A stretch of DNA of 64,000 nucleotides from a virus (IMGVR_UViG_3300032323_000894:11650-75649); one strand, 5' to 3'. Shown: positions 1 to 64,000, counted from the stretch's first letter. Notes: generated by a model not told the origin, from the letters alone. A program made the numbers and translations.

Positions 1-1
1 A

Positions 2-88
2 GCTAACGGCACATTTATTCAGGCCTCTACTACGGGGCCTACTGCTGGTGCTGGAAATAACGGCGACCTATGGATTGTCTATAGTTAA
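2..88 (+). CDS. C-terminal end of a truncated virion/tail protein (ANGTFIQASTTGPTAGAGNNGDLWIVYS*)
   Basis: Open frame from the window edge to TAA at 86-88, overlapping the next ATG (TAATG). The GxNGDLW ending is common in phage fibre proteins. Confidence 0.6.
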   Translation, partial: ANGTFIQASTTGPTAGAGNNGDLWIVYS

Positions 89-2307
89 TGTCTGCAAAAA
101 TGAAAATACCAACCACCCCACATTATGTGGCTTTTGGTAGAAACGTGGGAATAAGCGTACCGTATTCTGTAAGCTATTCTTTAGACGGCGTTAACTGGGT
201 CCCGTCAACACTGCCAGCAGGGAGCGGTGGTCTTGGCAAAACAGCTTTTGGTGAAGATAGGTTTGTAGCAATAACCGACAACAATACTAACGAGGCTGCT
301 TACTCAATTGATGGGATTACTTGGCTACCAACTACTCTGCCATCCGCCCAATCCTGGACTACGGTAGCTTATGGTGGTGGAAAATTTGTCGCACTGGCAG
401 CGGGGTCAAATGCTGCGGCTTATTCGACAGACGGAATCACTTGGACAGCAACCACTCTACCAGCCAGTGGCTCTTGGTTGTCAGTAACTTACGCAGATGG
501 CAAATTTGTTGCTATTGCTAGAGACTCATCGACTAGCGCCTATTCAACAAACGGAATTACGTGGAACGCAGGGACCATGCCTTCTGGACTTTCTTGGCAA
601 CAAGTGGCCTATGGAGCGGGAAAGTTTGTTGCACTAGCTAATGGTTCATCTAACTTTGCTTATTCTACTAATGGTATTACTTGGACTATAGCTTTTTTGC
701 CTTTTTCTGCAAACTGGATTTCGCTAGCTTACGGAGACGGAAAGTTTGTCGCACTAGTAGGTAACTCTTCTACCTCAGCGTATTCCTTAGACGGAGTATC
801 CTGGACAGGTTCAAACATGCCGTCTTCTAGGTTTTGGAGCTCAATAACGTATGGAGGTGAAAAGTTTGTGGCACTAGCATCTCAATCTACAACAACTGCC
901 TACTCTTCTGATGGAATTACCTGGACAGTATCCACTATGCCCGTAGCAGCTGGCTGGTCCTCCATAGCTTACGGAGAATTTTTTCAAAAAACCCTGTCCT
1001 ACTCCGCTAGTTCAAACGGGCTATGGAGAGACATGGTAGCGCCCTATGTAAAAGTTGCTGGTGCTTGGAAAGTGGCTAAGTCTGCGTTTATAAAGGTCAG
1101 CGGGCAATGGAAAAATTGGTTTTTACAAGACGGAATACTGGACACCGAATTTGCAACCAATCTTCCATTTCCTATTGGAAGTAGAATTTGGGCTGCTGAA
1201 CCACAGCCTGATGGAAAAATAGTTGTTGCAGGGGAATGGAACTCGCCAACTACTCCTCTTGGCCTTCTTAGGTTAAACGCAAACGGAACTCAAGACATCT
1301 CTTGGGCGGGGATTGAAATAACTGGAATTCAAGAAATTCTACTACTTCCTACTGGTAAATTTTTACTAGGAAAAGAAACGGGTAGACTTGCACTGCGCGG
1401 TATTAATTCAAACGGAGCTTTAAACAGCGATTTTGGTAATTTTAATGACCGCGAACTTCGGTTTACGTTAGAAGATACTCCTTCCATGGGGTCTAACCCT
1501 GTCATCGTTGCTTGCCTAAGAAACACCCCAAGTGGGAAAGTTATCGTAGCAGGACAATTTGACCGTTATGGTGGAACTGGAGGGACAACTGGAACAGTTG
1601 TTCCTCATCTAATTCAATTAAATTCCAACGGAACTTTAGATACAGCTTTTTTAACAAACATAGGTACTGCTACAGGTGGTCGGCTGTTTAAGTATAGCGT
1701 AGCAGTTCAAGCAGATGGAAAGATAGTTATCGGTGGTAGTTTTACTTCTTTTAACGGAGTAGCCGCCCCGAGAATAGTTCGACTAAACAGCGACGGGACT
1801 ATAGACACCGCTTTTATGGCAAACCTTGGAACGGGATTTTCTACATCCTCCTCAAAAGGGGTAGTTGGTAGCGTGTACGTGCAAAATGACGGAAAAATAT
1901 TAGCGACACTAGGCTCTAACTCGTCTGCTCCGTTTACTGATTTTAACGGAACTACTGTAGGAACAATCGTTCGTTTAAACTCTAATGGAACTTTAGACAC
2001 GTCTTTTAGTACGTTAACTCTAGGGGTTAGTTTTCCACAAATTTTACCATTGTCTTCAGGAAAAATTTTTGTGTATGGTGCCAAGGCTCTTTTTAATAGG
2101 GGAATAGGAAGGCTTAACGTTGACGGAAGCTCAGACTTAGACTTTCTTAATAACGTAGGAACAGGGTTTAGTAATAGTGCGTTCCTAAGAGACGCTGTCG
2201 AATTGCCTGATGGAAGAGTGCTAGTTATGGGAGATTTTAGTTCCTATAACGGGTTTGCTACTAAGCTAATTGCTCAAATAGGTGGGGACGGGTACTTTGT
2301 TAATTAA
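88..2307 (+). CDS. Virion fibre/adhesin-like protein: N-terminal Asp-box beta-propeller fused to C-terminal Delta-60-type repeats
   Basis: About 7 YSxDGITW...WxSVxYGxGKFVA repeats, then a YVKVAGAWK...FIKVSGQWK linker, then QxDGKI / RLNSDGTLDTAF repeats. Confidence 0.75.
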   Translation: MSAKMKIPTTPHYVAFGRNVGISVPYSVSYSLDGVNWVPSTLPAGSGGLGKTAFGEDRFVAITDNNTNEAAYSIDGITWLPTTLPSAQSWTTVAYGGGKFVALAAGSNAAAYSTDGITWTATTLPASGSWLSVTYADGKFVAIARDSSTSAYSTNGITWNAGTMPSGLSWQQVAYGAGKFVALANGSSNFAYSTNGITWTIAFLPFSANWISLAYGDGKFVALVGNSSTSAYSLDGVSWTGSNMPSSRFWSSITYGGEKFVALASQSTTTAYSSDGITWTVSTMPVAAGWSSIAYGEFFQKTLSYSASSNGLWRDMVAPYVKVAGAWKVAKSAFIKVSGQWKNWFLQDGILDTEFATNLPFPIGSRIWAAEPQPDGKIVVAGEWNSPTTPLGLLRLNANGTQDISWAGIEITGIQEILLLPTGKFLLGKETGRLALRGINSNGALNSDFGNFNDRELRFTLEDTPSMGSNPVIVACLRNTPSGKVIVAGQFDRYGGTGGTTGTVVPHLIQLNSNGTLDTAFLTNIGTATGGRLFKYSVAVQADGKIVIGGSFTSFNGVAAPRIVRLNSDGTIDTAFMANLGTGFSTSSSKGVVGSVYVQNDGKILATLGSNSSAPFTDFNGTTVGTIVRLNSNGTLDTSFSTLTLGVSFPQILPLSSGKIFVYGAKALFNRGIGRLNVDGSSDLDFLNNVGTGFSNSAFLRDAVELPDGRVLVMGDFSSYNGFATKLIAQIGGDGYFVN

Positions 2308-2341
2308 AGAATTGGTGCAGAAATACCCTAGTAGAATAGGT

Positions 2342-2354
2342 TAGTATAGAAGCT
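2342..2354 (+). promoter_or_regulatory. Putative -10 element (TAGTAT) of a leaderless transcript
   Basis: TANNNT hexamer 7 nt upstream of ATG 2355, with no Shine-Dalgarno. Confidence 0.5.
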
Positions 2355-2579
2355 ATGACATCCATAAATTTTCCAGATACCCCAGCTGTAAACGACATTT
2401 ACACTGTGGGCATTCGTTCATGGATTTGGACTGGGATTGCTTGGGAATCTGTGTCGGCTCCTGGACCCGTTGGTCCTACAGGTCCGCAGGGTGACTCCAT
2501 TTCAAACATTGACGGTGGCATTCCAAACTCGCTTTATGGCGGAATCGTTTCTATTGACGGTGGGAGTGTACTTAGCTAA
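2355..2579 (+). CDS. Small fibre-module protein (FPxxP...W-W-G-W head, short collagen GXY stretch, DGG tail)
   Basis: MTSINFPDTP...SWIWTGIAWES, GPVGPTGPQG, NIDGGIPNSLYGG...IDGGS. Paralog of 2620..2865. Confidence 0.7.
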   Translation: MTSINFPDTPAVNDIYTVGIRSWIWTGIAWESVSAPGPVGPTGPQGDSISNIDGGIPNSLYGGIVSIDGGSVLS

Positions 2580-2619
2580 GAGCACTCCTAGAGTATGCAC
2601 TTAAGGTAAAATAAAAATT

Positions 2620-2865
2620 ATGACATCCATAGACTTTCCTAACTCACCAGCGTTAAATGATGTTTATACTGTAGGTAGTCGTTCTTGGAAATGGAACGGC
2701 ACATTTTGGGAATCAGTAGGTACTACTGGACCCACAGGACCAACTGGCCCAACAGGTGCTGAAGGTCCTGAAGGCCAGTCATTTGCCAACATGGATGGCG
2801 GTAAATCGGGTACTCTATACGGAGGAATAGCACCTATTGTTGGCGGAAGTTCAGGGAGTTTTTAA
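2620..2865 (+). CDS. Small fibre-module protein, paralog of 2355..2579
   Basis: Same N-terminal module, longer GPT collagen stretch, NMDGG...LYGG tail. Confidence 0.7.
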   Translation: MTSIDFPNSPALNDVYTVGSRSWKWNGTFWESVGTTGPTGPTGPTGAEGPEGQSFANMDGGKSGTLYGGIAPIVGGSSGSF

Positions 2866-3125
2866 TGGCAGTACAAATTCAACTGCGCAATGACACCGCA
2901 GCAAACTGGTCTGCAAATAACCCTATTTTGGCTTTGGCCGAAATGGGCGTAGAAAACGATACTGACCAGTTCAAACTGGGTAACGGGGTTGACCCATGGA
3001 ATGACTTGCCATACGGCGGCCTACAAGGTGCTGAAGGCGAATCATTTAACAACATTGACGGTGGAATACCTGCTTCAATGTATGGAGGAATTAATTCTAT
3101 TGATGGTGGAAGTGTAGGAAGCTAA
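2865..3125 (+). CDS. Mtd-N / phage hyaluronidase N-terminal-like domain protein with DGG tail
   Basis: IQLRNDTAANW...NPILALAEMGVENDTDQFKLGNG...WNDLPY motif. Confidence 0.75.
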   Translation: MAVQIQLRNDTAANWSANNPILALAEMGVENDTDQFKLGNGVDPWNDLPYGGLQGAEGESFNNIDGGIPASMYGGINSIDGGSVGS

Positions 3126-3391
3126 TGGCTGTACAAATTCAACTTAGGCGTGGAACCGCCAGCGAATGGACTAGCGCTAACCCAGTCCTAGCAGTTGCCG
3201 AAATGGGCATCGAGACTAACACTAACCAGTTTAAGATTGGTAACGGCTCTACCCCATGGAACTCCCTTCCATACGGTGGTATTGCTGGTGCTGCTGGCCC
3301 TGCTGGTGCTACTGGCCCAGCTGGTGAACGAGGACCTGCGGGAACTGGTGACGCTGGAACAATTAGCTCCTTCCTATTGATGGGGGCTTAA
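3125..3391 (+). CDS. Mtd-N-like domain protein with collagen repeat
   Basis: IQLRRGTASEW...EMGIETNTNQFKIGNG...WNSLPY followed by GXY repeats and ISSFLLMGA. Confidence 0.75.
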   Translation: MAVQIQLRRGTASEWTSANPVLAVAEMGIETNTNQFKIGNGSTPWNSLPYGGIAGAAGPAGATGPAGERGPAGTGDAGTISSFLLMGA

Positions 3392-3392
3392 T

Positions 3393-3725
3393 ATGCCCGC
3401 GGCATACTCTGTATTAGGTCAGAGACGTCCTACCACCTTTGGTACTACTACTCTTTTCACTGCGTCTAGTTCTCTAGGTACTGTAATTTCTACACTATCA
3501 ATTACTAATACCACCGACATTACCTCGTCAGCTAGTGTATACATTCCTACAGTTGCTGGTGGAGGCACAAACGCCAACGCGCTACTGAGAAACGTAGAAA
3601 TTTTTCCAAAGAGCACTGTAGCCCTAACTCTAGGTATCACCCTAGAGGCTGGGCGAGTACTTGACGTACAGTCAAGCGAATCTGGTGCGCTAACATTTCA
3701 AGCTTTCGGAAGTGAGATTTCTTAA
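3393..3725 (+). CDS. Small beta-sandwich virion adaptor-like protein
   Basis: MPxxYSVLGQ...STLSITN...LTLGITL...LTFQAFGSE. Paralogs at 5830 and, in split form, in 3725..5830. Confidence 0.65.
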   Translation: MPAAYSVLGQRRPTTFGTTTLFTASSSLGTVISTLSITNTTDITSSASVYIPTVAGGGTNANALLRNVEIFPKSTVALTLGITLEAGRVLDVQSSESGALTFQAFGSEIS

Positions 3726-5830
3726 TGCCAATTGCATATTCAGTCCTGGCTCAGAGCCAGCCAAGAGCAAACTTCGACGCAGCTACTTGGACTACAAGAG
3801 TATCCTCTACTGGGTCCGCGGCTATTCGTGCAGTTACTTTTGGTGCTAACCAGTACAATAAGCCCCTATTTGTTTCGGGAGACGCAGCAGGCTCTGTAAA
3901 GCTATCTGAAGATGGCATTATGTGGTCCGATGCTGTAACCGTAACTTCTCAGCCAATCAACGCTTTTGTATACACTACTAACTTTAACTCTACATTTAAC
4001 AGCATTAACTGGTGGGTTCTAGGCGCTAACAACGGAATCATTGCTACCTCTTCTGACGCCATGACCTGGACTTCAAGAACCTCTGGTTTTGGAGCTACTG
4101 TGCCTGTTCTTGGTCTTGCTTACGGTGAAGGAAGCTACGTAGCTGTTGGTGGAGCAGGAACTATCACTGCTTCTACTGACGCAGTTACCTGGGTTACACG
4201 TACTTCCCCTGTAGTTACCGCTCTTACTTCCATTACTTATGGTGCTGACACGTTTGTAGCCACTGGTACTGGTGGAGTTGTAACCTCAGATGACGGTGTT
4301 ACTTGGGCCCAAAGAACTGCTGGATTTTCCGTAACCACTATCAACGCTGTTGTATTTGGTAATGGCCTGTTTGTTGTTGGAGACGAAGTTGGTAGGATAA
4401 CCGTTTCTACTAATGGTATTACTTGGACTTCCCGCCCACAAATCCACAATGTTAGAGCGCTGTCTTTTGCTGAAGGCAACTACATTGCAGCAGGAGCTAA
4501 CGGAGCACTTTCCACCTCTACAGACTCCATCACTTGGGTAACACGACAGTCTGCTTTTAACACTAACCTAGGAATTAATGGGGTTGCTTACGGTAGCAAC
4601 GCCTACGGTAACAACATTGTTGCCCTAGTTGGTGACGGACACACAGTTAACAGCGCTCTGCTAGAAAGCGTTCAGGACGCTTACACGGTTCCTGCAGGCT
4701 CTCGCGTAGTGCTCTCAAGCGTTACTATTACCAACCCTACTAATAGGGACGTTCTTGCGGATGTTTACCTGCGAAGCAGGTCCTCTTTCAATGTGGGCCC
4801 TTGGGTACCAAAAACGCTTACAGTCGCTAGCACCCAGATTAACTCAATTGCATTTGGTGGAAATCAGTACATCACCGCTGGAAACAACGGGCAAGTAAGA
4901 ACTTCTACTGACGCAGTTACTTGGGTTGAAAGATTCTCAGGTTTTGGTACCAGCAACGTGAACGCCGCAGTAGTGGGCTCGAGCACCGTTGATAGAGTAG
5001 TATATGCTGTGGGTGGTGTTGGTGGAAGAATTTCTACCTCTACAGACTCAGTAGTATGGTCTACTAGAACTTCTGGTTTTGGAACCAGCTCTGTAAACGC
5101 CCTTAGCTTTGGTCTTAGCACATTTGTTGCTGCTGGAGAACTTGGTGCGTTAACCACCTCTACAGATGGAACTACTTGGACCTCAAGAACTTCTAATTTT
5201 GGGTTTAATAGTGTTCGTGCCCTTACTTTTGGTGGCGGCCTATTTGTGGCTGCAGGAGACTCTGGTACTCTAACCACTTCTACTAATGGGGCTACGTGGA
5301 CAACTCGCTCTCCTCAGTTCGGAACTACTCCAATTTTCTCACTTACTTTTGGAAACAACACCTATGTTGCTGGTGGCGGACTCGGCTTGCTGTCCACCTC
5401 TACCGATGGAATTACTTGGACTTCTCGTCCAGCAGTAGCAACTCTTGTAAGCAGCTCTAACATTCAGGCCCTTACTTTTGGTGATGGAGTGTTTGTGTTG
5501 GCTACGGCTGCGGCGCGAATCGCTACTTCTACTAACGCAATTACTTGGACGCTTAGAACTACAGTGGCTAACTTGTACACTAACTTTAGGTCTGCAGGAT
5601 ACGCTAACGGTGTATTCTTGGTAGGAGACGAGTCAGGAAACTTGGCTATAAACGACAGAAACCTTGTCAATAAGCCAGCTAACGCCCTTGTATTTAGGCA
5701 GGCAATTAAGCCTCGAGACGTCAAGGCTTTCACAGTAGGAGCTACTCTTTCTGAAGGAGACGTAATTTCTTTTGAAAGTTCTGCTAACGCTACACTAACA
5801 TTCCACGCTTTTGGAGGTAGAGAGTTTTAA
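3725..5830 (+). CDS. Double Asp-box beta-propeller protein built into a split adaptor domain
   Basis: Many STDGxTWTSRTSGFG...ALxFGxGxFVAAG repeats in two blocks, with adaptor segments at the N-terminus, middle and C-terminus. Confidence 0.75.
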   Translation: MPIAYSVLAQSQPRANFDAATWTTRVSSTGSAAIRAVTFGANQYNKPLFVSGDAAGSVKLSEDGIMWSDAVTVTSQPINAFVYTTNFNSTFNSINWWVLGANNGIIATSSDAMTWTSRTSGFGATVPVLGLAYGEGSYVAVGGAGTITASTDAVTWVTRTSPVVTALTSITYGADTFVATGTGGVVTSDDGVTWAQRTAGFSVTTINAVVFGNGLFVVGDEVGRITVSTNGITWTSRPQIHNVRALSFAEGNYIAAGANGALSTSTDSITWVTRQSAFNTNLGINGVAYGSNAYGNNIVALVGDGHTVNSALLESVQDAYTVPAGSRVVLSSVTITNPTNRDVLADVYLRSRSSFNVGPWVPKTLTVASTQINSIAFGGNQYITAGNNGQVRTSTDAVTWVERFSGFGTSNVNAAVVGSSTVDRVVYAVGGVGGRISTSTDSVVWSTRTSGFGTSSVNALSFGLSTFVAAGELGALTTSTDGTTWTSRTSNFGFNSVRALTFGGGLFVAAGDSGTLTTSTNGATWTTRSPQFGTTPIFSLTFGNNTYVAGGGLGLLSTSTDGITWTSRPAVATLVSSSNIQALTFGDGVFVLATAAARIATSTNAITWTLRTTVANLYTNFRSAGYANGVFLVGDESGNLAINDRNLVNKPANALVFRQAIKPRDVKAFTVGATLSEGDVISFESSANATLTFHAFGGREF

Positions 5831-6186
5831 TGTCAATAAGTATTCTAGCTAGAACAGCTCCCACAAGTACTACTCCGTTTGCTTTGACGGCCAACCTATT
5901 GTCAGGCTCTACTGAAGCTGGAGTTCTGTCCTCACTGGTAGTCACTAACACCACGTCTTTGCCTGTAGTGTACAGCGTGTACCTAATCTCTAGGAATGGC
6001 CCAGCTACTCCGTCAATAGAGAACGCCCTAGTATTTCAGCAGACAATTAAAAAGAACGAAGTAATAGACCTAACTTATGGTCTAACTTTAGGTTGGGGAA
6101 GTGGCACCCAAGATGTTATTTTTGTAGAATCAGGAACTCCTGACGCTCTAACATTCACCGCATTTGGAAGTAAGGTCGCAATCTAA
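5830..6186 (+). CDS. Small adaptor-like protein, paralog of 3393..3725
   Basis: LSSLVVTN...NALVF...LTYGLTL...LTFTAFGS. Confidence 0.65.
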   Translation: MSISILARTAPTSTTPFALTANLLSGSTEAGVLSSLVVTNTTSLPVVYSVYLISRNGPATPSIENALVFQQTIKKNEVIDLTYGLTLGWGSGTQDVIFVESGTPDALTFTAFGSKVAI

Positions 6187-8363
6187 TGGCTATTAGACAG
6201 TCTAACGTATCTACTCTTTTTACTGCAGGACAGGGTGCCGCAGTTACACCCATATCCAAGACTTACGTAGGTCAGTTTGCTCAGACTACTTATCTTGACA
6301 GATTCAAGATTCCTTCTGGACCTTACGTTGTAAACATGCAGATTCTAGGAACTGAAGTTAACTCTGGTGTAGACATCAGGTTAGATAACCCTGAGGGTCA
6401 GTCAATTGCTAACTACAGGCTAATTAACACAGGTGTCACTACTACTAACTTTACAATTATGACAGACTACGTATTTTTAAATACTACCCCTGATAGGTTT
6501 GTTCCATCTAACCCTAATCTTACTTGGACTACCAGAACTTCTAACTTTGGAACTACAAACATCAACGCTCTGGCGTTTGGTGATGATTTCTTCGCACCTG
6601 GAGTGTCGTCTGGACTGTTGTTGGCAGCAGGAGACAACACTCAGATAAGAACTTCTACAGATGGCGTTACTTGGACTACTAGAACCACTACGTTTGCTAC
6701 CCCTTCAGCCTCTCTTCGAGCAGCTACTTACGGTTTTAACGGAACCAACGGAGTCTACCTTGTTGCAGGTGACTCTGGTCAGATTGCTGGTTCTACAGAT
6801 GGTCTTTCTTGGACTACTAGAGCTGCACCATTTGGAACTACAAACATTAACGGTCTTGGATACGCTAACCGAATCTTTGTTGCCGTAGGTAGCAACGGAA
6901 CTATCTGGACATCTGGAGATACCACTAGCTGGACAGGTAGAACATCTAACGTAGGAACTAACATTCTCCGTTCCGTTACTCACGGACTTGGTTTCCGTTG
7001 GGTTGCTGTTGGTGACAACGGAACAATCACTACTTCTGATGATTCGGCTGTTACTTGGACTGCAAGAACCTCTGGATTTACTAACAGCGATATTCTTACA
7101 GTTTGCTACGGCCGTGACAACACTTACGTTGCCGCAGGTACTCAGGGTCGCTTGGCTACCTCGTTTAACGGTGTTGACCAGTGGATTCAGAGAACTACTG
7201 GTTTTGGTACCGAGACAATTACTTCGGTAACTTATGGCGATGACATCTATGTAGCTGTCGGAGCTGCTGGAACCGTGGCCTCATCTGTTGACGGTATTAC
7301 TTGGGTCAGACAGCCTTCAAATACTTGGGCTTCTACCCCTCTTCGCGCGGTTACTTGGGCGCCTATCGGAACTTCAACTGGTACTTACGTAACTTCTGGT
7401 GATGCAGGTACTCTGGCAACAGCGGTACCAGCTAGCACTGAGCGAGTTTCTGTCTCTAGATTGTTCGTTAACTTTAATGATGTTGGATTCATCGGTCGAG
7501 ACGGTGTCTCAGGAGCAGTTACTTGGGCTACTGGTGGCTACGGCGATGGATTGTTCTTTATCGGTGGTAGCGGTTCGACATTCTCTACTTCTACCAACGG
7601 CTTAACTTGGACAGCTCGAGGAAACGGACTCAGTGGAGATACCCGTGGAACAGCTTTTGGTAACAACACCTATGTTTCTGCTGGAACTGCTGGCCGTGTA
7701 ACCACTTCTACAGACAGCATTTCTTGGACTGCTAGAACTCCTAACTTTGGAACTAGCGCAATCAACAGCCTTGTTTATGGAAATGGTCTGTTTGTACTCG
7801 CAGGTGAGGCTGGTCAAGTAAGAACCTCCGCAGACGCGGTTATCTGGACAACTCGTGACGGTGGTTTTGGACCACAGACAGTTAACGCGCTACTTTACGC
7901 TAACTCTCAGAACCTATTTGTAGCCGCTGGAAACGCAGCAACAATTTCTACCTCTACCAACGGTATTCTGTGGACATCACGTACTTCTGGTTACGCTGTA
8001 GACGTTAACCTTCGTGCGCTTACTTACGGAAATGGTTTGTACGTAGTTGCTGGAACTAACGGTAACTTGGCAGTTTCTACTAACGCAATTACTTGGACCA
8101 CTAGAAACGCAAACTTTGGAACTAGCACCATTAACGCTCTAACTTTCCACAGAAACTTGTTTATGGCTGTAGGAGACGCTGGTCAGATTAGGACTTCAAC
8201 CGACACTATTAGCTGGACATCTCGTGTATCAAACACTGGTGGTCAGTTCTTAGGCGCGGTGTCTGCTTTAGGAACCTACTTGGCAATCGGTGTTAGTGGA
8301 TTGGTCCATTCAAAGCAGCAGGGTGCAGCCCTGGTTCAGTTCGCGCCAGTAGTTAGTAACTAA
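6186..8363 (+). CDS. Double Asp-box beta-propeller virion protein
   Basis: Roughly 13-14 repeats of STDGxTWTTRTSNFGTTxINALxYG. Confidence 0.75.
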   Translation: MAIRQSNVSTLFTAGQGAAVTPISKTYVGQFAQTTYLDRFKIPSGPYVVNMQILGTEVNSGVDIRLDNPEGQSIANYRLINTGVTTTNFTIMTDYVFLNTTPDRFVPSNPNLTWTTRTSNFGTTNINALAFGDDFFAPGVSSGLLLAAGDNTQIRTSTDGVTWTTRTTTFATPSASLRAATYGFNGTNGVYLVAGDSGQIAGSTDGLSWTTRAAPFGTTNINGLGYANRIFVAVGSNGTIWTSGDTTSWTGRTSNVGTNILRSVTHGLGFRWVAVGDNGTITTSDDSAVTWTARTSGFTNSDILTVCYGRDNTYVAAGTQGRLATSFNGVDQWIQRTTGFGTETITSVTYGDDIYVAVGAAGTVASSVDGITWVRQPSNTWASTPLRAVTWAPIGTSTGTYVTSGDAGTLATAVPASTERVSVSRLFVNFNDVGFIGRDGVSGAVTWATGGYGDGLFFIGGSGSTFSTSTNGLTWTARGNGLSGDTRGTAFGNNTYVSAGTAGRVTTSTDSISWTARTPNFGTSAINSLVYGNGLFVLAGEAGQVRTSADAVIWTTRDGGFGPQTVNALLYANSQNLFVAAGNAATISTSTNGILWTSRTSGYAVDVNLRALTYGNGLYVVAGTNGNLAVSTNAITWTTRNANFGTSTINALTFHRNLFMAVGDAGQIRTSTDTISWTSRVSNTGGQFLGAVSALGTYLAIGVSGLVHSKQQGAALVQFAPVVSN

Positions 8364-8372
8364 GGAGTTAAA

Positions 8373-9722
8373 TTGGCCATTTCACAGATAGTTAACCCAA
8401 ACCCAGTAACGGGTGTACCTGTTGGTACTGAGCTAGTTCACTCTAGCTACATTAGGACCACTCAGAACAAGATTATTACTAAGGACCGAGTTCCTGCGTC
8501 TATTCCTCCTGGTACATACGCTGTTGTAGGTATGCGTACTCGTGGAGCGAACAACGTTCTAGTTACTTTTAGGGATGCAGATGATGAGACGGTATTCGGC
8601 TATCCTGTGCTTCCTGCTGCCAGCAGGCTTCTTACCGAATTTCCGTCTAACCAAGCTACTATGGTTCAGCTTATGGTTGTTGACAAAGAAGTAACCTCTG
8701 TAACTTACAACTACTCTTGGCAGAGTTGGACAGAGCGAACCCACTCTATGAGCACAACTACTGGCCATATCAATGCTATGGCTTATGCTAATGGTTATTT
8801 TGTTGCTGTGGGAAACAACGTCAACCAGTTCTCTGTCACTAACTCTTCTGATGGAATTACCTGGACAGTAAGACTAAACAGCGCCGCCTCGGCCTCAGCG
8901 TTTGCTCTTACTTACGGAAATTACCGTGGAAATAAAACTTGGGTTGCCGCTGGTACTGGTGGAATTATTTTTAGCTCTACAGACAGCAACACGTGGATTC
9001 AAAGAACCTCCCCTACTGTACAGCAACTACAGGCTGCTGCGTTTGGTGTTTCTACATTCCTTCTAGCGGGAGCGTCTGGCGCACTCGTCAGCTCTACTGA
9101 CGGATTTACTTGGATTAACAGAACCTCAGGATTTGGTGTTACTCCAATTAACGCTTTGGTTTTTGGAAATGGCGTTTTTGCCATGGCTGGAGATGGAGGT
9201 AGACTTTCTACTTCTACAGACGGCATTAACTGGACTACTAGAACTTCAGGATTTGCTACTACGTCTATTCGTGCCCTTGCATTTGGTAACGGGTTGTTCC
9301 TAGCTGGTGGAGATAACGGTGTCCTAACTACCTCAACAGATGCGATTACTTGGACTACAAGAAACGCAAACTTTGGTACCACCGTAATTAGGTCTATCAT
9401 TTGGGGAGAAGGCCTTTACGTTCTTGCTGGTGATAACGGTTCAATTAGGGTATCGACAGACGGCTATGAGTGGCAAGTTAGACCGCAGCTATTTACTGGT
9501 ACCCAGATTAGAGCCCTAACTTACGGCTCTGGTATCGGTATTTTTAGTAGCCCAGTATCGGGTACTTTGCCTCCTCTTAACACCTACCCAGCTCAAATGA
9601 CTCCTATCCTAGGAAACACAGGTGGCCAGTACATTGCAGCTGGAGGAAACGGTACTTCTGGAGGCCGTTTGGCCCAGTCTGAACAGGGATTTGAGGCGAC
9701 AGTTCAGGTTTACAGAGTTTAA
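8373..9722 (+). CDS. Asp-box beta-propeller virion protein
   Basis: TTG start with AAGGAG RBS. About 7 STDGxxWTxRTSGF repeats. Confidence 0.75.
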   Translation: MAISQIVNPNPVTGVPVGTELVHSSYIRTTQNKIITKDRVPASIPPGTYAVVGMRTRGANNVLVTFRDADDETVFGYPVLPAASRLLTEFPSNQATMVQLMVVDKEVTSVTYNYSWQSWTERTHSMSTTTGHINAMAYANGYFVAVGNNVNQFSVTNSSDGITWTVRLNSAASASAFALTYGNYRGNKTWVAAGTGGIIFSSTDSNTWIQRTSPTVQQLQAAAFGVSTFLLAGASGALVSSTDGFTWINRTSGFGVTPINALVFGNGVFAMAGDGGRLSTSTDGINWTTRTSGFATTSIRALAFGNGLFLAGGDNGVLTTSTDAITWTTRNANFGTTVIRSIIWGEGLYVLAGDNGSIRVSTDGYEWQVRPQLFTGTQIRALTYGSGIGIFSSPVSGTLPPLNTYPAQMTPILGNTGGQYIAAGGNGTSGGRLAQSEQGFEATVQVYRV

Positions 9723-9746
9723 AACTGTAGTAGTATACTAATTACT

Positions 9747-19215: not shown

Positions 19216-19518
19216 ATGGCAGAAGCAAAAAAGTCAAGTAAGAAGGACCCTCGCCTAGCTAGAGCTGGCGTATCGGGCTATAACAAACCTAAGGCTACCC
19301 CTGGAGCTAAAAAGTCTCACGTAGTAGTGGCCAAAGAAGGTAACCAGATTAAGACTATTCGTTTTGGTGAGCAGGGAGCGGAAACTGCTGGTAAGCCAAA
19401 GGCTGGAGAGTCTGAGCGCATGAAGGCTAAGCGCAAGAGCTTTAAGGCTCGTCACGGAAAGAACATTGCTAAGGGAAAGATGTCAGCAGCATACTGGGCT
19501 GACAAGGTGAAGTGGTAA
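19216..19518 (+). CDS. Basic protein (DUF6321/DUF5754-like)
   Basis: GYNKPK...KSHVVVAK...IRFGEQG...RKSFKARH...SAAYWA..VKW. Confidence 0.7.
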   Translation: MAEAKKSSKKDPRLARAGVSGYNKPKATPGAKKSHVVVAKEGNQIKTIRFGEQGAETAGKPKAGESERMKAKRKSFKARHGKNIAKGKMSAAYWADKVKW

Positions 19519-19721
19519 TGGCTGCCTCTAAACCAAAGCCAAAGCCAAAGGCTAAGTCAAAAGTAAACGAAGCTGGAAACTACACTAAGCCTGGAATGCG
19601 CAAATCTTTATTCAATAAGATTAAAGCTGGCACTAAGGGTGGCGACCCAGGGGAATGGTCTGCCCGTAAAGCACAGCTACTAGCATCTGAGTACAAGAAA
19701 GCTGGCGGAGGCTACAAGTAA
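19518..19721 (+). CDS. Basic protein, N-terminal half of a DUF5872-like family
   Basis: YTKPGMR...KGGDPGEWSARKAQLLASEYKKAGGGY. TAATG start. Confidence 0.7.
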   Translation: MAASKPKPKPKAKSKVNEAGNYTKPGMRKSLFNKIKAGTKGGDPGEWSARKAQLLASEYKKAGGGYK

Positions 19722-19963
19722 TGGCTCTAGCTAAGTCTCAGAAGTCCCTTAAGAACTGGACTGACCAGAAGTGGAAAACCTCCGACGGTAAACCGTCTAA
19801 GGGTAAAAAACGCTATCTACCTGAGAAAGCTTGGGCTGAGTTATCGCCTGCAGAAAAGGCCGCTACTAATAAAGCTAAGGCCGCTGGAAATAAAAAAGGC
19901 AAACAGTTTGTAGCTCAACCTAAGAAGATTGCTGAAAAAGCAGCAAAGCACAGGAAGTCATAA
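19721..19963 (+). CDS. Basic protein, C-terminal half of a DUF5872-like family
   Basis: QKSLKNWTDQKW...RYLPEKAW..LS..EKAAT...GKQFV. Confidence 0.7.
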   Translation: MALAKSQKSLKNWTDQKWKTSDGKPSKGKKRYLPEKAWAELSPAEKAATNKAKAAGNKKGKQFVAQPKKIAEKAAKHRKS

Positions 19964-20244
19964 TGGCAGAAACTAAGAAGTTTGGCCCATACAAGGGGTC
20001 TAAGGCTAATGGTGGTAGGCCTATCTATGTCTATAAGACTAAGAACGCTAAAGGCGAATGGGTAACCACATCCAAGAATAAGGCTCGTGCAGACTACGAG
20101 GCTAAGAATGGTAAGTTGCCTAGAGACACAGATGTTGACCACAAGGACAACAACAAAAAGAACGACTCTAAGAGTAATCTAAGAGCTCTAAAGCACGGTA
20201 AAAACACGGCTAAAGAGAACAAACGACGGGTAGGAAAGAAGTAA
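19963..20244 (+). CDS. Small basic HNH-motif protein
   Basis: DVDHKDNNKKNDSKSNLRAL...N. Confidence 0.7.
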   Translation: MAETKKFGPYKGSKANGGRPIYVYKTKNAKGEWVTTSKNKARADYEAKNGKLPRDTDVDHKDNNKKNDSKSNLRALKHGKNTAKENKRRVGKK

Positions 20245-20486
20245 TGGCTAAAAATCCTAAATTAGTAAGAGCAGCTGCAAAAACAAACGCAAAACAAGCA
20301 AAAATGGAAGTTTCTAATCCTTTACAGTACAACAACGTAGGCATGGGTAAAGCGCCCAAAGGCCAAACAAAAGCAGCCAAGCTTTTTATGAAGACTATGT
20401 CGTCAGATAAAAAAGGCTACGTAGCTAAGCAAGTAGACAAAGCAGTTACTAAAACTGCAAAGAAGATGAAAAAAGGCGGAAAGTAA
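20244..20486 (+). CDS. Small Lys/Ala-rich basic protein
   Basis: Coupled by TAATG on both sides. Ends MKKGGK. Confidence 0.65.
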   Translation: MAKNPKLVRAAAKTNAKQAKMEVSNPLQYNNVGMGKAPKGQTKAAKLFMKTMSSDKKGYVAKQVDKAVTKTAKKMKKGGK

Positions 20487-20551
20487 TGTCAGATTGCGGT
20501 TGCGGCCACTGTGGCTGTGGAAAGAAGGAAGACAATGGCGGAGAAGCCTAA
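20486..20551 (+). CDS. 21-aa Cys-rich micro-ORF (MSDCGCGHCGCGKKEDNGGEA)
   Basis: Starts at the TAATG overlap with the previous stop. Below the ORF-track cutoff. Confidence 0.5.
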   Translation: MSDCGCGHCGCGKKEDNGGEA

Positions 20552-20648
20552 GAAACCAATGAAACCAATCAAGAATCTTAAGCCAATTACGGCTCAAGTT
20601 AAAATGCCTAACATGGCTAAATACAACACCAAAGGAAAGAAGAAGTAA
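20535..20648 (+). CDS. 37-aa Lys/Pro-rich basic micro-protein (MAEKPKKPMKPIKNLKP...KGKKK)
   Basis: AAGGA RBS upstream, and the stop abuts the next ATG at 20649. Not in the ORF track. Confidence 0.6.
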   Translation: MAEKPKKPMKPIKNLKPITAQVKMPNMAKYNTKGKKK

Positions 20649-20867
20649 ATGGCAGGAAAACCAGCATTCCTAAAGGGTAAGTACACTGAGGAAAAAGACA
20701 AGAAAAAAGACGCAGCTATGACTAAGAACTTGACCCCAGAGCAGAAGAAGCGCTTTGAGAAGATGGACAAGGCTCATGGAGACAAGAAGAAGCCTAAGAC
20801 CATGAAGGAAGACAAGAAGATGGATTCCAAGATTATTAAGAAAGTAACTAAAGGAAAGAAGAAGTAA
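20649..20867 (+). CDS. Small Lys-rich charged protein
   Basis: KYTEEKDKKKDAAM...FEKMDKAH...KGKKK. Confidence 0.65.
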   Translation: MAGKPAFLKGKYTEEKDKKKDAAMTKNLTPEQKKRFEKMDKAHGDKKKPKTMKEDKKMDSKIIKKVTKGKKK

Positions 20868-21118
20868 TGCCACTAGCAGCTAAAGGCTCAAAAGCCTCTA
20901 TGAACAAAAAAATGGGTGCAGACAAGACTTACAACCCAGCAAAAAGCAACGTAGCAAAGAACGCCAAGAAGACTCTTAGCACTGCAAAGGGCTATGGCAA
21001 GGCTGGTGGAGGAATCTCTACAGCTGCCTCTAAAGCTCTTGGTGAAAAGGGCCTAGAAAAGGGAATGCAGAAAGCCGAAAGCCGCATGAAAAAGGCAGCT
21101 ATGGCGAAAAAGAAGTAA
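20867..21118 (+). CDS. Small Lys/Ala-rich basic protein
   Basis: TAATG coupled and followed by a terminator. Confidence 0.65.
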   Translation: MPLAAKGSKASMNKKMGADKTYNPAKSNVAKNAKKTLSTAKGYGKAGGGISTAASKALGEKGLEKGMQKAESRMKKAAMAKKK

Positions 21119-21144
21119 TCTCCCAACACAAACATTTATAGATT

Positions 21145-21172
21145 AACCCTGCGAATAGCAGGGTTTTTCTTT
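21145..21172 (+). terminator. Rho-independent terminator
   Basis: AACCCTGC-GAATA-GCAGGGTT stem followed by TTTCTTT. Confidence 0.8.
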
Positions 21173-21249
21173 ACCCTAGAGGAGTAGGTATCCGTGCGGA
21201 GCCTACCTAGCTACTGCTAGACCTGCGTACCTCTGATTGGGGATTTGCC

Positions 21250-21438
21250 GTGCCTTCAAAAGACTGGAAGCCGTGGTGGGAAAAGACCTTTGACACACCA
21301 CAGGAAAGAGACGAGTTCATCCGTGGACTGTCTGGGGCTACACCTAGCTCTAATAAGTCTTCAGGAATTCTACTGGCTTTAATAGCAGGCTACGTAGGCG
21401 GTAAAGCATCCCAATTCAAAGGTAAGAAGTGGCAGTAA
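21250..21438 (+). CDS. Small hypothetical protein with a hydrophobic C-terminal segment
   Basis: GTG start. PWWE...RDEFIRGL...ILLALIAGYVG. Confidence 0.5.
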   Translation: MPSKDWKPWWEKTFDTPQERDEFIRGLSGATPSSNKSSGILLALIAGYVGGKASQFKGKKWQ

Positions 21439-21746
21439 CTACCCTAGTAAAGTTAGCTGAATTATCAGCAGATGACACCGCCAAGTTCATAACCGAGGAC
21501 GTTAAAGAACTTGCTACTAAGCACGGCTGGGATGCTACATCCGTTAACGGTGTAGCCGTCAAATACTCTGACTCTGAATTCTCTTTTGACATCTCTCCTG
21601 AAACGGAGAACTCTGTCATGCGCCTAGAATACGGCACTGAAACAGTGGCCCCCACAGCAGTTTTTCGTAAGTACGGCTCTAATACCAAAGAGGCTGAAAA
21701 GGTATTCATCAAAGGCCTTGAAAAGAGAGTAGGGATTTCCCTATGA
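21429..21746 (+). CDS. Putative neck / tail-completion protein
   Basis: HGW...LEYGTETVAPTAVFRK motif. Position before the tail terminator. Confidence 0.45.
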   Translation: MAVTTLVKLAELSADDTAKFITEDVKELATKHGWDATSVNGVAVKYSDSEFSFDISPETENSVMRLEYGTETVAPTAVFRKYGSNTKEAEKVFIKGLEKRVGISL

Positions 21747-22405
21747 CTTTTTTACTTTCTGAAGACAAGGCTCTACGGGAGCTTATCCAGGGTGTTGAAG
21801 TTAGCGACCAAAAAGCAGACAACTCCTTGGCTCCGCGTCAGGTAGGCGTGTGGTTTGGACAGCCTGACCAAGAGTTGCGAAACCAGAACTACCCTTACGT
21901 AACTATTCAGATGATTGACGTTGCTAGAGACACCACTAGAGAAATGCGCGGTAAAACAAGCGCAGAGTACCTACGAAACGACACTGTCGGTGAAAATGAC
22001 GAGTTTATTACTGATAGGCCGATTCCTGTAAATATTGACTATCAGATAACCACCTACTCTCGCCACCCTAGGCATGACAGAGAGCTTTTGGCAAAAATAC
22101 TGTATGACAGATTGCCATTTAGATTTGGTACGTTGAACTGCGACGACAATACTGTTCGTCGTTTAGACGTGCTAGACGTCACAAAACGTGATGTTACCGA
22201 GCAAGCAAAGCGCCTGTTCGTCAATGTATTCACTGTACGTGTTTCTAGCGAAATACTGCAGAGTGTACTGACAAAACTATACCCAGTATCAGAAGTGCAC
22301 ATTGATTCTCCAACGGAAGAAAATTCCAATGGTGGACCAAGAAATCCCCAGTATGTGGGGATAGGCAGTGTAATTATCTCGGAACAAGTCGGAACCCCTT
22401 CTTAA
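21743..22405 (+). CDS. Putative tail terminator / sheath-cap protein
   Basis: VWFGQPD...YPYVTI...PIPVNIDYQITTYSR. Immediately upstream of the sheath gene. Confidence 0.55.
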   Translation: MTFLLSEDKALRELIQGVEVSDQKADNSLAPRQVGVWFGQPDQELRNQNYPYVTIQMIDVARDTTREMRGKTSAEYLRNDTVGENDEFITDRPIPVNIDYQITTYSRHPRHDRELLAKILYDRLPFRFGTLNCDDNTVRRLDVLDVTKRDVTEQAKRLFVNVFTVRVSSEILQSVLTKLYPVSEVHIDSPTEENSNGGPRNPQYVGIGSVIISEQVGTPS

Positions 22406-22432
22406 TAACCCCCCTAGTTAGGAGAAACAAAA

Positions 22433-23962
22433 ATGGCTACTTATGGTCGTCCAGGCGTTTACATTAGTGAGCGTCTTCTCCCTGCGCCTATCACCGTTCT
22501 AGGTACCGCAAATGCTGCTGGTGCTGTAATTGGTGAGTTTGCTCAGGGACCAGAAACCGTGACTTTGGTCACATCTTGGTACGATTTTGTAAAGCAGTTT
22601 GGTGGCTACAACGCAGCCTACCCAGCTACTTACGGAATTGGACTATTCTTTAAAAACGGTGGAAGCGAGCTGTATGTTAAGCGCGTTCTATCCGATGATG
22701 CCGAAGCCGCTTCTATTACAGTGCCTTCAAGCGTAGAAGAAGCTGACGATGTAGCAGTAATTACTGCTAAAAACAGAGGTGAAGACGGCAACAGCATCAA
22801 CGTAACTTTTAGCCCAGCTAATATTGATGGTCTTTGGAACCTTCTTGTTTCCAAGGAAACTGTAGCTGGTACAGCCGCAGACACTACCAACGACGTTGTT
22901 CTAGAAAGCTACATTAACTTAGAGCTTAATGACTCACTTTCTAGTGACTTTATTGAGAACGTAGTAAATCAGTCCTCTAAGTACATTTCTGTAGTAGTTT
23001 CCGAAGACAACAACGCTCTGCCAGTTGTTACCACTCTACCGCTAACTGGTGGAGACAACGGTTCCGCTCCAAATGGAGACGATTACATTCAGGTCGTAGA
23101 AGAGTTCAGCACTGCTAACAGGCCTCTAGTGCTATTCTCCCCAGAAATTAACACTAACGTCAGACTTGCTAACCCTGTAGAAGACGAGCCAAACGTAGGT
23201 TCGATTTACGATGCTTGGATTTCATGGGCGCAGAATAACGATGGATTTGTAATCCTCGATACTGAGCCTGACACCAGTGTTAATGATGCCGTAAGCCTAG
23301 CCTCTGTTAGACAAAGCTCAACAAACGCGGCCATGTATTATCCAAATATCTTGATTACTGACCCGCTAGGTAGAAGCCCGTCTTCTCTCCGTAAGGTTGG
23401 TCCAGCTGGTGCAGTTGCAGGCCTATACCTGCGCACTGACAAGCAGATTGGTCCTTTTAAGTCACCTGCTGGAGTAACCGCGGCAGTTAGTGGCGCTGTT
23501 GCGATTGAGGCAGCCTTCACTACACAAGAGCTAGACGTTCTAAACTCTAGTGCAAGCCCTATTAACGCTATCCGTGCCCTACCAGGTGCGGGAGTAGTCG
23601 TTATGGGTGCTCGTACACTAAAGAATGATGGAACTGCAAATAAGTATGTAAATACTCGCCGTTCCCTAATCTTTATCAAGAAGAGCTTGACTGATTTGAC
23701 TGAGTTTGCCCTATTTGAGAACAATGACGAAAAGCTATGGGCGAGACTTCGCTCCGCAATCTCGGTGTTCTTGGGTGGCTACCAGAACCAAGGTGGTCTA
23801 AGAGGAGCAACTCCTGCAGAAGCTTTCTACGTAAAGTGTGACGCAGAAAACAACCCAGACGAAAGCATTGCAAGTGGTGAAGTTAACATTGAAGTTGGTG
23901 TTGCACTTCAGTACCCAGCAGAGTTTGTCGTAATCAACCTAAGTCAAAAGACGTCTGAGTAA
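22433..23962 (+). CDS. Contractile tail sheath protein
   Basis: YGRPGVYISE, FFKNGG, YYP, GARTL...YVNTRR, FENND, AFYVKCDAENN, PAEFVVI. Confidence 0.95.
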   Translation: MATYGRPGVYISERLLPAPITVLGTANAAGAVIGEFAQGPETVTLVTSWYDFVKQFGGYNAAYPATYGIGLFFKNGGSELYVKRVLSDDAEAASITVPSSVEEADDVAVITAKNRGEDGNSINVTFSPANIDGLWNLLVSKETVAGTAADTTNDVVLESYINLELNDSLSSDFIENVVNQSSKYISVVVSEDNNALPVVTTLPLTGGDNGSAPNGDDYIQVVEEFSTANRPLVLFSPEINTNVRLANPVEDEPNVGSIYDAWISWAQNNDGFVILDTEPDTSVNDAVSLASVRQSSTNAAMYYPNILITDPLGRSPSSLRKVGPAGAVAGLYLRTDKQIGPFKSPAGVTAAVSGAVAIEAAFTTQELDVLNSSASPINAIRALPGAGVVVMGARTLKNDGTANKYVNTRRSLIFIKKSLTDLTEFALFENNDEKLWARLRSAISVFLGGYQNQGGLRGATPAEAFYVKCDAENNPDESIASGEVNIEVGVALQYPAEFVVINLSQKTSE

Positions 23963-23981
23963 TCTAAGGAGATACTAAACA

Positions 23982-24596
23982 ATGGCTACTATTATCAACA
24001 ATAGGTCAGTACTAGAGACTGACCCAATCAGAAATTTTAGATTTCTGGTTACATTCAAGCCACATGACACCGCAGGGTCTGCTTCTTGGTACGACTCAAA
24101 GGTCACTCTTGGCTTTACCTCTGTTTCGGGACTGTCAGTAACTACTGACTCTATCCCTTACCGTGAGGGTGGCTACAACACCACAGTCCACCAGATTCCT
24201 GGCCAGACTACATTTGCACCAATTACCCTACAGCGCGGAGTTATTCTTAACACCAAGCAGAACTGGCAGTGGATGAGAACCTTGTTCGCTACCGTTCAGG
24301 GTGGTGCAGCAAACGTTCAGGGAAAGTCCTTCCGTGCTGACCTAGAGATTGAGGTACTAAGCCACCCAATTCCTGGTTCCGCTGGTGGAACTACCGCAGG
24401 AACTGGCGGTGTAGCTAAGGATGACCACGTGTCTATGAGGTTTAACGTGTACAACTGCTGGATTACTTCAGTATCGTACTCTGACCTAAACGCAGGTGAC
24501 AACGCAATCTTTGTTGAGCAGGCAACTCTTGTTCACGAAGGTTTTGATGTTAACTGGGCACCAAACCTAACCGATAGTGCTCCAAAATTTAACTAA
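23982..24596 (+). CDS. Tail tube protein (T4 gp19-like)
   Basis: DPIRNFRF, GFTSVSGL, YREGG, PITLQRG, LNAGDN...EQATLVHEG. Confidence 0.9.
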   Translation: MATIINNRSVLETDPIRNFRFLVTFKPHDTAGSASWYDSKVTLGFTSVSGLSVTTDSIPYREGGYNTTVHQIPGQTTFAPITLQRGVILNTKQNWQWMRTLFATVQGGAANVQGKSFRADLEIEVLSHPIPGSAGGTTAGTGGVAKDDHVSMRFNVYNCWITSVSYSDLNAGDNAIFVEQATLVHEGFDVNWAPNLTDSAPKFN

Positions 24597-24610
24597 TAAA
24601 AGGAATAAAT

Positions 24611-25426
24611 ATGGAAAACCAAACGATTAACGCAGCAACTAACCCTGGCCTAGCAAACAAACTTGCGGCCGAGGCTGTTTCTCAAAAAACCGAAGCACCA
24701 GAACCAGCAAAAATTAAACTTCCTGTAGATGTTCTTGTAGACCTTCCTGGAGGGTACATGTCTCCCTCTGGGGAGGTTTACAGAACCGCTGAAGTTAGGG
24801 AACTAACAGGAAAAGACGAAGAAGTTATTGTCAAGGCGGCTAATATGCCTAAAGCTTTGGCACTAGCTCTATCTAGAGGAACTGTAAAAATTGGGGATGT
24901 TGAAGCTACTGAAGAAGTCTTAGACAAGATTTTGGCAGCAGACCGAGACGCAATTATGCTTGGAATATACCGAGCAACTTTCGGTGACACCGCTGAATTT
25001 GGGGCTTATTGCATGGGGTGTAAAGACTCTAAAACTGCGGAGATTAATCTTCTAGAAGACATAAAGGTAAAGGTTTTACTAGACCCTCTAGAAGACAGGG
25101 CTTTTAAGGTTCAAGGAAAGTCTAAAGAGTATCTTGTACGACTTCCTGAAGGAAAAGCTCAACGAGAACTAGCTAATAACTTAGACAAAACGTCCTCTGA
25201 ATTAGATTCAGTTCTTTTGGACTACTGTTTGGTGGAAATAGACGGCAAACAAGTATTTGGTAAAAATCAAGTACAAGCTATTGGCTTAGCTGATAGACGT
25301 CTTATTTTAAGTGAAATTATCAACAGAAACCCTGGACCACAATTTAACGATGTCAAAATTACCTGCCCTGATTGTGGCGGAGAGGTGGTAGTTCCGATTA
25401 GTCTCGGGACTCTATTTCAGTTCTAA
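24611..25426 (+). CDS. Tail/baseplate assembly chaperone (T4 gp26-like)
   Basis: LPGGY, VRELTGKDEE, DRDAIMLGIYRATFG, two CxxC pairs. Lies between tube and tape measure. Confidence 0.75.
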   Translation: MENQTINAATNPGLANKLAAEAVSQKTEAPEPAKIKLPVDVLVDLPGGYMSPSGEVYRTAEVRELTGKDEEVIVKAANMPKALALALSRGTVKIGDVEATEEVLDKILAADRDAIMLGIYRATFGDTAEFGAYCMGCKDSKTAEINLLEDIKVKVLLDPLEDRAFKVQGKSKEYLVRLPEGKAQRELANNLDKTSSELDSVLLDYCLVEIDGKQVFGKNQVQAIGLADRRLILSEIINRNPGPQFNDVKITCPDCGGEVVVPISLGTLFQF

Positions 25427-25439
25427 TTTAGCATCATAT

Positions 25440-25580
25440 ATGCAGTTGATGAGTCAGTGGACAGCATTAACTGTTAGTTACACGGGTTGGTCTTTAGAAG
25501 AAATTCGAAGACTTACTCCAAGAGAAAGAAAGAATTGGCTAGAAATAGCCAGAGAATACGGATTGGTGGTGAAGAAGTAA
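25440..25580 (+). CDS. Small tail-assembly chaperone partner (MQLMSQW...GWSLEEIRRLTPRERKNWL...)
   Basis: 46-aa ORF absent from the track. The GWS..EI..L..RER..W motif is typical of the small ORF preceding tape measure genes. Confidence 0.7.
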   Translation: MQLMSQWTALTVSYTGWSLEEIRRLTPRERKNWLEIAREYGLVVKK

Positions 25581-25581
25581 T

Positions 25582-27954
25582 ATGGCTAATAGTTTAACCG
25601 TGTTAATGCAAGACGTCAAAAAACTTCTTGGCCTACTTAACCAAGTAGATGGATTCGTTAAAGGCGGAGGAGTAACTGGCGGCGGTAACATGCTGTCAGG
25701 GTCTTTGGCGGGTATCTCTACTGTTGCTTCTGGCGCGGGTTCTCGCATTCAAACTGCTGGTAGCCTAATTGGCATCGGTACAACAGCCGCAGCAGGATTT
25801 GCTGGCGGCGTGTCCTCAATGATGCCTGACGTAGCGCTGACTATTGGCCGTCAGGCTGCCCTTTACGGCGCTGGGGTATCCAGCGGTGGGCTAATGGGCA
25901 CCGCCATGCTAGACCGTAATACGCGGCTAGGTCTAGGTCAATTCCAAACTAGTGCAGGGGCTTCTTCAAGAGTCGCAGCTATGCTTACTGGGCGAGGTAT
26001 GGCTCCAACTAGTGCTGCGTTTACGCGGACGGTTGCTTCTACAGCTAATGCTGCCAAGTACTTAAACATGCCAAACGAAGTTGCCGCTTCCGCTTTTGAG
26101 GGGCTAACTTCTGGTGCTACATCTTCCATGATGATGAGAAATTACGGAATTTACACTGGAAATCCCGTAACTGGACAAGCTCTGGGTCAAAAAGAAATTT
26201 TTGAACAGCTCTATCAAAGATTTCTTGGCGGTAGAAGTACCAACGTAGAAAGAACCATGGAGTCCTTGCGTAGAGGAAACCTTGGGGCAAATATCCGTGC
26301 TTCGGGACTTGACGAGGCACAACAAGGATTGCTTTCTCAGTATTTTATTGACCGTGCTCGTGGCATCAACGTAGACTACTCTGACGATAAGTCAGTTCAA
26401 GCAGCAGTGGACCGTAATAAGGCCGAGGGCATCGTAAACCCAATGCTTGACCCAATGAAGCTTAGCTCTAGACAAGACGAGCTTATGAGCCTTGCTACTG
26501 AGCCGTATCTACAAGGACTTAAAACTTCTACAGATTTGCTAATGCAACTTAGTGATGTAGTAGAGGACCAGTTAATCCCAAGTTTTGGTGCTCTCAAGTC
26601 AACCCTTGACAATTTTATGGGTAATAACATGGGTGCAGGAGCAGTTACTGCTGGTGCCGCATTACTAGGTGGGGGACTTGCTGGAGCTGGGGTACTGGCG
26701 GGTGCTGGAGTTGGTCCTAGAGGTGGAAAAAGCCCAAAGTCTAGTGGTAAAGGTAACTTTAAAGGCGGTATGGGAATCCGAGCTGGTGGCCCTCTAGGAG
26801 CCGCGGCTATGCTGGGCGGTCAGGCCATGGGTGGACTAGGTGGCGACCTGCTTTCTGGTGCTGGAACAGGCGCTATGTTTGGTTCTTTTGCTGGTCCAAA
26901 AGGAATGCTAATTGGTGCCGCTATTGGTGCGTTAATTAGCGGTGGAGCCAGTATTCTAAGCGGCAGCCTTGCTCCTAAGGCTCCAGGTAAGGGTGGTGGC
27001 GGAAACATTGACCCAGGACCTCAGGGGAATAGTTGGACGGGTGCGTATGGGGAGCGACGCCCATATGGAATCCACGACGGTGTAGACATTGCGATGGCTG
27101 TTGGAACTCCACTAAAAGCCGTAATGGACGGAGTTGTTTCCTATGCAGGTAGCGGAAGCGGCAGCCGCTCAAGAGGACTTTACATAACAATTGAGCATGA
27201 GAATGGGTACAGAACGCTGTACGCCCATTTAAGTAAGTTTTTTGTTAAAAAAGGTGATGCTGTTTCTAAAGGACAACTAGTAGCACTCAGTGGTAATAGT
27301 GGTTTTTCAACTGGTCCTCACTTGCACTTTAGCTTATACAAAAATGGAACCCACATTAATCCAGGTCAGTTTGTAAATGACGGGCTCTACGGTGGGGCAG
27401 GAGTGTCTGTACCTCAAGGTGGATACACAGCATCAACTGGTGAGCAAAACATCAACAGCGGAATGACCGCAGGAATTTCTACCTCAAATTTTGCGTCTGT
27501 AATTAACCAATTTATGTCTGGCGGCTCTTCAGGTATCTCATTGGGCTCAAGCGCCATGTCTATTCTTGGTTCTGTACTGGGCGGAGCAAGCGGCTCATTT
27601 GGAAGCATTGCGTCAAACTCATCTGGTGTAAATCTTCCAGAACCTATTGGCAATACCTCTTCAGGAATGATGGGGACAGACTTAAACGCGCTTTTGAACT
27701 CTGGAGAATCTTCTGGGGTTGGAGGCGGGTATGAGCCACAGGGATTATCTGAAGGAACCAATCTTTCTAGCGCCATTTCACGCTCAAACTCTGGGTCAAT
27801 ATCTTCCAATGGTCGTTCAGGAGTGTACAAGCCCCAAGTAACGATAAACGTAAACATAGCTCGTGCGTCAGAAAGTGAAGCTAAGCGATTTGCCAAGATG
27901 GTTAAAGACGAACTAGAAGAAGACAGAATGTTAGACAGAATTGGTGGTAAGTAA
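25582..27954 (+). CDS. Tape measure protein with an internal M23 peptidase domain
   Basis: Ala/Gly-rich helical N-terminus and Gly-rich hydrophobic stretch. HDGVD, TLYAHL and STGPHLHF are M23 motifs. Confidence 0.85.
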   Translation: MANSLTVLMQDVKKLLGLLNQVDGFVKGGGVTGGGNMLSGSLAGISTVASGAGSRIQTAGSLIGIGTTAAAGFAGGVSSMMPDVALTIGRQAALYGAGVSSGGLMGTAMLDRNTRLGLGQFQTSAGASSRVAAMLTGRGMAPTSAAFTRTVASTANAAKYLNMPNEVAASAFEGLTSGATSSMMMRNYGIYTGNPVTGQALGQKEIFEQLYQRFLGGRSTNVERTMESLRRGNLGANIRASGLDEAQQGLLSQYFIDRARGINVDYSDDKSVQAAVDRNKAEGIVNPMLDPMKLSSRQDELMSLATEPYLQGLKTSTDLLMQLSDVVEDQLIPSFGALKSTLDNFMGNNMGAGAVTAGAALLGGGLAGAGVLAGAGVGPRGGKSPKSSGKGNFKGGMGIRAGGPLGAAAMLGGQAMGGLGGDLLSGAGTGAMFGSFAGPKGMLIGAAIGALISGGASILSGSLAPKAPGKGGGGNIDPGPQGNSWTGAYGERRPYGIHDGVDIAMAVGTPLKAVMDGVVSYAGSGSGSRSRGLYITIEHENGYRTLYAHLSKFFVKKGDAVSKGQLVALSGNSGFSTGPHLHFSLYKNGTHINPGQFVNDGLYGGAGVSVPQGGYTASTGEQNINSGMTAGISTSNFASVINQFMSGGSSGISLGSSAMSILGSVLGGASGSFGSIASNSSGVNLPEPIGNTSSGMMGTDLNALLNSGESSGVGGGYEPQGLSEGTNLSSAISRSNSGSISSNGRSGVYKPQVTINVNIARASESEAKRFAKMVKDELEEDRMLDRIGGK

Positions 27955-29267
27955 TGCCCAACATAAGGCCCCTTCCTGTATTCCCTGGAATTACTGAAAA
28001 ATCTGCTAAGACTTTAAAAGAAAAAGTTAGCGCTAGCGTTCAGTCTGTTTCACCTGCAGCAAAAGCAAACACTAAAATTAAACGTTTAAATGAGCAGATA
28101 GCCGCGCTAAAAAAGAATCTGCAAACTTCCTTAACTAGATTGGGGGAGATTACTAAAATATTAGAAAAACCACCACTACAGGTTCTTTGGGGTGTTATAT
28201 ACGTTAATAGGTATTACATTCCTTGGCTTCCCGAAGGAAAAGACTTAGCTACACCAACTGAGGCTAAAAAAGTCAAACAAGACCTAATTGCTAGTATTGC
28301 AGAAACTAGAGAAAATATTAGAAAGCTAGAGGGAGCATTAAATAGCTCCTCTAAACAGCAAGAGCAGCAACAGAAAAACGGCAATAAAGGCAATAGAGGC
28401 AATAGAGGCAATAAGGAAGACGTTAGCGGAGGACCGCCGTCTTCTGACCCCGCTAATACAGCTATTGAGTACAACGTAAGCTCAGTTAAAGAAGCCTACT
28501 TCACTAGTAAACAGGACACCCTAGACACCGCAAAACTTTTTGCTGGAAATACTCCTGCAAAAGTTACTCAAGCTATGGACCTGTGGAAAGCGGGAGTATC
28601 AAGTAAGGGAATGATTGTTACCCACATTCCTCCTGGCCCTAAACCTGCTCAGTATATGGATAGTAATGGTAATTGGGCTGTTCCTGGTGATGCTTCCTCT
28701 ATAAAACGTTCAGGGTTTCAATTCTTGTACAACCCTACAACTATAGGCATGACCTACGGCGGGGTTCCCCCAGTTGACATCACTATGTCCACTTCTGGTC
28801 TGGAAGACTACACGCTTCAAGCCCCCAGCATTTATCAATCCGCAATTAATTTTGAAATATTAATTAATAGAATGCACGATTTAGAGTACATAGGGGAAAA
28901 CGGCACAATAAAGGGAGGCTTAAGAGCTTCTGATTTGTGGGTAGGAAATATTCCAGATACTAAAACTTTAAATCGTATTTACAATAAAGGAACAATGTAC
29001 GACATAGAGTTTTTGCTAAAGACTATGTTTGCCGTAGACCCATTCCCGAGTTTACTCCGCGGAAGAACCACAGACATTGGTTTCTTAGGCCCATCTCCCG
29101 TAGAACTGCACTTAGGAAAAAAACTACGGTATGTAGTAATGGTTGACAGCATAACTGTAGACCACGTTATTTTTAACAGTCAAATGGTGCCGATGTTTAG
29201 CACAGTACGTGTTTCCACACGCAGAATTCCAGACTACAGGCCAGGAAAGGTTTCAAATGCTTCTTAG
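27954..29267 (+). CDS. Baseplate tube-initiator-like protein with a coiled-coil N-terminal extension
   Basis: GFQFLYNPTTI...GTMYDIEFL...PVELHLG...FNSQMVPMFSTV. Follows the tape measure. Confidence 0.6.
   Translation: MPNIRPLPVFPGITEKSAKTLKEKVSASVQSVSPAAKANTKIKRLNEQIAALKKNLQTSLTRLGEITKILEKPPLQVLWGVIYVNRYYIPWLPEGKDLATPTEAKKVKQDLIASIAETRENIRKLEGALNSSSKQQEQQQKNGNKGNRGNRGNKEDVSGGPPSSDPANTAIEYNVSSVKEAYFTSKQDTLDTAKLFAGNTPAKVTQAMDLWKAGVSSKGMIVTHIPPGPKPAQYMDSNGNWAVPGDASSIKRSGFQFLYNPTTIGMTYGGVPPVDITMSTSGLEDYTLQAPSIYQSAINFEILINRMHDLEYIGENGTIKGGLRASDLWVGNIPDTKTLNRIYNKGTMYDIEFLLKTMFAVDPFPSLLRGRTTDIGFLGPSPVELHLGKKLRYVVMVDSITVDHVIFNSQMVPMFSTVRVSTRRIPDYRPGKVSNAS
28380..28415 (+). repeat. 9-bp tandem repeat x4 (GGCAATAAA/GGCAATAGA/GGCAATAGA/GGCAATAAG), encoding GNK-GNR-GNR-GNK
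   Basis: Seen directly in the sequence. Confidence 0.85.
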
Positions 29268-29279
29268 GAGTTGGTTTTA

Positions 29280-29555
29280 ATGATTTTTACAGATAGTAGA
29301 TACGCTTCTGGTATTTTGACTAAGTCGTATGACGCAAGAAAGCAGTCCTACGGAGTTACTGTTTTTCGCCAATTTACCGAAGACTCTTCGTCTTTCTTTT
29401 ACTACACGTGGACTCAAAAAGACAGGATAGATTTAGTAGCAGCTGAGCTATTAAACGACCCAAATCTTTGGTGGTTAATTATGGATTACAATCCAGAAAT
29501 TTCAAACCCATTTGATATTCCCCTAGGAACTGTGCTAAGGATACCTGGTGAGTAA
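29280..29555 (+). CDS. LysM-like baseplate protein (gpX/gp53-like)
   Basis: DSRY...DRIDLVA...LWWLIMDYNPEI..PFDIPLGTVLRIP. Confidence 0.8.
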   Translation: MIFTDSRYASGILTKSYDARKQSYGVTVFRQFTEDSSSFFYYTWTQKDRIDLVAAELLNDPNLWWLIMDYNPEISNPFDIPLGTVLRIPGE

Positions 29556-30960
29556 AGAACCTATTATTGGAAAATCTAGGCGCTCCTCTCCCTTTAGTGT
29601 TCAATTTCCGACATTGCCTTCTATAAAGGCGCAACCTCAGACCGTCATGTTAAAGCAAAAGCAAAAGAAACATGACGTATTAATTATTGAATATCCTGCA
29701 ACTAGCTTTAAAAACGCAAGAGTTTTAAAAACAGGTGTTCCTGTTAAGTTTGTCTGGAGACAGGGTTCTCGAAAAGCTGAGTGGCTTGGATATGTCACTT
29801 CTGTTTCTAGAAAATCTTCTTCTCAATTTTTGCAGCCTATGAAAGTTTACTGCGTTGGTGCTTCGTTTGTACTAAAACAAACTAAAACTAAAACGTACAA
29901 AAATAAAACTGTATCTGAAGTTGCTGCAGTAATTGCTAAAGAAAATAATCTTAGATTTGTCGGAGATAGGGATAAAAGAAGATTTAATCAGCTAGCTATT
30001 TCTGGGCACAGTCAGTGGGAATGGTTACAAGAGCAGGCTAATCGTGTAGGTTACGTGGCTTATGCCCAAGGAACTAACTTAGTGTTTAAGTCAATAGACA
30101 AGATAATTGACGAAAAATCTTTAGATGCGCCAATTTTTCAATTGTGGAGTCCGTACATACCAAGAACACCCCAAGGATTAGACAGAACTTTGGATTCTAT
30201 AGAGGTGTTGGTTGGAGAAAACAACGAAGGCGATTACCCCACAAGGGCTGTAAAACAAACTGGTGGAGTAGACCCTGTAAAAGGAACATCATTTACTAAT
30301 AAAAAGTCACCTTCAAGGTCAGGAAAGTCTGTTAGAGAAAGTGTTGCAGATACGCTGTTTGATGAGCTTAATAGTGACCAAGTAGTTAGCAGTAAAGCTG
30401 ACTCTAGAGCAGCTTCGTCAGGAGCAGCTGAACTTGCAAGGTTTAATATACCAGCTAAAGTTATTGGGCAGGGAGACCCTCGAATACACCCGTATCAAAT
30501 GATAGAAATACAGGGCTCAGGAAATGACACTGATGGCCACTGGATTGTGCGGGAAGCTACGCACAAGTTTCTTTATGGAGGTTACTACACTATAGAAATG
30601 ATTGTAGCTACTGACGGTCTTGGAAAAAATACCAGAAAAACTAGAAACTCTTCCAGAAATAGAGCTATAGACCCATTTAGGTCAGAGACTGTAAAGAGCG
30701 CAATTGATGTTGAGTACTTACTTAACAAAAACAAACGCCCTTTTAATTCTCGAGGAAATGACTCTTCAGTAAACCTAGCTGTAGAGCTAAACAGGACAGG
30801 AAATCCTTTTTCAATAGGAAATTCCAGGGAAACTAGCTCGGCTAGACTTTCTGCTAATAAGCCACTGTTAACAAATGTTGAAAACCAAGGGTATTTACGA
30901 ACACCAACTGTTTGGAAAACTAAGGCCCCAACCTCAAGAAATCCAAGAAAAGCTAGTTAA
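29548..30960 (+). CDS. Baseplate hub protein (gp27/GpD-like)
   Basis: TVSEVAAVIAKE...SQWEWLQEQA..VGY and GQGDPRI...GHWIVREATH. Confidence 0.75.
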   Translation: MSKEPIIGKSRRSSPFSVQFPTLPSIKAQPQTVMLKQKQKKHDVLIIEYPATSFKNARVLKTGVPVKFVWRQGSRKAEWLGYVTSVSRKSSSQFLQPMKVYCVGASFVLKQTKTKTYKNKTVSEVAAVIAKENNLRFVGDRDKRRFNQLAISGHSQWEWLQEQANRVGYVAYAQGTNLVFKSIDKIIDEKSLDAPIFQLWSPYIPRTPQGLDRTLDSIEVLVGENNEGDYPTRAVKQTGGVDPVKGTSFTNKKSPSRSGKSVRESVADTLFDELNSDQVVSSKADSRAASSGAAELARFNIPAKVIGQGDPRIHPYQMIEIQGSGNDTDGHWIVREATHKFLYGGYYTIEMIVATDGLGKNTRKTRNSSRNRAIDPFRSETVKSAIDVEYLLNKNKRPFNSRGNDSSVNLAVELNRTGNPFSIGNSRETSSARLSANKPLLTNVENQGYLRTPTVWKTKAPTSRNPRKAS

Positions 30961-30975
30961 TTTTAAAGGAGTCTA

Positions 30976-31392
30976 ATGTCAAAATCACCCGTGTATGAAA
31001 TGGCCATAAGCTTGCCATTTAAAATAGATAACTTTGGCGGAGTTGCTGTGACCATGTCCCAAGAGAAAATTTGGGCTGATAGGGTACGTAGCGCTATTGG
31101 TACCCAGTTAAAAGAGCGTGTATTTAGGGCTGATTACGGCACCACTATCCCAGTGACGCTATTTGAGGACACCGACTTGATGACCGCAACCATTGAAGAA
31201 GAGGTGGAAAGAGCCTTTATTGAGTACCTTCCTACCCTACAATTAGATGTAGTAGAGGCCACGTACGACAGGTCTCAGGACACTATATTTGCTGAAGTAG
31301 GCTACTTTCTGCCAAATAAAGACCAAACGTCTGTTGTAATCGGTATTGCCAGACTTTCTACTACTAGACCAATTGATGAGGAACTACTATGA
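30976..31392 (+). CDS. Baseplate wedge gp25/GpW-like protein
   Basis: ISLPF...GTQLKERVFRADYGT...LFE. Confidence 0.85.
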   Translation: MSKSPVYEMAISLPFKIDNFGGVAVTMSQEKIWADRVRSAIGTQLKERVFRADYGTTIPVTLFEDTDLMTATIEEEVERAFIEYLPTLQLDVVEATYDRSQDTIFAEVGYFLPNKDQTSVVIGIARLSTTRPIDEELL

Positions 31393-33473
31393 CAGCCCCA
31401 GTAAGCAACATTCCCGTATCGGTAGATTACACTTCTAGGGATTACTACGCTCTGCGTGAGGACTTAATTAACCTCGTAAAAGCAAGGGTAAACTCAGGCT
31501 CCTCCAAACAATGGTCTGGGGAAGACCCTTCAGACTTTGGTCTAGCGTTGGTTGAGGCATTTGCCTACATCGGTGACTTGACAAACTATTACATTGACAG
31601 AATTGCAAACGAAACCTACTTACCTACAGCTACTCAGCGAAAAAACATCTTAAATATCGCAAGACTGTACGGATATGCCCCTACTGGTTTTAGAGCTTCT
31701 CAACTACAAGTTGAGTTTACTAACTCATACACTACAGACGTAACAAACGCTGTTGGAAACGGAACCCTTATAACTTATACTGCTGCTAATGACTTTGTAG
31801 TGGGAGATGTAGTAACGATTTCCGCAGTTAATCCTTCTGGGTTTAATTTAAGTAACAAAGAAGTAGTGTCTTGCACCCCAACAAGTTTTGCTGTAAGCAG
31901 CACTTTTAGTGGAGCTTACGTTAGTGATGGTGTTGTTGGCAAGGCTATATCAATACCTGCAGGAACCCAAGTAAGTGGCTCAGTCATTAAAGATGACGTA
32001 GTAGAAGAAGTTGTGTTTACTACACTAGAAACAGTAGAAATCCCAGCTTCTTTAGAAAATTCTGTGGGGTCTGTCTTGGCTTGGGCAAAAAATGGAGAAG
32101 ACATTCGCTTAAGGCCAGGTAACGAAGCTCAAAATGAATTAGACATTGCTGGTGAACTTATTGGTACGTCAAATGGATTTGCTAATCAAACTTACATTCT
32201 TACTGAAAACGAAGTAGTAACTGAAGATATAGAGGTGTATGTTGAGGCGGGAGACCTTTATGAGCCTTGGCAGCAAGTTACCAATCTAATTGACTACGGT
32301 CCGACCGACGCAGTGTTCCGTACTGAATTAGACGAAAACAACTTTGTTTCTATCATTTTTGGTGACGGTATCTCGGGCGCTATACCAAACACTATGTCTG
32401 GAATTAAAGCAGTTTACTATGTTGGGGGAGGAACTATAGGAAACGTTTCTGCGGGAACTATTGACACAATTGACTACATTCCTAACTTAACATCCGTACA
32501 ACTAAACTCATTATCTGAATTTGTTTCTGTTGGCAATCCAGGAACTGTAGGTGTTGGCGGCTCAGAGCCTGAAGATAACTTTAGTATTAGAACTAACGCT
32601 GCTCTTGCAGTTCGCTCTAATAACAGGGTTGTTAGTTTTCAGGATTACGAATCATTGGCTTTATTTGTAGAAAATTGCGGAAAAGCCAACGCAACGGCAG
32701 CGGTATGGACATCAGTAACCCTATATGTTGCACCTATCAGGAACCAAGGAGATTTAGATAAATTCCCTGGCTTTGATGGTGCTAATGATGAAGTGACTTC
32801 AGAATGGAACGCTCTACGAGACAATGTACTAGAGTATTTTGAAGGAAAAACTCTAATTGGTGCATCTCTTCAAGTATCTCCCCCAACGTATTCCCCAGTG
32901 TCTATTGACGTAGTGTTTACTAAAAATGACAACTACACCTCTGAGCAAGCTGAAGACGATATTAAAAAAGCTTTGGTTACTACTTTTGGGTACGCAAACT
33001 TAGACTTTGAGCAAACAATTACCCCAGAACTAGTTGAAAGTGTTCTAATTGGTCTTCCAAGTATAAAAACCTCTAGAGTAACTAACCTATACAAAACTGG
33101 TCAGACTCCTAAAAGAGCAGCCCTTATAGGTTCCCCAGCTGAAATATTTGTATTTTTAGAATCAGATATTGATGTTTTAGAGTCCTCTAACGACGCTCAG
33201 TTGTCTGCGCTAACCGCATCTAGCGGAACCCTAAGCCCTGTGTTTAACAGCGACTTTTACGCCTACAACTTGGTAGGAGTTAGCGCCTCAACTGTCACGC
33301 TAACTCCTGTAGGAGCTGCAGGTTCGACAATAACCGTTAACGGAGTCTCTGCTGCTACACCTGTTACTCTAGGTGCTGTAGGAAGCACCACTACTGTTTC
33401 AATTGCAGTTATTGCTCCTGATGGAACTACTGTTCGAGTGTACACCGTATCTATCTTTAGAGTCGCTCCGTAA
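31389..33473 (+). CDS. Baseplate J/gp6-like wedge protein with an inserted small beta domain and a C-terminal cadherin-like domain
   Basis: DYTSRDY, DPSDFG, ANETYLPTA, FGDG, GGSEPE, RVVSFQDY. C-terminal LSAL...TLSPVF...APDGTT..YTV. Confidence 0.85.
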   Translation: MTAPVSNIPVSVDYTSRDYYALREDLINLVKARVNSGSSKQWSGEDPSDFGLALVEAFAYIGDLTNYYIDRIANETYLPTATQRKNILNIARLYGYAPTGFRASQLQVEFTNSYTTDVTNAVGNGTLITYTAANDFVVGDVVTISAVNPSGFNLSNKEVVSCTPTSFAVSSTFSGAYVSDGVVGKAISIPAGTQVSGSVIKDDVVEEVVFTTLETVEIPASLENSVGSVLAWAKNGEDIRLRPGNEAQNELDIAGELIGTSNGFANQTYILTENEVVTEDIEVYVEAGDLYEPWQQVTNLIDYGPTDAVFRTELDENNFVSIIFGDGISGAIPNTMSGIKAVYYVGGGTIGNVSAGTIDTIDYIPNLTSVQLNSLSEFVSVGNPGTVGVGGSEPEDNFSIRTNAALAVRSNNRVVSFQDYESLALFVENCGKANATAAVWTSVTLYVAPIRNQGDLDKFPGFDGANDEVTSEWNALRDNVLEYFEGKTLIGASLQVSPPTYSPVSIDVVFTKNDNYTSEQAEDDIKKALVTTFGYANLDFEQTITPELVESVLIGLPSIKTSRVTNLYKTGQTPKRAALIGSPAEIFVFLESDIDVLESSNDAQLSALTASSGTLSPVFNSDFYAYNLVGVSASTVTLTPVGAAGSTITVNGVSAATPVTLGAVGSTTTVSIAVIAPDGTTVRVYTVSIFRVAP

Positions 33474-33946
33474 TGAAAGACGACTCTGGTAACAGGAGAT
33501 TTTACGGGGTATACAGAGGTACAGTAACTAACGTAAAAGACCCAGAAAACAAGAAGAGAATCAAGGCTAGGGTACCCCAAGTATTGGGTGATGGAACCAC
33601 GGACTGGATGTGGTGTAGCGACTACTCTGCGCAGAGCGCTGTTCCGCCGTCGATTGGTCAAGGTATTTGGGTAATGTTTGAGGGAGGAGACCCCTCTTTC
33701 CCTGTATGGACTGGTACTTTCGGTACGCATAAAGGCACTGGACACCAGGTAAATATACGGCCATTAAATACTGGGTCTTATCCATCTACGGTTAAGCTTA
33801 GGTCTACTGGTTCTGGGGCCAAAGAGCTTGATTTAATCGCTACGGTAATAGCTATAGCAAAAACGGTGGAAGATATACGCCTGTCTTTAAACTCTCATGG
33901 TGGTGGCGAGTTTGAATCGCCCCCTACAGACGTACAAAACTATTAG
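33473..33946 (+). CDS. Baseplate spike, gp5/VgrG OB-fold (short)
   Basis: FYGVYRGTV..VKDPENKKRIKARVPQV...PSIGQGIWVMFEGGDPSFPVWTG. Confidence 0.85.
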   Translation: MKDDSGNRRFYGVYRGTVTNVKDPENKKRIKARVPQVLGDGTTDWMWCSDYSAQSAVPPSIGQGIWVMFEGGDPSFPVWTGTFGTHKGTGHQVNIRPLNTGSYPSTVKLRSTGSGAKELDLIATVIAIAKTVEDIRLSLNSHGGGEFESPPTDVQNY

Positions 33947-34003
33947 TTCACCAAATAATTACCCTGTAAAACAGCGAAAATAGAACTATATTTAGGAGAT
34001 TTA

Positions 34004-34474
34004 ATGCCATCTAACTACCCTTCCAGCATCAAGGTCTGGTCACCAACCGATGCGGGATTTAACTATCCAGAAGATTTAAAAGAGGTTGTTTACGCTCGCC
34101 ACGTTACTACTATTTACGATGAAGTAACTGCTGTTCAGCAAGAATTAGGCGCAGGCTCTGGAGGACTAAAGACCAGTGTTATTGACAGTCTTTCTCCTTT
34201 TGACCCACTTACTAGCGGAAAAACTTGGCCAAATCTTAGGACAAGACTATTCAACATGGAACAAGGGGCTATTGACGGCTCCCTTAAGCGCGTAAGCATT
34301 TTAGGTGGGTCAACTATTACCCCATCTTCAGCTTCTACTGTAGGATTAACTGTTCGAGCTGCAACTGTACAAACGGCAAACTTAATTGAAATTAGAAACA
34401 CAAGTAACGTTGTCAGAACCGCCTTTGGTTCTGATGGTCTAATCTCAGGAGTAATTGACGGCGGCAACGCTTAA
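34004..34474 (+). CDS. Virion structural protein (fibre-anchor-like)
   Basis: YPSS...HVTTIYDEVTAVQQELG, ending IDGGNA. AGGAG RBS. Confidence 0.5.
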   Translation: MPSNYPSSIKVWSPTDAGFNYPEDLKEVVYARHVTTIYDEVTAVQQELGAGSGGLKTSVIDSLSPFDPLTSGKTWPNLRTRLFNMEQGAIDGSLKRVSILGGSTITPSSASTVGLTVRAATVQTANLIEIRNTSNVVRTAFGSDGLISGVIDGGNA

Positions 34475-34484
34475 GGAGAATTAA

Positions 34485-37400
34485 ATGGGACTCTATAACG
34501 TTGCGGGGTACGATTCTGGTGATATTTACGGAGATATTCCAAAACTCCAGTACTACTCAGAACCTTTTAGGTCGATAGCAGTTAGCTATACCCAAATTGA
34601 ACTTACTTGGGTAATTCCTTCTGGTGACTTTTTTGAACTGAGAGTAGTAAGAAGTACCGATGGATTTCCAGAAACTTCTGAAGACGGCGCTGTAGTCTAT
34701 TCGTGGAACGTAACTACTGCAGGAGTTCTAGAGTCTAGTTTCTTAGACGGAGAAGACTCCTCAATACCACTAGTTCCTGGAAGATTTACTTATTACAGGA
34801 TTTGGCTAAAAAATGCGCTTGGTAATTGGGTAATTGCTGCAGACTCGTACACCCTGCTACCAATCAATCACACTACGTATTCCCCTGATGGAACAGCGCT
34901 AGTAACAACCAAAAATAAACTTCTTGAAGTGCTTCCTAAAGTATTTACTACGGCTTCTCAGTCTCCTTTGGATGAGATTGACCCTAACTCTGATTTAGCT
35001 AAGTTTTTAGAAGGACCAGCATTTGAATTAGATAGAATGCTAACTTATGCTGAGCTACTTCTTCCCCTAGAAAGTAACAGGCTAGTTGGCCCTGAGATAT
35101 TGTTGCTTCAAAGTTTGCAGCTAGGAGTTCCACTAGAGCCCTACTTAGCAACTAAACAGCAAAGACGCCTAACCCGTGAAGCTCTGTACATCTATCAAAA
35201 CAAAGGAACTTACGCTGGTTTAGAGGCGTTTGTAGAAAGTTTTACTGGATTTGCTCCCGACATTTCTCCCTCCCCAAACCTAGTTCTAAGTCCACAAGAC
35301 AGCAGCTTTACTGGTGGATTTGGTTTTTGGAGACCTGTAGGAGACGCAACCCTTGACCTAGAAACTACAGTACCAGGGGTTGGTCCAGAGGTAGAGCCGT
35401 ATGTAGACGATTACAGATATGTAGCAAAAATTACTGCAAACGAAGTTGGCGCAAGAATCATAAATGGAACTGACGACCCTATTAGACAAGGAACTCCAGT
35501 AAAAGCTGGAGAAGCTTATGTATTTTCTGGATACGGTAAGGCTGCAGACGAAACCACTATGGGCGTATCTGCCTACGCTCTTTGGTACAACTACAAAGGC
35601 GAGTTAATCGACATAGACCCACCAAGAACGTTTGTTCAAACTCCACAATCTGTTACAGACGAGTGGACTCGGTTTGAATTTGTTGGAAGAGCTCCTGGCG
35701 TAGTTCGTGACGTTTCTGCATACAGTATCGAAGACGGGATAATTACTTTATTTTTGTCTACTTTGAACGTCATGGTTAGAGGCGAAACCATCATTGTTGA
35801 TGGGGTCAGTGATGACGTAGATGGGATTTACCAAATTGAAGGTGCTGGGGACATTACGGAAATTCCAGAAGGCGGAATTGCTGGTCTTTTAGGTTCTAAT
35901 TTAAACCAAATTTACCTAGCAACTAGCTTACCCGATACTCCTACCACAGAAGTAAGCGGAACTATTACTGAAGCAACCCCTGATGTTGGACCTACAACGT
36001 ACGTCATTATGGCTGGAGAAATTGTAGACGGTGAGGCCACTGTAACGTTTGCTCTTCCTCACGATTTAGTTGTTGGAGACAAAATCGTAATTCAAGCTAT
36101 GAGCTCGTACTTTAGCTACGGACTGCACACTATAACTGGTGTTGGAGTAAACACTGTAGAATTTAGCATTTTTGAACCGTTTACTGGAGAGCCTGCAGTA
36201 GACGTTAGTGAGTCTTTTCCTGTAACTGGAGTTCCTTATGGAGGTGCTGTAAAAATTATTCCAGGGACTGGGACACCACTTGAGCCTGCAGTTTACGGTG
36301 GGTTTGAGCTCGTGTGTGCGACCACTGGAACACTGTACCTAGACCTATTCCAAATGGCGTCGTTCACTGTACAGGAATTTCACGAAGCTCGCGGTGTAGA
36401 GATGTTCTTAAACCCTACAAAAACTAACTATTTAAGGAACCCTGGATTCAACCCTACAACGCTAGCATTAACTTGGTCAATTGCGGCCCAAGATTATCAG
36501 AGTGTAGATAGAACAGACGAGCCTCTTGAACTGCTAGAAGACGGTTACTCTTTAGAAGTAGAGACTCTAAACTGCGTGCCCACTTACCTTATGACTGCAT
36601 ACTCAGTTTCTGATGGAGTTGCTGAAGTAACTATAGGAACAAACGAACTTAGCGCTGGAGATGTGGTCCTAATTACGGGAGCAGGTCTGCAACCTGTTTA
36701 CGGACAGCACCTAGTGCTCGCAGCTACTCCTACCACAGTTAGTTTTGCCCTAGAGTTACCAGACATTCCGACTACTCCAGCAGTAGCTGCAGTAACGCAT
36801 CTTAAGTACGTAATGGTCGGATACTTGGTTAATAACAATATTGCTACAGTTACGTTTACTGGTCCACACGGCATTGAAGAAGGTCAAATTGTTGACATTT
36901 CAGGTTTTGTTTCTAGCCCTATTTTGGGACAGCATTTAGTTACGGATATTGGCGCTAGCACTATTAGCTTTGCTTTTCAGGCCCCTAACAGTACTACAGT
37001 ACCGTTAACTGCGGCAGTTACGGCGCTAACAACGGTCTCTACTAACTCGACCATTATTGGCTCTGGAAAGTTTGTCAGCGCATCTTTTTACGCAAAAACT
37101 CTTGAGGAAAACTCTGAAGAAACCTTCACAGTAGTTATATCCGCAGTAAACCTGTTAACACAACAGCCTGTATTTTCAACATCATTTCAAATAGAGGTTA
37201 CCAATGAATTACAGCGATTTAACAAAGAGCTATTTGTTTCTAAAGTAGAGCCTGAAATTTATATAATAAATCTGACAATAGCTGGAAATACTAAGGGAAA
37301 TACCGTGTACTTTGACAGAGCTGTAGTAGAGAATTCTTTTACTCCTACAGATTACTTTGATGGGGATTTCCCAGCTTCTTACGGAGCTGTTTGGGAATCT

Positions 37401-37547
37401 ATCCCGTTTGCCTCTGCTTCTCACTTGTACCCAAACCTTGCCATAAAAATGACTAGATTAAAACAAGAGCTGGAAAAGTATCTTCCAATTAATACTTCGT
37501 TCTTGGTTCAATGGCATGGCGGCGGAATAGCCAAACCTTCAATTTAG
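34485..37547 (+). CDS. Baseplate wedge / P2 gpI-like protein with FnIII-like, CBM-like and repeated small beta domains
   Basis: IYQNKGT..GL, TNYLRNPGF, TDYFDG, and repeated ATVTF..PH....GD.I.I modules. Confidence 0.7.
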   Translation: MGLYNVAGYDSGDIYGDIPKLQYYSEPFRSIAVSYTQIELTWVIPSGDFFELRVVRSTDGFPETSEDGAVVYSWNVTTAGVLESSFLDGEDSSIPLVPGRFTYYRIWLKNALGNWVIAADSYTLLPINHTTYSPDGTALVTTKNKLLEVLPKVFTTASQSPLDEIDPNSDLAKFLEGPAFELDRMLTYAELLLPLESNRLVGPEILLLQSLQLGVPLEPYLATKQQRRLTREALYIYQNKGTYAGLEAFVESFTGFAPDISPSPNLVLSPQDSSFTGGFGFWRPVGDATLDLETTVPGVGPEVEPYVDDYRYVAKITANEVGARIINGTDDPIRQGTPVKAGEAYVFSGYGKAADETTMGVSAYALWYNYKGELIDIDPPRTFVQTPQSVTDEWTRFEFVGRAPGVVRDVSAYSIEDGIITLFLSTLNVMVRGETIIVDGVSDDVDGIYQIEGAGDITEIPEGGIAGLLGSNLNQIYLATSLPDTPTTEVSGTITEATPDVGPTTYVIMAGEIVDGEATVTFALPHDLVVGDKIVIQAMSSYFSYGLHTITGVGVNTVEFSIFEPFTGEPAVDVSESFPVTGVPYGGAVKIIPGTGTPLEPAVYGGFELVCATTGTLYLDLFQMASFTVQEFHEARGVEMFLNPTKTNYLRNPGFNPTTLALTWSIAAQDYQSVDRTDEPLELLEDGYSLEVETLNCVPTYLMTAYSVSDGVAEVTIGTNELSAGDVVLITGAGLQPVYGQHLVLAATPTTVSFALELPDIPTTPAVAAVTHLKYVMVGYLVNNNIATVTFTGPHGIEEGQIVDISGFVSSPILGQHLVTDIGASTISFAFQAPNSTTVPLTAAVTALTTVSTNSTIIGSGKFVSASFYAKTLEENSEETFTVVISAVNLLTQQPVFSTSFQIEVTNELQRFNKELFVSKVEPEIYIINLTIAGNTKGNTVYFDRAVVENSFTPTDYFDGDFPASYGAVWESIPFASASHLYPNLAIKMTRLKQELEKYLPINTSFLVQWHGGGIAKPSI

Positions 37548-37562
37548 TGCTACTATCTAGCC

Positions 37563-37835
37563 ATGGATACTTTAGCTCACGTAATAGTTGCAGGCCTTGG
37601 AGTCGCCTTTATATTAGCCACAATTGACGATTTGTTAGGTCGGTACTTCCCTACTAAATGGGTAAAGGTCGTCTTAACCCTCCCCCTTTCTCTGTTACTC
37701 GTTTCCCCTTTAGGTGCTTACACCTTTGGTCAGTTGGTCGTCTTGGGTATTGCGGCAGGATTTTTTTCACTCTCGGCTTTACTTTTAATCAATCGACCTG
37801 TTAGTATACAAACTTCACCACGACGGAGAATTTAA
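37563..37835 (+). CDS. Small membrane protein, possible holin
   Basis: Three hydrophobic segments and a basic C-terminus, at the end of the structural block. Confidence 0.45.
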   Translation: MDTLAHVIVAGLGVAFILATIDDLLGRYFPTKWVKVVLTLPLSLLLVSPLGAYTFGQLVVLGIAAGFFSLSALLLINRPVSIQTSPRRRI

Positions 37836-37848
37836 AAAAGGAGTAAGA

Positions 37849-38847
37849 GTGGGGCACTCAGACGAGCTACTACTGCTGTCGCTTTCTGCAAACGAAGCCC
37901 GCACGCTACTCGCACTCCGCCACCTTTCCGACCGTGACGGAAAAATTGTTGCCACGATGGAAGAGCTAGGCATACTTACCAAGTACAGCCGTGAAACTCT
38001 CCGTGTTGCCGTACGTAGTCTAGAAGACCGCGGCCTAATCACAACCAGACGTACCAAGAGAAACCTAGGTAAGTTGTACAAAAATGAGTACCAACTTATC
38101 CAAGAAAATCTGGCATCAGAAGACAAAAAGCAGGAAAATCTGGCATCACCTGCAGAGGTATTTGCACAGAAATTTCTGGCATCAACAGCTGGTACTGACG
38201 ATATAGGAGTACCTAGTACCAATAGTAAGTCAATAGTATTAAATACTACGTATTTAATACCGAGCGAGGCTCGAGAGGAAGAATTCAAGGAGGTCAAATT
38301 GGTGAACAAATGGCAGGACGACGATGACCACATTGGCGGTTTCGGTTTACTTGATGGCGAGGTGCGGGCTTCACTGAAGCCAGTGCCAGTATCCAAGCGC
38401 AACCCCAAGACCAGATGGCAGAGACCACAGGATGACTGGACTCCAGCGGATGTCGCCACAGAGTTTTCCTATCGGATGTACCAGAAGATTAACAACGCCC
38501 CTGCGATGATTAACACCGCAGAGCTACGTGGTGCTTTAGCTGCTTACCGCAAGCGTTACAACACCAACGCCACTATCGAGATGTCCGTCATGGAGAAGTT
38601 CTTTGGTGATGCTAGAATTTGGACTGACGCAAAAAAGGCCCCGCACTTCGCTCACAAAATATTTCTTCGGTTGATGACTACGGAAACCGCTAATGTTATG
38701 GATGAGCTGGGTATGAACGAGCCAGTGTCAACAGAGCCAGCACGAAGCAACTACGTTTATGCTTCCGATGGGTCCAGATTTGACAACTCAATTCCAGGCC
38801 GTGTAGATTTACAGCGGTACGAGGAAAAACTACGGAGGGTAAAATGA
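37849..38847 (+). CDS. Replication initiator-like protein with N-terminal winged HTH
   Basis: ATMEELGILTKYSRETLRVAVRSLEDRGLI HTH, internal iterons, and adjacency to a DnaC-like loader. Confidence 0.7.
   Translation: MGHSDELLLLSLSANEARTLLALRHLSDRDGKIVATMEELGILTKYSRETLRVAVRSLEDRGLITTRRTKRNLGKLYKNEYQLIQENLASEDKKQENLASPAEVFAQKFLASTAGTDDIGVPSTNSKSIVLNTTYLIPSEAREEEFKEVKLVNKWQDDDDHIGGFGLLDGEVRASLKPVPVSKRNPKTRWQRPQDDWTPADVATEFSYRMYQKINNAPAMINTAELRGALAAYRKRYNTNATIEMSVMEKFFGDARIWTDAKKAPHFAHKIFLRLMTTETANVMDELGMNEPVSTEPARSNYVYASDGSRFDNSIPGRVDLQRYEEKLRRVK
38101..38260. repeat. Putative replication origin: three 18-bp iterons plus an AT-rich inverted repeat
   Basis: CAAGAAAATCTGGCATCA (38101), CAGGAAAATCTGGCATCA (38131), CAGAAATTTCTGGCATCA (38167). 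GTATTAAATAC-TAC-GTATTTAATAC at 38236-38260. Confidence 0.7.
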
Positions 38848-39569
38848 GTTACGAACTTTCACAGCTAGACCCAATGAAGATGCATTGGCTACTTAGGACC
38901 TCAAATATTCCACGTCGTTTTATCGGAATGGATAGAGCAGACCTAGAGGCGCACGCTGGCTCCTTCCCAAAAATTATAGACAGCTGGCTAGAGCTTGTTA
39001 TGGAAAAGCAAATCATTAAGCAAATTGGTGGGCTGGGAACTACGGGTACTGGGCTACTATTTGACGGTGCCCCAGGACTAGGAAAGACAACACATGCTGT
39101 TGTTGCTGCCACAGAGCTTTTAAGGTCACTACCAGACGAAGCTAAAGAGGCAAGAGAAATTTTAGGCTTTCGCGAACAGGACTACGGTATGCACTGCCGT
39201 CCTGTCTATTACATGACCTACCCCGAGTTTTTAGCCCGTAAAAAGGCAATGTTTGATGCTGACCCAGAGACCAAGAAAGAGATGTTTTTGGAGATGGAAG
39301 GCTTCCATGGAAGAGCCAAAGAAGACCACATGAACGTCCGTGTACTGGTCCTAGACGACCTTGGAAAGGAATATAAGGGGTCTGGGTTCAATGACGCCTC
39401 ATTTGACGAAATCCTGCGTTCCAGATACGATAGAGCCCTACCAACAATTATTACTACAAACGTAATGCGTGATGATTGGGCTACGCAGTATGGTAAAGCT
39501 ATGGGTAGTTTCGCCTTCGAAGCATTCAGAAGAGTTGAGATAATAGGAGAGGACAGGCGTAAAAAATGA
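38844..39569 (+). CDS. dnaC: DnaC/IstB-like AAA+ ATPase (helicase loader)
   Basis: GAPGLGKT Walker A, LVLDDLGKE Walker B, RYDRALPTIITTN. Confidence 0.85.
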   Translation: MSYELSQLDPMKMHWLLRTSNIPRRFIGMDRADLEAHAGSFPKIIDSWLELVMEKQIIKQIGGLGTTGTGLLFDGAPGLGKTTHAVVAATELLRSLPDEAKEAREILGFREQDYGMHCRPVYYMTYPEFLARKKAMFDADPETKKEMFLEMEGFHGRAKEDHMNVRVLVLDDLGKEYKGSGFNDASFDEILRSRYDRALPTIITTNVMRDDWATQYGKAMGSFAFEAFRRVEIIGEDRRKK

Positions 39570-39874
39570 GAGGTTTAGACATGGAAATTGACTGGAGAAC
39601 AGTCCAGCTATTTTTAGATGACTCTGGTGTTTCTGAAGTAGAGATTGACGCCGAAGATTCTTCCAAAGTTAGATGCGACTGTAGGGCATTCTCTAAGTCA
39701 TCACGCTGTAAGCACACGCGCTATGTTCGCGCAGAGATGCTTCGTAACGAAGGAAATTACGCCATAAAAGTTCCTATGGATATTTCTGACGAAGAGGCTT
39801 TAGATGCCATGTCTTCTTCCGCAACTTTTAGAGAGTTTATTCTTAAGTACGGTAAGGTAGAGGTAATTGATTAA
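39566..39874 (+). CDS. SWIM zinc-finger protein
   Basis: CDC...CKH motif. Confidence 0.7.
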   Translation: MRGLDMEIDWRTVQLFLDDSGVSEVEIDAEDSSKVRCDCRAFSKSSRCKHTRYVRAEMLRNEGNYAIKVPMDISDEEALDAMSSSATFREFILKYGKVEVID

Positions 39875-40283
39875 TGGCGATATCTCCAATGAGACGTCCC
39901 CAAGAATTATCGTAGTAATAGACGTAGTCGCTAACTCAGAAATTTTTGAAGAGAAAAAGATTCTCAGGACAATAGTTGAGAGAAAAGTTGTATCGCTAAA
40001 CAATGTTGCGCTGTCAGAGCTTTGGACCGTGTCAAATAAGTACGGACTATCAGTAGAACTTGCTGGGTTTGCAGATGAGCTGTGGACACAGGGACACCTA
40101 GACAGCTTTATGGAAAGACTCGAAAGACGCGGTGGAAACCCATTTAATTACGCAGAACTATACAGCGATATAAATGAGTTCATTAGCGAGTTGCCTTACA
40201 GGACTAACCTAAAAGGCGTGGTAGATTTACGGGAGCGAATTGCAAGGTACGGTTCCTGGGGTATAGAATTAAATAATCTGTAA
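39867..40283 (+). CDS. Hypothetical protein, possibly a degenerate HAD-like fold
   Basis: GDISNE..PRIIVVID...ELPYR...VVD. Catalytic motif not intact. Confidence 0.4.
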   Translation: MINGDISNETSPRIIVVIDVVANSEIFEEKKILRTIVERKVVSLNNVALSELWTVSNKYGLSVELAGFADELWTQGHLDSFMERLERRGGNPFNYAELYSDINEFISELPYRTNLKGVVDLRERIARYGSWGIELNNL

Positions 40284-40306
40284 TAGTAACGAGGGTAGAG
40301 GGTAGA

Positions 40307-41578
40307 ATGGCGTATGACAATGAGCATCGGCTCGTCAGCAAAGTCGTAAAAGACAGAAACATAATTCCTGTTCTTGAGCAGGGAATCAAAGACGACTGGT
40401 TTGTAGATGATGACCTTAGGCGTGTCTGGAAGTTTGTACGGGACCACTATGTCAACTACAGGGAAGTCCCAACTGCCGTAACCGTTGTAGACAACTTCCC
40501 TAACTTTAAAGTCCTAGATGTCGAAGACACTATTGACTACCTAATTGACACCATAGTTGCGTTTAGACGTAGGACCATTACTCGAAACGGTATTGAGATT
40601 GTCGTCAATAAGATTGACATGAACGACCATGAGGCAGCTCTTATTGAGATGTCTAAGACAGTTTCGCTAGTCAATGAGCAAGGGGTTATAGGAACAACCC
40701 ACATAGACCTTTCTGAGAACCCAGATAAGTTCTGGGAAGACTATGAGAACGTACAGGGCAACAAGTTACTAGGAGTTCCTACAGGCTTCAAAAAGATTGA
40801 CGAAGCTACTGCTGGTCTTCAAGGCGGTCAGTTGATTACAGTTATTGCTCCACCAAAGACTGGTAAGTCACAGATTATTCTTCGTATGGCCGCCAATGTT
40901 CACGAAGCTGGAATGGTCCCTATGTTTCAGTCTTTTGAGATGACAAACCATGAGCAGGCTCAGAGGTACTTGTCTATGACTGCTCACATCAGTAACTCAA
41001 ATCTTAGAAGAGGTAAACTCGACGTAGCTGAGGAAGACAAGCTGATTGGTCAAATAGAAAAGCTAAAACAATCTAAACCGTTTCACTTGGTAGACGCTGT
41101 GAACGGTCTGACTATTGACTCTTTACTAGCAAAAGCTGAGCAACTAAACCCAGACATACTTTTTGTAGACGGCGTATACCTGATGATGGACCAAGTTACT
41201 GGAGAAGCTAACACACCTCAGGCCCTGACCAACATAACTAGGGGCCTAAAAAGATTGGCCCAGAAACTAAACATACCAATCGTAATTTCTACCCAGACAC
41301 TTCTTTGGAAGATGCGGGGCGGAAAAGTCTCTGCAGATTCAATTGGTTACTCATCCTCATTCTTCCAAGACTCGGATGTTATTTTAGGTTTAGAACCAGT
41401 TGAGGATAGTGACTACACTAGAAACTTACGTGTAGTTCAGTCTAGAAACTCCGCACCAGAAGCAACTCTAATTACTTGGATATGGGATACGGGTTGTTTC
41501 CATGACGTCCCAGATAAAAATAACCCTAGCGCCTCGTGCAAGTTCTGTGCAGTTTGGGGTACGAAACACTTATTATGA
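40307..41578 (+). CDS. dnaB: DnaB-like replicative helicase
   Basis: GVPTGF..ID, APPKTGKS, SFEM, LFVDGVYL, QDSDVILGL. Confidence 0.9.
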   Translation: MAYDNEHRLVSKVVKDRNIIPVLEQGIKDDWFVDDDLRRVWKFVRDHYVNYREVPTAVTVVDNFPNFKVLDVEDTIDYLIDTIVAFRRRTITRNGIEIVVNKIDMNDHEAALIEMSKTVSLVNEQGVIGTTHIDLSENPDKFWEDYENVQGNKLLGVPTGFKKIDEATAGLQGGQLITVIAPPKTGKSQIILRMAANVHEAGMVPMFQSFEMTNHEQAQRYLSMTAHISNSNLRRGKLDVAEEDKLIGQIEKLKQSKPFHLVDAVNGLTIDSLLAKAEQLNPDILFVDGVYLMMDQVTGEANTPQALTNITRGLKRLAQKLNIPIVISTQTLLWKMRGGKVSADSIGYSSSFFQDSDVILGLEPVEDSDYTRNLRVVQSRNSAPEATLITWIWDTGCFHDVPDKNNPSASCKFCAVWGTKHLL

Positions 41579-42555
41579 TGAATATTGACATTGAAAAGGT
41601 TTTGTTAAACCTAGGAATTGATTACGACAACAAAGGTCACGAAGCAAACGGCCTTTGTCCTATGCACAAGACTAGGACTGGAAAAGAAGACCATTCCCCA
41701 TCTTGGTGGATAAACATGGAAAGCGGACAACACATCTGCTTTTCGTGCCACTATAAGGGCAACCTTCTTCAGCTAATTTGTGATGTTAATGAGTTTTACA
41801 AAAAGGGTCTTGACGGTAATTACGTCTACGACTACAGCGCAGCAGAGCTGTGGCTATCACAAATCTCTGCGGTGTCTGTAGAGGCTCTCAAAAGCATTAT
41901 TGACAATCTACCAAACTATCTAGGTCCTGCCCCCAAGCCAGTAGCAATGTCTGAAGCTAGGCTAGCCATCTTTGATGAGCCCCCAGCCACTGCTTTAGCC
42001 TCTAGGGACATCTCTGCAGAGTCAGCTCAGAAATACGGGGTCATGTGGGACACAAAGACCAGTACTTGGATTCTGCCATTAAGAGACCCAGACGACAACA
42101 AGCTCCTTGGTTGGCAGGAAAAAGGCACTATAAATAGGACTTTTTTCAACAGGCCTACAGGGCTTACCAAGTCTAAGACCTTATTTGGGCTCCAGAATCA
42201 ATCGGAGGACCTTGTGGTAGTGGTGGAGTCTCCTTTGGACTGTTTGAGGCTGTACAGCGCTGGTGTGACCTCTGCGGTGGCAATTTGCGGGTCTTCTCCA
42301 TCGGAAACTCAAATCAAGCTACTTAGGGCCTCTGACAGGATTATCTGCGCTTTTGACAATCCCAAGCTAGATAGCGCTGGCAAAAAGGCATCAGAAGAGA
42401 TGAGGGAGTTTGCTAGGCAGTACGGCTTGAACCTGTCATTTTTCAACTATGGAGACAGCGGTAAAAAAGACCCTGGAGACATGACTGATGAAGAAATCCA
42501 GTGGGGTATTGCTAATAGCAAGTCCGCAGTCCTAGGTGAAAAGGCGTATGTTTAA
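41575..42555 (+). CDS. dnaG: DNA primase (CHC2 zinc finger + TOPRIM)
   Basis: CPMH...CFSC, VVESPLD, FDN, KDPGD. Start placed at the ATGA overlap. Confidence 0.85.
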   Translation: MMNIDIEKVLLNLGIDYDNKGHEANGLCPMHKTRTGKEDHSPSWWINMESGQHICFSCHYKGNLLQLICDVNEFYKKGLDGNYVYDYSAAELWLSQISAVSVEALKSIIDNLPNYLGPAPKPVAMSEARLAIFDEPPATALASRDISAESAQKYGVMWDTKTSTWILPLRDPDDNKLLGWQEKGTINRTFFNRPTGLTKSKTLFGLQNQSEDLVVVVESPLDCLRLYSAGVTSAVAICGSSPSETQIKLLRASDRIICAFDNPKLDSAGKKASEEMREFARQYGLNLSFFNYGDSGKKDPGDMTDEEIQWGIANSKSAVLGEKAYV

Positions 42556-44116
42556 CGGAACTTTAAAGCCGTATCAAACCGAAGCTGTCGAAAAGATGGT
42601 GGAGGTAAAGCACATTCTTGTGGCGTACGAGATGGGCTTGGGAAAGACTCCCATGACAATTGCTGCAATTGAGCAGCTCAAAGATTCTGGTGAGGCAGAG
42701 GGCACTACCCTCGTTCTCTGTCTCGCCAGTCTAAAATACCAGTGGCAAAAAGAGATTACAAAGTTCAGCGATTCCACAGCAATAGTTATTGACGGCACAC
42801 CAAAACAACGGCAATCCCAATACGACGAAGCTAGTACGCACGACTACGTAATCATGAATTATGAGCAGGTAGTCAATGATTGGGAAATTATTAAAACTTT
42901 TAAATTTGGCGCTGTGGTTTGCGATGAGGCAACCGCCATCAAAGGATTTAGGGCCAAAAGGGCCAAAAAAGTAAAAGAGTTAGCAAAGAAGATTCCAATT
43001 AGGTTTGCCTTAACAGGAACTCCCATTGAGAATGGCAAGCCTGAAGAAATCTTCTCTATCATGCAGTTTGTAGACCCAAGTGTTTTGGGAAGATTTGACC
43101 TCTTTGATAAAACGTTTATTGTACGAAACTACTATGGCGGGGTCCAGCGCTACAGAAACCTCCCAGTTCTCCACAAGATTTTGATGGAGTTCTCAGTACG
43201 CAAGGGCCAAAACGATGAAGATGTAAAGCCATACCTTCCAGACGCAATTTACCGTGAGCCAATCTTGGTTAAGTTAGACAAGGCCAGCCAAGGGCTGTAC
43301 GACATGATTGCAAAAGATTTGTACTCAATTCTAACTGACGCTAAAGAAATGTTTGGAAGTAGCTTTAACATTGCAGCCCATTATGGGCAGACCTACGACG
43401 CAAGCGACCCAGCTAACGAGCTTCGCGGTGCAGTTATGTCCCGTATTGGTGCTATGAGGATGCTGTGTTCTAGCCCCCATGTTTTAGTCAGTAGCTATAA
43501 AAACTTTGATGCTCATACAGGCAAGGGCAGTGCTTACATTCACTCCTTAGGTTCCTACTTAGAAACCCTTTCAAAGACACCCAAACTAGATGTTGCAACC
43601 CAGTACCTTAGCGAGCATCTGGACATCTCACAGGACTACAAGGTAGTCGTGTTTGCCTCCTACCTTGACTCAGTGTCAGAGATTGCTGCTAGACTAAACG
43701 CCAAAGGTTATGAAGCAGTTGAGTACACGGGAGAGATGAATGCCAAGCAAAAAGAAGAAGCCAAAGTTAAGTTTCAACTGGAAGCTGGCTGCCGTGTCTT
43801 GGTCTCTAGCGATGCTGGGGGTTATGGTGTTGATTTACCTCAAGCAAACCTCTTAGTTAACTACGACCAACCTTGGAGCGCTGGCCTTGCAGTACAAAGA
43901 AACGGAAGAATTAACAGAGCGTCGAGCACTTGGGGTACAATAACAATTCAAGATATACTTGTAAAGGATTCCATCGAACAACGCCAGTACGACATGCTAA
44001 AACAAAAAGGCAATGTTGCAGGGGCAATCTTAGATGGAGTTAATATAAACGATAAGGGCGGAGTTGACTTGACCGTCGGAAGTCTGTTAGACTTCTTAAC
44101 CAATAAGTTAATTTAG
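42548..44116 (+). CDS. SNF2-family helicase
   Basis: LKPYQ, EMGLGKT, CDEA, LTGTPIEN, GVDL, QRNGRINR. Confidence 0.9.
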   Translation: MFNGTLKPYQTEAVEKMVEVKHILVAYEMGLGKTPMTIAAIEQLKDSGEAEGTTLVLCLASLKYQWQKEITKFSDSTAIVIDGTPKQRQSQYDEASTHDYVIMNYEQVVNDWEIIKTFKFGAVVCDEATAIKGFRAKRAKKVKELAKKIPIRFALTGTPIENGKPEEIFSIMQFVDPSVLGRFDLFDKTFIVRNYYGGVQRYRNLPVLHKILMEFSVRKGQNDEDVKPYLPDAIYREPILVKLDKASQGLYDMIAKDLYSILTDAKEMFGSSFNIAAHYGQTYDASDPANELRGAVMSRIGAMRMLCSSPHVLVSSYKNFDAHTGKGSAYIHSLGSYLETLSKTPKLDVATQYLSEHLDISQDYKVVVFASYLDSVSEIAARLNAKGYEAVEYTGEMNAKQKEEAKVKFQLEAGCRVLVSSDAGGYGVDLPQANLLVNYDQPWSAGLAVQRNGRINRASSTWGTITIQDILVKDSIEQRQYDMLKQKGNVAGAILDGVNINDKGGVDLTVGSLLDFLTNKLI

Positions 44117-44129
44117 GAGAGGAAACCTG

Positions 44130-44570
44130 ATGGCTAAAAGAATTGATGAAGAAGCTCTACGCATCTCGGACCCAGACGACTTGGGTTCGCAAATTAGAGA
44201 ATTTGTATTACTAAAGGCATCCCTTGAAGTAATGGAGGCTCGTTCAAAAGAGCTTAGAGACAAACTAATGGCCCAGCTTGATACCGAAGGGTATGAAGAT
44301 GAGAAGGGAAACATTCAGTTTGACCTGCCAGAATCCGTCGAAGGAATCGTCAGGCTAGAGAAGCAGCGTCGAGTAACCAGAAAGCTTAACGAACCAAAGG
44401 CAGAAGAAATTCTGGAAGCCAACGGTTTAGAAGAAGTGTTCGAGCTTAAGAGGGTTGTAAACGAAGACGCTCTCATGGCTGCTTTCTACGAAAATAAAAT
44501 TACCGAGGATGAGCTCGACCAGATGTTTCCAGCATCAACTATCTGGGCTCTAAGAACCCTAAAGAAGTAA
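44130..44570 (+). CDS. Hypothetical coiled-coil protein
   Basis: AGGAG RBS, helical, in the replication module. Confidence 0.5.
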   Translation: MAKRIDEEALRISDPDDLGSQIREFVLLKASLEVMEARSKELRDKLMAQLDTEGYEDEKGNIQFDLPESVEGIVRLEKQRRVTRKLNEPKAEEILEANGLEEVFELKRVVNEDALMAAFYENKITEDELDQMFPASTIWALRTLKK

Positions 44571-44576
44571 TTAACT

Positions 44577-45047
44577 ATGCCAGGGATGAGAAGTGAAGAG
44601 GAGATTCTCAAAGCCTTTGAGGGTCTTGACCGCGTACCTGGCTCTAAACATAAACGACGTGAGTCAACAGAAGTTGCAGACAAACGTCGCTCAAAAGTCT
44701 TAGGCGAGTCTAATGGTTGGGATGCAAACCCCATCATAAAGACCGTCAAAGGAGTGGAGACCGAGCTGTTTACAGTCAGTGCATTTGCATCCGCACTGGA
44801 GAAAAGTTTGGTCACCATTCGTTTGTGGGAGAAGAGGGGATACATTCCTGGAGCTCCTTACCGTTTACGCTCAAAGAGTTTGAACGGCAAGAAAGTAAAT
44901 GGTAATCGTGTTTACACGCGAGAGCTCATTGAAATTGCTGTAGAAGAATTCCAAAAGCGTAAGCTGTTAGGCACTGCTCGTGTAGAGTGGCGTCACCACG
45001 CTGATTTGACCCAAGCATTAGTGCGACGGTGGAAAGAAGCAACTTAA
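44577..45047 (+). CDS. MerR-like HTH DNA-binding protein
   Basis: FTVSAFASALEKSLVTIRLWEKRGYIP...RVYT. Confidence 0.75.
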   Translation: MPGMRSEEEILKAFEGLDRVPGSKHKRRESTEVADKRRSKVLGESNGWDANPIIKTVKGVETELFTVSAFASALEKSLVTIRLWEKRGYIPGAPYRLRSKSLNGKKVNGNRVYTRELIEIAVEEFQKRKLLGTARVEWRHHADLTQALVRRWKEAT

Positions 45048-45119
45048 ATCAGGGAAACTTGATTTCTAACATATGGCACAGAGACTAAGGGTCGAAAGGC
45101 CTCGAACAGAAAGAAGAAT

Positions 45120-45776
45120 ATGGTAACACAGCCAACACTAGATGCCTCTAACTACCTCGAAGAGGATAGCGAAGATGCGCAACCAAAGCACGGAACTACC
45201 GTCCAAGCAGGATGGGGAGCTGCAGCTAAGCTACTCAAGCCAAAGGAGAAGTCTAGCGGCTACGCTACAGAGGTTAAGTTCTCTGAGAAGCCTGTACTAG
45301 TTCGTTTCCTAGAGGACGGACCATTCCATGCGTACGAACAGCACTGGATTGACCGTACTGAAGGTAAGCGTTCCTTTGTTCACTTGGGAGACGACGACCC
45401 GCTACTAGTAATTGCGGGCTCACAACCTAGAGCAAAGTTTGCCTTTAACGTATTGGTTCTATCGGAAGAAGAGCCAAACGTGCAGATTCTAACTGCCCCA
45501 ATTACCCTTGCCAGAATTTTGTTTGCGGCTCACGAAGACCCTAAGCGTGGACCACTAACTAAGTTTGACTGGTCAATTACTAGACTAGGAAAGGGCAAAG
45601 AAACTCAGTACATTGTTGACCGAGTTCGTCGCGACACTGACCTAGTTGAGGATTGGGAGCTTGACCCAGAAAAGATTGCAGAAATTGCAGCAACCGCTGT
45701 TAAGTATGACAAGTCAGCAATCTACGTGAGTACTCGCGAGGAGCACCTAGAGGTAGCTCGTTCACTCGTAAAGTAA
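45120..45776 (+). CDS. ssb: Single-stranded DNA-binding protein (T4 gp32-like)
   Basis: VRFL, HWI, FAFNVLV, ITRLGKGKETQY. Located directly before polA. Confidence 0.65.
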   Translation: MVTQPTLDASNYLEEDSEDAQPKHGTTVQAGWGAAAKLLKPKEKSSGYATEVKFSEKPVLVRFLEDGPFHAYEQHWIDRTEGKRSFVHLGDDDPLLVIAGSQPRAKFAFNVLVLSEEEPNVQILTAPITLARILFAAHEDPKRGPLTKFDWSITRLGKGKETQYIVDRVRRDTDLVEDWELDPEKIAEIAATAVKYDKSAIYVSTREEHLEVARSLVK

Positions 45777-45788
45777 CTCTTTACACTT

Positions 45789-45840
45789 GAGGGGGCCAGG
45801 CGATTTCCCTCCTCTCTTCTCTCCTGGCCCCCTCTATTTT
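45789..45840 (+). terminator. Stem-loop terminator with a large pyrimidine-rich loop
   Basis: GAGGGGGCCAGG / CCTGGCCCCCTC 12-bp stem, 22-nt loop, then TATTTT. Confidence 0.7.
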
Positions 45841-45856
45841 ACTTTGAGAGGTAAGC

Positions 45857-47860
45857 ATGAACGTAATCACAACTAAAGAACAGCTACAAGAGTTCGTAGA
45901 CTTTTATAAAAACGTACAAGAGTTTGCTTTTGACGTCGAAACTATTGGGGAAGATAGGCTGTACCCAGTGATTAACGATGTTTGCTGGATTTCATTTGCG
46001 ACTGAAGGTCGCGTAGACGTTATACCTATGGGTCACCCTAATGGTGAGTTTGAGGGTTGGGATAAACCCCTCCTTACCCCTGGCCAGAAAAGGCTAGAAG
46101 AAGGAAAAAAGATACTTGAGTCCCACTACTCTAAGGATGAACGAAAATGGACAGCTAAGTTTGGGGAGCCACCAGTGCAGTTAACTCCTCGTCAAGTATT
46201 CGATGCAGTAGAACCGTTGATGTTCGGGAACCAGCTAAAAATAGCTCACAATGCAAAGTTTGACCTAAAGTCTGTTGCAAAGTACTACGGAGGCAGAGTT
46301 CCAACCAAGCCGTACTTCGACACATTGACTGCATCGTTTATCGTTAACAACCTAAATAAGTTTGCGCTAGGTCTAAAGGACTGCGTAAAACGAGAATTAG
46401 GCGTAGAAATGGAAAAGGGAGTTGGAGAGAACGTAGCCCTCCACTCGTTTACTGATGTCGCCACCTATTCAGGCATTGACTCTGAGTTGACTTGGAAGCT
46501 ATACAAGGTGCTAGCCCCTAAGATTACTGGGAATCTTACAAAGGTTTGGAAGCTAGAAATGGATGTACTGGCTGCCCTATGCGACATGGAGCTCACTGGA
46601 GCGTACATTGACCAGAAACAGCTCAAAGTACTATCAGAAGAGATTGAAAAGGGTAAGCAAGAAGCAGAGGCAAAGTGCTACAAGATTGCGGGCAAAGCTT
46701 TTGCCATCAACTCTGTGCCAGTTAAGCAAAAGCTTTTGTACACTCCTCAAGACGGGGATGTAAAAGCTCGAATTACGCCTAACCCAAAGTATCAAGGTGT
46801 GCTAACCCCTAAAGGGCAGAAAGCAGCCAAAGAAGGCAAGACCCTTGACTACAGTCACTTCTCTGTCTCAGCCGATGCATTGGAGTATTACCGAGGTAAA
46901 GACGACCTAGTAGACGCAATCCTTACTTATCAGGACCTAAATAAGCTTATGACAACCTACGTAACTCCTTACACAGGTGGAGAAGTTAAGCGAGTAACTA
47001 ACGGTAAAGAAAAGATTACTCAACGTAAAAGTCTTTTAATTAACGGGAGAGTACACACTAACTTTAAGTCCCATGGTGCAGAGACTGGCAGGTTCTCTTC
47101 CAGCGAACCTAACCTACAGAACATCCCTTCATCAGGAGATTACGGCAAGCTAGTTCGTAATTTGTTCATTGCCCCACCAGGACACAAGTTAATTGTTGCG
47201 GATTATTCACAGATTGAACCTAGAATCATAGCTGCTTTCTCACGCGACCCTCTTCTAGTAGAGAACTACATGACTGGTGGAGATGTGTACACCACAATTG
47301 GTGACACTATGGGGGTAGACCGTAAGGCAGGAAAAGTCTTGGTTCTAGCCATCTCCTATGGTGTAGGGCCAGACAAGATTGCTTCATCCATCGGCTGTTC
47401 TTTAGCAGATGCTAAAAAACTATTGACTGACTTTGAAAAGAAGTTCTCGTCTATTTCTAAGTACAAAAGCCACGTAATCAGAATGGCAAAAGATAAGTCG
47501 CCCCTACCTTATGTGGAGACCCTGTTTGGTCGCAGACGCTATATCCCTGACCTTTTAAGTAAGGAAATAGGAAAATCTGCTAGAGCAGACCGCCAAGCAT
47601 TTAACACCATGATTCAAGGTTCCGCTGCAGATGTGATGAAGTTGGCGTTAGTTAGGGCCCACTCTTGCTTTTTGACCGAACCTACTATTAATGTAGTACT
47701 TACAGTGCATGACGAACTAGTCACCATAGCGCCTGATGACCGTGCCGAAGAGGTTGCGGAAGCTATCAGAGAGTCTATGGAGGGCATTCGACTGAAGCAA
47801 ATTGACATCCCACTACTTGCTGAGGTACACATAGTGGACAAGTGGGGAGAGGCAAAGTAA
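45857..47860 (+). CDS. polA: Family A DNA polymerase with 3'-5' exonuclease (no 5'-3' exonuclease domain)
   Basis: FDVET, HNAKFD, TGRFSSSEPNLQNIP, ADYSQIEPR, RKAGK...SYG, IQGSAAD, VHDEL. Confidence 0.95.
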   Translation: MNVITTKEQLQEFVDFYKNVQEFAFDVETIGEDRLYPVINDVCWISFATEGRVDVIPMGHPNGEFEGWDKPLLTPGQKRLEEGKKILESHYSKDERKWTAKFGEPPVQLTPRQVFDAVEPLMFGNQLKIAHNAKFDLKSVAKYYGGRVPTKPYFDTLTASFIVNNLNKFALGLKDCVKRELGVEMEKGVGENVALHSFTDVATYSGIDSELTWKLYKVLAPKITGNLTKVWKLEMDVLAALCDMELTGAYIDQKQLKVLSEEIEKGKQEAEAKCYKIAGKAFAINSVPVKQKLLYTPQDGDVKARITPNPKYQGVLTPKGQKAAKEGKTLDYSHFSVSADALEYYRGKDDLVDAILTYQDLNKLMTTYVTPYTGGEVKRVTNGKEKITQRKSLLINGRVHTNFKSHGAETGRFSSSEPNLQNIPSSGDYGKLVRNLFIAPPGHKLIVADYSQIEPRIIAAFSRDPLLVENYMTGGDVYTTIGDTMGVDRKAGKVLVLAISYGVGPDKIASSIGCSLADAKKLLTDFEKKFSSISKYKSHVIRMAKDKSPLPYVETLFGRRRYIPDLLSKEIGKSARADRQAFNTMIQGSAADVMKLALVRAHSCFLTEPTINVVLTVHDELVTIAPDDRAEEVAEAIRESMEGIRLKQIDIPLLAEVHIVDKWGEAK

Positions 47861-48270
47861 TGCGTCGCAATAAAAAAAAGGACGAGCTGACCCTAGCTGA
47901 CGTCACTAACAGGCTACGTGGATTCATACTAGATTCTCAAATACAAAATGCCCATGAACTGAGTGTCATTTTAGGCTGCTCACCATTGTCCGACGAGCTG
48001 CAGGAAAAAGAAGAAGAAGAAAGCGACAACAGAGTAGACAAAATTGGCTCTTTGATTCCCCTGCTATATGCTCACGCCCACGTTCTTGCCGAGGGTGCGG
48101 TTGAATTTCAAAGGGCAAATGTTAAGAACGAGGCTTTAAAGAACCTTCCAGACGAAATGTGGTGGGAAAGCAGGAAATTGATGGAGCAAATGGCTTTATC
48201 AGTTCTGCTAGGTTCCGTTTCTCAGCTAGTAGACATGGGTCTTTTAACAGTAACAAAGAAGAGGAGATAG
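47860..48270 (+). CDS. Hypothetical protein
   Basis: TAATG coupled to polA. Confidence 0.55.
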   Translation: MRRNKKKDELTLADVTNRLRGFILDSQIQNAHELSVILGCSPLSDELQEKEEEESDNRVDKIGSLIPLLYAHAHVLAEGAVEFQRANVKNEALKNLPDEMWWESRKLMEQMALSVLLGSVSQLVDMGLLTVTKKRR

Positions 48271-48272
48271 TA

Positions 48273-48659
48273 ATGAACAACGCAGACTGGTGGGCAAAAA
48301 AACTGCAGCAACAACAACCGCAGGTTCAACAATACCGCCCAGACCCAACTCCGCCAATGCCTCCGTCTCAGAGGCCTATGGACCCGATGCCTTCCTTTCA
48401 GACACCGCCGAATCCAGCGGAGCGTGCGCAGTCATCTAAACAGACTTCTACGTGTCCTGAGTGCGGGTCGGTCAACTACATGGCAGTGGCGAATGCGGCT
48501 CCGAGGTGCTACGACTGTGGGTATCCCATATCTCAGTCGGGTTCAAGATACGGGTCTCTAACAGGAGCTCACGTAGAGGGTTCGGCAAAAGGCGCAAGGG
48601 GTAACGACCCTGCCAGTAACTGGAACCCACAAGGAATTATCGGAAGAATTGGAGAATAG
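48273..48659 (+). CDS. Pro/Gln-rich zinc-ribbon protein
   Basis: GAGGAG RBS. DWWAKKL, CPECGS...RCYDCGYP. Confidence 0.6.
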   Translation: MNNADWWAKKLQQQQPQVQQYRPDPTPPMPPSQRPMDPMPSFQTPPNPAERAQSSKQTSTCPECGSVNYMAVANAAPRCYDCGYPISQSGSRYGSLTGAHVEGSAKGARGNDPASNWNPQGIIGRIGE

Positions 48660-48661
48660 TA

Positions 48662-49708
48662 ATGATTAATGCTGACGCACAAAAGGTAATGGCCCAAATT
48701 AATAAGAGATTTGGTGCTAACGTCGTAGTTGTAGGTAAAGATGTACGTACAGATTTAATTACCAGAGTAACCACAGGGTCCACTACCTTTGATTACGTAC
48801 TAGGTGGGGGATTCCCCGCAAACCAGTGGAATGAGCTTATTGGTGAGGCATCTCACGGAAAGACCGCAATTGCGTTAAAGACTATTGCGGCTAACCAAGC
48901 AAAAGACCCAGACTATACAACTGTGTGGGTAGCTGCAGAACAATGGGTTCCTGAGTACGCTGCAATGTGCGGAGTAGACCCTTCTCGTGTTATTGTTATT
49001 GAAACCAATATTATGGAGGAAGCGTATGACGCGGTTATTGCTTTTGCTGAATCGAAATCAGTTGACGCTATCGTTATTGACTCTCTTCCTGCCCTAGTTC
49101 CGTCTCCAGAAGACGAGAAAAACATGGACGAGATGACCGTCGGACGTGGGGCCCTCATCACTAACAAGTTCTTCCGTAAAGCGGGGGCTGCTATGAAACG
49201 CTCCCTAGTAGAAGACGAGCGCCCAATTCTAGGTATTGTTATTAATCAGTACCGCATGAAGATTGGCGTAATGCACGGAGACCCTCGAACCACTCCTGGA
49301 GGAGAAGGAAAGAACTACGCTTTCTTTACTCGTGCAGAGGTTCGTAGAGACGAATGGATTGAGGCGGGCACAGGAGTAAACAAGCAAAGAGTTGGGCAGA
49401 GGATAAAGATTCGTGTCCTTAAAAACAAGACGGCCCCACCACAGCGAGTTGCTTTTGTAGATTTCTATTTTGCCCCGTACAGCATTTACGAACCTGGAGA
49501 TTACGACGTTGCTAAAGAAATTGCGGCAATGTCTATAGTCAAGGGTATAGTAGACCGTAAGGGTGGCTGGATTTACTACGGCGACCGTAAGTGGCAGGGA
49601 CAAGAGGCACTTGTCAATTCCATTAGAGAAGAGGTAGACTTCTTGGAAGAACTACGAGATAAAGTAATGACAACCCCAGATTCATTTATAGGAGCGCAGG
49701 ATGAGTAA
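48662..49708 (+). CDS. recA: RecA/UvsX-like recombinase
   Basis: GEASHGKT, IVIDSLPAL, INQYR, TTPGG, KNKTAPP. Confidence 0.93.
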   Translation: MINADAQKVMAQINKRFGANVVVVGKDVRTDLITRVTTGSTTFDYVLGGGFPANQWNELIGEASHGKTAIALKTIAANQAKDPDYTTVWVAAEQWVPEYAAMCGVDPSRVIVIETNIMEEAYDAVIAFAESKSVDAIVIDSLPALVPSPEDEKNMDEMTVGRGALITNKFFRKAGAAMKRSLVEDERPILGIVINQYRMKIGVMHGDPRTTPGGEGKNYAFFTRAEVRRDEWIEAGTGVNKQRVGQRIKIRVLKNKTAPPQRVAFVDFYFAPYSIYEPGDYDVAKEIAAMSIVKGIVDRKGGWIYYGDRKWQGQEALVNSIREEVDFLEELRDKVMTTPDSFIGAQDE

Positions 49709-49916
49709 AATGAACGAGTTATCAATTTCAGACATGGAAGACAGCTACGCAGAGCACGTGGAAGAGCAGCGCCAAGAACTTCGTAAAGAAGGGGCTGAAG
49801 AACTTCGTAAAGATATTCTGCGCGAGCTAGAGAGCTTAAAAATTAAGGCCTGGACATCTCAGGAAAGAATCGCTTATGAAGCAGCAATTATTGTTGTTGG
49901 GCGTGCAAATATTTAA
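49701..49916 (+). CDS. Small hypothetical protein
   Basis: Overlaps the recA stop. Contains a duplicated ELRK segment. Confidence 0.5.
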   Translation: MSKMNELSISDMEDSYAEHVEEQRQELRKEGAEELRKDILRELESLKIKAWTSQERIAYEAAIIVVGRANI

Positions 49917-50239
49917 TGAAAAGTGTTGGCCAGAAGGAATCCCAGAAGCATGAAAAGCGAATTGCTAAAGCCATTGGAGGGCAAACCACGGCTGCTTCAG
50001 GAGCCTTCTGGTCACGCAAAGGCGACGTTAGAAGTACAGGGTTATTGGTCGAGCATAAATGGACAGGTAAAAAGTCCAAAACAATACAGTCTGCTGAACT
50101 TAAAAAAATAACAACTGAAGCAATCATAGATGGTAGGACACCAGTGTTTGGCCTTCATCTAGACGGTGAAGACTACGTTATACTTTTAGAGACAGACTTT
50201 TTAGAGTTATGGAACAAACTAAATGACACTCCCGCATGA
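49916..50239 (+). CDS. PD-(D/E)XK Holliday-junction-resolvase-like nuclease
   Basis: HEKRIAK...ASGA...KGDV...LVEHK.T. Confidence 0.7.
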   Translation: MKSVGQKESQKHEKRIAKAIGGQTTAASGAFWSRKGDVRSTGLLVEHKWTGKKSKTIQSAELKKITTEAIIDGRTPVFGLHLDGEDYVILLETDFLELWNKLNDTPA

Positions 50240-50636
50240 CGGTGACCTCTCGTGGTATGACGATGCCGCTTGTAGAGGCGCTGATACGGAGTTGTTCTAT
50301 CCTCCAAGGGACAAGGCTAAATACAAAAAGATTGCTAATGAAGCCAAAACTTACTGTTTTGGAATTTCAGGAAAAACCCCTTGCCCTGTTAGAATGAATT
50401 GTCTTTGGGACGCTATTATCCGAGATGAGCAACATGGCATCTGGGGAGGAATGTCTCACAGAGAAAGAAATGCTTTAATTAGAAAATGGGAACGCAAGTA
50501 CAAAGGGACTATGACTTTGAAAGAATACATCTTTCAATTGGATACGAGGAGAGAAAACAATGCCAGCACCAAAAACGGACCTATGGAAATTCTTAGACGC
50601 AAAGGCAAAGCCAACACGTCTACTAGGCGATATTGA
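50223..50636 (+). CDS. whiB: WhiB-family transcription factor
   Basis: W..AAC, FYP, AK.YC, CPV..NCL, GIWGGMS.RER. Confidence 0.9.
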   Translation: MTLPHDGDLSWYDDAACRGADTELFYPPRDKAKYKKIANEAKTYCFGISGKTPCPVRMNCLWDAIIRDEQHGIWGGMSHRERNALIRKWERKYKGTMTLKEYIFQLDTRRENNASTKNGPMEILRRKGKANTSTRRY

Positions 50637-51408
50637 GCGCCACCTACTAAAGCGACCTGTTGGAGACCGTGATTACACGGTACTGCATCCTTCTGACATT
50701 ATTAAGCGTGATTGGTGTAAGCGTTCTTCTTACTTCTTATTGCGTGGTCATGAGCGTATTGCTGAAAAACCAAACCTTAGACTGCAGTCAATCTTTGATG
50801 AAGGCCATGCTATCCACGCTAAATGGCAGGCTTGGTTTCAGGAAATGGGCGTACTTCACGGCAAGTTTAAATGTGTTTCTTGTCACGAAATAACTTGGGG
50901 AACCTCTCCCTCTGAGTGTAGTAAGTGTGGTTGGAAAACCTTAGAATATGCTGAAGTAACTTTAGTGGATAAAGATTTGCGCATAGCTGGGCACACAGAC
51001 GGTTGGATAAAAGGTATCGGAGACGACTGCCTTATAGAGATTAAGTCAATTGGCCCAGGAACTATTCGGTCAGAAGCCCCTAACCTTATGATGGAGGCCG
51101 ATGGAGACTTCATGAAAGCGTGGAGTACTGTTCGTAAGCCTTTTGGTCCACACGTTTTGCAGGGCCAGATTTACCTTGAGTTGATGAAGCGAATGGGAAA
51201 TTCTGTTGATGAGATTGTATTCTTGTACGAACTAAAGGCTGACCAGTCTTACAAGGAATTCACCGTTAAAGCAGACTACTCGTTAGTAGAGCATGTTTTT
51301 GATGGTGCTAAATTTGTCGTAGATGCAGTGGCCGCAGGCATTGCTCCAGACTGCTCTAACAACCCTGGCAGTATCTGCAAGCAGTGCGCCCCTTACAAGG
51401 AGGCATAA
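50560..51408 (+). CDS. Cas4-like / RecB-family exonuclease
   Basis: HPS..WC.R, GHAIH, GHTDG, IEIKS, QGQIY, C-terminal C...CKQC. Confidence 0.8.
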   Translation: MPAPKTDLWKFLDAKAKPTRLLGDIERHLLKRPVGDRDYTVLHPSDIIKRDWCKRSSYFLLRGHERIAEKPNLRLQSIFDEGHAIHAKWQAWFQEMGVLHGKFKCVSCHEITWGTSPSECSKCGWKTLEYAEVTLVDKDLRIAGHTDGWIKGIGDDCLIEIKSIGPGTIRSEAPNLMMEADGDFMKAWSTVRKPFGPHVLQGQIYLELMKRMGNSVDEIVFLYELKADQSYKEFTVKADYSLVEHVFDGAKFVVDAVAAGIAPDCSNNPGSICKQCAPYKEA

Positions 51409-51869
51409 TGTCTGCATTAGATAAGTTTCAAGACTGGGGCCTTACATTTAGAAAGCCAAGTGACAATCAGGTAGAACTACCAAATGACATTACGATGCTA
51501 AACTCAGAACAGCTGGGAGAAATATTTACCAGACTTACTGCGTGGACAGACTACATTGCGTCACAACTTGTTCACGCACAGTTAGATGAGCGTGCAGCAC
51601 AAAAAGTTCTGGAGTACAATGAGAACCTCATGCTAGTCAAAAGGCTAGGGAGTGGCATTCGAGGGGAACGTGTAACCACCGTTAAAGCAGAAATTGCAAT
51701 TGACGAAAACATTGTTCAACTTAGTAATCAGTACGAAGAAAAGTATGCGTACAGAAAACTTGTAGAAATGCTGCTTCATAATCATGAACGTGACCTGTCC
51801 TTAGTCAGCCGAGAGATTACTCGTCGCTCCAATGACTCAAGGGCACTTAGAAAGGAATATGGCGTCTAA
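51408..51869 (+). CDS. Helical hypothetical protein (possibly UvsY-like)
   Basis: LPNDIT...AWTDY...LVSREITRR, all-helical. Function guessed from context. Confidence 0.4.
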   Translation: MSALDKFQDWGLTFRKPSDNQVELPNDITMLNSEQLGEIFTRLTAWTDYIASQLVHAQLDERAAQKVLEYNENLMLVKRLGSGIRGERVTTVKAEIAIDENIVQLSNQYEEKYAYRKLVEMLLHNHERDLSLVSREITRRSNDSRALRKEYGV

Positions 51870-52162
51870 TGACCACACCAACCGATAGCACTCTTCAAGC
51901 ATCAACCCCTCTGGAAATCACCGTGTATACAAACCCCAACTGCGTACAATGCGTTCAGACAAAAAAGTATTTTGATGCAAATGAGGTCCCGTACTCTGTA
52001 GTAGACCTTTCTGAAGACAAAGCAGCGTTGGACATGGTTCTAGAGCTAGGGTTTACTTCCGCCCCAGTGGTTATCGCCAATAAAGAAAAGTGGTCAGGAT
52101 TTAGAATGGGCAAGCTGTCCGATACAGTACACGCATACAAACTAAGCATTAGGGGTAAGTAA
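51869..52162 (+). CDS. nrdH: NrdH-like glutaredoxin
   Basis: VYTNPNCVQC...APVV...WSGFR. Confidence 0.9.
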   Translation: MTTPTDSTLQASTPLEITVYTNPNCVQCVQTKKYFDANEVPYSVVDLSEDKAALDMVLELGFTSAPVVIANKEKWSGFRMGKLSDTVHAYKLSIRGK

Positions 52163-52165
52163 CTG

Positions 52166-52597
52166 ATGGGGAGGGCGGTAGGTTACGAGCCAAGATTCGA
52201 TAGAGACCTAGAACGTGGCAATGTTGGAGAAGACCTACTAGAGCTGTTTTTTGCTGATGGCGAAGACAACAATATGTTTGAGGTTAAGACGGATTACCGA
52301 ATTAACGAAACAGGCAATATCTACGTAGAGACCCACAAGTATAGAAAAGCTGACCAGTCAGACCTAGTTCCTTCTGGCATAAACGTTACTGAAGCTAAGT
52401 GGTGGGTTCAGGCATCTCCTGATGGGACTGCCATGCTTATTTTTAAAACCGACCATATTAGGAAGTACATTGAGTTTACTCAGCCTCCTAGGTCAGCCCA
52501 ACCTACGGCAAACGCACATTCTGCAGCGAGCCTAGGGGTGTTAATTCCCCTCAAAGGTTTGATGAAGTTCAGCAAAATGTGGAAGCTAAATGACTGA
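52166..52597 (+). CDS. PD-(D/E)XK-like nuclease-fold protein
   Basis: FDRDL..G..GE, EVKTD, TGNIYVE, PSGI..TEA.WW. Confidence 0.55.
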   Translation: MGRAVGYEPRFDRDLERGNVGEDLLELFFADGEDNNMFEVKTDYRINETGNIYVETHKYRKADQSDLVPSGINVTEAKWWVQASPDGTAMLIFKTDHIRKYIEFTQPPRSAQPTANAHSAASLGVLIPLKGLMKFSKMWKLND

Positions 52598-53192
52598 GAA
52601 AGTATTCCAAAATGGTCTAGTACCTGGAAACGTAGCTATAGGTATAGACCAGTCACTAACGGGGTTTGCAATTACAGCCCTCAATGTCGACGACCCGCAG
52701 TGCTACGAAACCTGGGTATACAAGTCTGACTACAACGGGGTAAAGCGCCTTCACGACATCCGCTGGTGGATGGAAGATAAGTTTGATACTTTAGATGCCA
52801 AAGAGTGCAGGGTAGTAGAGATAGCTATGGAGGGTAGTGTATTAGCCTCCCAATCGGCGCTAATTCTTGGGGAGCTTGCTGGTATGGTAAAACTGAGTAT
52901 ATGGACCTACTTTGATGGGAACACCAACAGCTACATCCCGTACCCAAATCACTTAAGAACTCCCCTCCAGATACCTCCTATGACCCTTAAAAAGTACGCT
53001 ACAGGCAAAGGAACGTCTAAAAAACAAGAAATGCTTTTACAAATGTACAAGAGGTGGGGAGTAGAGTTTAACGATGATAACGCCGCGGACTCCTACGCCT
53101 TAGCCAGACTAGCTTCTGGGTCTATTACGGGGGCAATTGAGGCACAAGTAGTAGAGCAAATAAAAGACCCTAAATACCGAGATTCTCAGTAG
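52590..53192 (+). CDS. ruvC: RuvC-like resolvase
   Basis: IGIDQSLTG, AMEG, PMTLKKYATGKG, DNAADS. Confidence 0.85.
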   Translation: MTEKVFQNGLVPGNVAIGIDQSLTGFAITALNVDDPQCYETWVYKSDYNGVKRLHDIRWWMEDKFDTLDAKECRVVEIAMEGSVLASQSALILGELAGMVKLSIWTYFDGNTNSYIPYPNHLRTPLQIPPMTLKKYATGKGTSKKQEMLLQMYKRWGVEFNDDNAADSYALARLASGSITGAIEAQVVEQIKDPKYRDSQ

Positions 53193-53252
53193 GTTTACCC
53201 TTATCCTAGTTCTTAAGGATGGCACCACATCGAAACCTAAGGACTACCAACT

Positions 53253-53543
53253 GTGACCGAAGAAATTCAGTTATCCCCAGAAGAGCCATTCCTACGAGTT
53301 AGCGCTGGCTCCAACCCACAATCTGTTGCATCTGCTATTGCCCACGCTATTTACGAAAACAAGCAAGTAAAGCTTCGTGCCGTAGGTGCTGGCGCAGTCA
53401 ACCAAGCTGTAAAAGCTATCGCTATTTCAAGAGGATATGTTGCTCCTCGTGGATTAGACCTAATTTGTAAGCCTGGTTTTACAACAATCGAATCCCGTGA
53501 TGGCGAAATAAGCGCAATTGTTTTTGCCATTTCAGCAAGCTAA
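53253..53543 (+). CDS. spoVS: Stage V sporulation protein S (Alba-like fold)
   Basis: LRVSAGSNPQSVASAIA...AVGAGAVNQAVKAIAISRGY...PGF. Confidence 0.9.
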   Translation: MTEEIQLSPEEPFLRVSAGSNPQSVASAIAHAIYENKQVKLRAVGAGAVNQAVKAIAISRGYVAPRGLDLICKPGFTTIESRDGEISAIVFAISAS

Positions 53544-53579
53544 AAAAGCCTTACTCTAGTAGTAAGCAAAGGAGTTATT

Positions 53580-54002
53580 ATGGCATCTTGGGCAGACCAA
53601 GGACATGCAATGCGTCGCCGCGAAGGCAATCCTTCCTCACACCTAGAATCAGCGGGCAAGTCAAATGCTCGTAGTCACCAGACCTCAGACGAGGCATATG
53701 AAAGCGCAGGAAAAGTTATGGGTACTAGAGTTCCAATGAATTCTATGGACGAAATTAACAAAGGCCAACTAAAGGGAACTCTTATAAAGAAGAAGAGCAC
53801 TCAGGCAGCTGACCCAACATACGGTGGCAAGGCTAACCGTAAGAACATCGAGAAAATCGGTGCGTCTTACCGTGTAACCGCTAAAGTAGATTCTCCACTG
53901 ATTGACCCAGCTGTTGGTCCAACCATGGCTAATGCACGTATCGTGCCATCTGTCCAGGGCCGTAACGCTAACTTCAGCGGAGAAATGAACTCCAGCTACT
54001 AA
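53580..54002 (+). CDS. Hypothetical low-complexity protein
   Basis: AAAGGAG RBS, with a TACTCT -10-like site upstream. Confidence 0.6.
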   Translation: MASWADQGHAMRRREGNPSSHLESAGKSNARSHQTSDEAYESAGKVMGTRVPMNSMDEINKGQLKGTLIKKKSTQAADPTYGGKANRKNIEKIGASYRVTAKVDSPLIDPAVGPTMANARIVPSVQGRNANFSGEMNSSY

Positions 54003-54011
54003 GGAGTAACA

Positions 54012-54242
54012 ATGCTTTCAGCAAACCAAGCTGCAGCTAAGTACGGCGTTCCAAGTCCGAATGCTGGTTCAGAGTTCGCTAAGAACGCCTACGAAGGCGA
54101 CCCAAAGGTTTTGCCCTACGCTAAACAAACTAGGGACACCTCTGCTAAAGCTACGGTTTGGTCTAATCAAAATCCTGGTCGTCCAGGTTCATTCCAAGAC
54201 TTTGGTGGAAGTAATCCTACCATGGCACAGCCAGGAGCTTAA
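54012..54242 (+). CDS. Small hypothetical protein
   Basis: AAGGAG RBS. Confidence 0.6.
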   Translation: MLSANQAAAKYGVPSPNAGSEFAKNAYEGDPKVLPYAKQTRDTSAKATVWSNQNPGRPGSFQDFGGSNPTMAQPGA

Positions 54243-54244
54243 TC

Positions 54245-54772
54245 ATGGCTGGAGCAACTAACAACTTTTCTCCACAGCAGAACTGGCAATCAATCGGTGG
54301 CCAGGGATTCTACGGATACAATAACCAAGGTGGCCAGGGTGTACCTGTAGCCCGTGGTGAGCTTGATGCTGTTCGTATTGGAACGGGAAGAGTCCCATCC
54401 GCTGAGTATCCAGATGGTTACCTCGGAACGATTCGCTCTCGTAGAGACGACCGTTTGCTGGACAGCATTAAGTCTCGTGTTGGTCAAAAATCTTATCAGC
54501 GTGGTGTACACAAGGGTGAGCGGATTGAGCCTAGTGGGTACTTCTGGTCCCCAGACTTTAACGACCAAATGGGCATTAAGCGCCAGATGAAGGCTAAGTA
54601 TGATGCCAAATCAGGAATGTACAGGGTACCTCGTGCGGGCATGGACTTGCGCCTAATTCCTGCGCCTCACCTTGTAAACGACGGAAAGTCAAACATGCGT
54701 TCAGACCAAGACGTGGCCCTAAACGTAAAGCGTGCCAATCAAATGGCTTACCTAAAGCCTGTGTATAGATAA
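54245..54772 (+). CDS. Conserved-looking hypothetical protein
   Basis: AEYPDGYLGTI.SRR.DRLL, YQRGVHKGERI. Confidence 0.6.
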   Translation: MAGATNNFSPQQNWQSIGGQGFYGYNNQGGQGVPVARGELDAVRIGTGRVPSAEYPDGYLGTIRSRRDDRLLDSIKSRVGQKSYQRGVHKGERIEPSGYFWSPDFNDQMGIKRQMKAKYDAKSGMYRVPRAGMDLRLIPAPHLVNDGKSNMRSDQDVALNVKRANQMAYLKPVYR

Positions 54773-55134
54773 TGGCTGGCTCATTCGACGGTAACTACGA
54801 CAGAACAAAACCGTGGCGTAGTAACATTACTGACGCCAACGGTCGTCCTAAGTGGACCTACAACGGCCCTTGGGCATCAAACGAGCAGCGCCTAACACAG
54901 CAGGCGCTGATGGTTGCCTTAATTCCAGGAGCAGACATTCAACAAATGGTTCGCCCTAATCTTCCTCAGATTCGTTTATTTCCAGACAGATTTGGATATG
55001 GGCCTCGCACACAGCCTGAGATTGAAGACGTAGTAAGCATCGACCGTGTCTACACAGAGCCTCGAGTTAGCTGGTACTCAGGAGGAGTTGCAGGGTATTC
55101 TGGTAGCAGTAGAAATAGCTTGGAAGGTAACTAA
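54772..55134 (+). CDS. Hypothetical protein
   Basis: TAATG coupled. Confidence 0.6.
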   Translation: MAGSFDGNYDRTKPWRSNITDANGRPKWTYNGPWASNEQRLTQQALMVALIPGADIQQMVRPNLPQIRLFPDRFGYGPRTQPEIEDVVSIDRVYTEPRVSWYSGGVAGYSGSSRNSLEGN

Positions 55135-56192
55135 TGGCTAATAGAAATTCTTCGTTTGGTGAAGGACAGAGTGGCGCTAAAGGCGCAGAGACAGGCATTA
55201 TTAAGCCTGCCGTAGACCGACCTGCCTTGCAGAGCAAGGGTCCTGGAGCCCCGAACCAGCCAAGCCCAGTTCAGCCAAAAGTTCTTGACCCAAACAAGAT
55301 GAACATCATTTCTGACCCTAAGCCAATTGCTGAAGAAGAGCTAGCCACTTCCCGTCGTAGGTATGTTCTTGGTGGAGGAAATGTAGGTGAGTCTAAAGTT
55401 GCTCGCCACATTACTACTCCTACCGATAGAAATGCTAATTCTAAAGAAGTATTACAGAAGCTAAACGAGCATTTTAATGTACTAAACTCTTTTGCTACTA
55501 CTCATTCAGGAGCAGTTCAAACTGCTGTTAGAGCGATGCCAGGAGCACACAAAGACCATGGCAGAGCAACTATGAGCCTAATGTCTGCTTCAGAAAACCT
55601 TGCGCTTGCCAGAACCGCCTTTTCAGACCGAAACTCAGCTAAAGGAAATGAGCACCTTCAAAAAGCCTCTAGGAATTTAGTTTCTGCGCACGGGTCGCTA
55701 AACAGCACCAATGTAAGAGAAGTTACTGGTGTAGAAGTTCCTATTCATAAAGATGAGCTAGGTGCATGGCAGAGCCACGCATCGAACCTGCCTTCGTTTA
55801 GACGTCAAGGAAAGCCTTTTGACAGGGTACAAATTGGCAAAGCCATTGTCAGACCAACCTCTCCTGCAGCCGCAGAAACTGAGCAGGGTGCAAAAGGAAC
55901 TCTTCTAGGAGATAAAGTAAAGAGGGCCAGAACTGGTACTCCAAGAACTCCAAGATGGGAAAGAAGCCTGCCATCTATGCCTGAAAAATCCGAAAAAGGC
56001 ACTGGCGTAATCAACACCGCCACTAAAGGTACCGCTGCTGGAACTACTGGGCAAAACGACCCTCGTAGAAAAGCCAGTAGCACCAACAGGATTAACGTAA
56101 GCCTTCCAAAAACAAACCTTCCAAAGATTGGTGACACCAGTAGGCCAGCTAAAAAGCCTATGAAACCTGGGGACACAGTAGAGGGTAAGTAG
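55134..56192 (+). CDS. Basic, largely disordered protein with a His-containing helical core
   Basis: TAATG coupled. Contains a diverged helical motif shared with 56194 and 57227. Confidence 0.6.
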   Translation: MANRNSSFGEGQSGAKGAETGIIKPAVDRPALQSKGPGAPNQPSPVQPKVLDPNKMNIISDPKPIAEEELATSRRRYVLGGGNVGESKVARHITTPTDRNANSKEVLQKLNEHFNVLNSFATTHSGAVQTAVRAMPGAHKDHGRATMSLMSASENLALARTAFSDRNSAKGNEHLQKASRNLVSAHGSLNSTNVREVTGVEVPIHKDELGAWQSHASNLPSFRRQGKPFDRVQIGKAIVRPTSPAAAETEQGAKGTLLGDKVKRARTGTPRTPRWERSLPSMPEKSEKGTGVINTATKGTAAGTTGQNDPRRKASSTNRINVSLPKTNLPKIGDTSRPAKKPMKPGDTVEGK

Positions 56193-56193
56193 T

Positions 56194-57024
56194 ATGCCTC
56201 AAACAAGTAAAGAAAAAGAAGCAAGATACCGTGCAAATCTTGCAGAAGCTAGAGAGCTTAAGAAATCAAACAAGCCTTTAGAAGCGCACCACATAAGTGC
56301 GCTAAACAAGTACAGCAGAAAGCTTGACAACAGAAAAGCTGGAAGACAAAACAAGCAAGCACAAGATGTAGTAGAGGCTACTAAAAAACTTTCTACACTA
56401 CGTAGCGCACCGAGCAAGCCTCAAGAACCTGCGTTTACTCCCACCACATTTAAAGGCGCTAGAACTCGTACTATTTCTAATTTCCCTAACACTATTAACG
56501 AAGACAGTACCCACCATGACGCTATGTCAGAGGCAATGGAGCACCTGTCAAATAAACTGAATGACGTTCCTAGCCACATCACAAAGAACATAGACAATTT
56601 GTTGGCTAAAGGAGCTGACCACCTAAGGGATTCTCAAACAGCCCATGAAAGTGGTGACATAACGGGTGCCAAGGAGCACATGCAAAAAGCTGCGCACCAC
56701 TTCACCCTTGCAACGTCTGAGATGGGTAACCGAGGAGTATTAGGAAACACAGCGGACAAAATAAAGTCGTTTGTTAGAGCTAATGCAAACTCGTACATTT
56801 CCAGTACTGTTCCAGGAACAGGCGCTGCTCCTCACGAATCTTTTACACCACCCAAAAAGCCTAGAGCTAAAGCCGCAGCCGTAAAATCAACCTCAGATAG
56901 TTTAGCGAGCTCGTTTGATTCATTGCCTTCTGAGCACAGTTTTGGCAGCTCGTTGGGTAAGCAATTTACTGGCAAACACCACATGGACAGCGCCGTAATT
57001 GGAATGATGGAAGGCAAGTACTAA
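56194..57024 (+). CDS. Basic His-rich helical protein
   Basis: AHESGDITGAKEHMQKAAHHFTLA. Confidence 0.6.
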   Translation: MPQTSKEKEARYRANLAEARELKKSNKPLEAHHISALNKYSRKLDNRKAGRQNKQAQDVVEATKKLSTLRSAPSKPQEPAFTPTTFKGARTRTISNFPNTINEDSTHHDAMSEAMEHLSNKLNDVPSHITKNIDNLLAKGADHLRDSQTAHESGDITGAKEHMQKAAHHFTLATSEMGNRGVLGNTADKIKSFVRANANSYISSTVPGTGAAPHESFTPPKKPRAKAAAVKSTSDSLASSFDSLPSEHSFGSSLGKQFTGKHHMDSAVIGMMEGKY

Positions 57025-57227
57025 TGAACGGTGAAGATGGCGCTCTAACCCTAGAGCTACAGGCGTACAAGATTGCTCAAAATGCTACCCAGTACAGAGG
57101 GTCTCACCCTTGCCCAATGTGCGGAATTATTATTAATCCTACCCAGTACCTCTACAGTGCAATGGGCATTTGCCCACCATGTGGAGAAGAGCGTAAAGCC
57201 AAAAGGATTAAGGGGAAGATGGCCTAA
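57024..57227 (+). CDS. Small zinc-finger protein
   Basis: CPMCG...CPPC. Confidence 0.6.
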   Translation: MNGEDGALTLELQAYKIAQNATQYRGSHPCPMCGIIINPTQYLYSAMGICPPCGEERKAKRIKGKMA

Positions 57228-57556
57228 TGGACCAATCCTCATTGACCATGATGTCTGAACAGGCTAACTTGTTAGCTACTGTAGCTACTCATCCAAAGGC
57301 CGTCAGACTAGCCCAGAAAGCCCTAGGATGCTCCGTAGAGGGGTTAAAAGCTCATTCTAGTGGAGATTATACTGGAGCCTCTATGCACGCCGCATACGCC
57401 GCCGCTCACTTAACCGATGCGGCTAAACTACACGTTTCAACTCTGGACGACTTTCCAGAGCCACAAATGCTAGACTTAGCCCATCTAGGAAAAGCTCACT
57501 CAATGCACCAAGATTACGTAGACGCTATTAACGAAGGAAAGAAAAATGGCAGTTAA
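57227..57556 (+). CDS. His-rich helical protein
   Basis: AHSSGDYTGASMHAAYAAAHLTDA. Confidence 0.6.
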   Translation: MDQSSLTMMSEQANLLATVATHPKAVRLAQKALGCSVEGLKAHSSGDYTGASMHAAYAAAHLTDAAKLHVSTLDDFPEPQMLDLAHLGKAHSMHQDYVDAINEGKKNGS

Positions 57557-57758
57557 CACTAGTCGTTCAATGAACGAAGGCCTGCACGAGGGTACCACCG
57601 ATGGTAAGTACCGCAAGGCTCGCCCAAATACTGAGGTAGCAGATGTTGATGGAAACGAAAAGACCATGGACAACCGCCAGTCTCTAAACCCATTCTACGG
57701 ATACGGATTCCTTACTTCTGAGTACCCAAGCGACTCTCAGGTAAACCCAGGTAAGTAG
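57546..57758 (+). CDS. Small hypothetical protein
   Basis: MAVNTSRSMN...GTTDGKYRK.RP.TE, with AAGGA RBS. Confidence 0.6.
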   Translation: MAVNTSRSMNEGLHEGTTDGKYRKARPNTEVADVDGNEKTMDNRQSLNPFYGYGFLTSEYPSDSQVNPGK

Positions 57759-57802
57759 CAAAATACACTACACTAATACGGACTACTAACAAGGAGCAAT
57801 AG

Positions 57803-58366
57803 ATGTCAGACGCACCACTAATCGGCACAAGAGAAATGAAACACGAAGGGCCGTTGATTCGGCTGCTAATGTGTTTTGTGTGTAACACCCTGGAGGAGTT
57901 GCCAGATTACGATGGCCCAGTAGAACAAGATTATCTACTAGAAATCTCTATTGAGAAGCATGTGTTTCCATCTGGAGAGCCCCACAAAGGTAAGCTGTTT
58001 AAGCTGCCAGTAAAGTCATGGGCAACCGCTGACCAGAGAAAAGCTATTCTAGGCCAGCTGCAAACTGGTGGTAGCCGAGGGCTAGACGAACTAGACCCAG
58101 ATAAGTCGTTTTACGACACCAAAATGACATTCATGGAAGACGCCATGAAATGCTACGCTGCCCATAACCGCCCAAAGATTGAGTGCCCAGATTACGGAAG
58201 CCCTCAAAAGAGGTTGTTACCTAATTCTGCAAAAGAACGAGCTGAGCTTAATCTTCCTAAGCCAGAGCACGCAGATGGGCCCAAGATTTATCTGTGCAAT
58301 TTCTGCCCAATGCACTCAACTGTAACTACTAATAACCGACTAAAACAAGGACTATACAAAGCATGA
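57803..58366 (+). CDS. Zinc-binding hypothetical protein
   Basis: CFVC, C..HNRP...C.DY, YLCNFCP. AAGGAG RBS. Confidence 0.6.
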   Translation: MSDAPLIGTREMKHEGPLIRLLMCFVCNTLEELPDYDGPVEQDYLLEISIEKHVFPSGEPHKGKLFKLPVKSWATADQRKAILGQLQTGGSRGLDELDPDKSFYDTKMTFMEDAMKCYAAHNRPKIECPDYGSPQKRLLPNSAKERAELNLPKPEHADGPKIYLCNFCPMHSTVTTNNRLKQGLYKA

Positions 58367-58641
58367 GTGAAGTAGAAACATATTTTTTAGTAGCAGTAAA
58401 CAAGGACGCCACCCTAGCAACTTACGCAGAGTTGCCTGAAGAAGGCCTGACTCGTGAGAGGCCAGCTAACAATTACGACGTTTATCAGGCCGCAAAGCAG
58501 GTTGTAGATGAGTTTGAGCAAACAATGTTCGCAAACAAAGTGGCCCAGATTGTCATGGCAAACCTTAATCCAGCACCTGAGCCTGTGTCCGACAAGGTAA
58601 AAGACAAGCTAAAGGAACGTGGCATTCAGCCCGAGAAATAA
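58363..58641 (+). CDS. Hypothetical protein
   Basis: ATGA overlap. Confidence 0.55.
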   Translation: MSEVETYFLVAVNKDATLATYAELPEEGLTRERPANNYDVYQAAKQVVDEFEQTMFANKVAQIVMANLNPAPEPVSDKVKDKLKERGIQPEK

Positions 58642-58665
58642 GCCAACAACTTATAGACTAGTTGT

Positions 58666-59568
58666 ATGACTGAGTTTGGTTCGTTTCCGACATCCTATTT
58701 CAGCACACCTGCGCCAGAACTAGACCCCACCCTGTTTGAGGGTAGACAAATCCGTTCATGGGTCCGCCAAGGAATCCGTCACATTCTTACTGATTTCCTG
58801 TACAAGAGATACCGCCACCCAGAGCTGTGGGCACACCCATGGTTGGCTGGTTCCGCAGTCTCGTACCAATGGCAAGCTGCACGGCAGCCAGGGGACCTCG
58901 ATTGTTTAATTGGCGTAGATTACATTCAATTTAGAAAAGCAAATCCAGAATTTAAAGGACTGACAGATAAAGAAATCTCAGAGCAGTTAAACGAAGAGTT
59001 CAGAGAAGAGCTGCACCCTCAGACCAGCGACTGGAACGGATTTGAGTTGACGTTTTACGTAAACCCTGGGGCAACAGACATTCGTACAATAAAGCCGTAT
59101 GCGGCGTATGACCTAAAGTATGACGAGTGGACAGTCCACCCAGACCCGCAGCAGATAGCTGCAGTCAATGAAGATTGGGAACGGGTTATCAGTTCTGATA
59201 AGGATTCTACAAAGCAAATATACACTAGGTTTACCCAAGCTGTTCAAGACCTAAAGCAGTCAGTAAGTGAACCGAACCGCAGAAATGCTGAAGCTAGGTT
59301 GGCCGCTGCACATCAGCAGGCAGAAGCATTGTTCCACGAGATACACTCCAATAGGCGTGAGGCGTTCTCTACTACAGGGGCAGGATATAACGATTTCAAC
59401 AACTACCGTTGGCAAGCAGGAAAGCGTGAAGGCGTAATCCAGTCCCTACGTGAAATACGTGAGTACATGAGCAACATCCAGCAGGAACAGAACAAATCAA
59501 AGTACGGGGTAGAATTCCCAGACTCCAGCACCTTAGTTCGAAGGGCAGCCACGTACAGAGCTAAATGA
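58666..59568 (+). CDS. Pol-beta-superfamily nucleotidyltransferase
   Basis: LAGSAVSYQW......GDLDCLIGVD (hGS...DxD), FELTFYV, AYDL...EW. Confidence 0.7.
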   Translation: MTEFGSFPTSYFSTPAPELDPTLFEGRQIRSWVRQGIRHILTDFLYKRYRHPELWAHPWLAGSAVSYQWQAARQPGDLDCLIGVDYIQFRKANPEFKGLTDKEISEQLNEEFREELHPQTSDWNGFELTFYVNPGATDIRTIKPYAAYDLKYDEWTVHPDPQQIAAVNEDWERVISSDKDSTKQIYTRFTQAVQDLKQSVSEPNRRNAEARLAAAHQQAEALFHEIHSNRREAFSTTGAGYNDFNNYRWQAGKREGVIQSLREIREYMSNIQQEQNKSKYGVEFPDSSTLVRRAATYRAK

Positions 59569-59657
59569 ACACGTGTATAAAATGTGGGCATGAGCTCGAC
59601 ATGGGTATTTGTATAAAAGATTCATGTAAGTGTGATTGTTCAGACGATAGTTACTAG
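59565..59657 (+). CDS. 30-aa Cys-rich micro-ORF (MNTCIKCGHELDMGICIKDSCKCDCSDDSY)
   Basis: ATGA overlap with the NTase stop. 6 Cys. Not in the track. Confidence 0.5.
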   Translation: MNTCIKCGHELDMGICIKDSCKCDCSDDSY

Positions 59658-59666
59658 GATTAAAAT

Positions 59667-60152
59667 ATGGAAATACTTGTAGAACTAGACGGCGTATTAC
59701 GTAACCAAGCGGACGCCCCCATCCCAACGGGCGTAATTTTGTACCAAACTCTTACAGCCTATAACCGCATGACCATAGCCTCCTCAATGAGCAAAGAGGA
59801 CACAGAGCGGTGGTTAAACATCCACAAGATTGTTGATTTCGATTTAATGATTGACAATTCGGCCCACCTTGAGGGCGAAAATCTCGTGGAGCGACAGATT
59901 AACGTAGCCAGAGCACGTGGTGGAGTTGCGTTGTTTATAACTGCCAACCCCGAATCATGGGTTTATGCGTTTAATCAAGGAATCCCTTGTGCCATGTTTG
60001 GTGTACCAGCGTACCAAAGAGTGGAGTTTAGGCCAGATGCGCCTAAAAGAGTCAGGTCCTGGGACAGCATTGTAGACGCCGTAGAGAAGCAGAACGAATT
60101 AAAGACAAAAGACGTTCGTCTACTACGTACCGAGGGATTGAATTTTGAGTAA
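59667..60152 (+). CDS. HAD-like fold protein
   Basis: ILVELDGVL (motif I with E replacing the first D), TERWL, LFITANP. Confidence 0.55.
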   Translation: MEILVELDGVLRNQADAPIPTGVILYQTLTAYNRMTIASSMSKEDTERWLNIHKIVDFDLMIDNSAHLEGENLVERQINVARARGGVALFITANPESWVYAFNQGIPCAMFGVPAYQRVEFRPDAPKRVRSWDSIVDAVEKQNELKTKDVRLLRTEGLNFE

Positions 60153-60288
60153 GCTGCGCTGCCTCCTGGGCCTGCACGCAAAAGAAGTTACGGGCCAATG
60201 TCCCGTAACTAGATTTAAAGTATGGGAATGCCAAACCTGCGGTAAAACCAATAAAAGAAAGCACTCCGCTGGTAGCAGGTTTAACTAA
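60145..60288 (+). CDS. 47-aa zinc-finger-like micro-protein (MSKLRCLLGLH...C...CQTCGK)
   Basis: TTG start overlapping the previous stop, and a TAATG overlap into the next gene. Confidence 0.5.
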   Translation: MSKLRCLLGLHAKEVTGQCPVTRFKVWECQTCGKTNKRKHSAGSRFN

Positions 60289-61793
60289 TGATTATTTTTG
60301 GTGGGGTAGAGATACCCTCGAATAGAACCCTTTTAGAGCGCAGCGGCGTAAGTAACGTGATGCTCAATTACTGGGGGTTACGTAAAAGAGGATTGCCTAA
60401 GACAAAGGCATATTTAATTGGAGAGCATTTCCTACCAGATATGAAAGTATGGGTAGATTCAGGGGCAACTCAGGCGGACAAAGCAAACCTGTCGTCAAGA
60501 GAGTTGGAAGAATACGCCGCAGATTACGAAGAGTTTGTAGCCCTGAATTATGAGCGAATTGAGGGGTGGGTAGAGTTTGATTCCCAAGTCATGGGATTGC
60601 CGTGGATTCAGCAGCAGCGTGCAGCGTTTGAGAACGACCCCAAGATGTGGGTGGTTTGGCACGAGGCCTACAATACACTCCTACTACAGCAGTGGGCAGG
60701 GTCCTACGATAACATCGCGATACCAGGGGACGCGGTAGAAAACATGACCTCGTTGGCGGGTATTGTACGTTCGTTGAAAACAAAGCACAATGTACAGGTT
60801 CACGCCTTAGCCACTGCAAAGCCAGATAACCTACGGCAGGTGCCGTTTGATACAGCCAGTACACTATCGTGGTTGTCCCCCATGCGTAGGGGGGAAACAA
60901 TCGTTTGGGATAATACCAAGCTGGTTCGATACCCGAAGAAAATGAAAGCTCAAGCGAGGCCAAGATATAAGGCCATAGTTGAAAAGGCTGGGTTAGATTT
61001 CCAGAAGTTTATAGACGACGACACCCTAGAAGCGACTAAAGTGGCCGTATGGTCCTATTTACAGTTAGAGAAAACAATGGATAAAGACAAGCCAGACCTG
61101 AGAGTACTTAAAGGTGGCAAGAAAGACGAACTGTTAGCTGATAACAGTGATGACACCCTATACACAGGTTTGATGGATTTGATGGGGGGTGCTTCTAATA
61201 ACAGTGGTCAAGAAGTGCGGAAACTTGAGGGGTCAGAAGTGGTACAAAGAGACCCTTCTGAAATGACATCACTCCCAGTATTTGGGTACCAGATGAAGAC
61301 AGTCGTCGAGACTGATGATGAGGGTAGGGACATACTAAAAGAGGTTCCTGTTGTACACAATCAATACTCTAGTTTACGTCAGTGTAACACTTGCTTTGTA
61401 GCAACTAACTGCCCTGCTTTTAAGGAAAACAATACGTGTGCTTTTAATCTACCAGTAGAGGTAAAGACTAAGGACCAGCTTAAGGGATTGCTTACCGCAA
61501 TCATTGAAATGCAGGGCCAAAGAGTAGCGTTTATGCGGTTTGCGGAAGAAACTAACGGTGGCTATGCGGACCCAAATGTGAGCCAAGAAATAGATAGATT
61601 GTTTAAGTTAGTGTCCTCTATGAAAGAACTAGAGTCTAATAAAGAGTTTGTAAGGATTACGGCAGAACGCCAGACCTCTGGTGGAGTGTTGTCTGCTATT
61701 TTTGGAGATAGAGCGCAGGCCCTAAAAGAAATGCCTCAGCCGTTAAACGAACAACAGACAACTATGATTATCAAGGACTCTTTAGAGGATTAG
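60288..61793 (+). CDS. TGT/DpdA-like TIM-barrel domain fused to a 4-Cys cluster and helical C-terminal domain
   Basis: MLNYW, VWVDSGA, EFD, VVWH, VHALA, PFDTASTLSW...RGE. Then CNTC.....C........C. Confidence 0.55.
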   Translation: MIIFGGVEIPSNRTLLERSGVSNVMLNYWGLRKRGLPKTKAYLIGEHFLPDMKVWVDSGATQADKANLSSRELEEYAADYEEFVALNYERIEGWVEFDSQVMGLPWIQQQRAAFENDPKMWVVWHEAYNTLLLQQWAGSYDNIAIPGDAVENMTSLAGIVRSLKTKHNVQVHALATAKPDNLRQVPFDTASTLSWLSPMRRGETIVWDNTKLVRYPKKMKAQARPRYKAIVEKAGLDFQKFIDDDTLEATKVAVWSYLQLEKTMDKDKPDLRVLKGGKKDELLADNSDDTLYTGLMDLMGGASNNSGQEVRKLEGSEVVQRDPSEMTSLPVFGYQMKTVVETDDEGRDILKEVPVVHNQYSSLRQCNTCFVATNCPAFKENNTCAFNLPVEVKTKDQLKGLLTAIIEMQGQRVAFMRFAEETNGGYADPNVSQEIDRLFKLVSSMKELESNKEFVRITAERQTSGGVLSAIFGDRAQALKEMPQPLNEQQTTMIIKDSLED

Positions 61794-61837
61794 TTATCTG
61801 ATAACAGTGATGGCTTGTACTTGGAACAAGGTTCGCT

Positions 61838-61872
61838 AGAAACCCTGCCCGATTTGTTTGTGTTGGGCAGGG
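61838..61872 (-). terminator. Terminator between convergent transcription units
   Basis: CCCTGCCCGA / TTGGGCAGGG stem. On the minus strand it is followed by TTTCT. Confidence 0.7.
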
Positions 61873-61881
61873 GTCTCTCAG

Positions 61882-62163
61882 CTACTTCTTCTTCTTCTTC
61901 TTAGGTTGCAGGGCTAACTTGATAATCATTGTCTTGTTGTTGGATGTACGGCGAACTCTGTCTCTAAGTATCCTGAGTTCCTCGGGGTTCTTACCTCCCC
62001 AGATACCATACTCTTCCTTATGGAACACAGCCCATGTTAGACACTGCTCTACTATTGGGCATGAGTTACATAGTGTCTTAGCCCTTATCTCGTTCTCTCG
62101 GTTCAATTCGTAAAAGGTGTCAATGGGTTCCCCCACACACTTTGCATCAGTGGTATCAAACAT
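61882..62163 (-). CDS. whiB: Second WhiB-family transcription factor with a poly-Lys tail
   Basis: AKC...AKTLCNSCPIVEQCL...YGIWGG. Start moved to ATG 62163 with GAGGAG RBS. Confidence 0.88.
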   Translation of the reverse strand: MFDTTDAKCVGEPIDTFYELNRENEIRAKTLCNSCPIVEQCLTWAVFHKEEYGIWGGKNPEELRILRDRVRRTSNNKTMIIKLALQPKKKKKK

Positions 62164-62662
62164 CTTTCTCCTCATCTGTTGGCCATACGTAATCGTATGC
62201 TGTTGGTTCTATCCCTGTATCTTCTGGCCAGTTGAATTGACTATACCATGCATAGTCCTTGGCCAGTAAAGCTTGGCGGTGGCTGGAGGCTACCTCTTCG
62301 TACTTAGCTTTGTCTACCATCCAGTCAGGCTTACCTTCTGCGTACACTAGGGCATTCTCGTAAGCTACTTTCATAGTCTGTGTAGCCTTCTCTGCGATGG
62401 TGGTATTGTATCCCCGAGCTACCCACTCATCTGTCATAGCTATGACGTAGGAGTATAGCTCGTTCTCGTGGTCACGCCACATCTTTACTGCTGGATGATT
62501 ACGCCAACCACGTGCTCTACGGAACTCTCCCTGAGGGTCAAGCTCTAATAGATTCATTAGTATCTGCCAGCCTTCTAGGGCTTGCTTGTTGAGCCTCTTG
62601 TTGTCAAGAGTCTTAGCTATTTCTTTGTAATCGTTTGTTGCTATTGGTAGAAACGTCTGCAT
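62156..62662 (-). CDS. Pyrimidine-dimer DNA glycosylase-like protein (MSMEG_6728/DenV-related)
   Basis: MQTFLP...LDNKRLNKQ..E, GWRNHPAVKMW, EW..RGY, SHR.ALL.KD, YVWP. Confidence 0.8.
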   Translation of the reverse strand: MQTFLPIATNDYKEIAKTLDNKRLNKQALEGWQILMNLLELDPQGEFRRARGWRNHPAVKMWRDHENELYSYVIAMTDEWVARGYNTTIAEKATQTMKVAYENALVYAEGKPDWMVDKAKYEEVASSHRQALLAKDYAWYSQFNWPEDTGIEPTAYDYVWPTDEEKDV

Positions 62663-62663
62663 G

Positions 62664-62822
62664 TTATTCCTCTCTGCTTTGTTTCCAGTCCTCGTACATC
62701 TCGTCACACATACATGGGAAGTACCCACAGATACAAATGGGCTCATGCTCTGTACAATCTATCGAGCATTCATCACACTGGTCACAAGTGATGGTCATTT
62801 CCATACGGTCGTTCCAGCCCAT
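62664..62822 (-). CDS. 52-aa acidic Cys-rich micro-protein (8 Cys)
   Basis: MGWNDRMEMTITCDQCDECSIDC...CICGYFPCMCDEMYEDWKQSREE. TAATG coupled. Confidence 0.5.
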   Translation of the reverse strand: MGWNDRMEMTITCDQCDECSIDCTEHEPICICGYFPCMCDEMYEDWKQSREE

Positions 62823-62959
62823 TACTCTACCTCATAGCTCTCAGCTATGGCGGCTACGGTGTCATTTAGCTCATTGATTAGCAGGCTAATCTCTTGCCCG
62901 TTTAGATGGCTAACCATCTCTTCTGTGATTCTTGACTCCCAAAGGATGTTGCCCTTCAT
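62822..62959 (-). CDS. 45-aa hypothetical protein
   Basis: GGAGG RBS, coupled on both sides. Not in the track. Confidence 0.5.
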   Translation of the reverse strand: MKGNILWESRITEEMVSHLNGQEISLLINELNDTVAAIAESYEVE

Positions 62960-63141
62960 TTTGTATCCTCCTGTAGTTCATTCTCATCCCACTCGACTGT
63001 GCCGTCCTTGTAGTTAGGCTCGGTGTCCTCGGTGAAGTCTCCCTTGATTACGATTGCCTTAGCTTCTTCTAGGCTGTCGGCCTCAATTTCGTACCACCCT
63101 CTGTTTACTTCTACAAAAGGCAATAAGTAAGTCTTGGTCAT
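62956..63141 (-). CDS. Small acidic hypothetical protein
   Basis: YEIEADSLEEA motif and GAGGAG RBS. Confidence 0.6.
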   Translation of the reverse strand: MTKTYLLPFVEVNRGWYEIEADSLEEAKAIVIKGDFTEDTEPNYKDGTVEWDENELQEDTK

Positions 63142-63305
63142 TCTGTCTCCTCTCCTATTTCTGATAGATAATCATTACCGTAGATTCTATAGGCTACGGG
63201 GTCACAATCAAACAATACTTTTGAAGGCCAAAAGGTCAGCCCTACTATAGATACTGCTGGATAGGTATCATCTAAGAACTCATCGAACTGGTCTATGCGT
63301 TCCAT
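63138..63305 (-). CDS. 55-aa acidic hypothetical protein (FDEFLDD...CDPVAYR)
   Basis: Coupled on both sides. Not in the track. Confidence 0.55.
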   Translation of the reverse strand: MERIDQFDEFLDDTYPAVSIVGLTFWPSKVLFDCDPVAYRIYGNDYLSEIGEETE

Positions 63306-63478
63306 TATGCTTCCTCCTCAATCTGTACTACCTCAACCCATAGTTGATACTTGTTGTCTCTACTTGCTACCTCTAACAGTCTGTCGGTAAGCTCACCTAG
63401 GAAAGCACTGTCAGCTTCATCTTCATTGGCACAATCTGCTACTGCTGTTAGGTTTATTACTGCTTCATACTTTGGCAT
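63305..63478 (-). CDS. Small acidic hypothetical protein
   Basis: Start moved to MPKYE at a TAATG overlap. Confidence 0.55.
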   Translation of the reverse strand: MPKYEAVINLTAVADCANEDEADSAFLGELTDRLLEVASRDNKYQLWVEVVQIEEEA

Positions 63479-63648
63479 TACTCTTCCTCCTCTATCTCGA
63501 ATACATCTACTTGCCCATCCCAAGCATAGTCTGGTTCTCCGTCAGCACTAATGAACTCCCACGCTTCGTCTTCTGTGTCAAAGATGGGAGCCCAAGCTAC
63601 TTTCTCCCACCCAGAACCTGTGTTGCTCATTACTTCGTACCGTGGCAT
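63478..63648 (-). CDS. 56-aa acidic hypothetical protein (MPRYEV...FDTEDEAW)
   Basis: TAATG coupled on both sides. Confidence 0.5.
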   Translation of the reverse strand: MPRYEVMSNTGSGWEKVAWAPIFDTEDEAWEFISADGEPDYAWDGQVDVFEIEEEE

Positions 63649-63860
63649 TACATGTCCTCTCTGTCTCCGTTGATGTTTCCTCTGTCGTGTACCTTCTCGC
63701 AGTGCTCACACTCTACGGTCCAGTTTCCCCAGTCATCATAGTAAGCAAAGGCATTGAAGGTATCTTCATAGCACTCTACGCAGCTGAAGCTTCCATACTC
63801 AAACTCTCCGCTGTCAATACCAGACCCTTTCATCCCTCCTGGGGGGTAGTAATCATTCAC
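63648..63860 (-). CDS. Small acidic zinc-ribbon protein
   Basis: CVEC...CEHC. Confidence 0.55.
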   Translation of the reverse strand: MNDYYPPGGMKGSGIDSGEFEYGSFSCVECYEDTFNAFAYYDDWGNWTVECEHCEKVHDRGNINGDREDM

Positions 63861-64000
63861 GATTCCTCATAACATGAGTTACTTTTGCCATTACAACTCC
63901 GATAATGATTAGCCACACTGACAATCTCCACTGCTCATTGTCAATGGCAAATCCAAACAGCCCTATGAATACTAGGGCAGCAGCTAAGCCGTAGTAGAGA

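Follow-up and report, generated by a model that had tools for sequence, protein, structure and literature searches.

Genes for a nucleotidyltransferase (NTase)-like protein (A), a HAD-like protein (B) and a protein with a TGT-like barrel (C) lie together at 58666-61793 of the window, the 64,000-nucleotide stretch of viral DNA analysed here (IMGVR_UViG_3300032323_000894:11650-75649). They raise the question whether this phage carries a working pathway of DNA or RNA modification, or whether an enzyme fold has been put to another use. The source of the module was a freshwater phage of actinobacteria, and a tail sheath was encoded in the same phage.

Gene order and conservation of the module

The five co-oriented open reading frames of the original prediction were all found between 58666 and 61793 on the plus strand. 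They comprised A (300 aa, 58666..59568), a Cys-rich micro-ORF of 30 aa that overlapped the end of A (59565..59657), B (161 aa, 59667..60152), a 47-aa micro-ORF with a CxxC motif in the spacer between B and C (60145..60288), and C (501 aa, 60288-61793). Furthermore, the conserved unit included an upstream gene on the same strand (57803..58366), always 5' of A, for a protein of 187 aa in which two CxxC pairs lie far apart, a putative zinc ribbon. This protein gave no match to Pfam, PHROG or PDB; its homologs were 34-36% identical in BRock (gp42) and GiJojo and 37% identical in the complete relative G004.

About 80 related viral contigs kept the order of A, B and C, as did the Streptomyces phages BRock and GiJojo, at about 30-38% identity. 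Among the 82 loci with C, B was present in 80, A in 74 and the upstream gene in 70, with the order unchanged, and most of the loci lacking one of them were contigs that ended upstream of C. Because of these counts, the linkage was far beyond chance, and it extended to distant relatives. In BRock and GiJojo the C homolog had counterparts of A, B and the upstream gene as neighbours; these two phages differed in an extra gene (gp37) between B and C and an endolysin gene inside the unit. The complete relative G004 had the upstream gene, B and C, and a search for the NTase gene found none. C and its counterpart in G001 were 78% identical; for the large terminase, the capsid protein and the portal the values were 83%, 82% and 79%, respectively. 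By sequence identity C is a core gene, conserved about as well as the terminase, portal and capsid genes.

The smaller reading frames were less uniform. The 30-aa micro-ORF is probably a real small gene, since tblastn found homologs in 28 of the 82 related loci (43-77% identity). The 47-aa micro-ORF, with a marginal PHROG match (E 0.0075), is putative and specific to this window: no counterpart was found in any of the 82 loci, and in most relatives B abutted or nearly abutted C. The 92-aa ORF between the zinc-ribbon gene and A (58363..58641, plus strand) was weakly conserved (42/82 loci, 29-59% identity) and gave no family match. The module was located after genes for a DNA polymerase, a recombinase, an exonuclease and RuvC. 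A pyrimidine-dimer glycosylase gene lay just downstream, on the opposite strand.

The TGT-like barrel and its missing nucleophile

Residues 1-271 of C (60288..61100, plus strand) formed a TIM barrel of the TGT/DpdA superfamily without the nucleophile Asp. The model was of high confidence over residues 1-270 (pLDDT above 90), and the top five VIA ranks were taken by TGT-superfamily structures: archaeosine TGT 1iq8 (Z 17.7, 253 aa, rmsd 3.4), Cap10 9ntn_B (Z 16.3, 240 residues, rmsd 4.0), DpdA 7ui4_A (Z 16.3, 257 residues), bacterial TGT 3unt (Z 16.2) and QTRT2 6fv5 (Z 15.0). Other TIM barrels scored Z 13.2 or less. In addition, Foldseek gave E 4e-6 with a probability of 1.0, and hhalign matched the barrel to the Rosebush DpdA with a probability of 61%. 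The VIA and Foldseek results strongly confirmed the predicted TGT-like fold, and by its model the barrel is a true member of the superfamily.

The strand-8 motif S191-T-L-S-W195 (60858..60872, plus strand) occupied the site of the nucleophile Asp in DpdA and TGT. It had been read as ST-L-SW in place of DS-x-SW, correctly according to two alignments: Ser191 stood opposite the Asp of VDSSGW in a profile alignment with the validated DpdA of Mycobacterium phage Rosebush, and opposite the Asp of GDSTTW in a BLASTP alignment with gp21 of Bacillus phage BCD7. Position 191 was Ser in 73 of 74 close-clade members and Ser, Gly, Ala or Thr across the wider family. Of the 69 homologs aligned, 18 had Gly or Ala there, and therefore position 191 provides no general nucleophile. 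An Asp in this column was found in one of 150 family representatives, plus BCD7. DpdA is a DNA 7-deazaguanine transglycosylase, which replaces guanines in DNA by modified ones. In the DpdA of S. Montevideo, mutation of the nucleophile Asp256 abolishes guanine exchange (PMC10164549). Because the aspartate that attacks C1' has been lost, the known double-displacement exchange of guanine is impossible for C.

Other parts of the pocket were kept. D57-S58-G59, whose Asp corresponds to the general acid/base Asp95 of the S. Montevideo DpdA, aligned with GDSGA of the Rosebush DpdA; position 57 was always acidic in the close clade (D 43, E 31, n=74), and was D in 49 of 69 family homologs, many members having H, Y, E or N instead. 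The base-recognition Asp, D98 (Asp130 in S. Montevideo DpdA), was invariant and the His of His-Gly, H172 (His181-Gly182), was found in 72 of 74 close-clade members; they aligned with ALD and FHG of the Rosebush protein, as did the S-x-x-W motif with its counterpart. E8 and [ED]203, near the barrel mouth, were nearly invariant acidic residues. In the close clade the pocket and S-T-L-S-W were under strong purifying selection, a pattern that a still-active enzyme would also be expected to give.

The DpdA of S. Montevideo (7UI4) and DpdA1 of Rosebush (gp2) shared with C the TGT-type barrel, DSG, the base-recognition Asp, H-G and S-x-x-W. C differed from them in the absence of Asp256, of a Cys-containing insertion after strand 8 and of preQ0 genes; among the neighbouring genes examined, no ParB-like partner was noticed. 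No Cys occurred in its residues 196-330; some 170 residues beyond, past a disordered linker, came the sole Cys cluster, which might or might not be the counterpart of the structural zinc site in the post-strand-8 insertion of DpdA. C is best placed as a descendant of the 'long-form' phage DpdA (phrog_887). The long-form protein BCD7 gp21 (YP_007005872) had the same barrel, linker, CX2CX5CX8C cluster and helical tail, and the E8, DSG, FD/LD, HG and G-E motifs in common with C; the large terminases of BCD7 and of the phage studied were 40% identical. Unlike C, BCD7 gp21 keeps the nucleophile Asp (GDSTTW) and is encoded in a FolE/QueC/QueE/QueD cluster, whereas C has no such neighbours. It was also longer (757 aa vs 501 aa), with a much longer stretch between barrel and tail. 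The A, B and upstream-gene families were searched for in the BCD7 genome and were absent. BRock gp36 and GiJojo gp181 ('dpdA-like tRNA-guanine transglycosylase') belonged to the C family, at 32% identity over the full length, and BRock gp36, like C, had no Asp at the nucleophile position.

The supply of a modified base was examined over the whole 75.6-kb record. QueC, QueD/PTPS, FolE, TGT (Pfam) and radical-SAM searches gave no match, and thus the lack of queC/D/E and folE claimed for the window held for the entire record. Among the relatives, G001, G002 and G004 (all complete) and BRock likewise lacked QueC and QueD, and G003 and GiJojo lacked QueC; in BCD7, the positive control, both were detected. 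No full deazaguanine pathway was found elsewhere that could account for the TGT-like gene. Another possibility is that C works as an ordinary DpdA, placing preQ0 or some other 7-deazaguanine made by the host in the phage DNA. Its PHROG and GenBank names ('queuine tRNA-ribosyltransferase', 'dpdA-like') would fit such a role, and BRock has been listed among the DpdA-only phages, which might use host precursors (Hutinet et al. 2019). However, the Asp that is essential in the S. Montevideo enzyme (PMC10164549) is absent from C. Moreover, the DpdA-only phage Orion, whose DpdA was outside the C family, had no deazaguanine in its DNA, and mycobacterial hosts have no pathway (PMC6884629). An ordinary DpdA is therefore very improbable here.

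The partner proteins and catalytic readings of the module

Protein A was composed of a predicted Pol-beta-type NTase core (about residues 20-165) and a C-terminal three-helix bundle (167-283). G62-S63, D77-L78-D79 (D77-x-D79) and E127 were invariant in 32 homologs, and E127, being located on the strand that follows, may be the third carboxylate. These residues, which include the hG[GS]...DxD motifs, were kept in BRock gp39 (35% identity, E 6e-61). The AF2 model (pLDDT 82) had the order helix-strand-GS-strand(DLD), which fits a Pol-beta NTase core. No Pfam match was obtained. Foldseek returned weak matches to CdnE, AAD(9), ANT(6) and a CCA-adding enzyme (E 0.02-0.2), the C-terminal helix bundle accounted for the matches in the two VIA searches, and the ESM Atlas gave, as a language-model lead, a score of 0.95 to viral clusters carrying PF01909. 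The motifs, the secondary-structure order, the Foldseek matches and the PF01909 lead together give moderate support to a Pol-beta-type NTase fold. In addition, the N-terminal motif YFS-x-P-x3-LDP-x-LF was strongly conserved and was common to BRock, GiJojo and L092.

For B, a HAD-like fold, perhaps of NIF type, was hinted at by the ESM Atlas (NIF/HAD clusters at about 0.90, a language-model lead) and by the annotation of the GiJojo homolog as 'hydrolase'. B gave no match to Pfam, PDB or NCBIfam; with BRock gp38 it shared 32% identity (E 6e-24). Its motif I reads E6-L-D8-G-V, which does not agree with the HAD consensus DxDx[TV] with its nucleophile Asp. At position 6, the nucleophile site, 23 of 35 close homologs had E, 10 had D and one each had Q and N; BRock, L091 and L092 had V, T or H. 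Judged by these alignments, the B family lacks a conserved HAD nucleophile Asp.

The original prediction thus stood in part. The folds found support (firm for TGT, moderate for the NTase, faint for the HAD-like protein), and the linkage of the genes in relatives and the absence of a deazaguanine pathway were recovered. The inference of a working modification pathway was left unsupported, with a TGT-like protein lacking the nucleophile Asp family-wide, a HAD-like protein lacking a conserved nucleophile and a relative, G004, lacking the NTase. A still-catalytic, non-canonical pathway that modifies nucleic acids or nucleotides is accordingly unlikely, yet it is the alternative to be taken most seriously. 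The NTase would activate or transfer a nucleotide, the barrel would exchange or remove a base by another nucleophile or dissociatively, and the HAD-like protein would process a phosphorylated intermediate. Such a pathway would suit the tight and ancient linkage of the genes, the intact catalytic residues of the NTase and the near invariance of the pocket and S-T-L-S-W in the close clade. It would also suit the acidic E8 and [ED]203 near the barrel mouth, with an intein exactly after the latter in relatives, and the position of the unit after the polymerase, recombinase, exonuclease and RuvC genes. It fits poorly with Gly or Ala at position 191 in 18/69 homologs, H, Y, E or N in place of D57 in many members, V, T or H at the HAD nucleophile site in distant lineages, a complete relative (G004) without the NTase, and searches that found no substrate-supply genes.

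An analogy with type IV CBASS had also been proposed, and it failed in the hallmark features of that system. In type IV CBASS, Cap10 depends on its nucleophile D248 and the CD-NTase carries the N-terminus M(G/S)G(G/S)GG (bioRxiv 10.1101/2025.04.06.647259). Protein A begins MTEFGSF, without this Gly-rich N-terminus, and C has no nucleophile. A QueC-like Cap9 (PF06508) was not matched in the record or in relatives, and the PADLOC models gave no CD-NTase match to A at E up to 1. The CD-NTase rows of the Foldseek search with A were weak (CdnE, CdnB, CdnD and CdnC; E 0.02-0.25, probability 0.1-0.23). Cap10 (9NTN, Z 16.3) and QTRT2 (Z 15.0) are precedents for TGT folds with a role other than base exchange in nucleic acid. 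Cap10 acts together with an NTase and has been remodeled to bind a partner protein; it keeps its nucleophile and needs Cap9 and the Gly-rich CD-NTase N-terminus, none of which occurs in the phage studied. QTRT2 is non-catalytic and pairs with a catalytic paralog, which is absent from this phage.

By comparison with Cap10, the barrel might bind the NTase or its nucleobase-tagged part and control its activity, the pair being a phage-borne synthase of signalling or counter-defence nucleotides. The high rank of Cap10 (Z 16.3, in its complex with CdnD) in the structural comparison, the several CD-NTases among the weak Foldseek matches and the conserved N-terminal motif of A would be in keeping with this. 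However, the Z values were tied within the TGT superfamily and therefore did not favour Cap10 over the others, and C was kept without A in G004. With no QueC-like Cap9, no PADLOC match and neither a D248 equivalent nor M(G/S)G(G/S)GG (10.1101/2025.04.06.647259), a Cap10-like role is improbable.

The Cys4 tail and a possible role in packaging

Residues 316-501 of C (61233..61790, plus strand) contained a Cys4 cluster followed by long helices, so that both parts of the predicted fusion, barrel and 4-Cys domain, were present. The cluster C366-x2-C369-x5-C375(P376)-x8-C384 (61383..61439, plus strand) is a candidate metal or iron-sulfur site, and none of the four Cys varied in 69 diverse or in 74 close homologs. 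Inteins occurred in relatives of C at three conserved sites, after [ED]203, at C369 and at C384.

The CX2CX5C submotif and the following Cys-Pro resemble iron-sulfur sites of DNA enzymes. This likeness would suit a hydrolytic DNA glycosylase in which the loss of the nucleophile had turned exchange into base removal, on host DNA or in repair, and in which Cys4 held an iron-sulfur cluster like those of EndoIII and MutY. The retained acidic residue of DSG, the retained base-recognition residues and the pyrimidine-dimer glycosylase gene downstream on the other strand would be compatible with it. However, any such activity is hypothetical, the general acid was not conserved across the family, and the Cys4 domain also exists without any barrel, in a 251-aa protein of BS162P1 and a 253-aa protein of MT835482. 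We consider a glycosylase to have little likelihood.

The tail was common to long-form DpdA proteins, including BCD7 gp21, to putative small terminases and to stand-alone phage proteins of about 250 aa, the last in two Bacteroides/gut phages among the clear large-terminase relatives. In hhalign it matched gp9 of Gordonia phage Demosthenes with a probability of 90.7% (E 1e-6) and identical Cys spacing, and a BFVD match in Gordonia phage Jumbo (E 1.5e-6) was named 'Terminase small subunit'. Demosthenes gp9 matched phrog_6902 and phrog_16015 ('terminase small subunit') and its gene overlapped the large-terminase gene; the label of these Gordonia proteins comes from annotation and position only. 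The N-terminal 290 residues of gp9 had no match to the barrel of C in a profile comparison, and the small-terminase homology of C was confined to its C-terminal domain.

Because the nucleophile is lost and the tail is shared with putative packaging proteins, C is probably a DNA-recognising protein rather than a modifying enzyme of known type. Our preferred but tentative reading is that it serves in DNA recognition, possibly tied to packaging, and not in 7-deazaguanine insertion. The module would be a core gene set of a large actinophage group, made up of the zinc-ribbon protein, usually the NTase, the HAD-like protein and the 501-aa fusion. The barrel, with the acidic residue of DSG, the base-recognition Asp and the His kept and the nucleophile Asp lost, in a phage without preQ0 genes to feed guanine exchange, would now be a domain that recognises DNA through its guanine pocket. 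The essential activity would be placed in the Cys4-helical tail, which is common to the Gordonia proteins at the small-terminase position and to all four phage groups of the collection with a clearly similar large terminase. C might then recognise DNA at a late step, for example during its packaging or processing. Of the other proteins, B and the zinc-ribbon protein would be partners peculiar to the actinophages, the NTase would have an accessory enzymatic role, and contacts within the module would belong to the same inference.

A wider and more doubtful version may be considered. Across a wide phage lineage, a core Cys4 protein resembling a small terminase would have taken over the DpdA fold, that of an enzyme for base exchange in DNA, as its domain for DNA recognition. 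In BCD7-like phages, in which the catalytic Asp of the barrel is kept, the fusion would couple DNA modification to packaging. In the actinophages, the nucleophile-less barrel, the nucleophile-less HAD-like protein, the zinc-ribbon protein and the NTase would form a new DNA-handling complex.

The gene for C was apart from the large-terminase gene (contig 71937-73442 and 1063-2688, respectively), unlike that of Demosthenes gp9. It never adjoined the large-terminase gene in this lineage, being apart from it in G001, BRock, GiJojo, BCD7 and BS162P1. Within the phage collection, clear relatives of the large terminase were found in the BRock-like phages, BCD7, MT835482 and BS162P1. The stronger matches to the Cys4 domain fell in these four groups, and the Gordonia matches were weak by tblastn; this co-occurrence may reflect only the common descent of the phages. 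Directly upstream of the large-terminase gene was a conserved 132-aa ORF, homologous to GiJojo gp59; by its position this ORF is a conventional small-terminase candidate.

Conservation and genomic setting of the gene unit

The five reading frames of the original prediction were all real open frames, namely the genes for the 300-aa nucleotidyltransferase (NTase) A (58666–59568), the 161-aa HAD-like protein B (59667–60152) and the 501-aa TGT-like fusion protein C (60288–61793), and the micro-ORFs of 30 aa (59565–59657) and 47 aa (60145–60288). A gene for a 187-aa putative zinc-ribbon protein (57803–58366) lies upstream. Pfam gave no match to A, B or C, PDB sequence searches with these three and the upstream protein gave none either, and no meaningful match was obtained with PADLOC or NCBIfam. 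The proteins belong to metagenomic families without Pfam domains, for which a word-based search returned 1358 matches to A, 221 to B and 1619 to C; the C family alone comprised 871 cluster representatives at 50% identity.

Among 82 loci with C, B was present in 80, A in 74 and the upstream 187-aa gene in 70, and the order was constant. The Streptomyces phages BRock and GiJojo possessed homologs of all four genes. The identities to the BRock proteins were 35%, 32% and 32% for A, B and C, respectively, and the upstream gene showed 34–36% in both phages. Furthermore, the gene order was kept in a distant contig at 23–36% identity. Of the two micro-ORFs, the 30-aa Cys one was conserved in 28 loci and the 47-aa one in no related locus; B abuts or nearly abuts C in most relatives. 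Compared with the complete relative G001, C was 78% identical, and the corresponding values were 83% for the large terminase, 82% for the capsid protein, 79% for the portal and 79% for the recombinase. An identity within this range points to core-gene status for C.

The source record is linear, 75.6 kb long and of an estimated completeness of 78%, and the window covers its bases 11650–75649. The genes for the large terminase, portal and major capsid protein stand just before the window, followed by a contractile tail module at 22–38 kb of the window and a replication and recombination block with genes for a helicase (42536), a DNA polymerase (45857), a UvsX/RecA-like recombinase (48662), a Cas4-like exonuclease (50560) and RuvC (52590). 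The A-B-C unit forms the end of a long plus-strand block on which minus-strand genes converge. Facing the end of C on the minus strand are a gene for a WhiB-type regulator (E 3e-16) and an overlapping gene for a pyrimidine-dimer DNA glycosylase (E 3e-19), at 61882–62746. These two genes mark the host as actinobacterial; they also recur near C in many relatives. No tRNA genes were found in the window, so a tRNA-centred reading is unsupported. A promoter and terminator scan gave sites no more numerous than in shuffled sequence.

Head and tail genes are separated by a block of large ORFs some 16 kb long (88–16145), including ORFs of 739, 701, 725 and 449 aa. The scan of its four largest ORFs gave no named PHROG, two having no match and two falling in families of unknown function. 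Homologs of the block were almost absent from G001 and G004, both complete, and it looks like a lineage-specific insertion. Directly upstream of the unit (55134–57556), ORFs of 352, 276 and 109 aa matched no PHROG and lacked homologs in both G001 and G004; the 352-aa one was Ser/Pro/Lys-rich by eye. In addition, a minus-strand hairpin (9-bp stem, then a T-run; 60186–60210) was seen within the window-specific B–C spacer that holds the 47-aa ORF, although such sites in the region were not above the shuffled level. An endolysin gene, by annotation or by-eye resemblance, was located inside or beside the unit in two distant lineages, those of G004 (L091:5949-6929) and BRock (L001:2265-3197), which is not so in the window.

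The barrel of protein C and the DpdA comparison

The AlphaFold2 model of C, obtained from 69 diverse homologs, showed a barrel at residues 1–270 (pLDDT >90), a disordered linker at 272–315 and, beyond it, a C-terminal domain of moderate confidence. In a structure search over 48,161 representative PDB chains, members of the TGT superfamily took the top five ranks: archaeosine TGT (Z 17.7), Cap10 of type IV CBASS (16.3), DpdA 7UI4 (16.3), bacterial TGT (16.2) and QTRT2 (15.0). Unrelated TIM barrels reached a Z of 13.2 or less. Foldseek agreed, which bears out the TGT-like barrel originally predicted. The Pfam TGT model did not match C, and PHROG 887 matched it over the full length.

In a profile alignment with the experimentally validated DpdA (DNA 7-deazaguanine transglycosylase) of phage Rosebush, the DSGA, ALD/FD and FHG/VHA motifs were matched, and Ser191 of C stood opposite the Asp of VDSSGW. 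By BLASTP, Ser191 was likewise opposite the Asp of GDSTTW in gp21 of Bacillus phage BCD7. In the S. Montevideo DpdA, this Asp is the nucleophile, and its mutation abolishes guanine exchange (PMC10164549). The nucleophile column was S, G, A or T across the 69 diverse homologs, and Asp was found in only 1 of 150 C-family representatives (50% clustering), the homolog P0379. With P0379 as query, viral and metagenome contigs yielded relatives of no more than 37% identity, and a contig scan with another homolog, P0425, gave no match. In the clade of the window's own protein (74 distinct sequences, 64–78% identity), S191-T-L-S-W was almost fixed, position 57 was always acidic, D98 was invariant and H172 nearly so, indicating that the site is constrained yet unlike that of DpdA.

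For the precursor pathway, models of QueC, QueD, FolE and radical-SAM proteins had no match in the 75.6-kb record. QueC and QueD were also without a match in BRock and in three complete relatives (G001, G002 and G004), as was QueC in the relative G003 and in GiJojo. As a control, both QueC and QueD were found in BCD7 (E about 1e-34). In BCD7, gp21 is built from the same domains as C, but it keeps the Asp and adjoins FolE, QueC, QueE and QueD; moreover, the BCD7 genome, unlike that of the window's phage, is without the families of A, B and the upstream gene. BCD7 gp15, a weak RlaP-like NTase considered as a counterpart of A, was unrelated to A. DNA recognition by C, in place of base exchange, is the best-supported reading. 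Still-catalytic, non-canonical chemistry is a serious rival, in view of a pocket under constraint and of E8 and [ED]203, both near-invariant.

In a previous study, BCD7 was listed among phages with DpdA and preQ0 genes and BRock among those with DpdA only, and no deazaguanine was found in the DpdA-only phage Orion (Hutinet et al. 2019, PMC6884629). The cluster B mycobacteriophages Orion and Rosebush were considered as carriers of the C family, and neither had a member. The C family bears on the question of 'singleton DpdA' raised in 2019 (PMC6884629), with Orion's DpdA lying outside the family. DpdA has served as a signature gene for DNA modification with 7-deazaguanine (PMC10516641). The C family is common and carries the annotation DpdA or queuine tRNA-ribosyltransferase, but has neither the catalytic nucleophile nor a precursor pathway; surveys of genomes that include it in their counts will overestimate modified phages.

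The NTase and HAD-like partners

In protein A, G62-S63, D77-x-D79 and E127 were invariant, and the model (pLDDT 82) had the order of elements expected for an NTase, followed by a three-helix bundle. ESM Atlas led to viral clusters with PF01909. On this evidence, the assignment of A as a Pol-beta-type NTase was upheld with moderate confidence. Matches by Foldseek were weak, with many NTases of the same build among them (CdnE, AAD(9), ANT(6) and CCA-adding enzyme); both structure searches were filled by the helical bundle and did not address the catalytic core. In the relative G004 (100 kb, rated complete), B, C and the upstream gene are present and A is missing, which indicates that A is not obligatory. 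A, the one enzyme of the unit whose catalytic residues are intact, can be dispensed with in at least one lineage. The analogy with type IV CBASS, also part of the original prediction, fails on the defining features of CBASS.

The N-terminal motif YFS-x-P-x3-LDP-x-LF of A (residues 8–25; 58687–58740) was kept in BRock, GiJojo and the distant contig, whose NTases were about 35–38% identical to A overall. The motif may be a docking segment; the model confidence there was low to middling.

Protein B, left without a match by sequence searches (Pfam, PDB and NCBIfam), was connected by ESM Atlas with HAD/NIF leads (about 0.90), and its GiJojo homolog is annotated 'hydrolase'. Motif I of B reads E-L-D-G-V, and D-x-D was present in 10 of 35 close homologs. 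The nucleophile position was V, T or H in BRock, the G004 locus and the distant contig, so the B family as a whole cannot depend on a HAD-type aspartyl-phosphate intermediate. The two constant partners, B and C, are both without the textbook nucleophile. Complex prediction for B and C returned a score of 0.00 ('no answer'), which speaks neither for nor against binding.

The Cys4 tail of C, its possible link to packaging, and inteins

The pattern C366-x2-C369-x5-C375-x8-C384 was invariant in C homologs, and Pro376 was nearly so. This tail was homologous to the C-terminal region of gp9 from Gordonia phage Demosthenes (hhalign probability 90.7%, E 1e-6), with the same Cys spacing; gp9 has 465 aa, its gene overlaps the large-terminase gene, and its PHROGs carry the name 'terminase small subunit'. 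A BFVD structural match to the tail was likewise named 'terminase small subunit'. The Cys4 domain also stands alone in proteins of about 250 aa in Bacteroides phage BS162P1 and the gut phage record MT835482. In a collection of 50,697 phage records, clear relatives of the large terminase were found in BRock-like phages, BCD7, MT835482 and BS162P1, and it was in these same phages that the Cys4 domain had its stronger tblastn matches. For the Gordonia proteins, tblastn matches to the domain were weak, and confirmation came from profile comparison only. The co-occurrence of the Cys4 domain with this type of large terminase may reflect shared descent, and it shows that the part kept throughout the lineage is the tail domain, not the barrel. 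The tail would carry an essential function, possibly connected with packaging.

A plain small-terminase role for C is opposed by the position of its gene, which never adjoins the large-terminase gene in this lineage. The usual small-terminase position is occupied by a conserved 132-aa ORF, a homolog of GiJojo gp59, which neither Pfam nor PHROGs names. No small terminase was recognised among the ORFs scanned in the window's genome, and the parts of GiJojo and BCD7 inspected around the large-terminase gene carry no such annotation. The 132-aa ORF and a KTSC-domain protein lie directly upstream of the large-terminase gene (contig 53–985, before the window), conserved with GiJojo gp59 and gp58, respectively.

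Inteins with LAGLIDADG domains were found in four C homologs at three sites: between [ED]203 and T204 (P0451), at C369 (P0444 and P0460) and at C384 (P0399). Inteins tend to occupy functional sites that are conserved within conserved proteins, and their positions fit an important role for the Cys cluster of C as well as for G-[ED]-T. The C gene is core, inteins target it, and the tail of its product ties it to proteins with a putative packaging role. Should this be right, it would point to an essential function that has so far gone unrecognised in the abundant actinophages of freshwater and soil, and to a novel use of the TGT fold. The relatives BRock and GiJojo are cultivable, which makes the question of C directly testable. 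In two further C homologs, P0364 and P0373, an N-terminal HNH endonuclease was observed.
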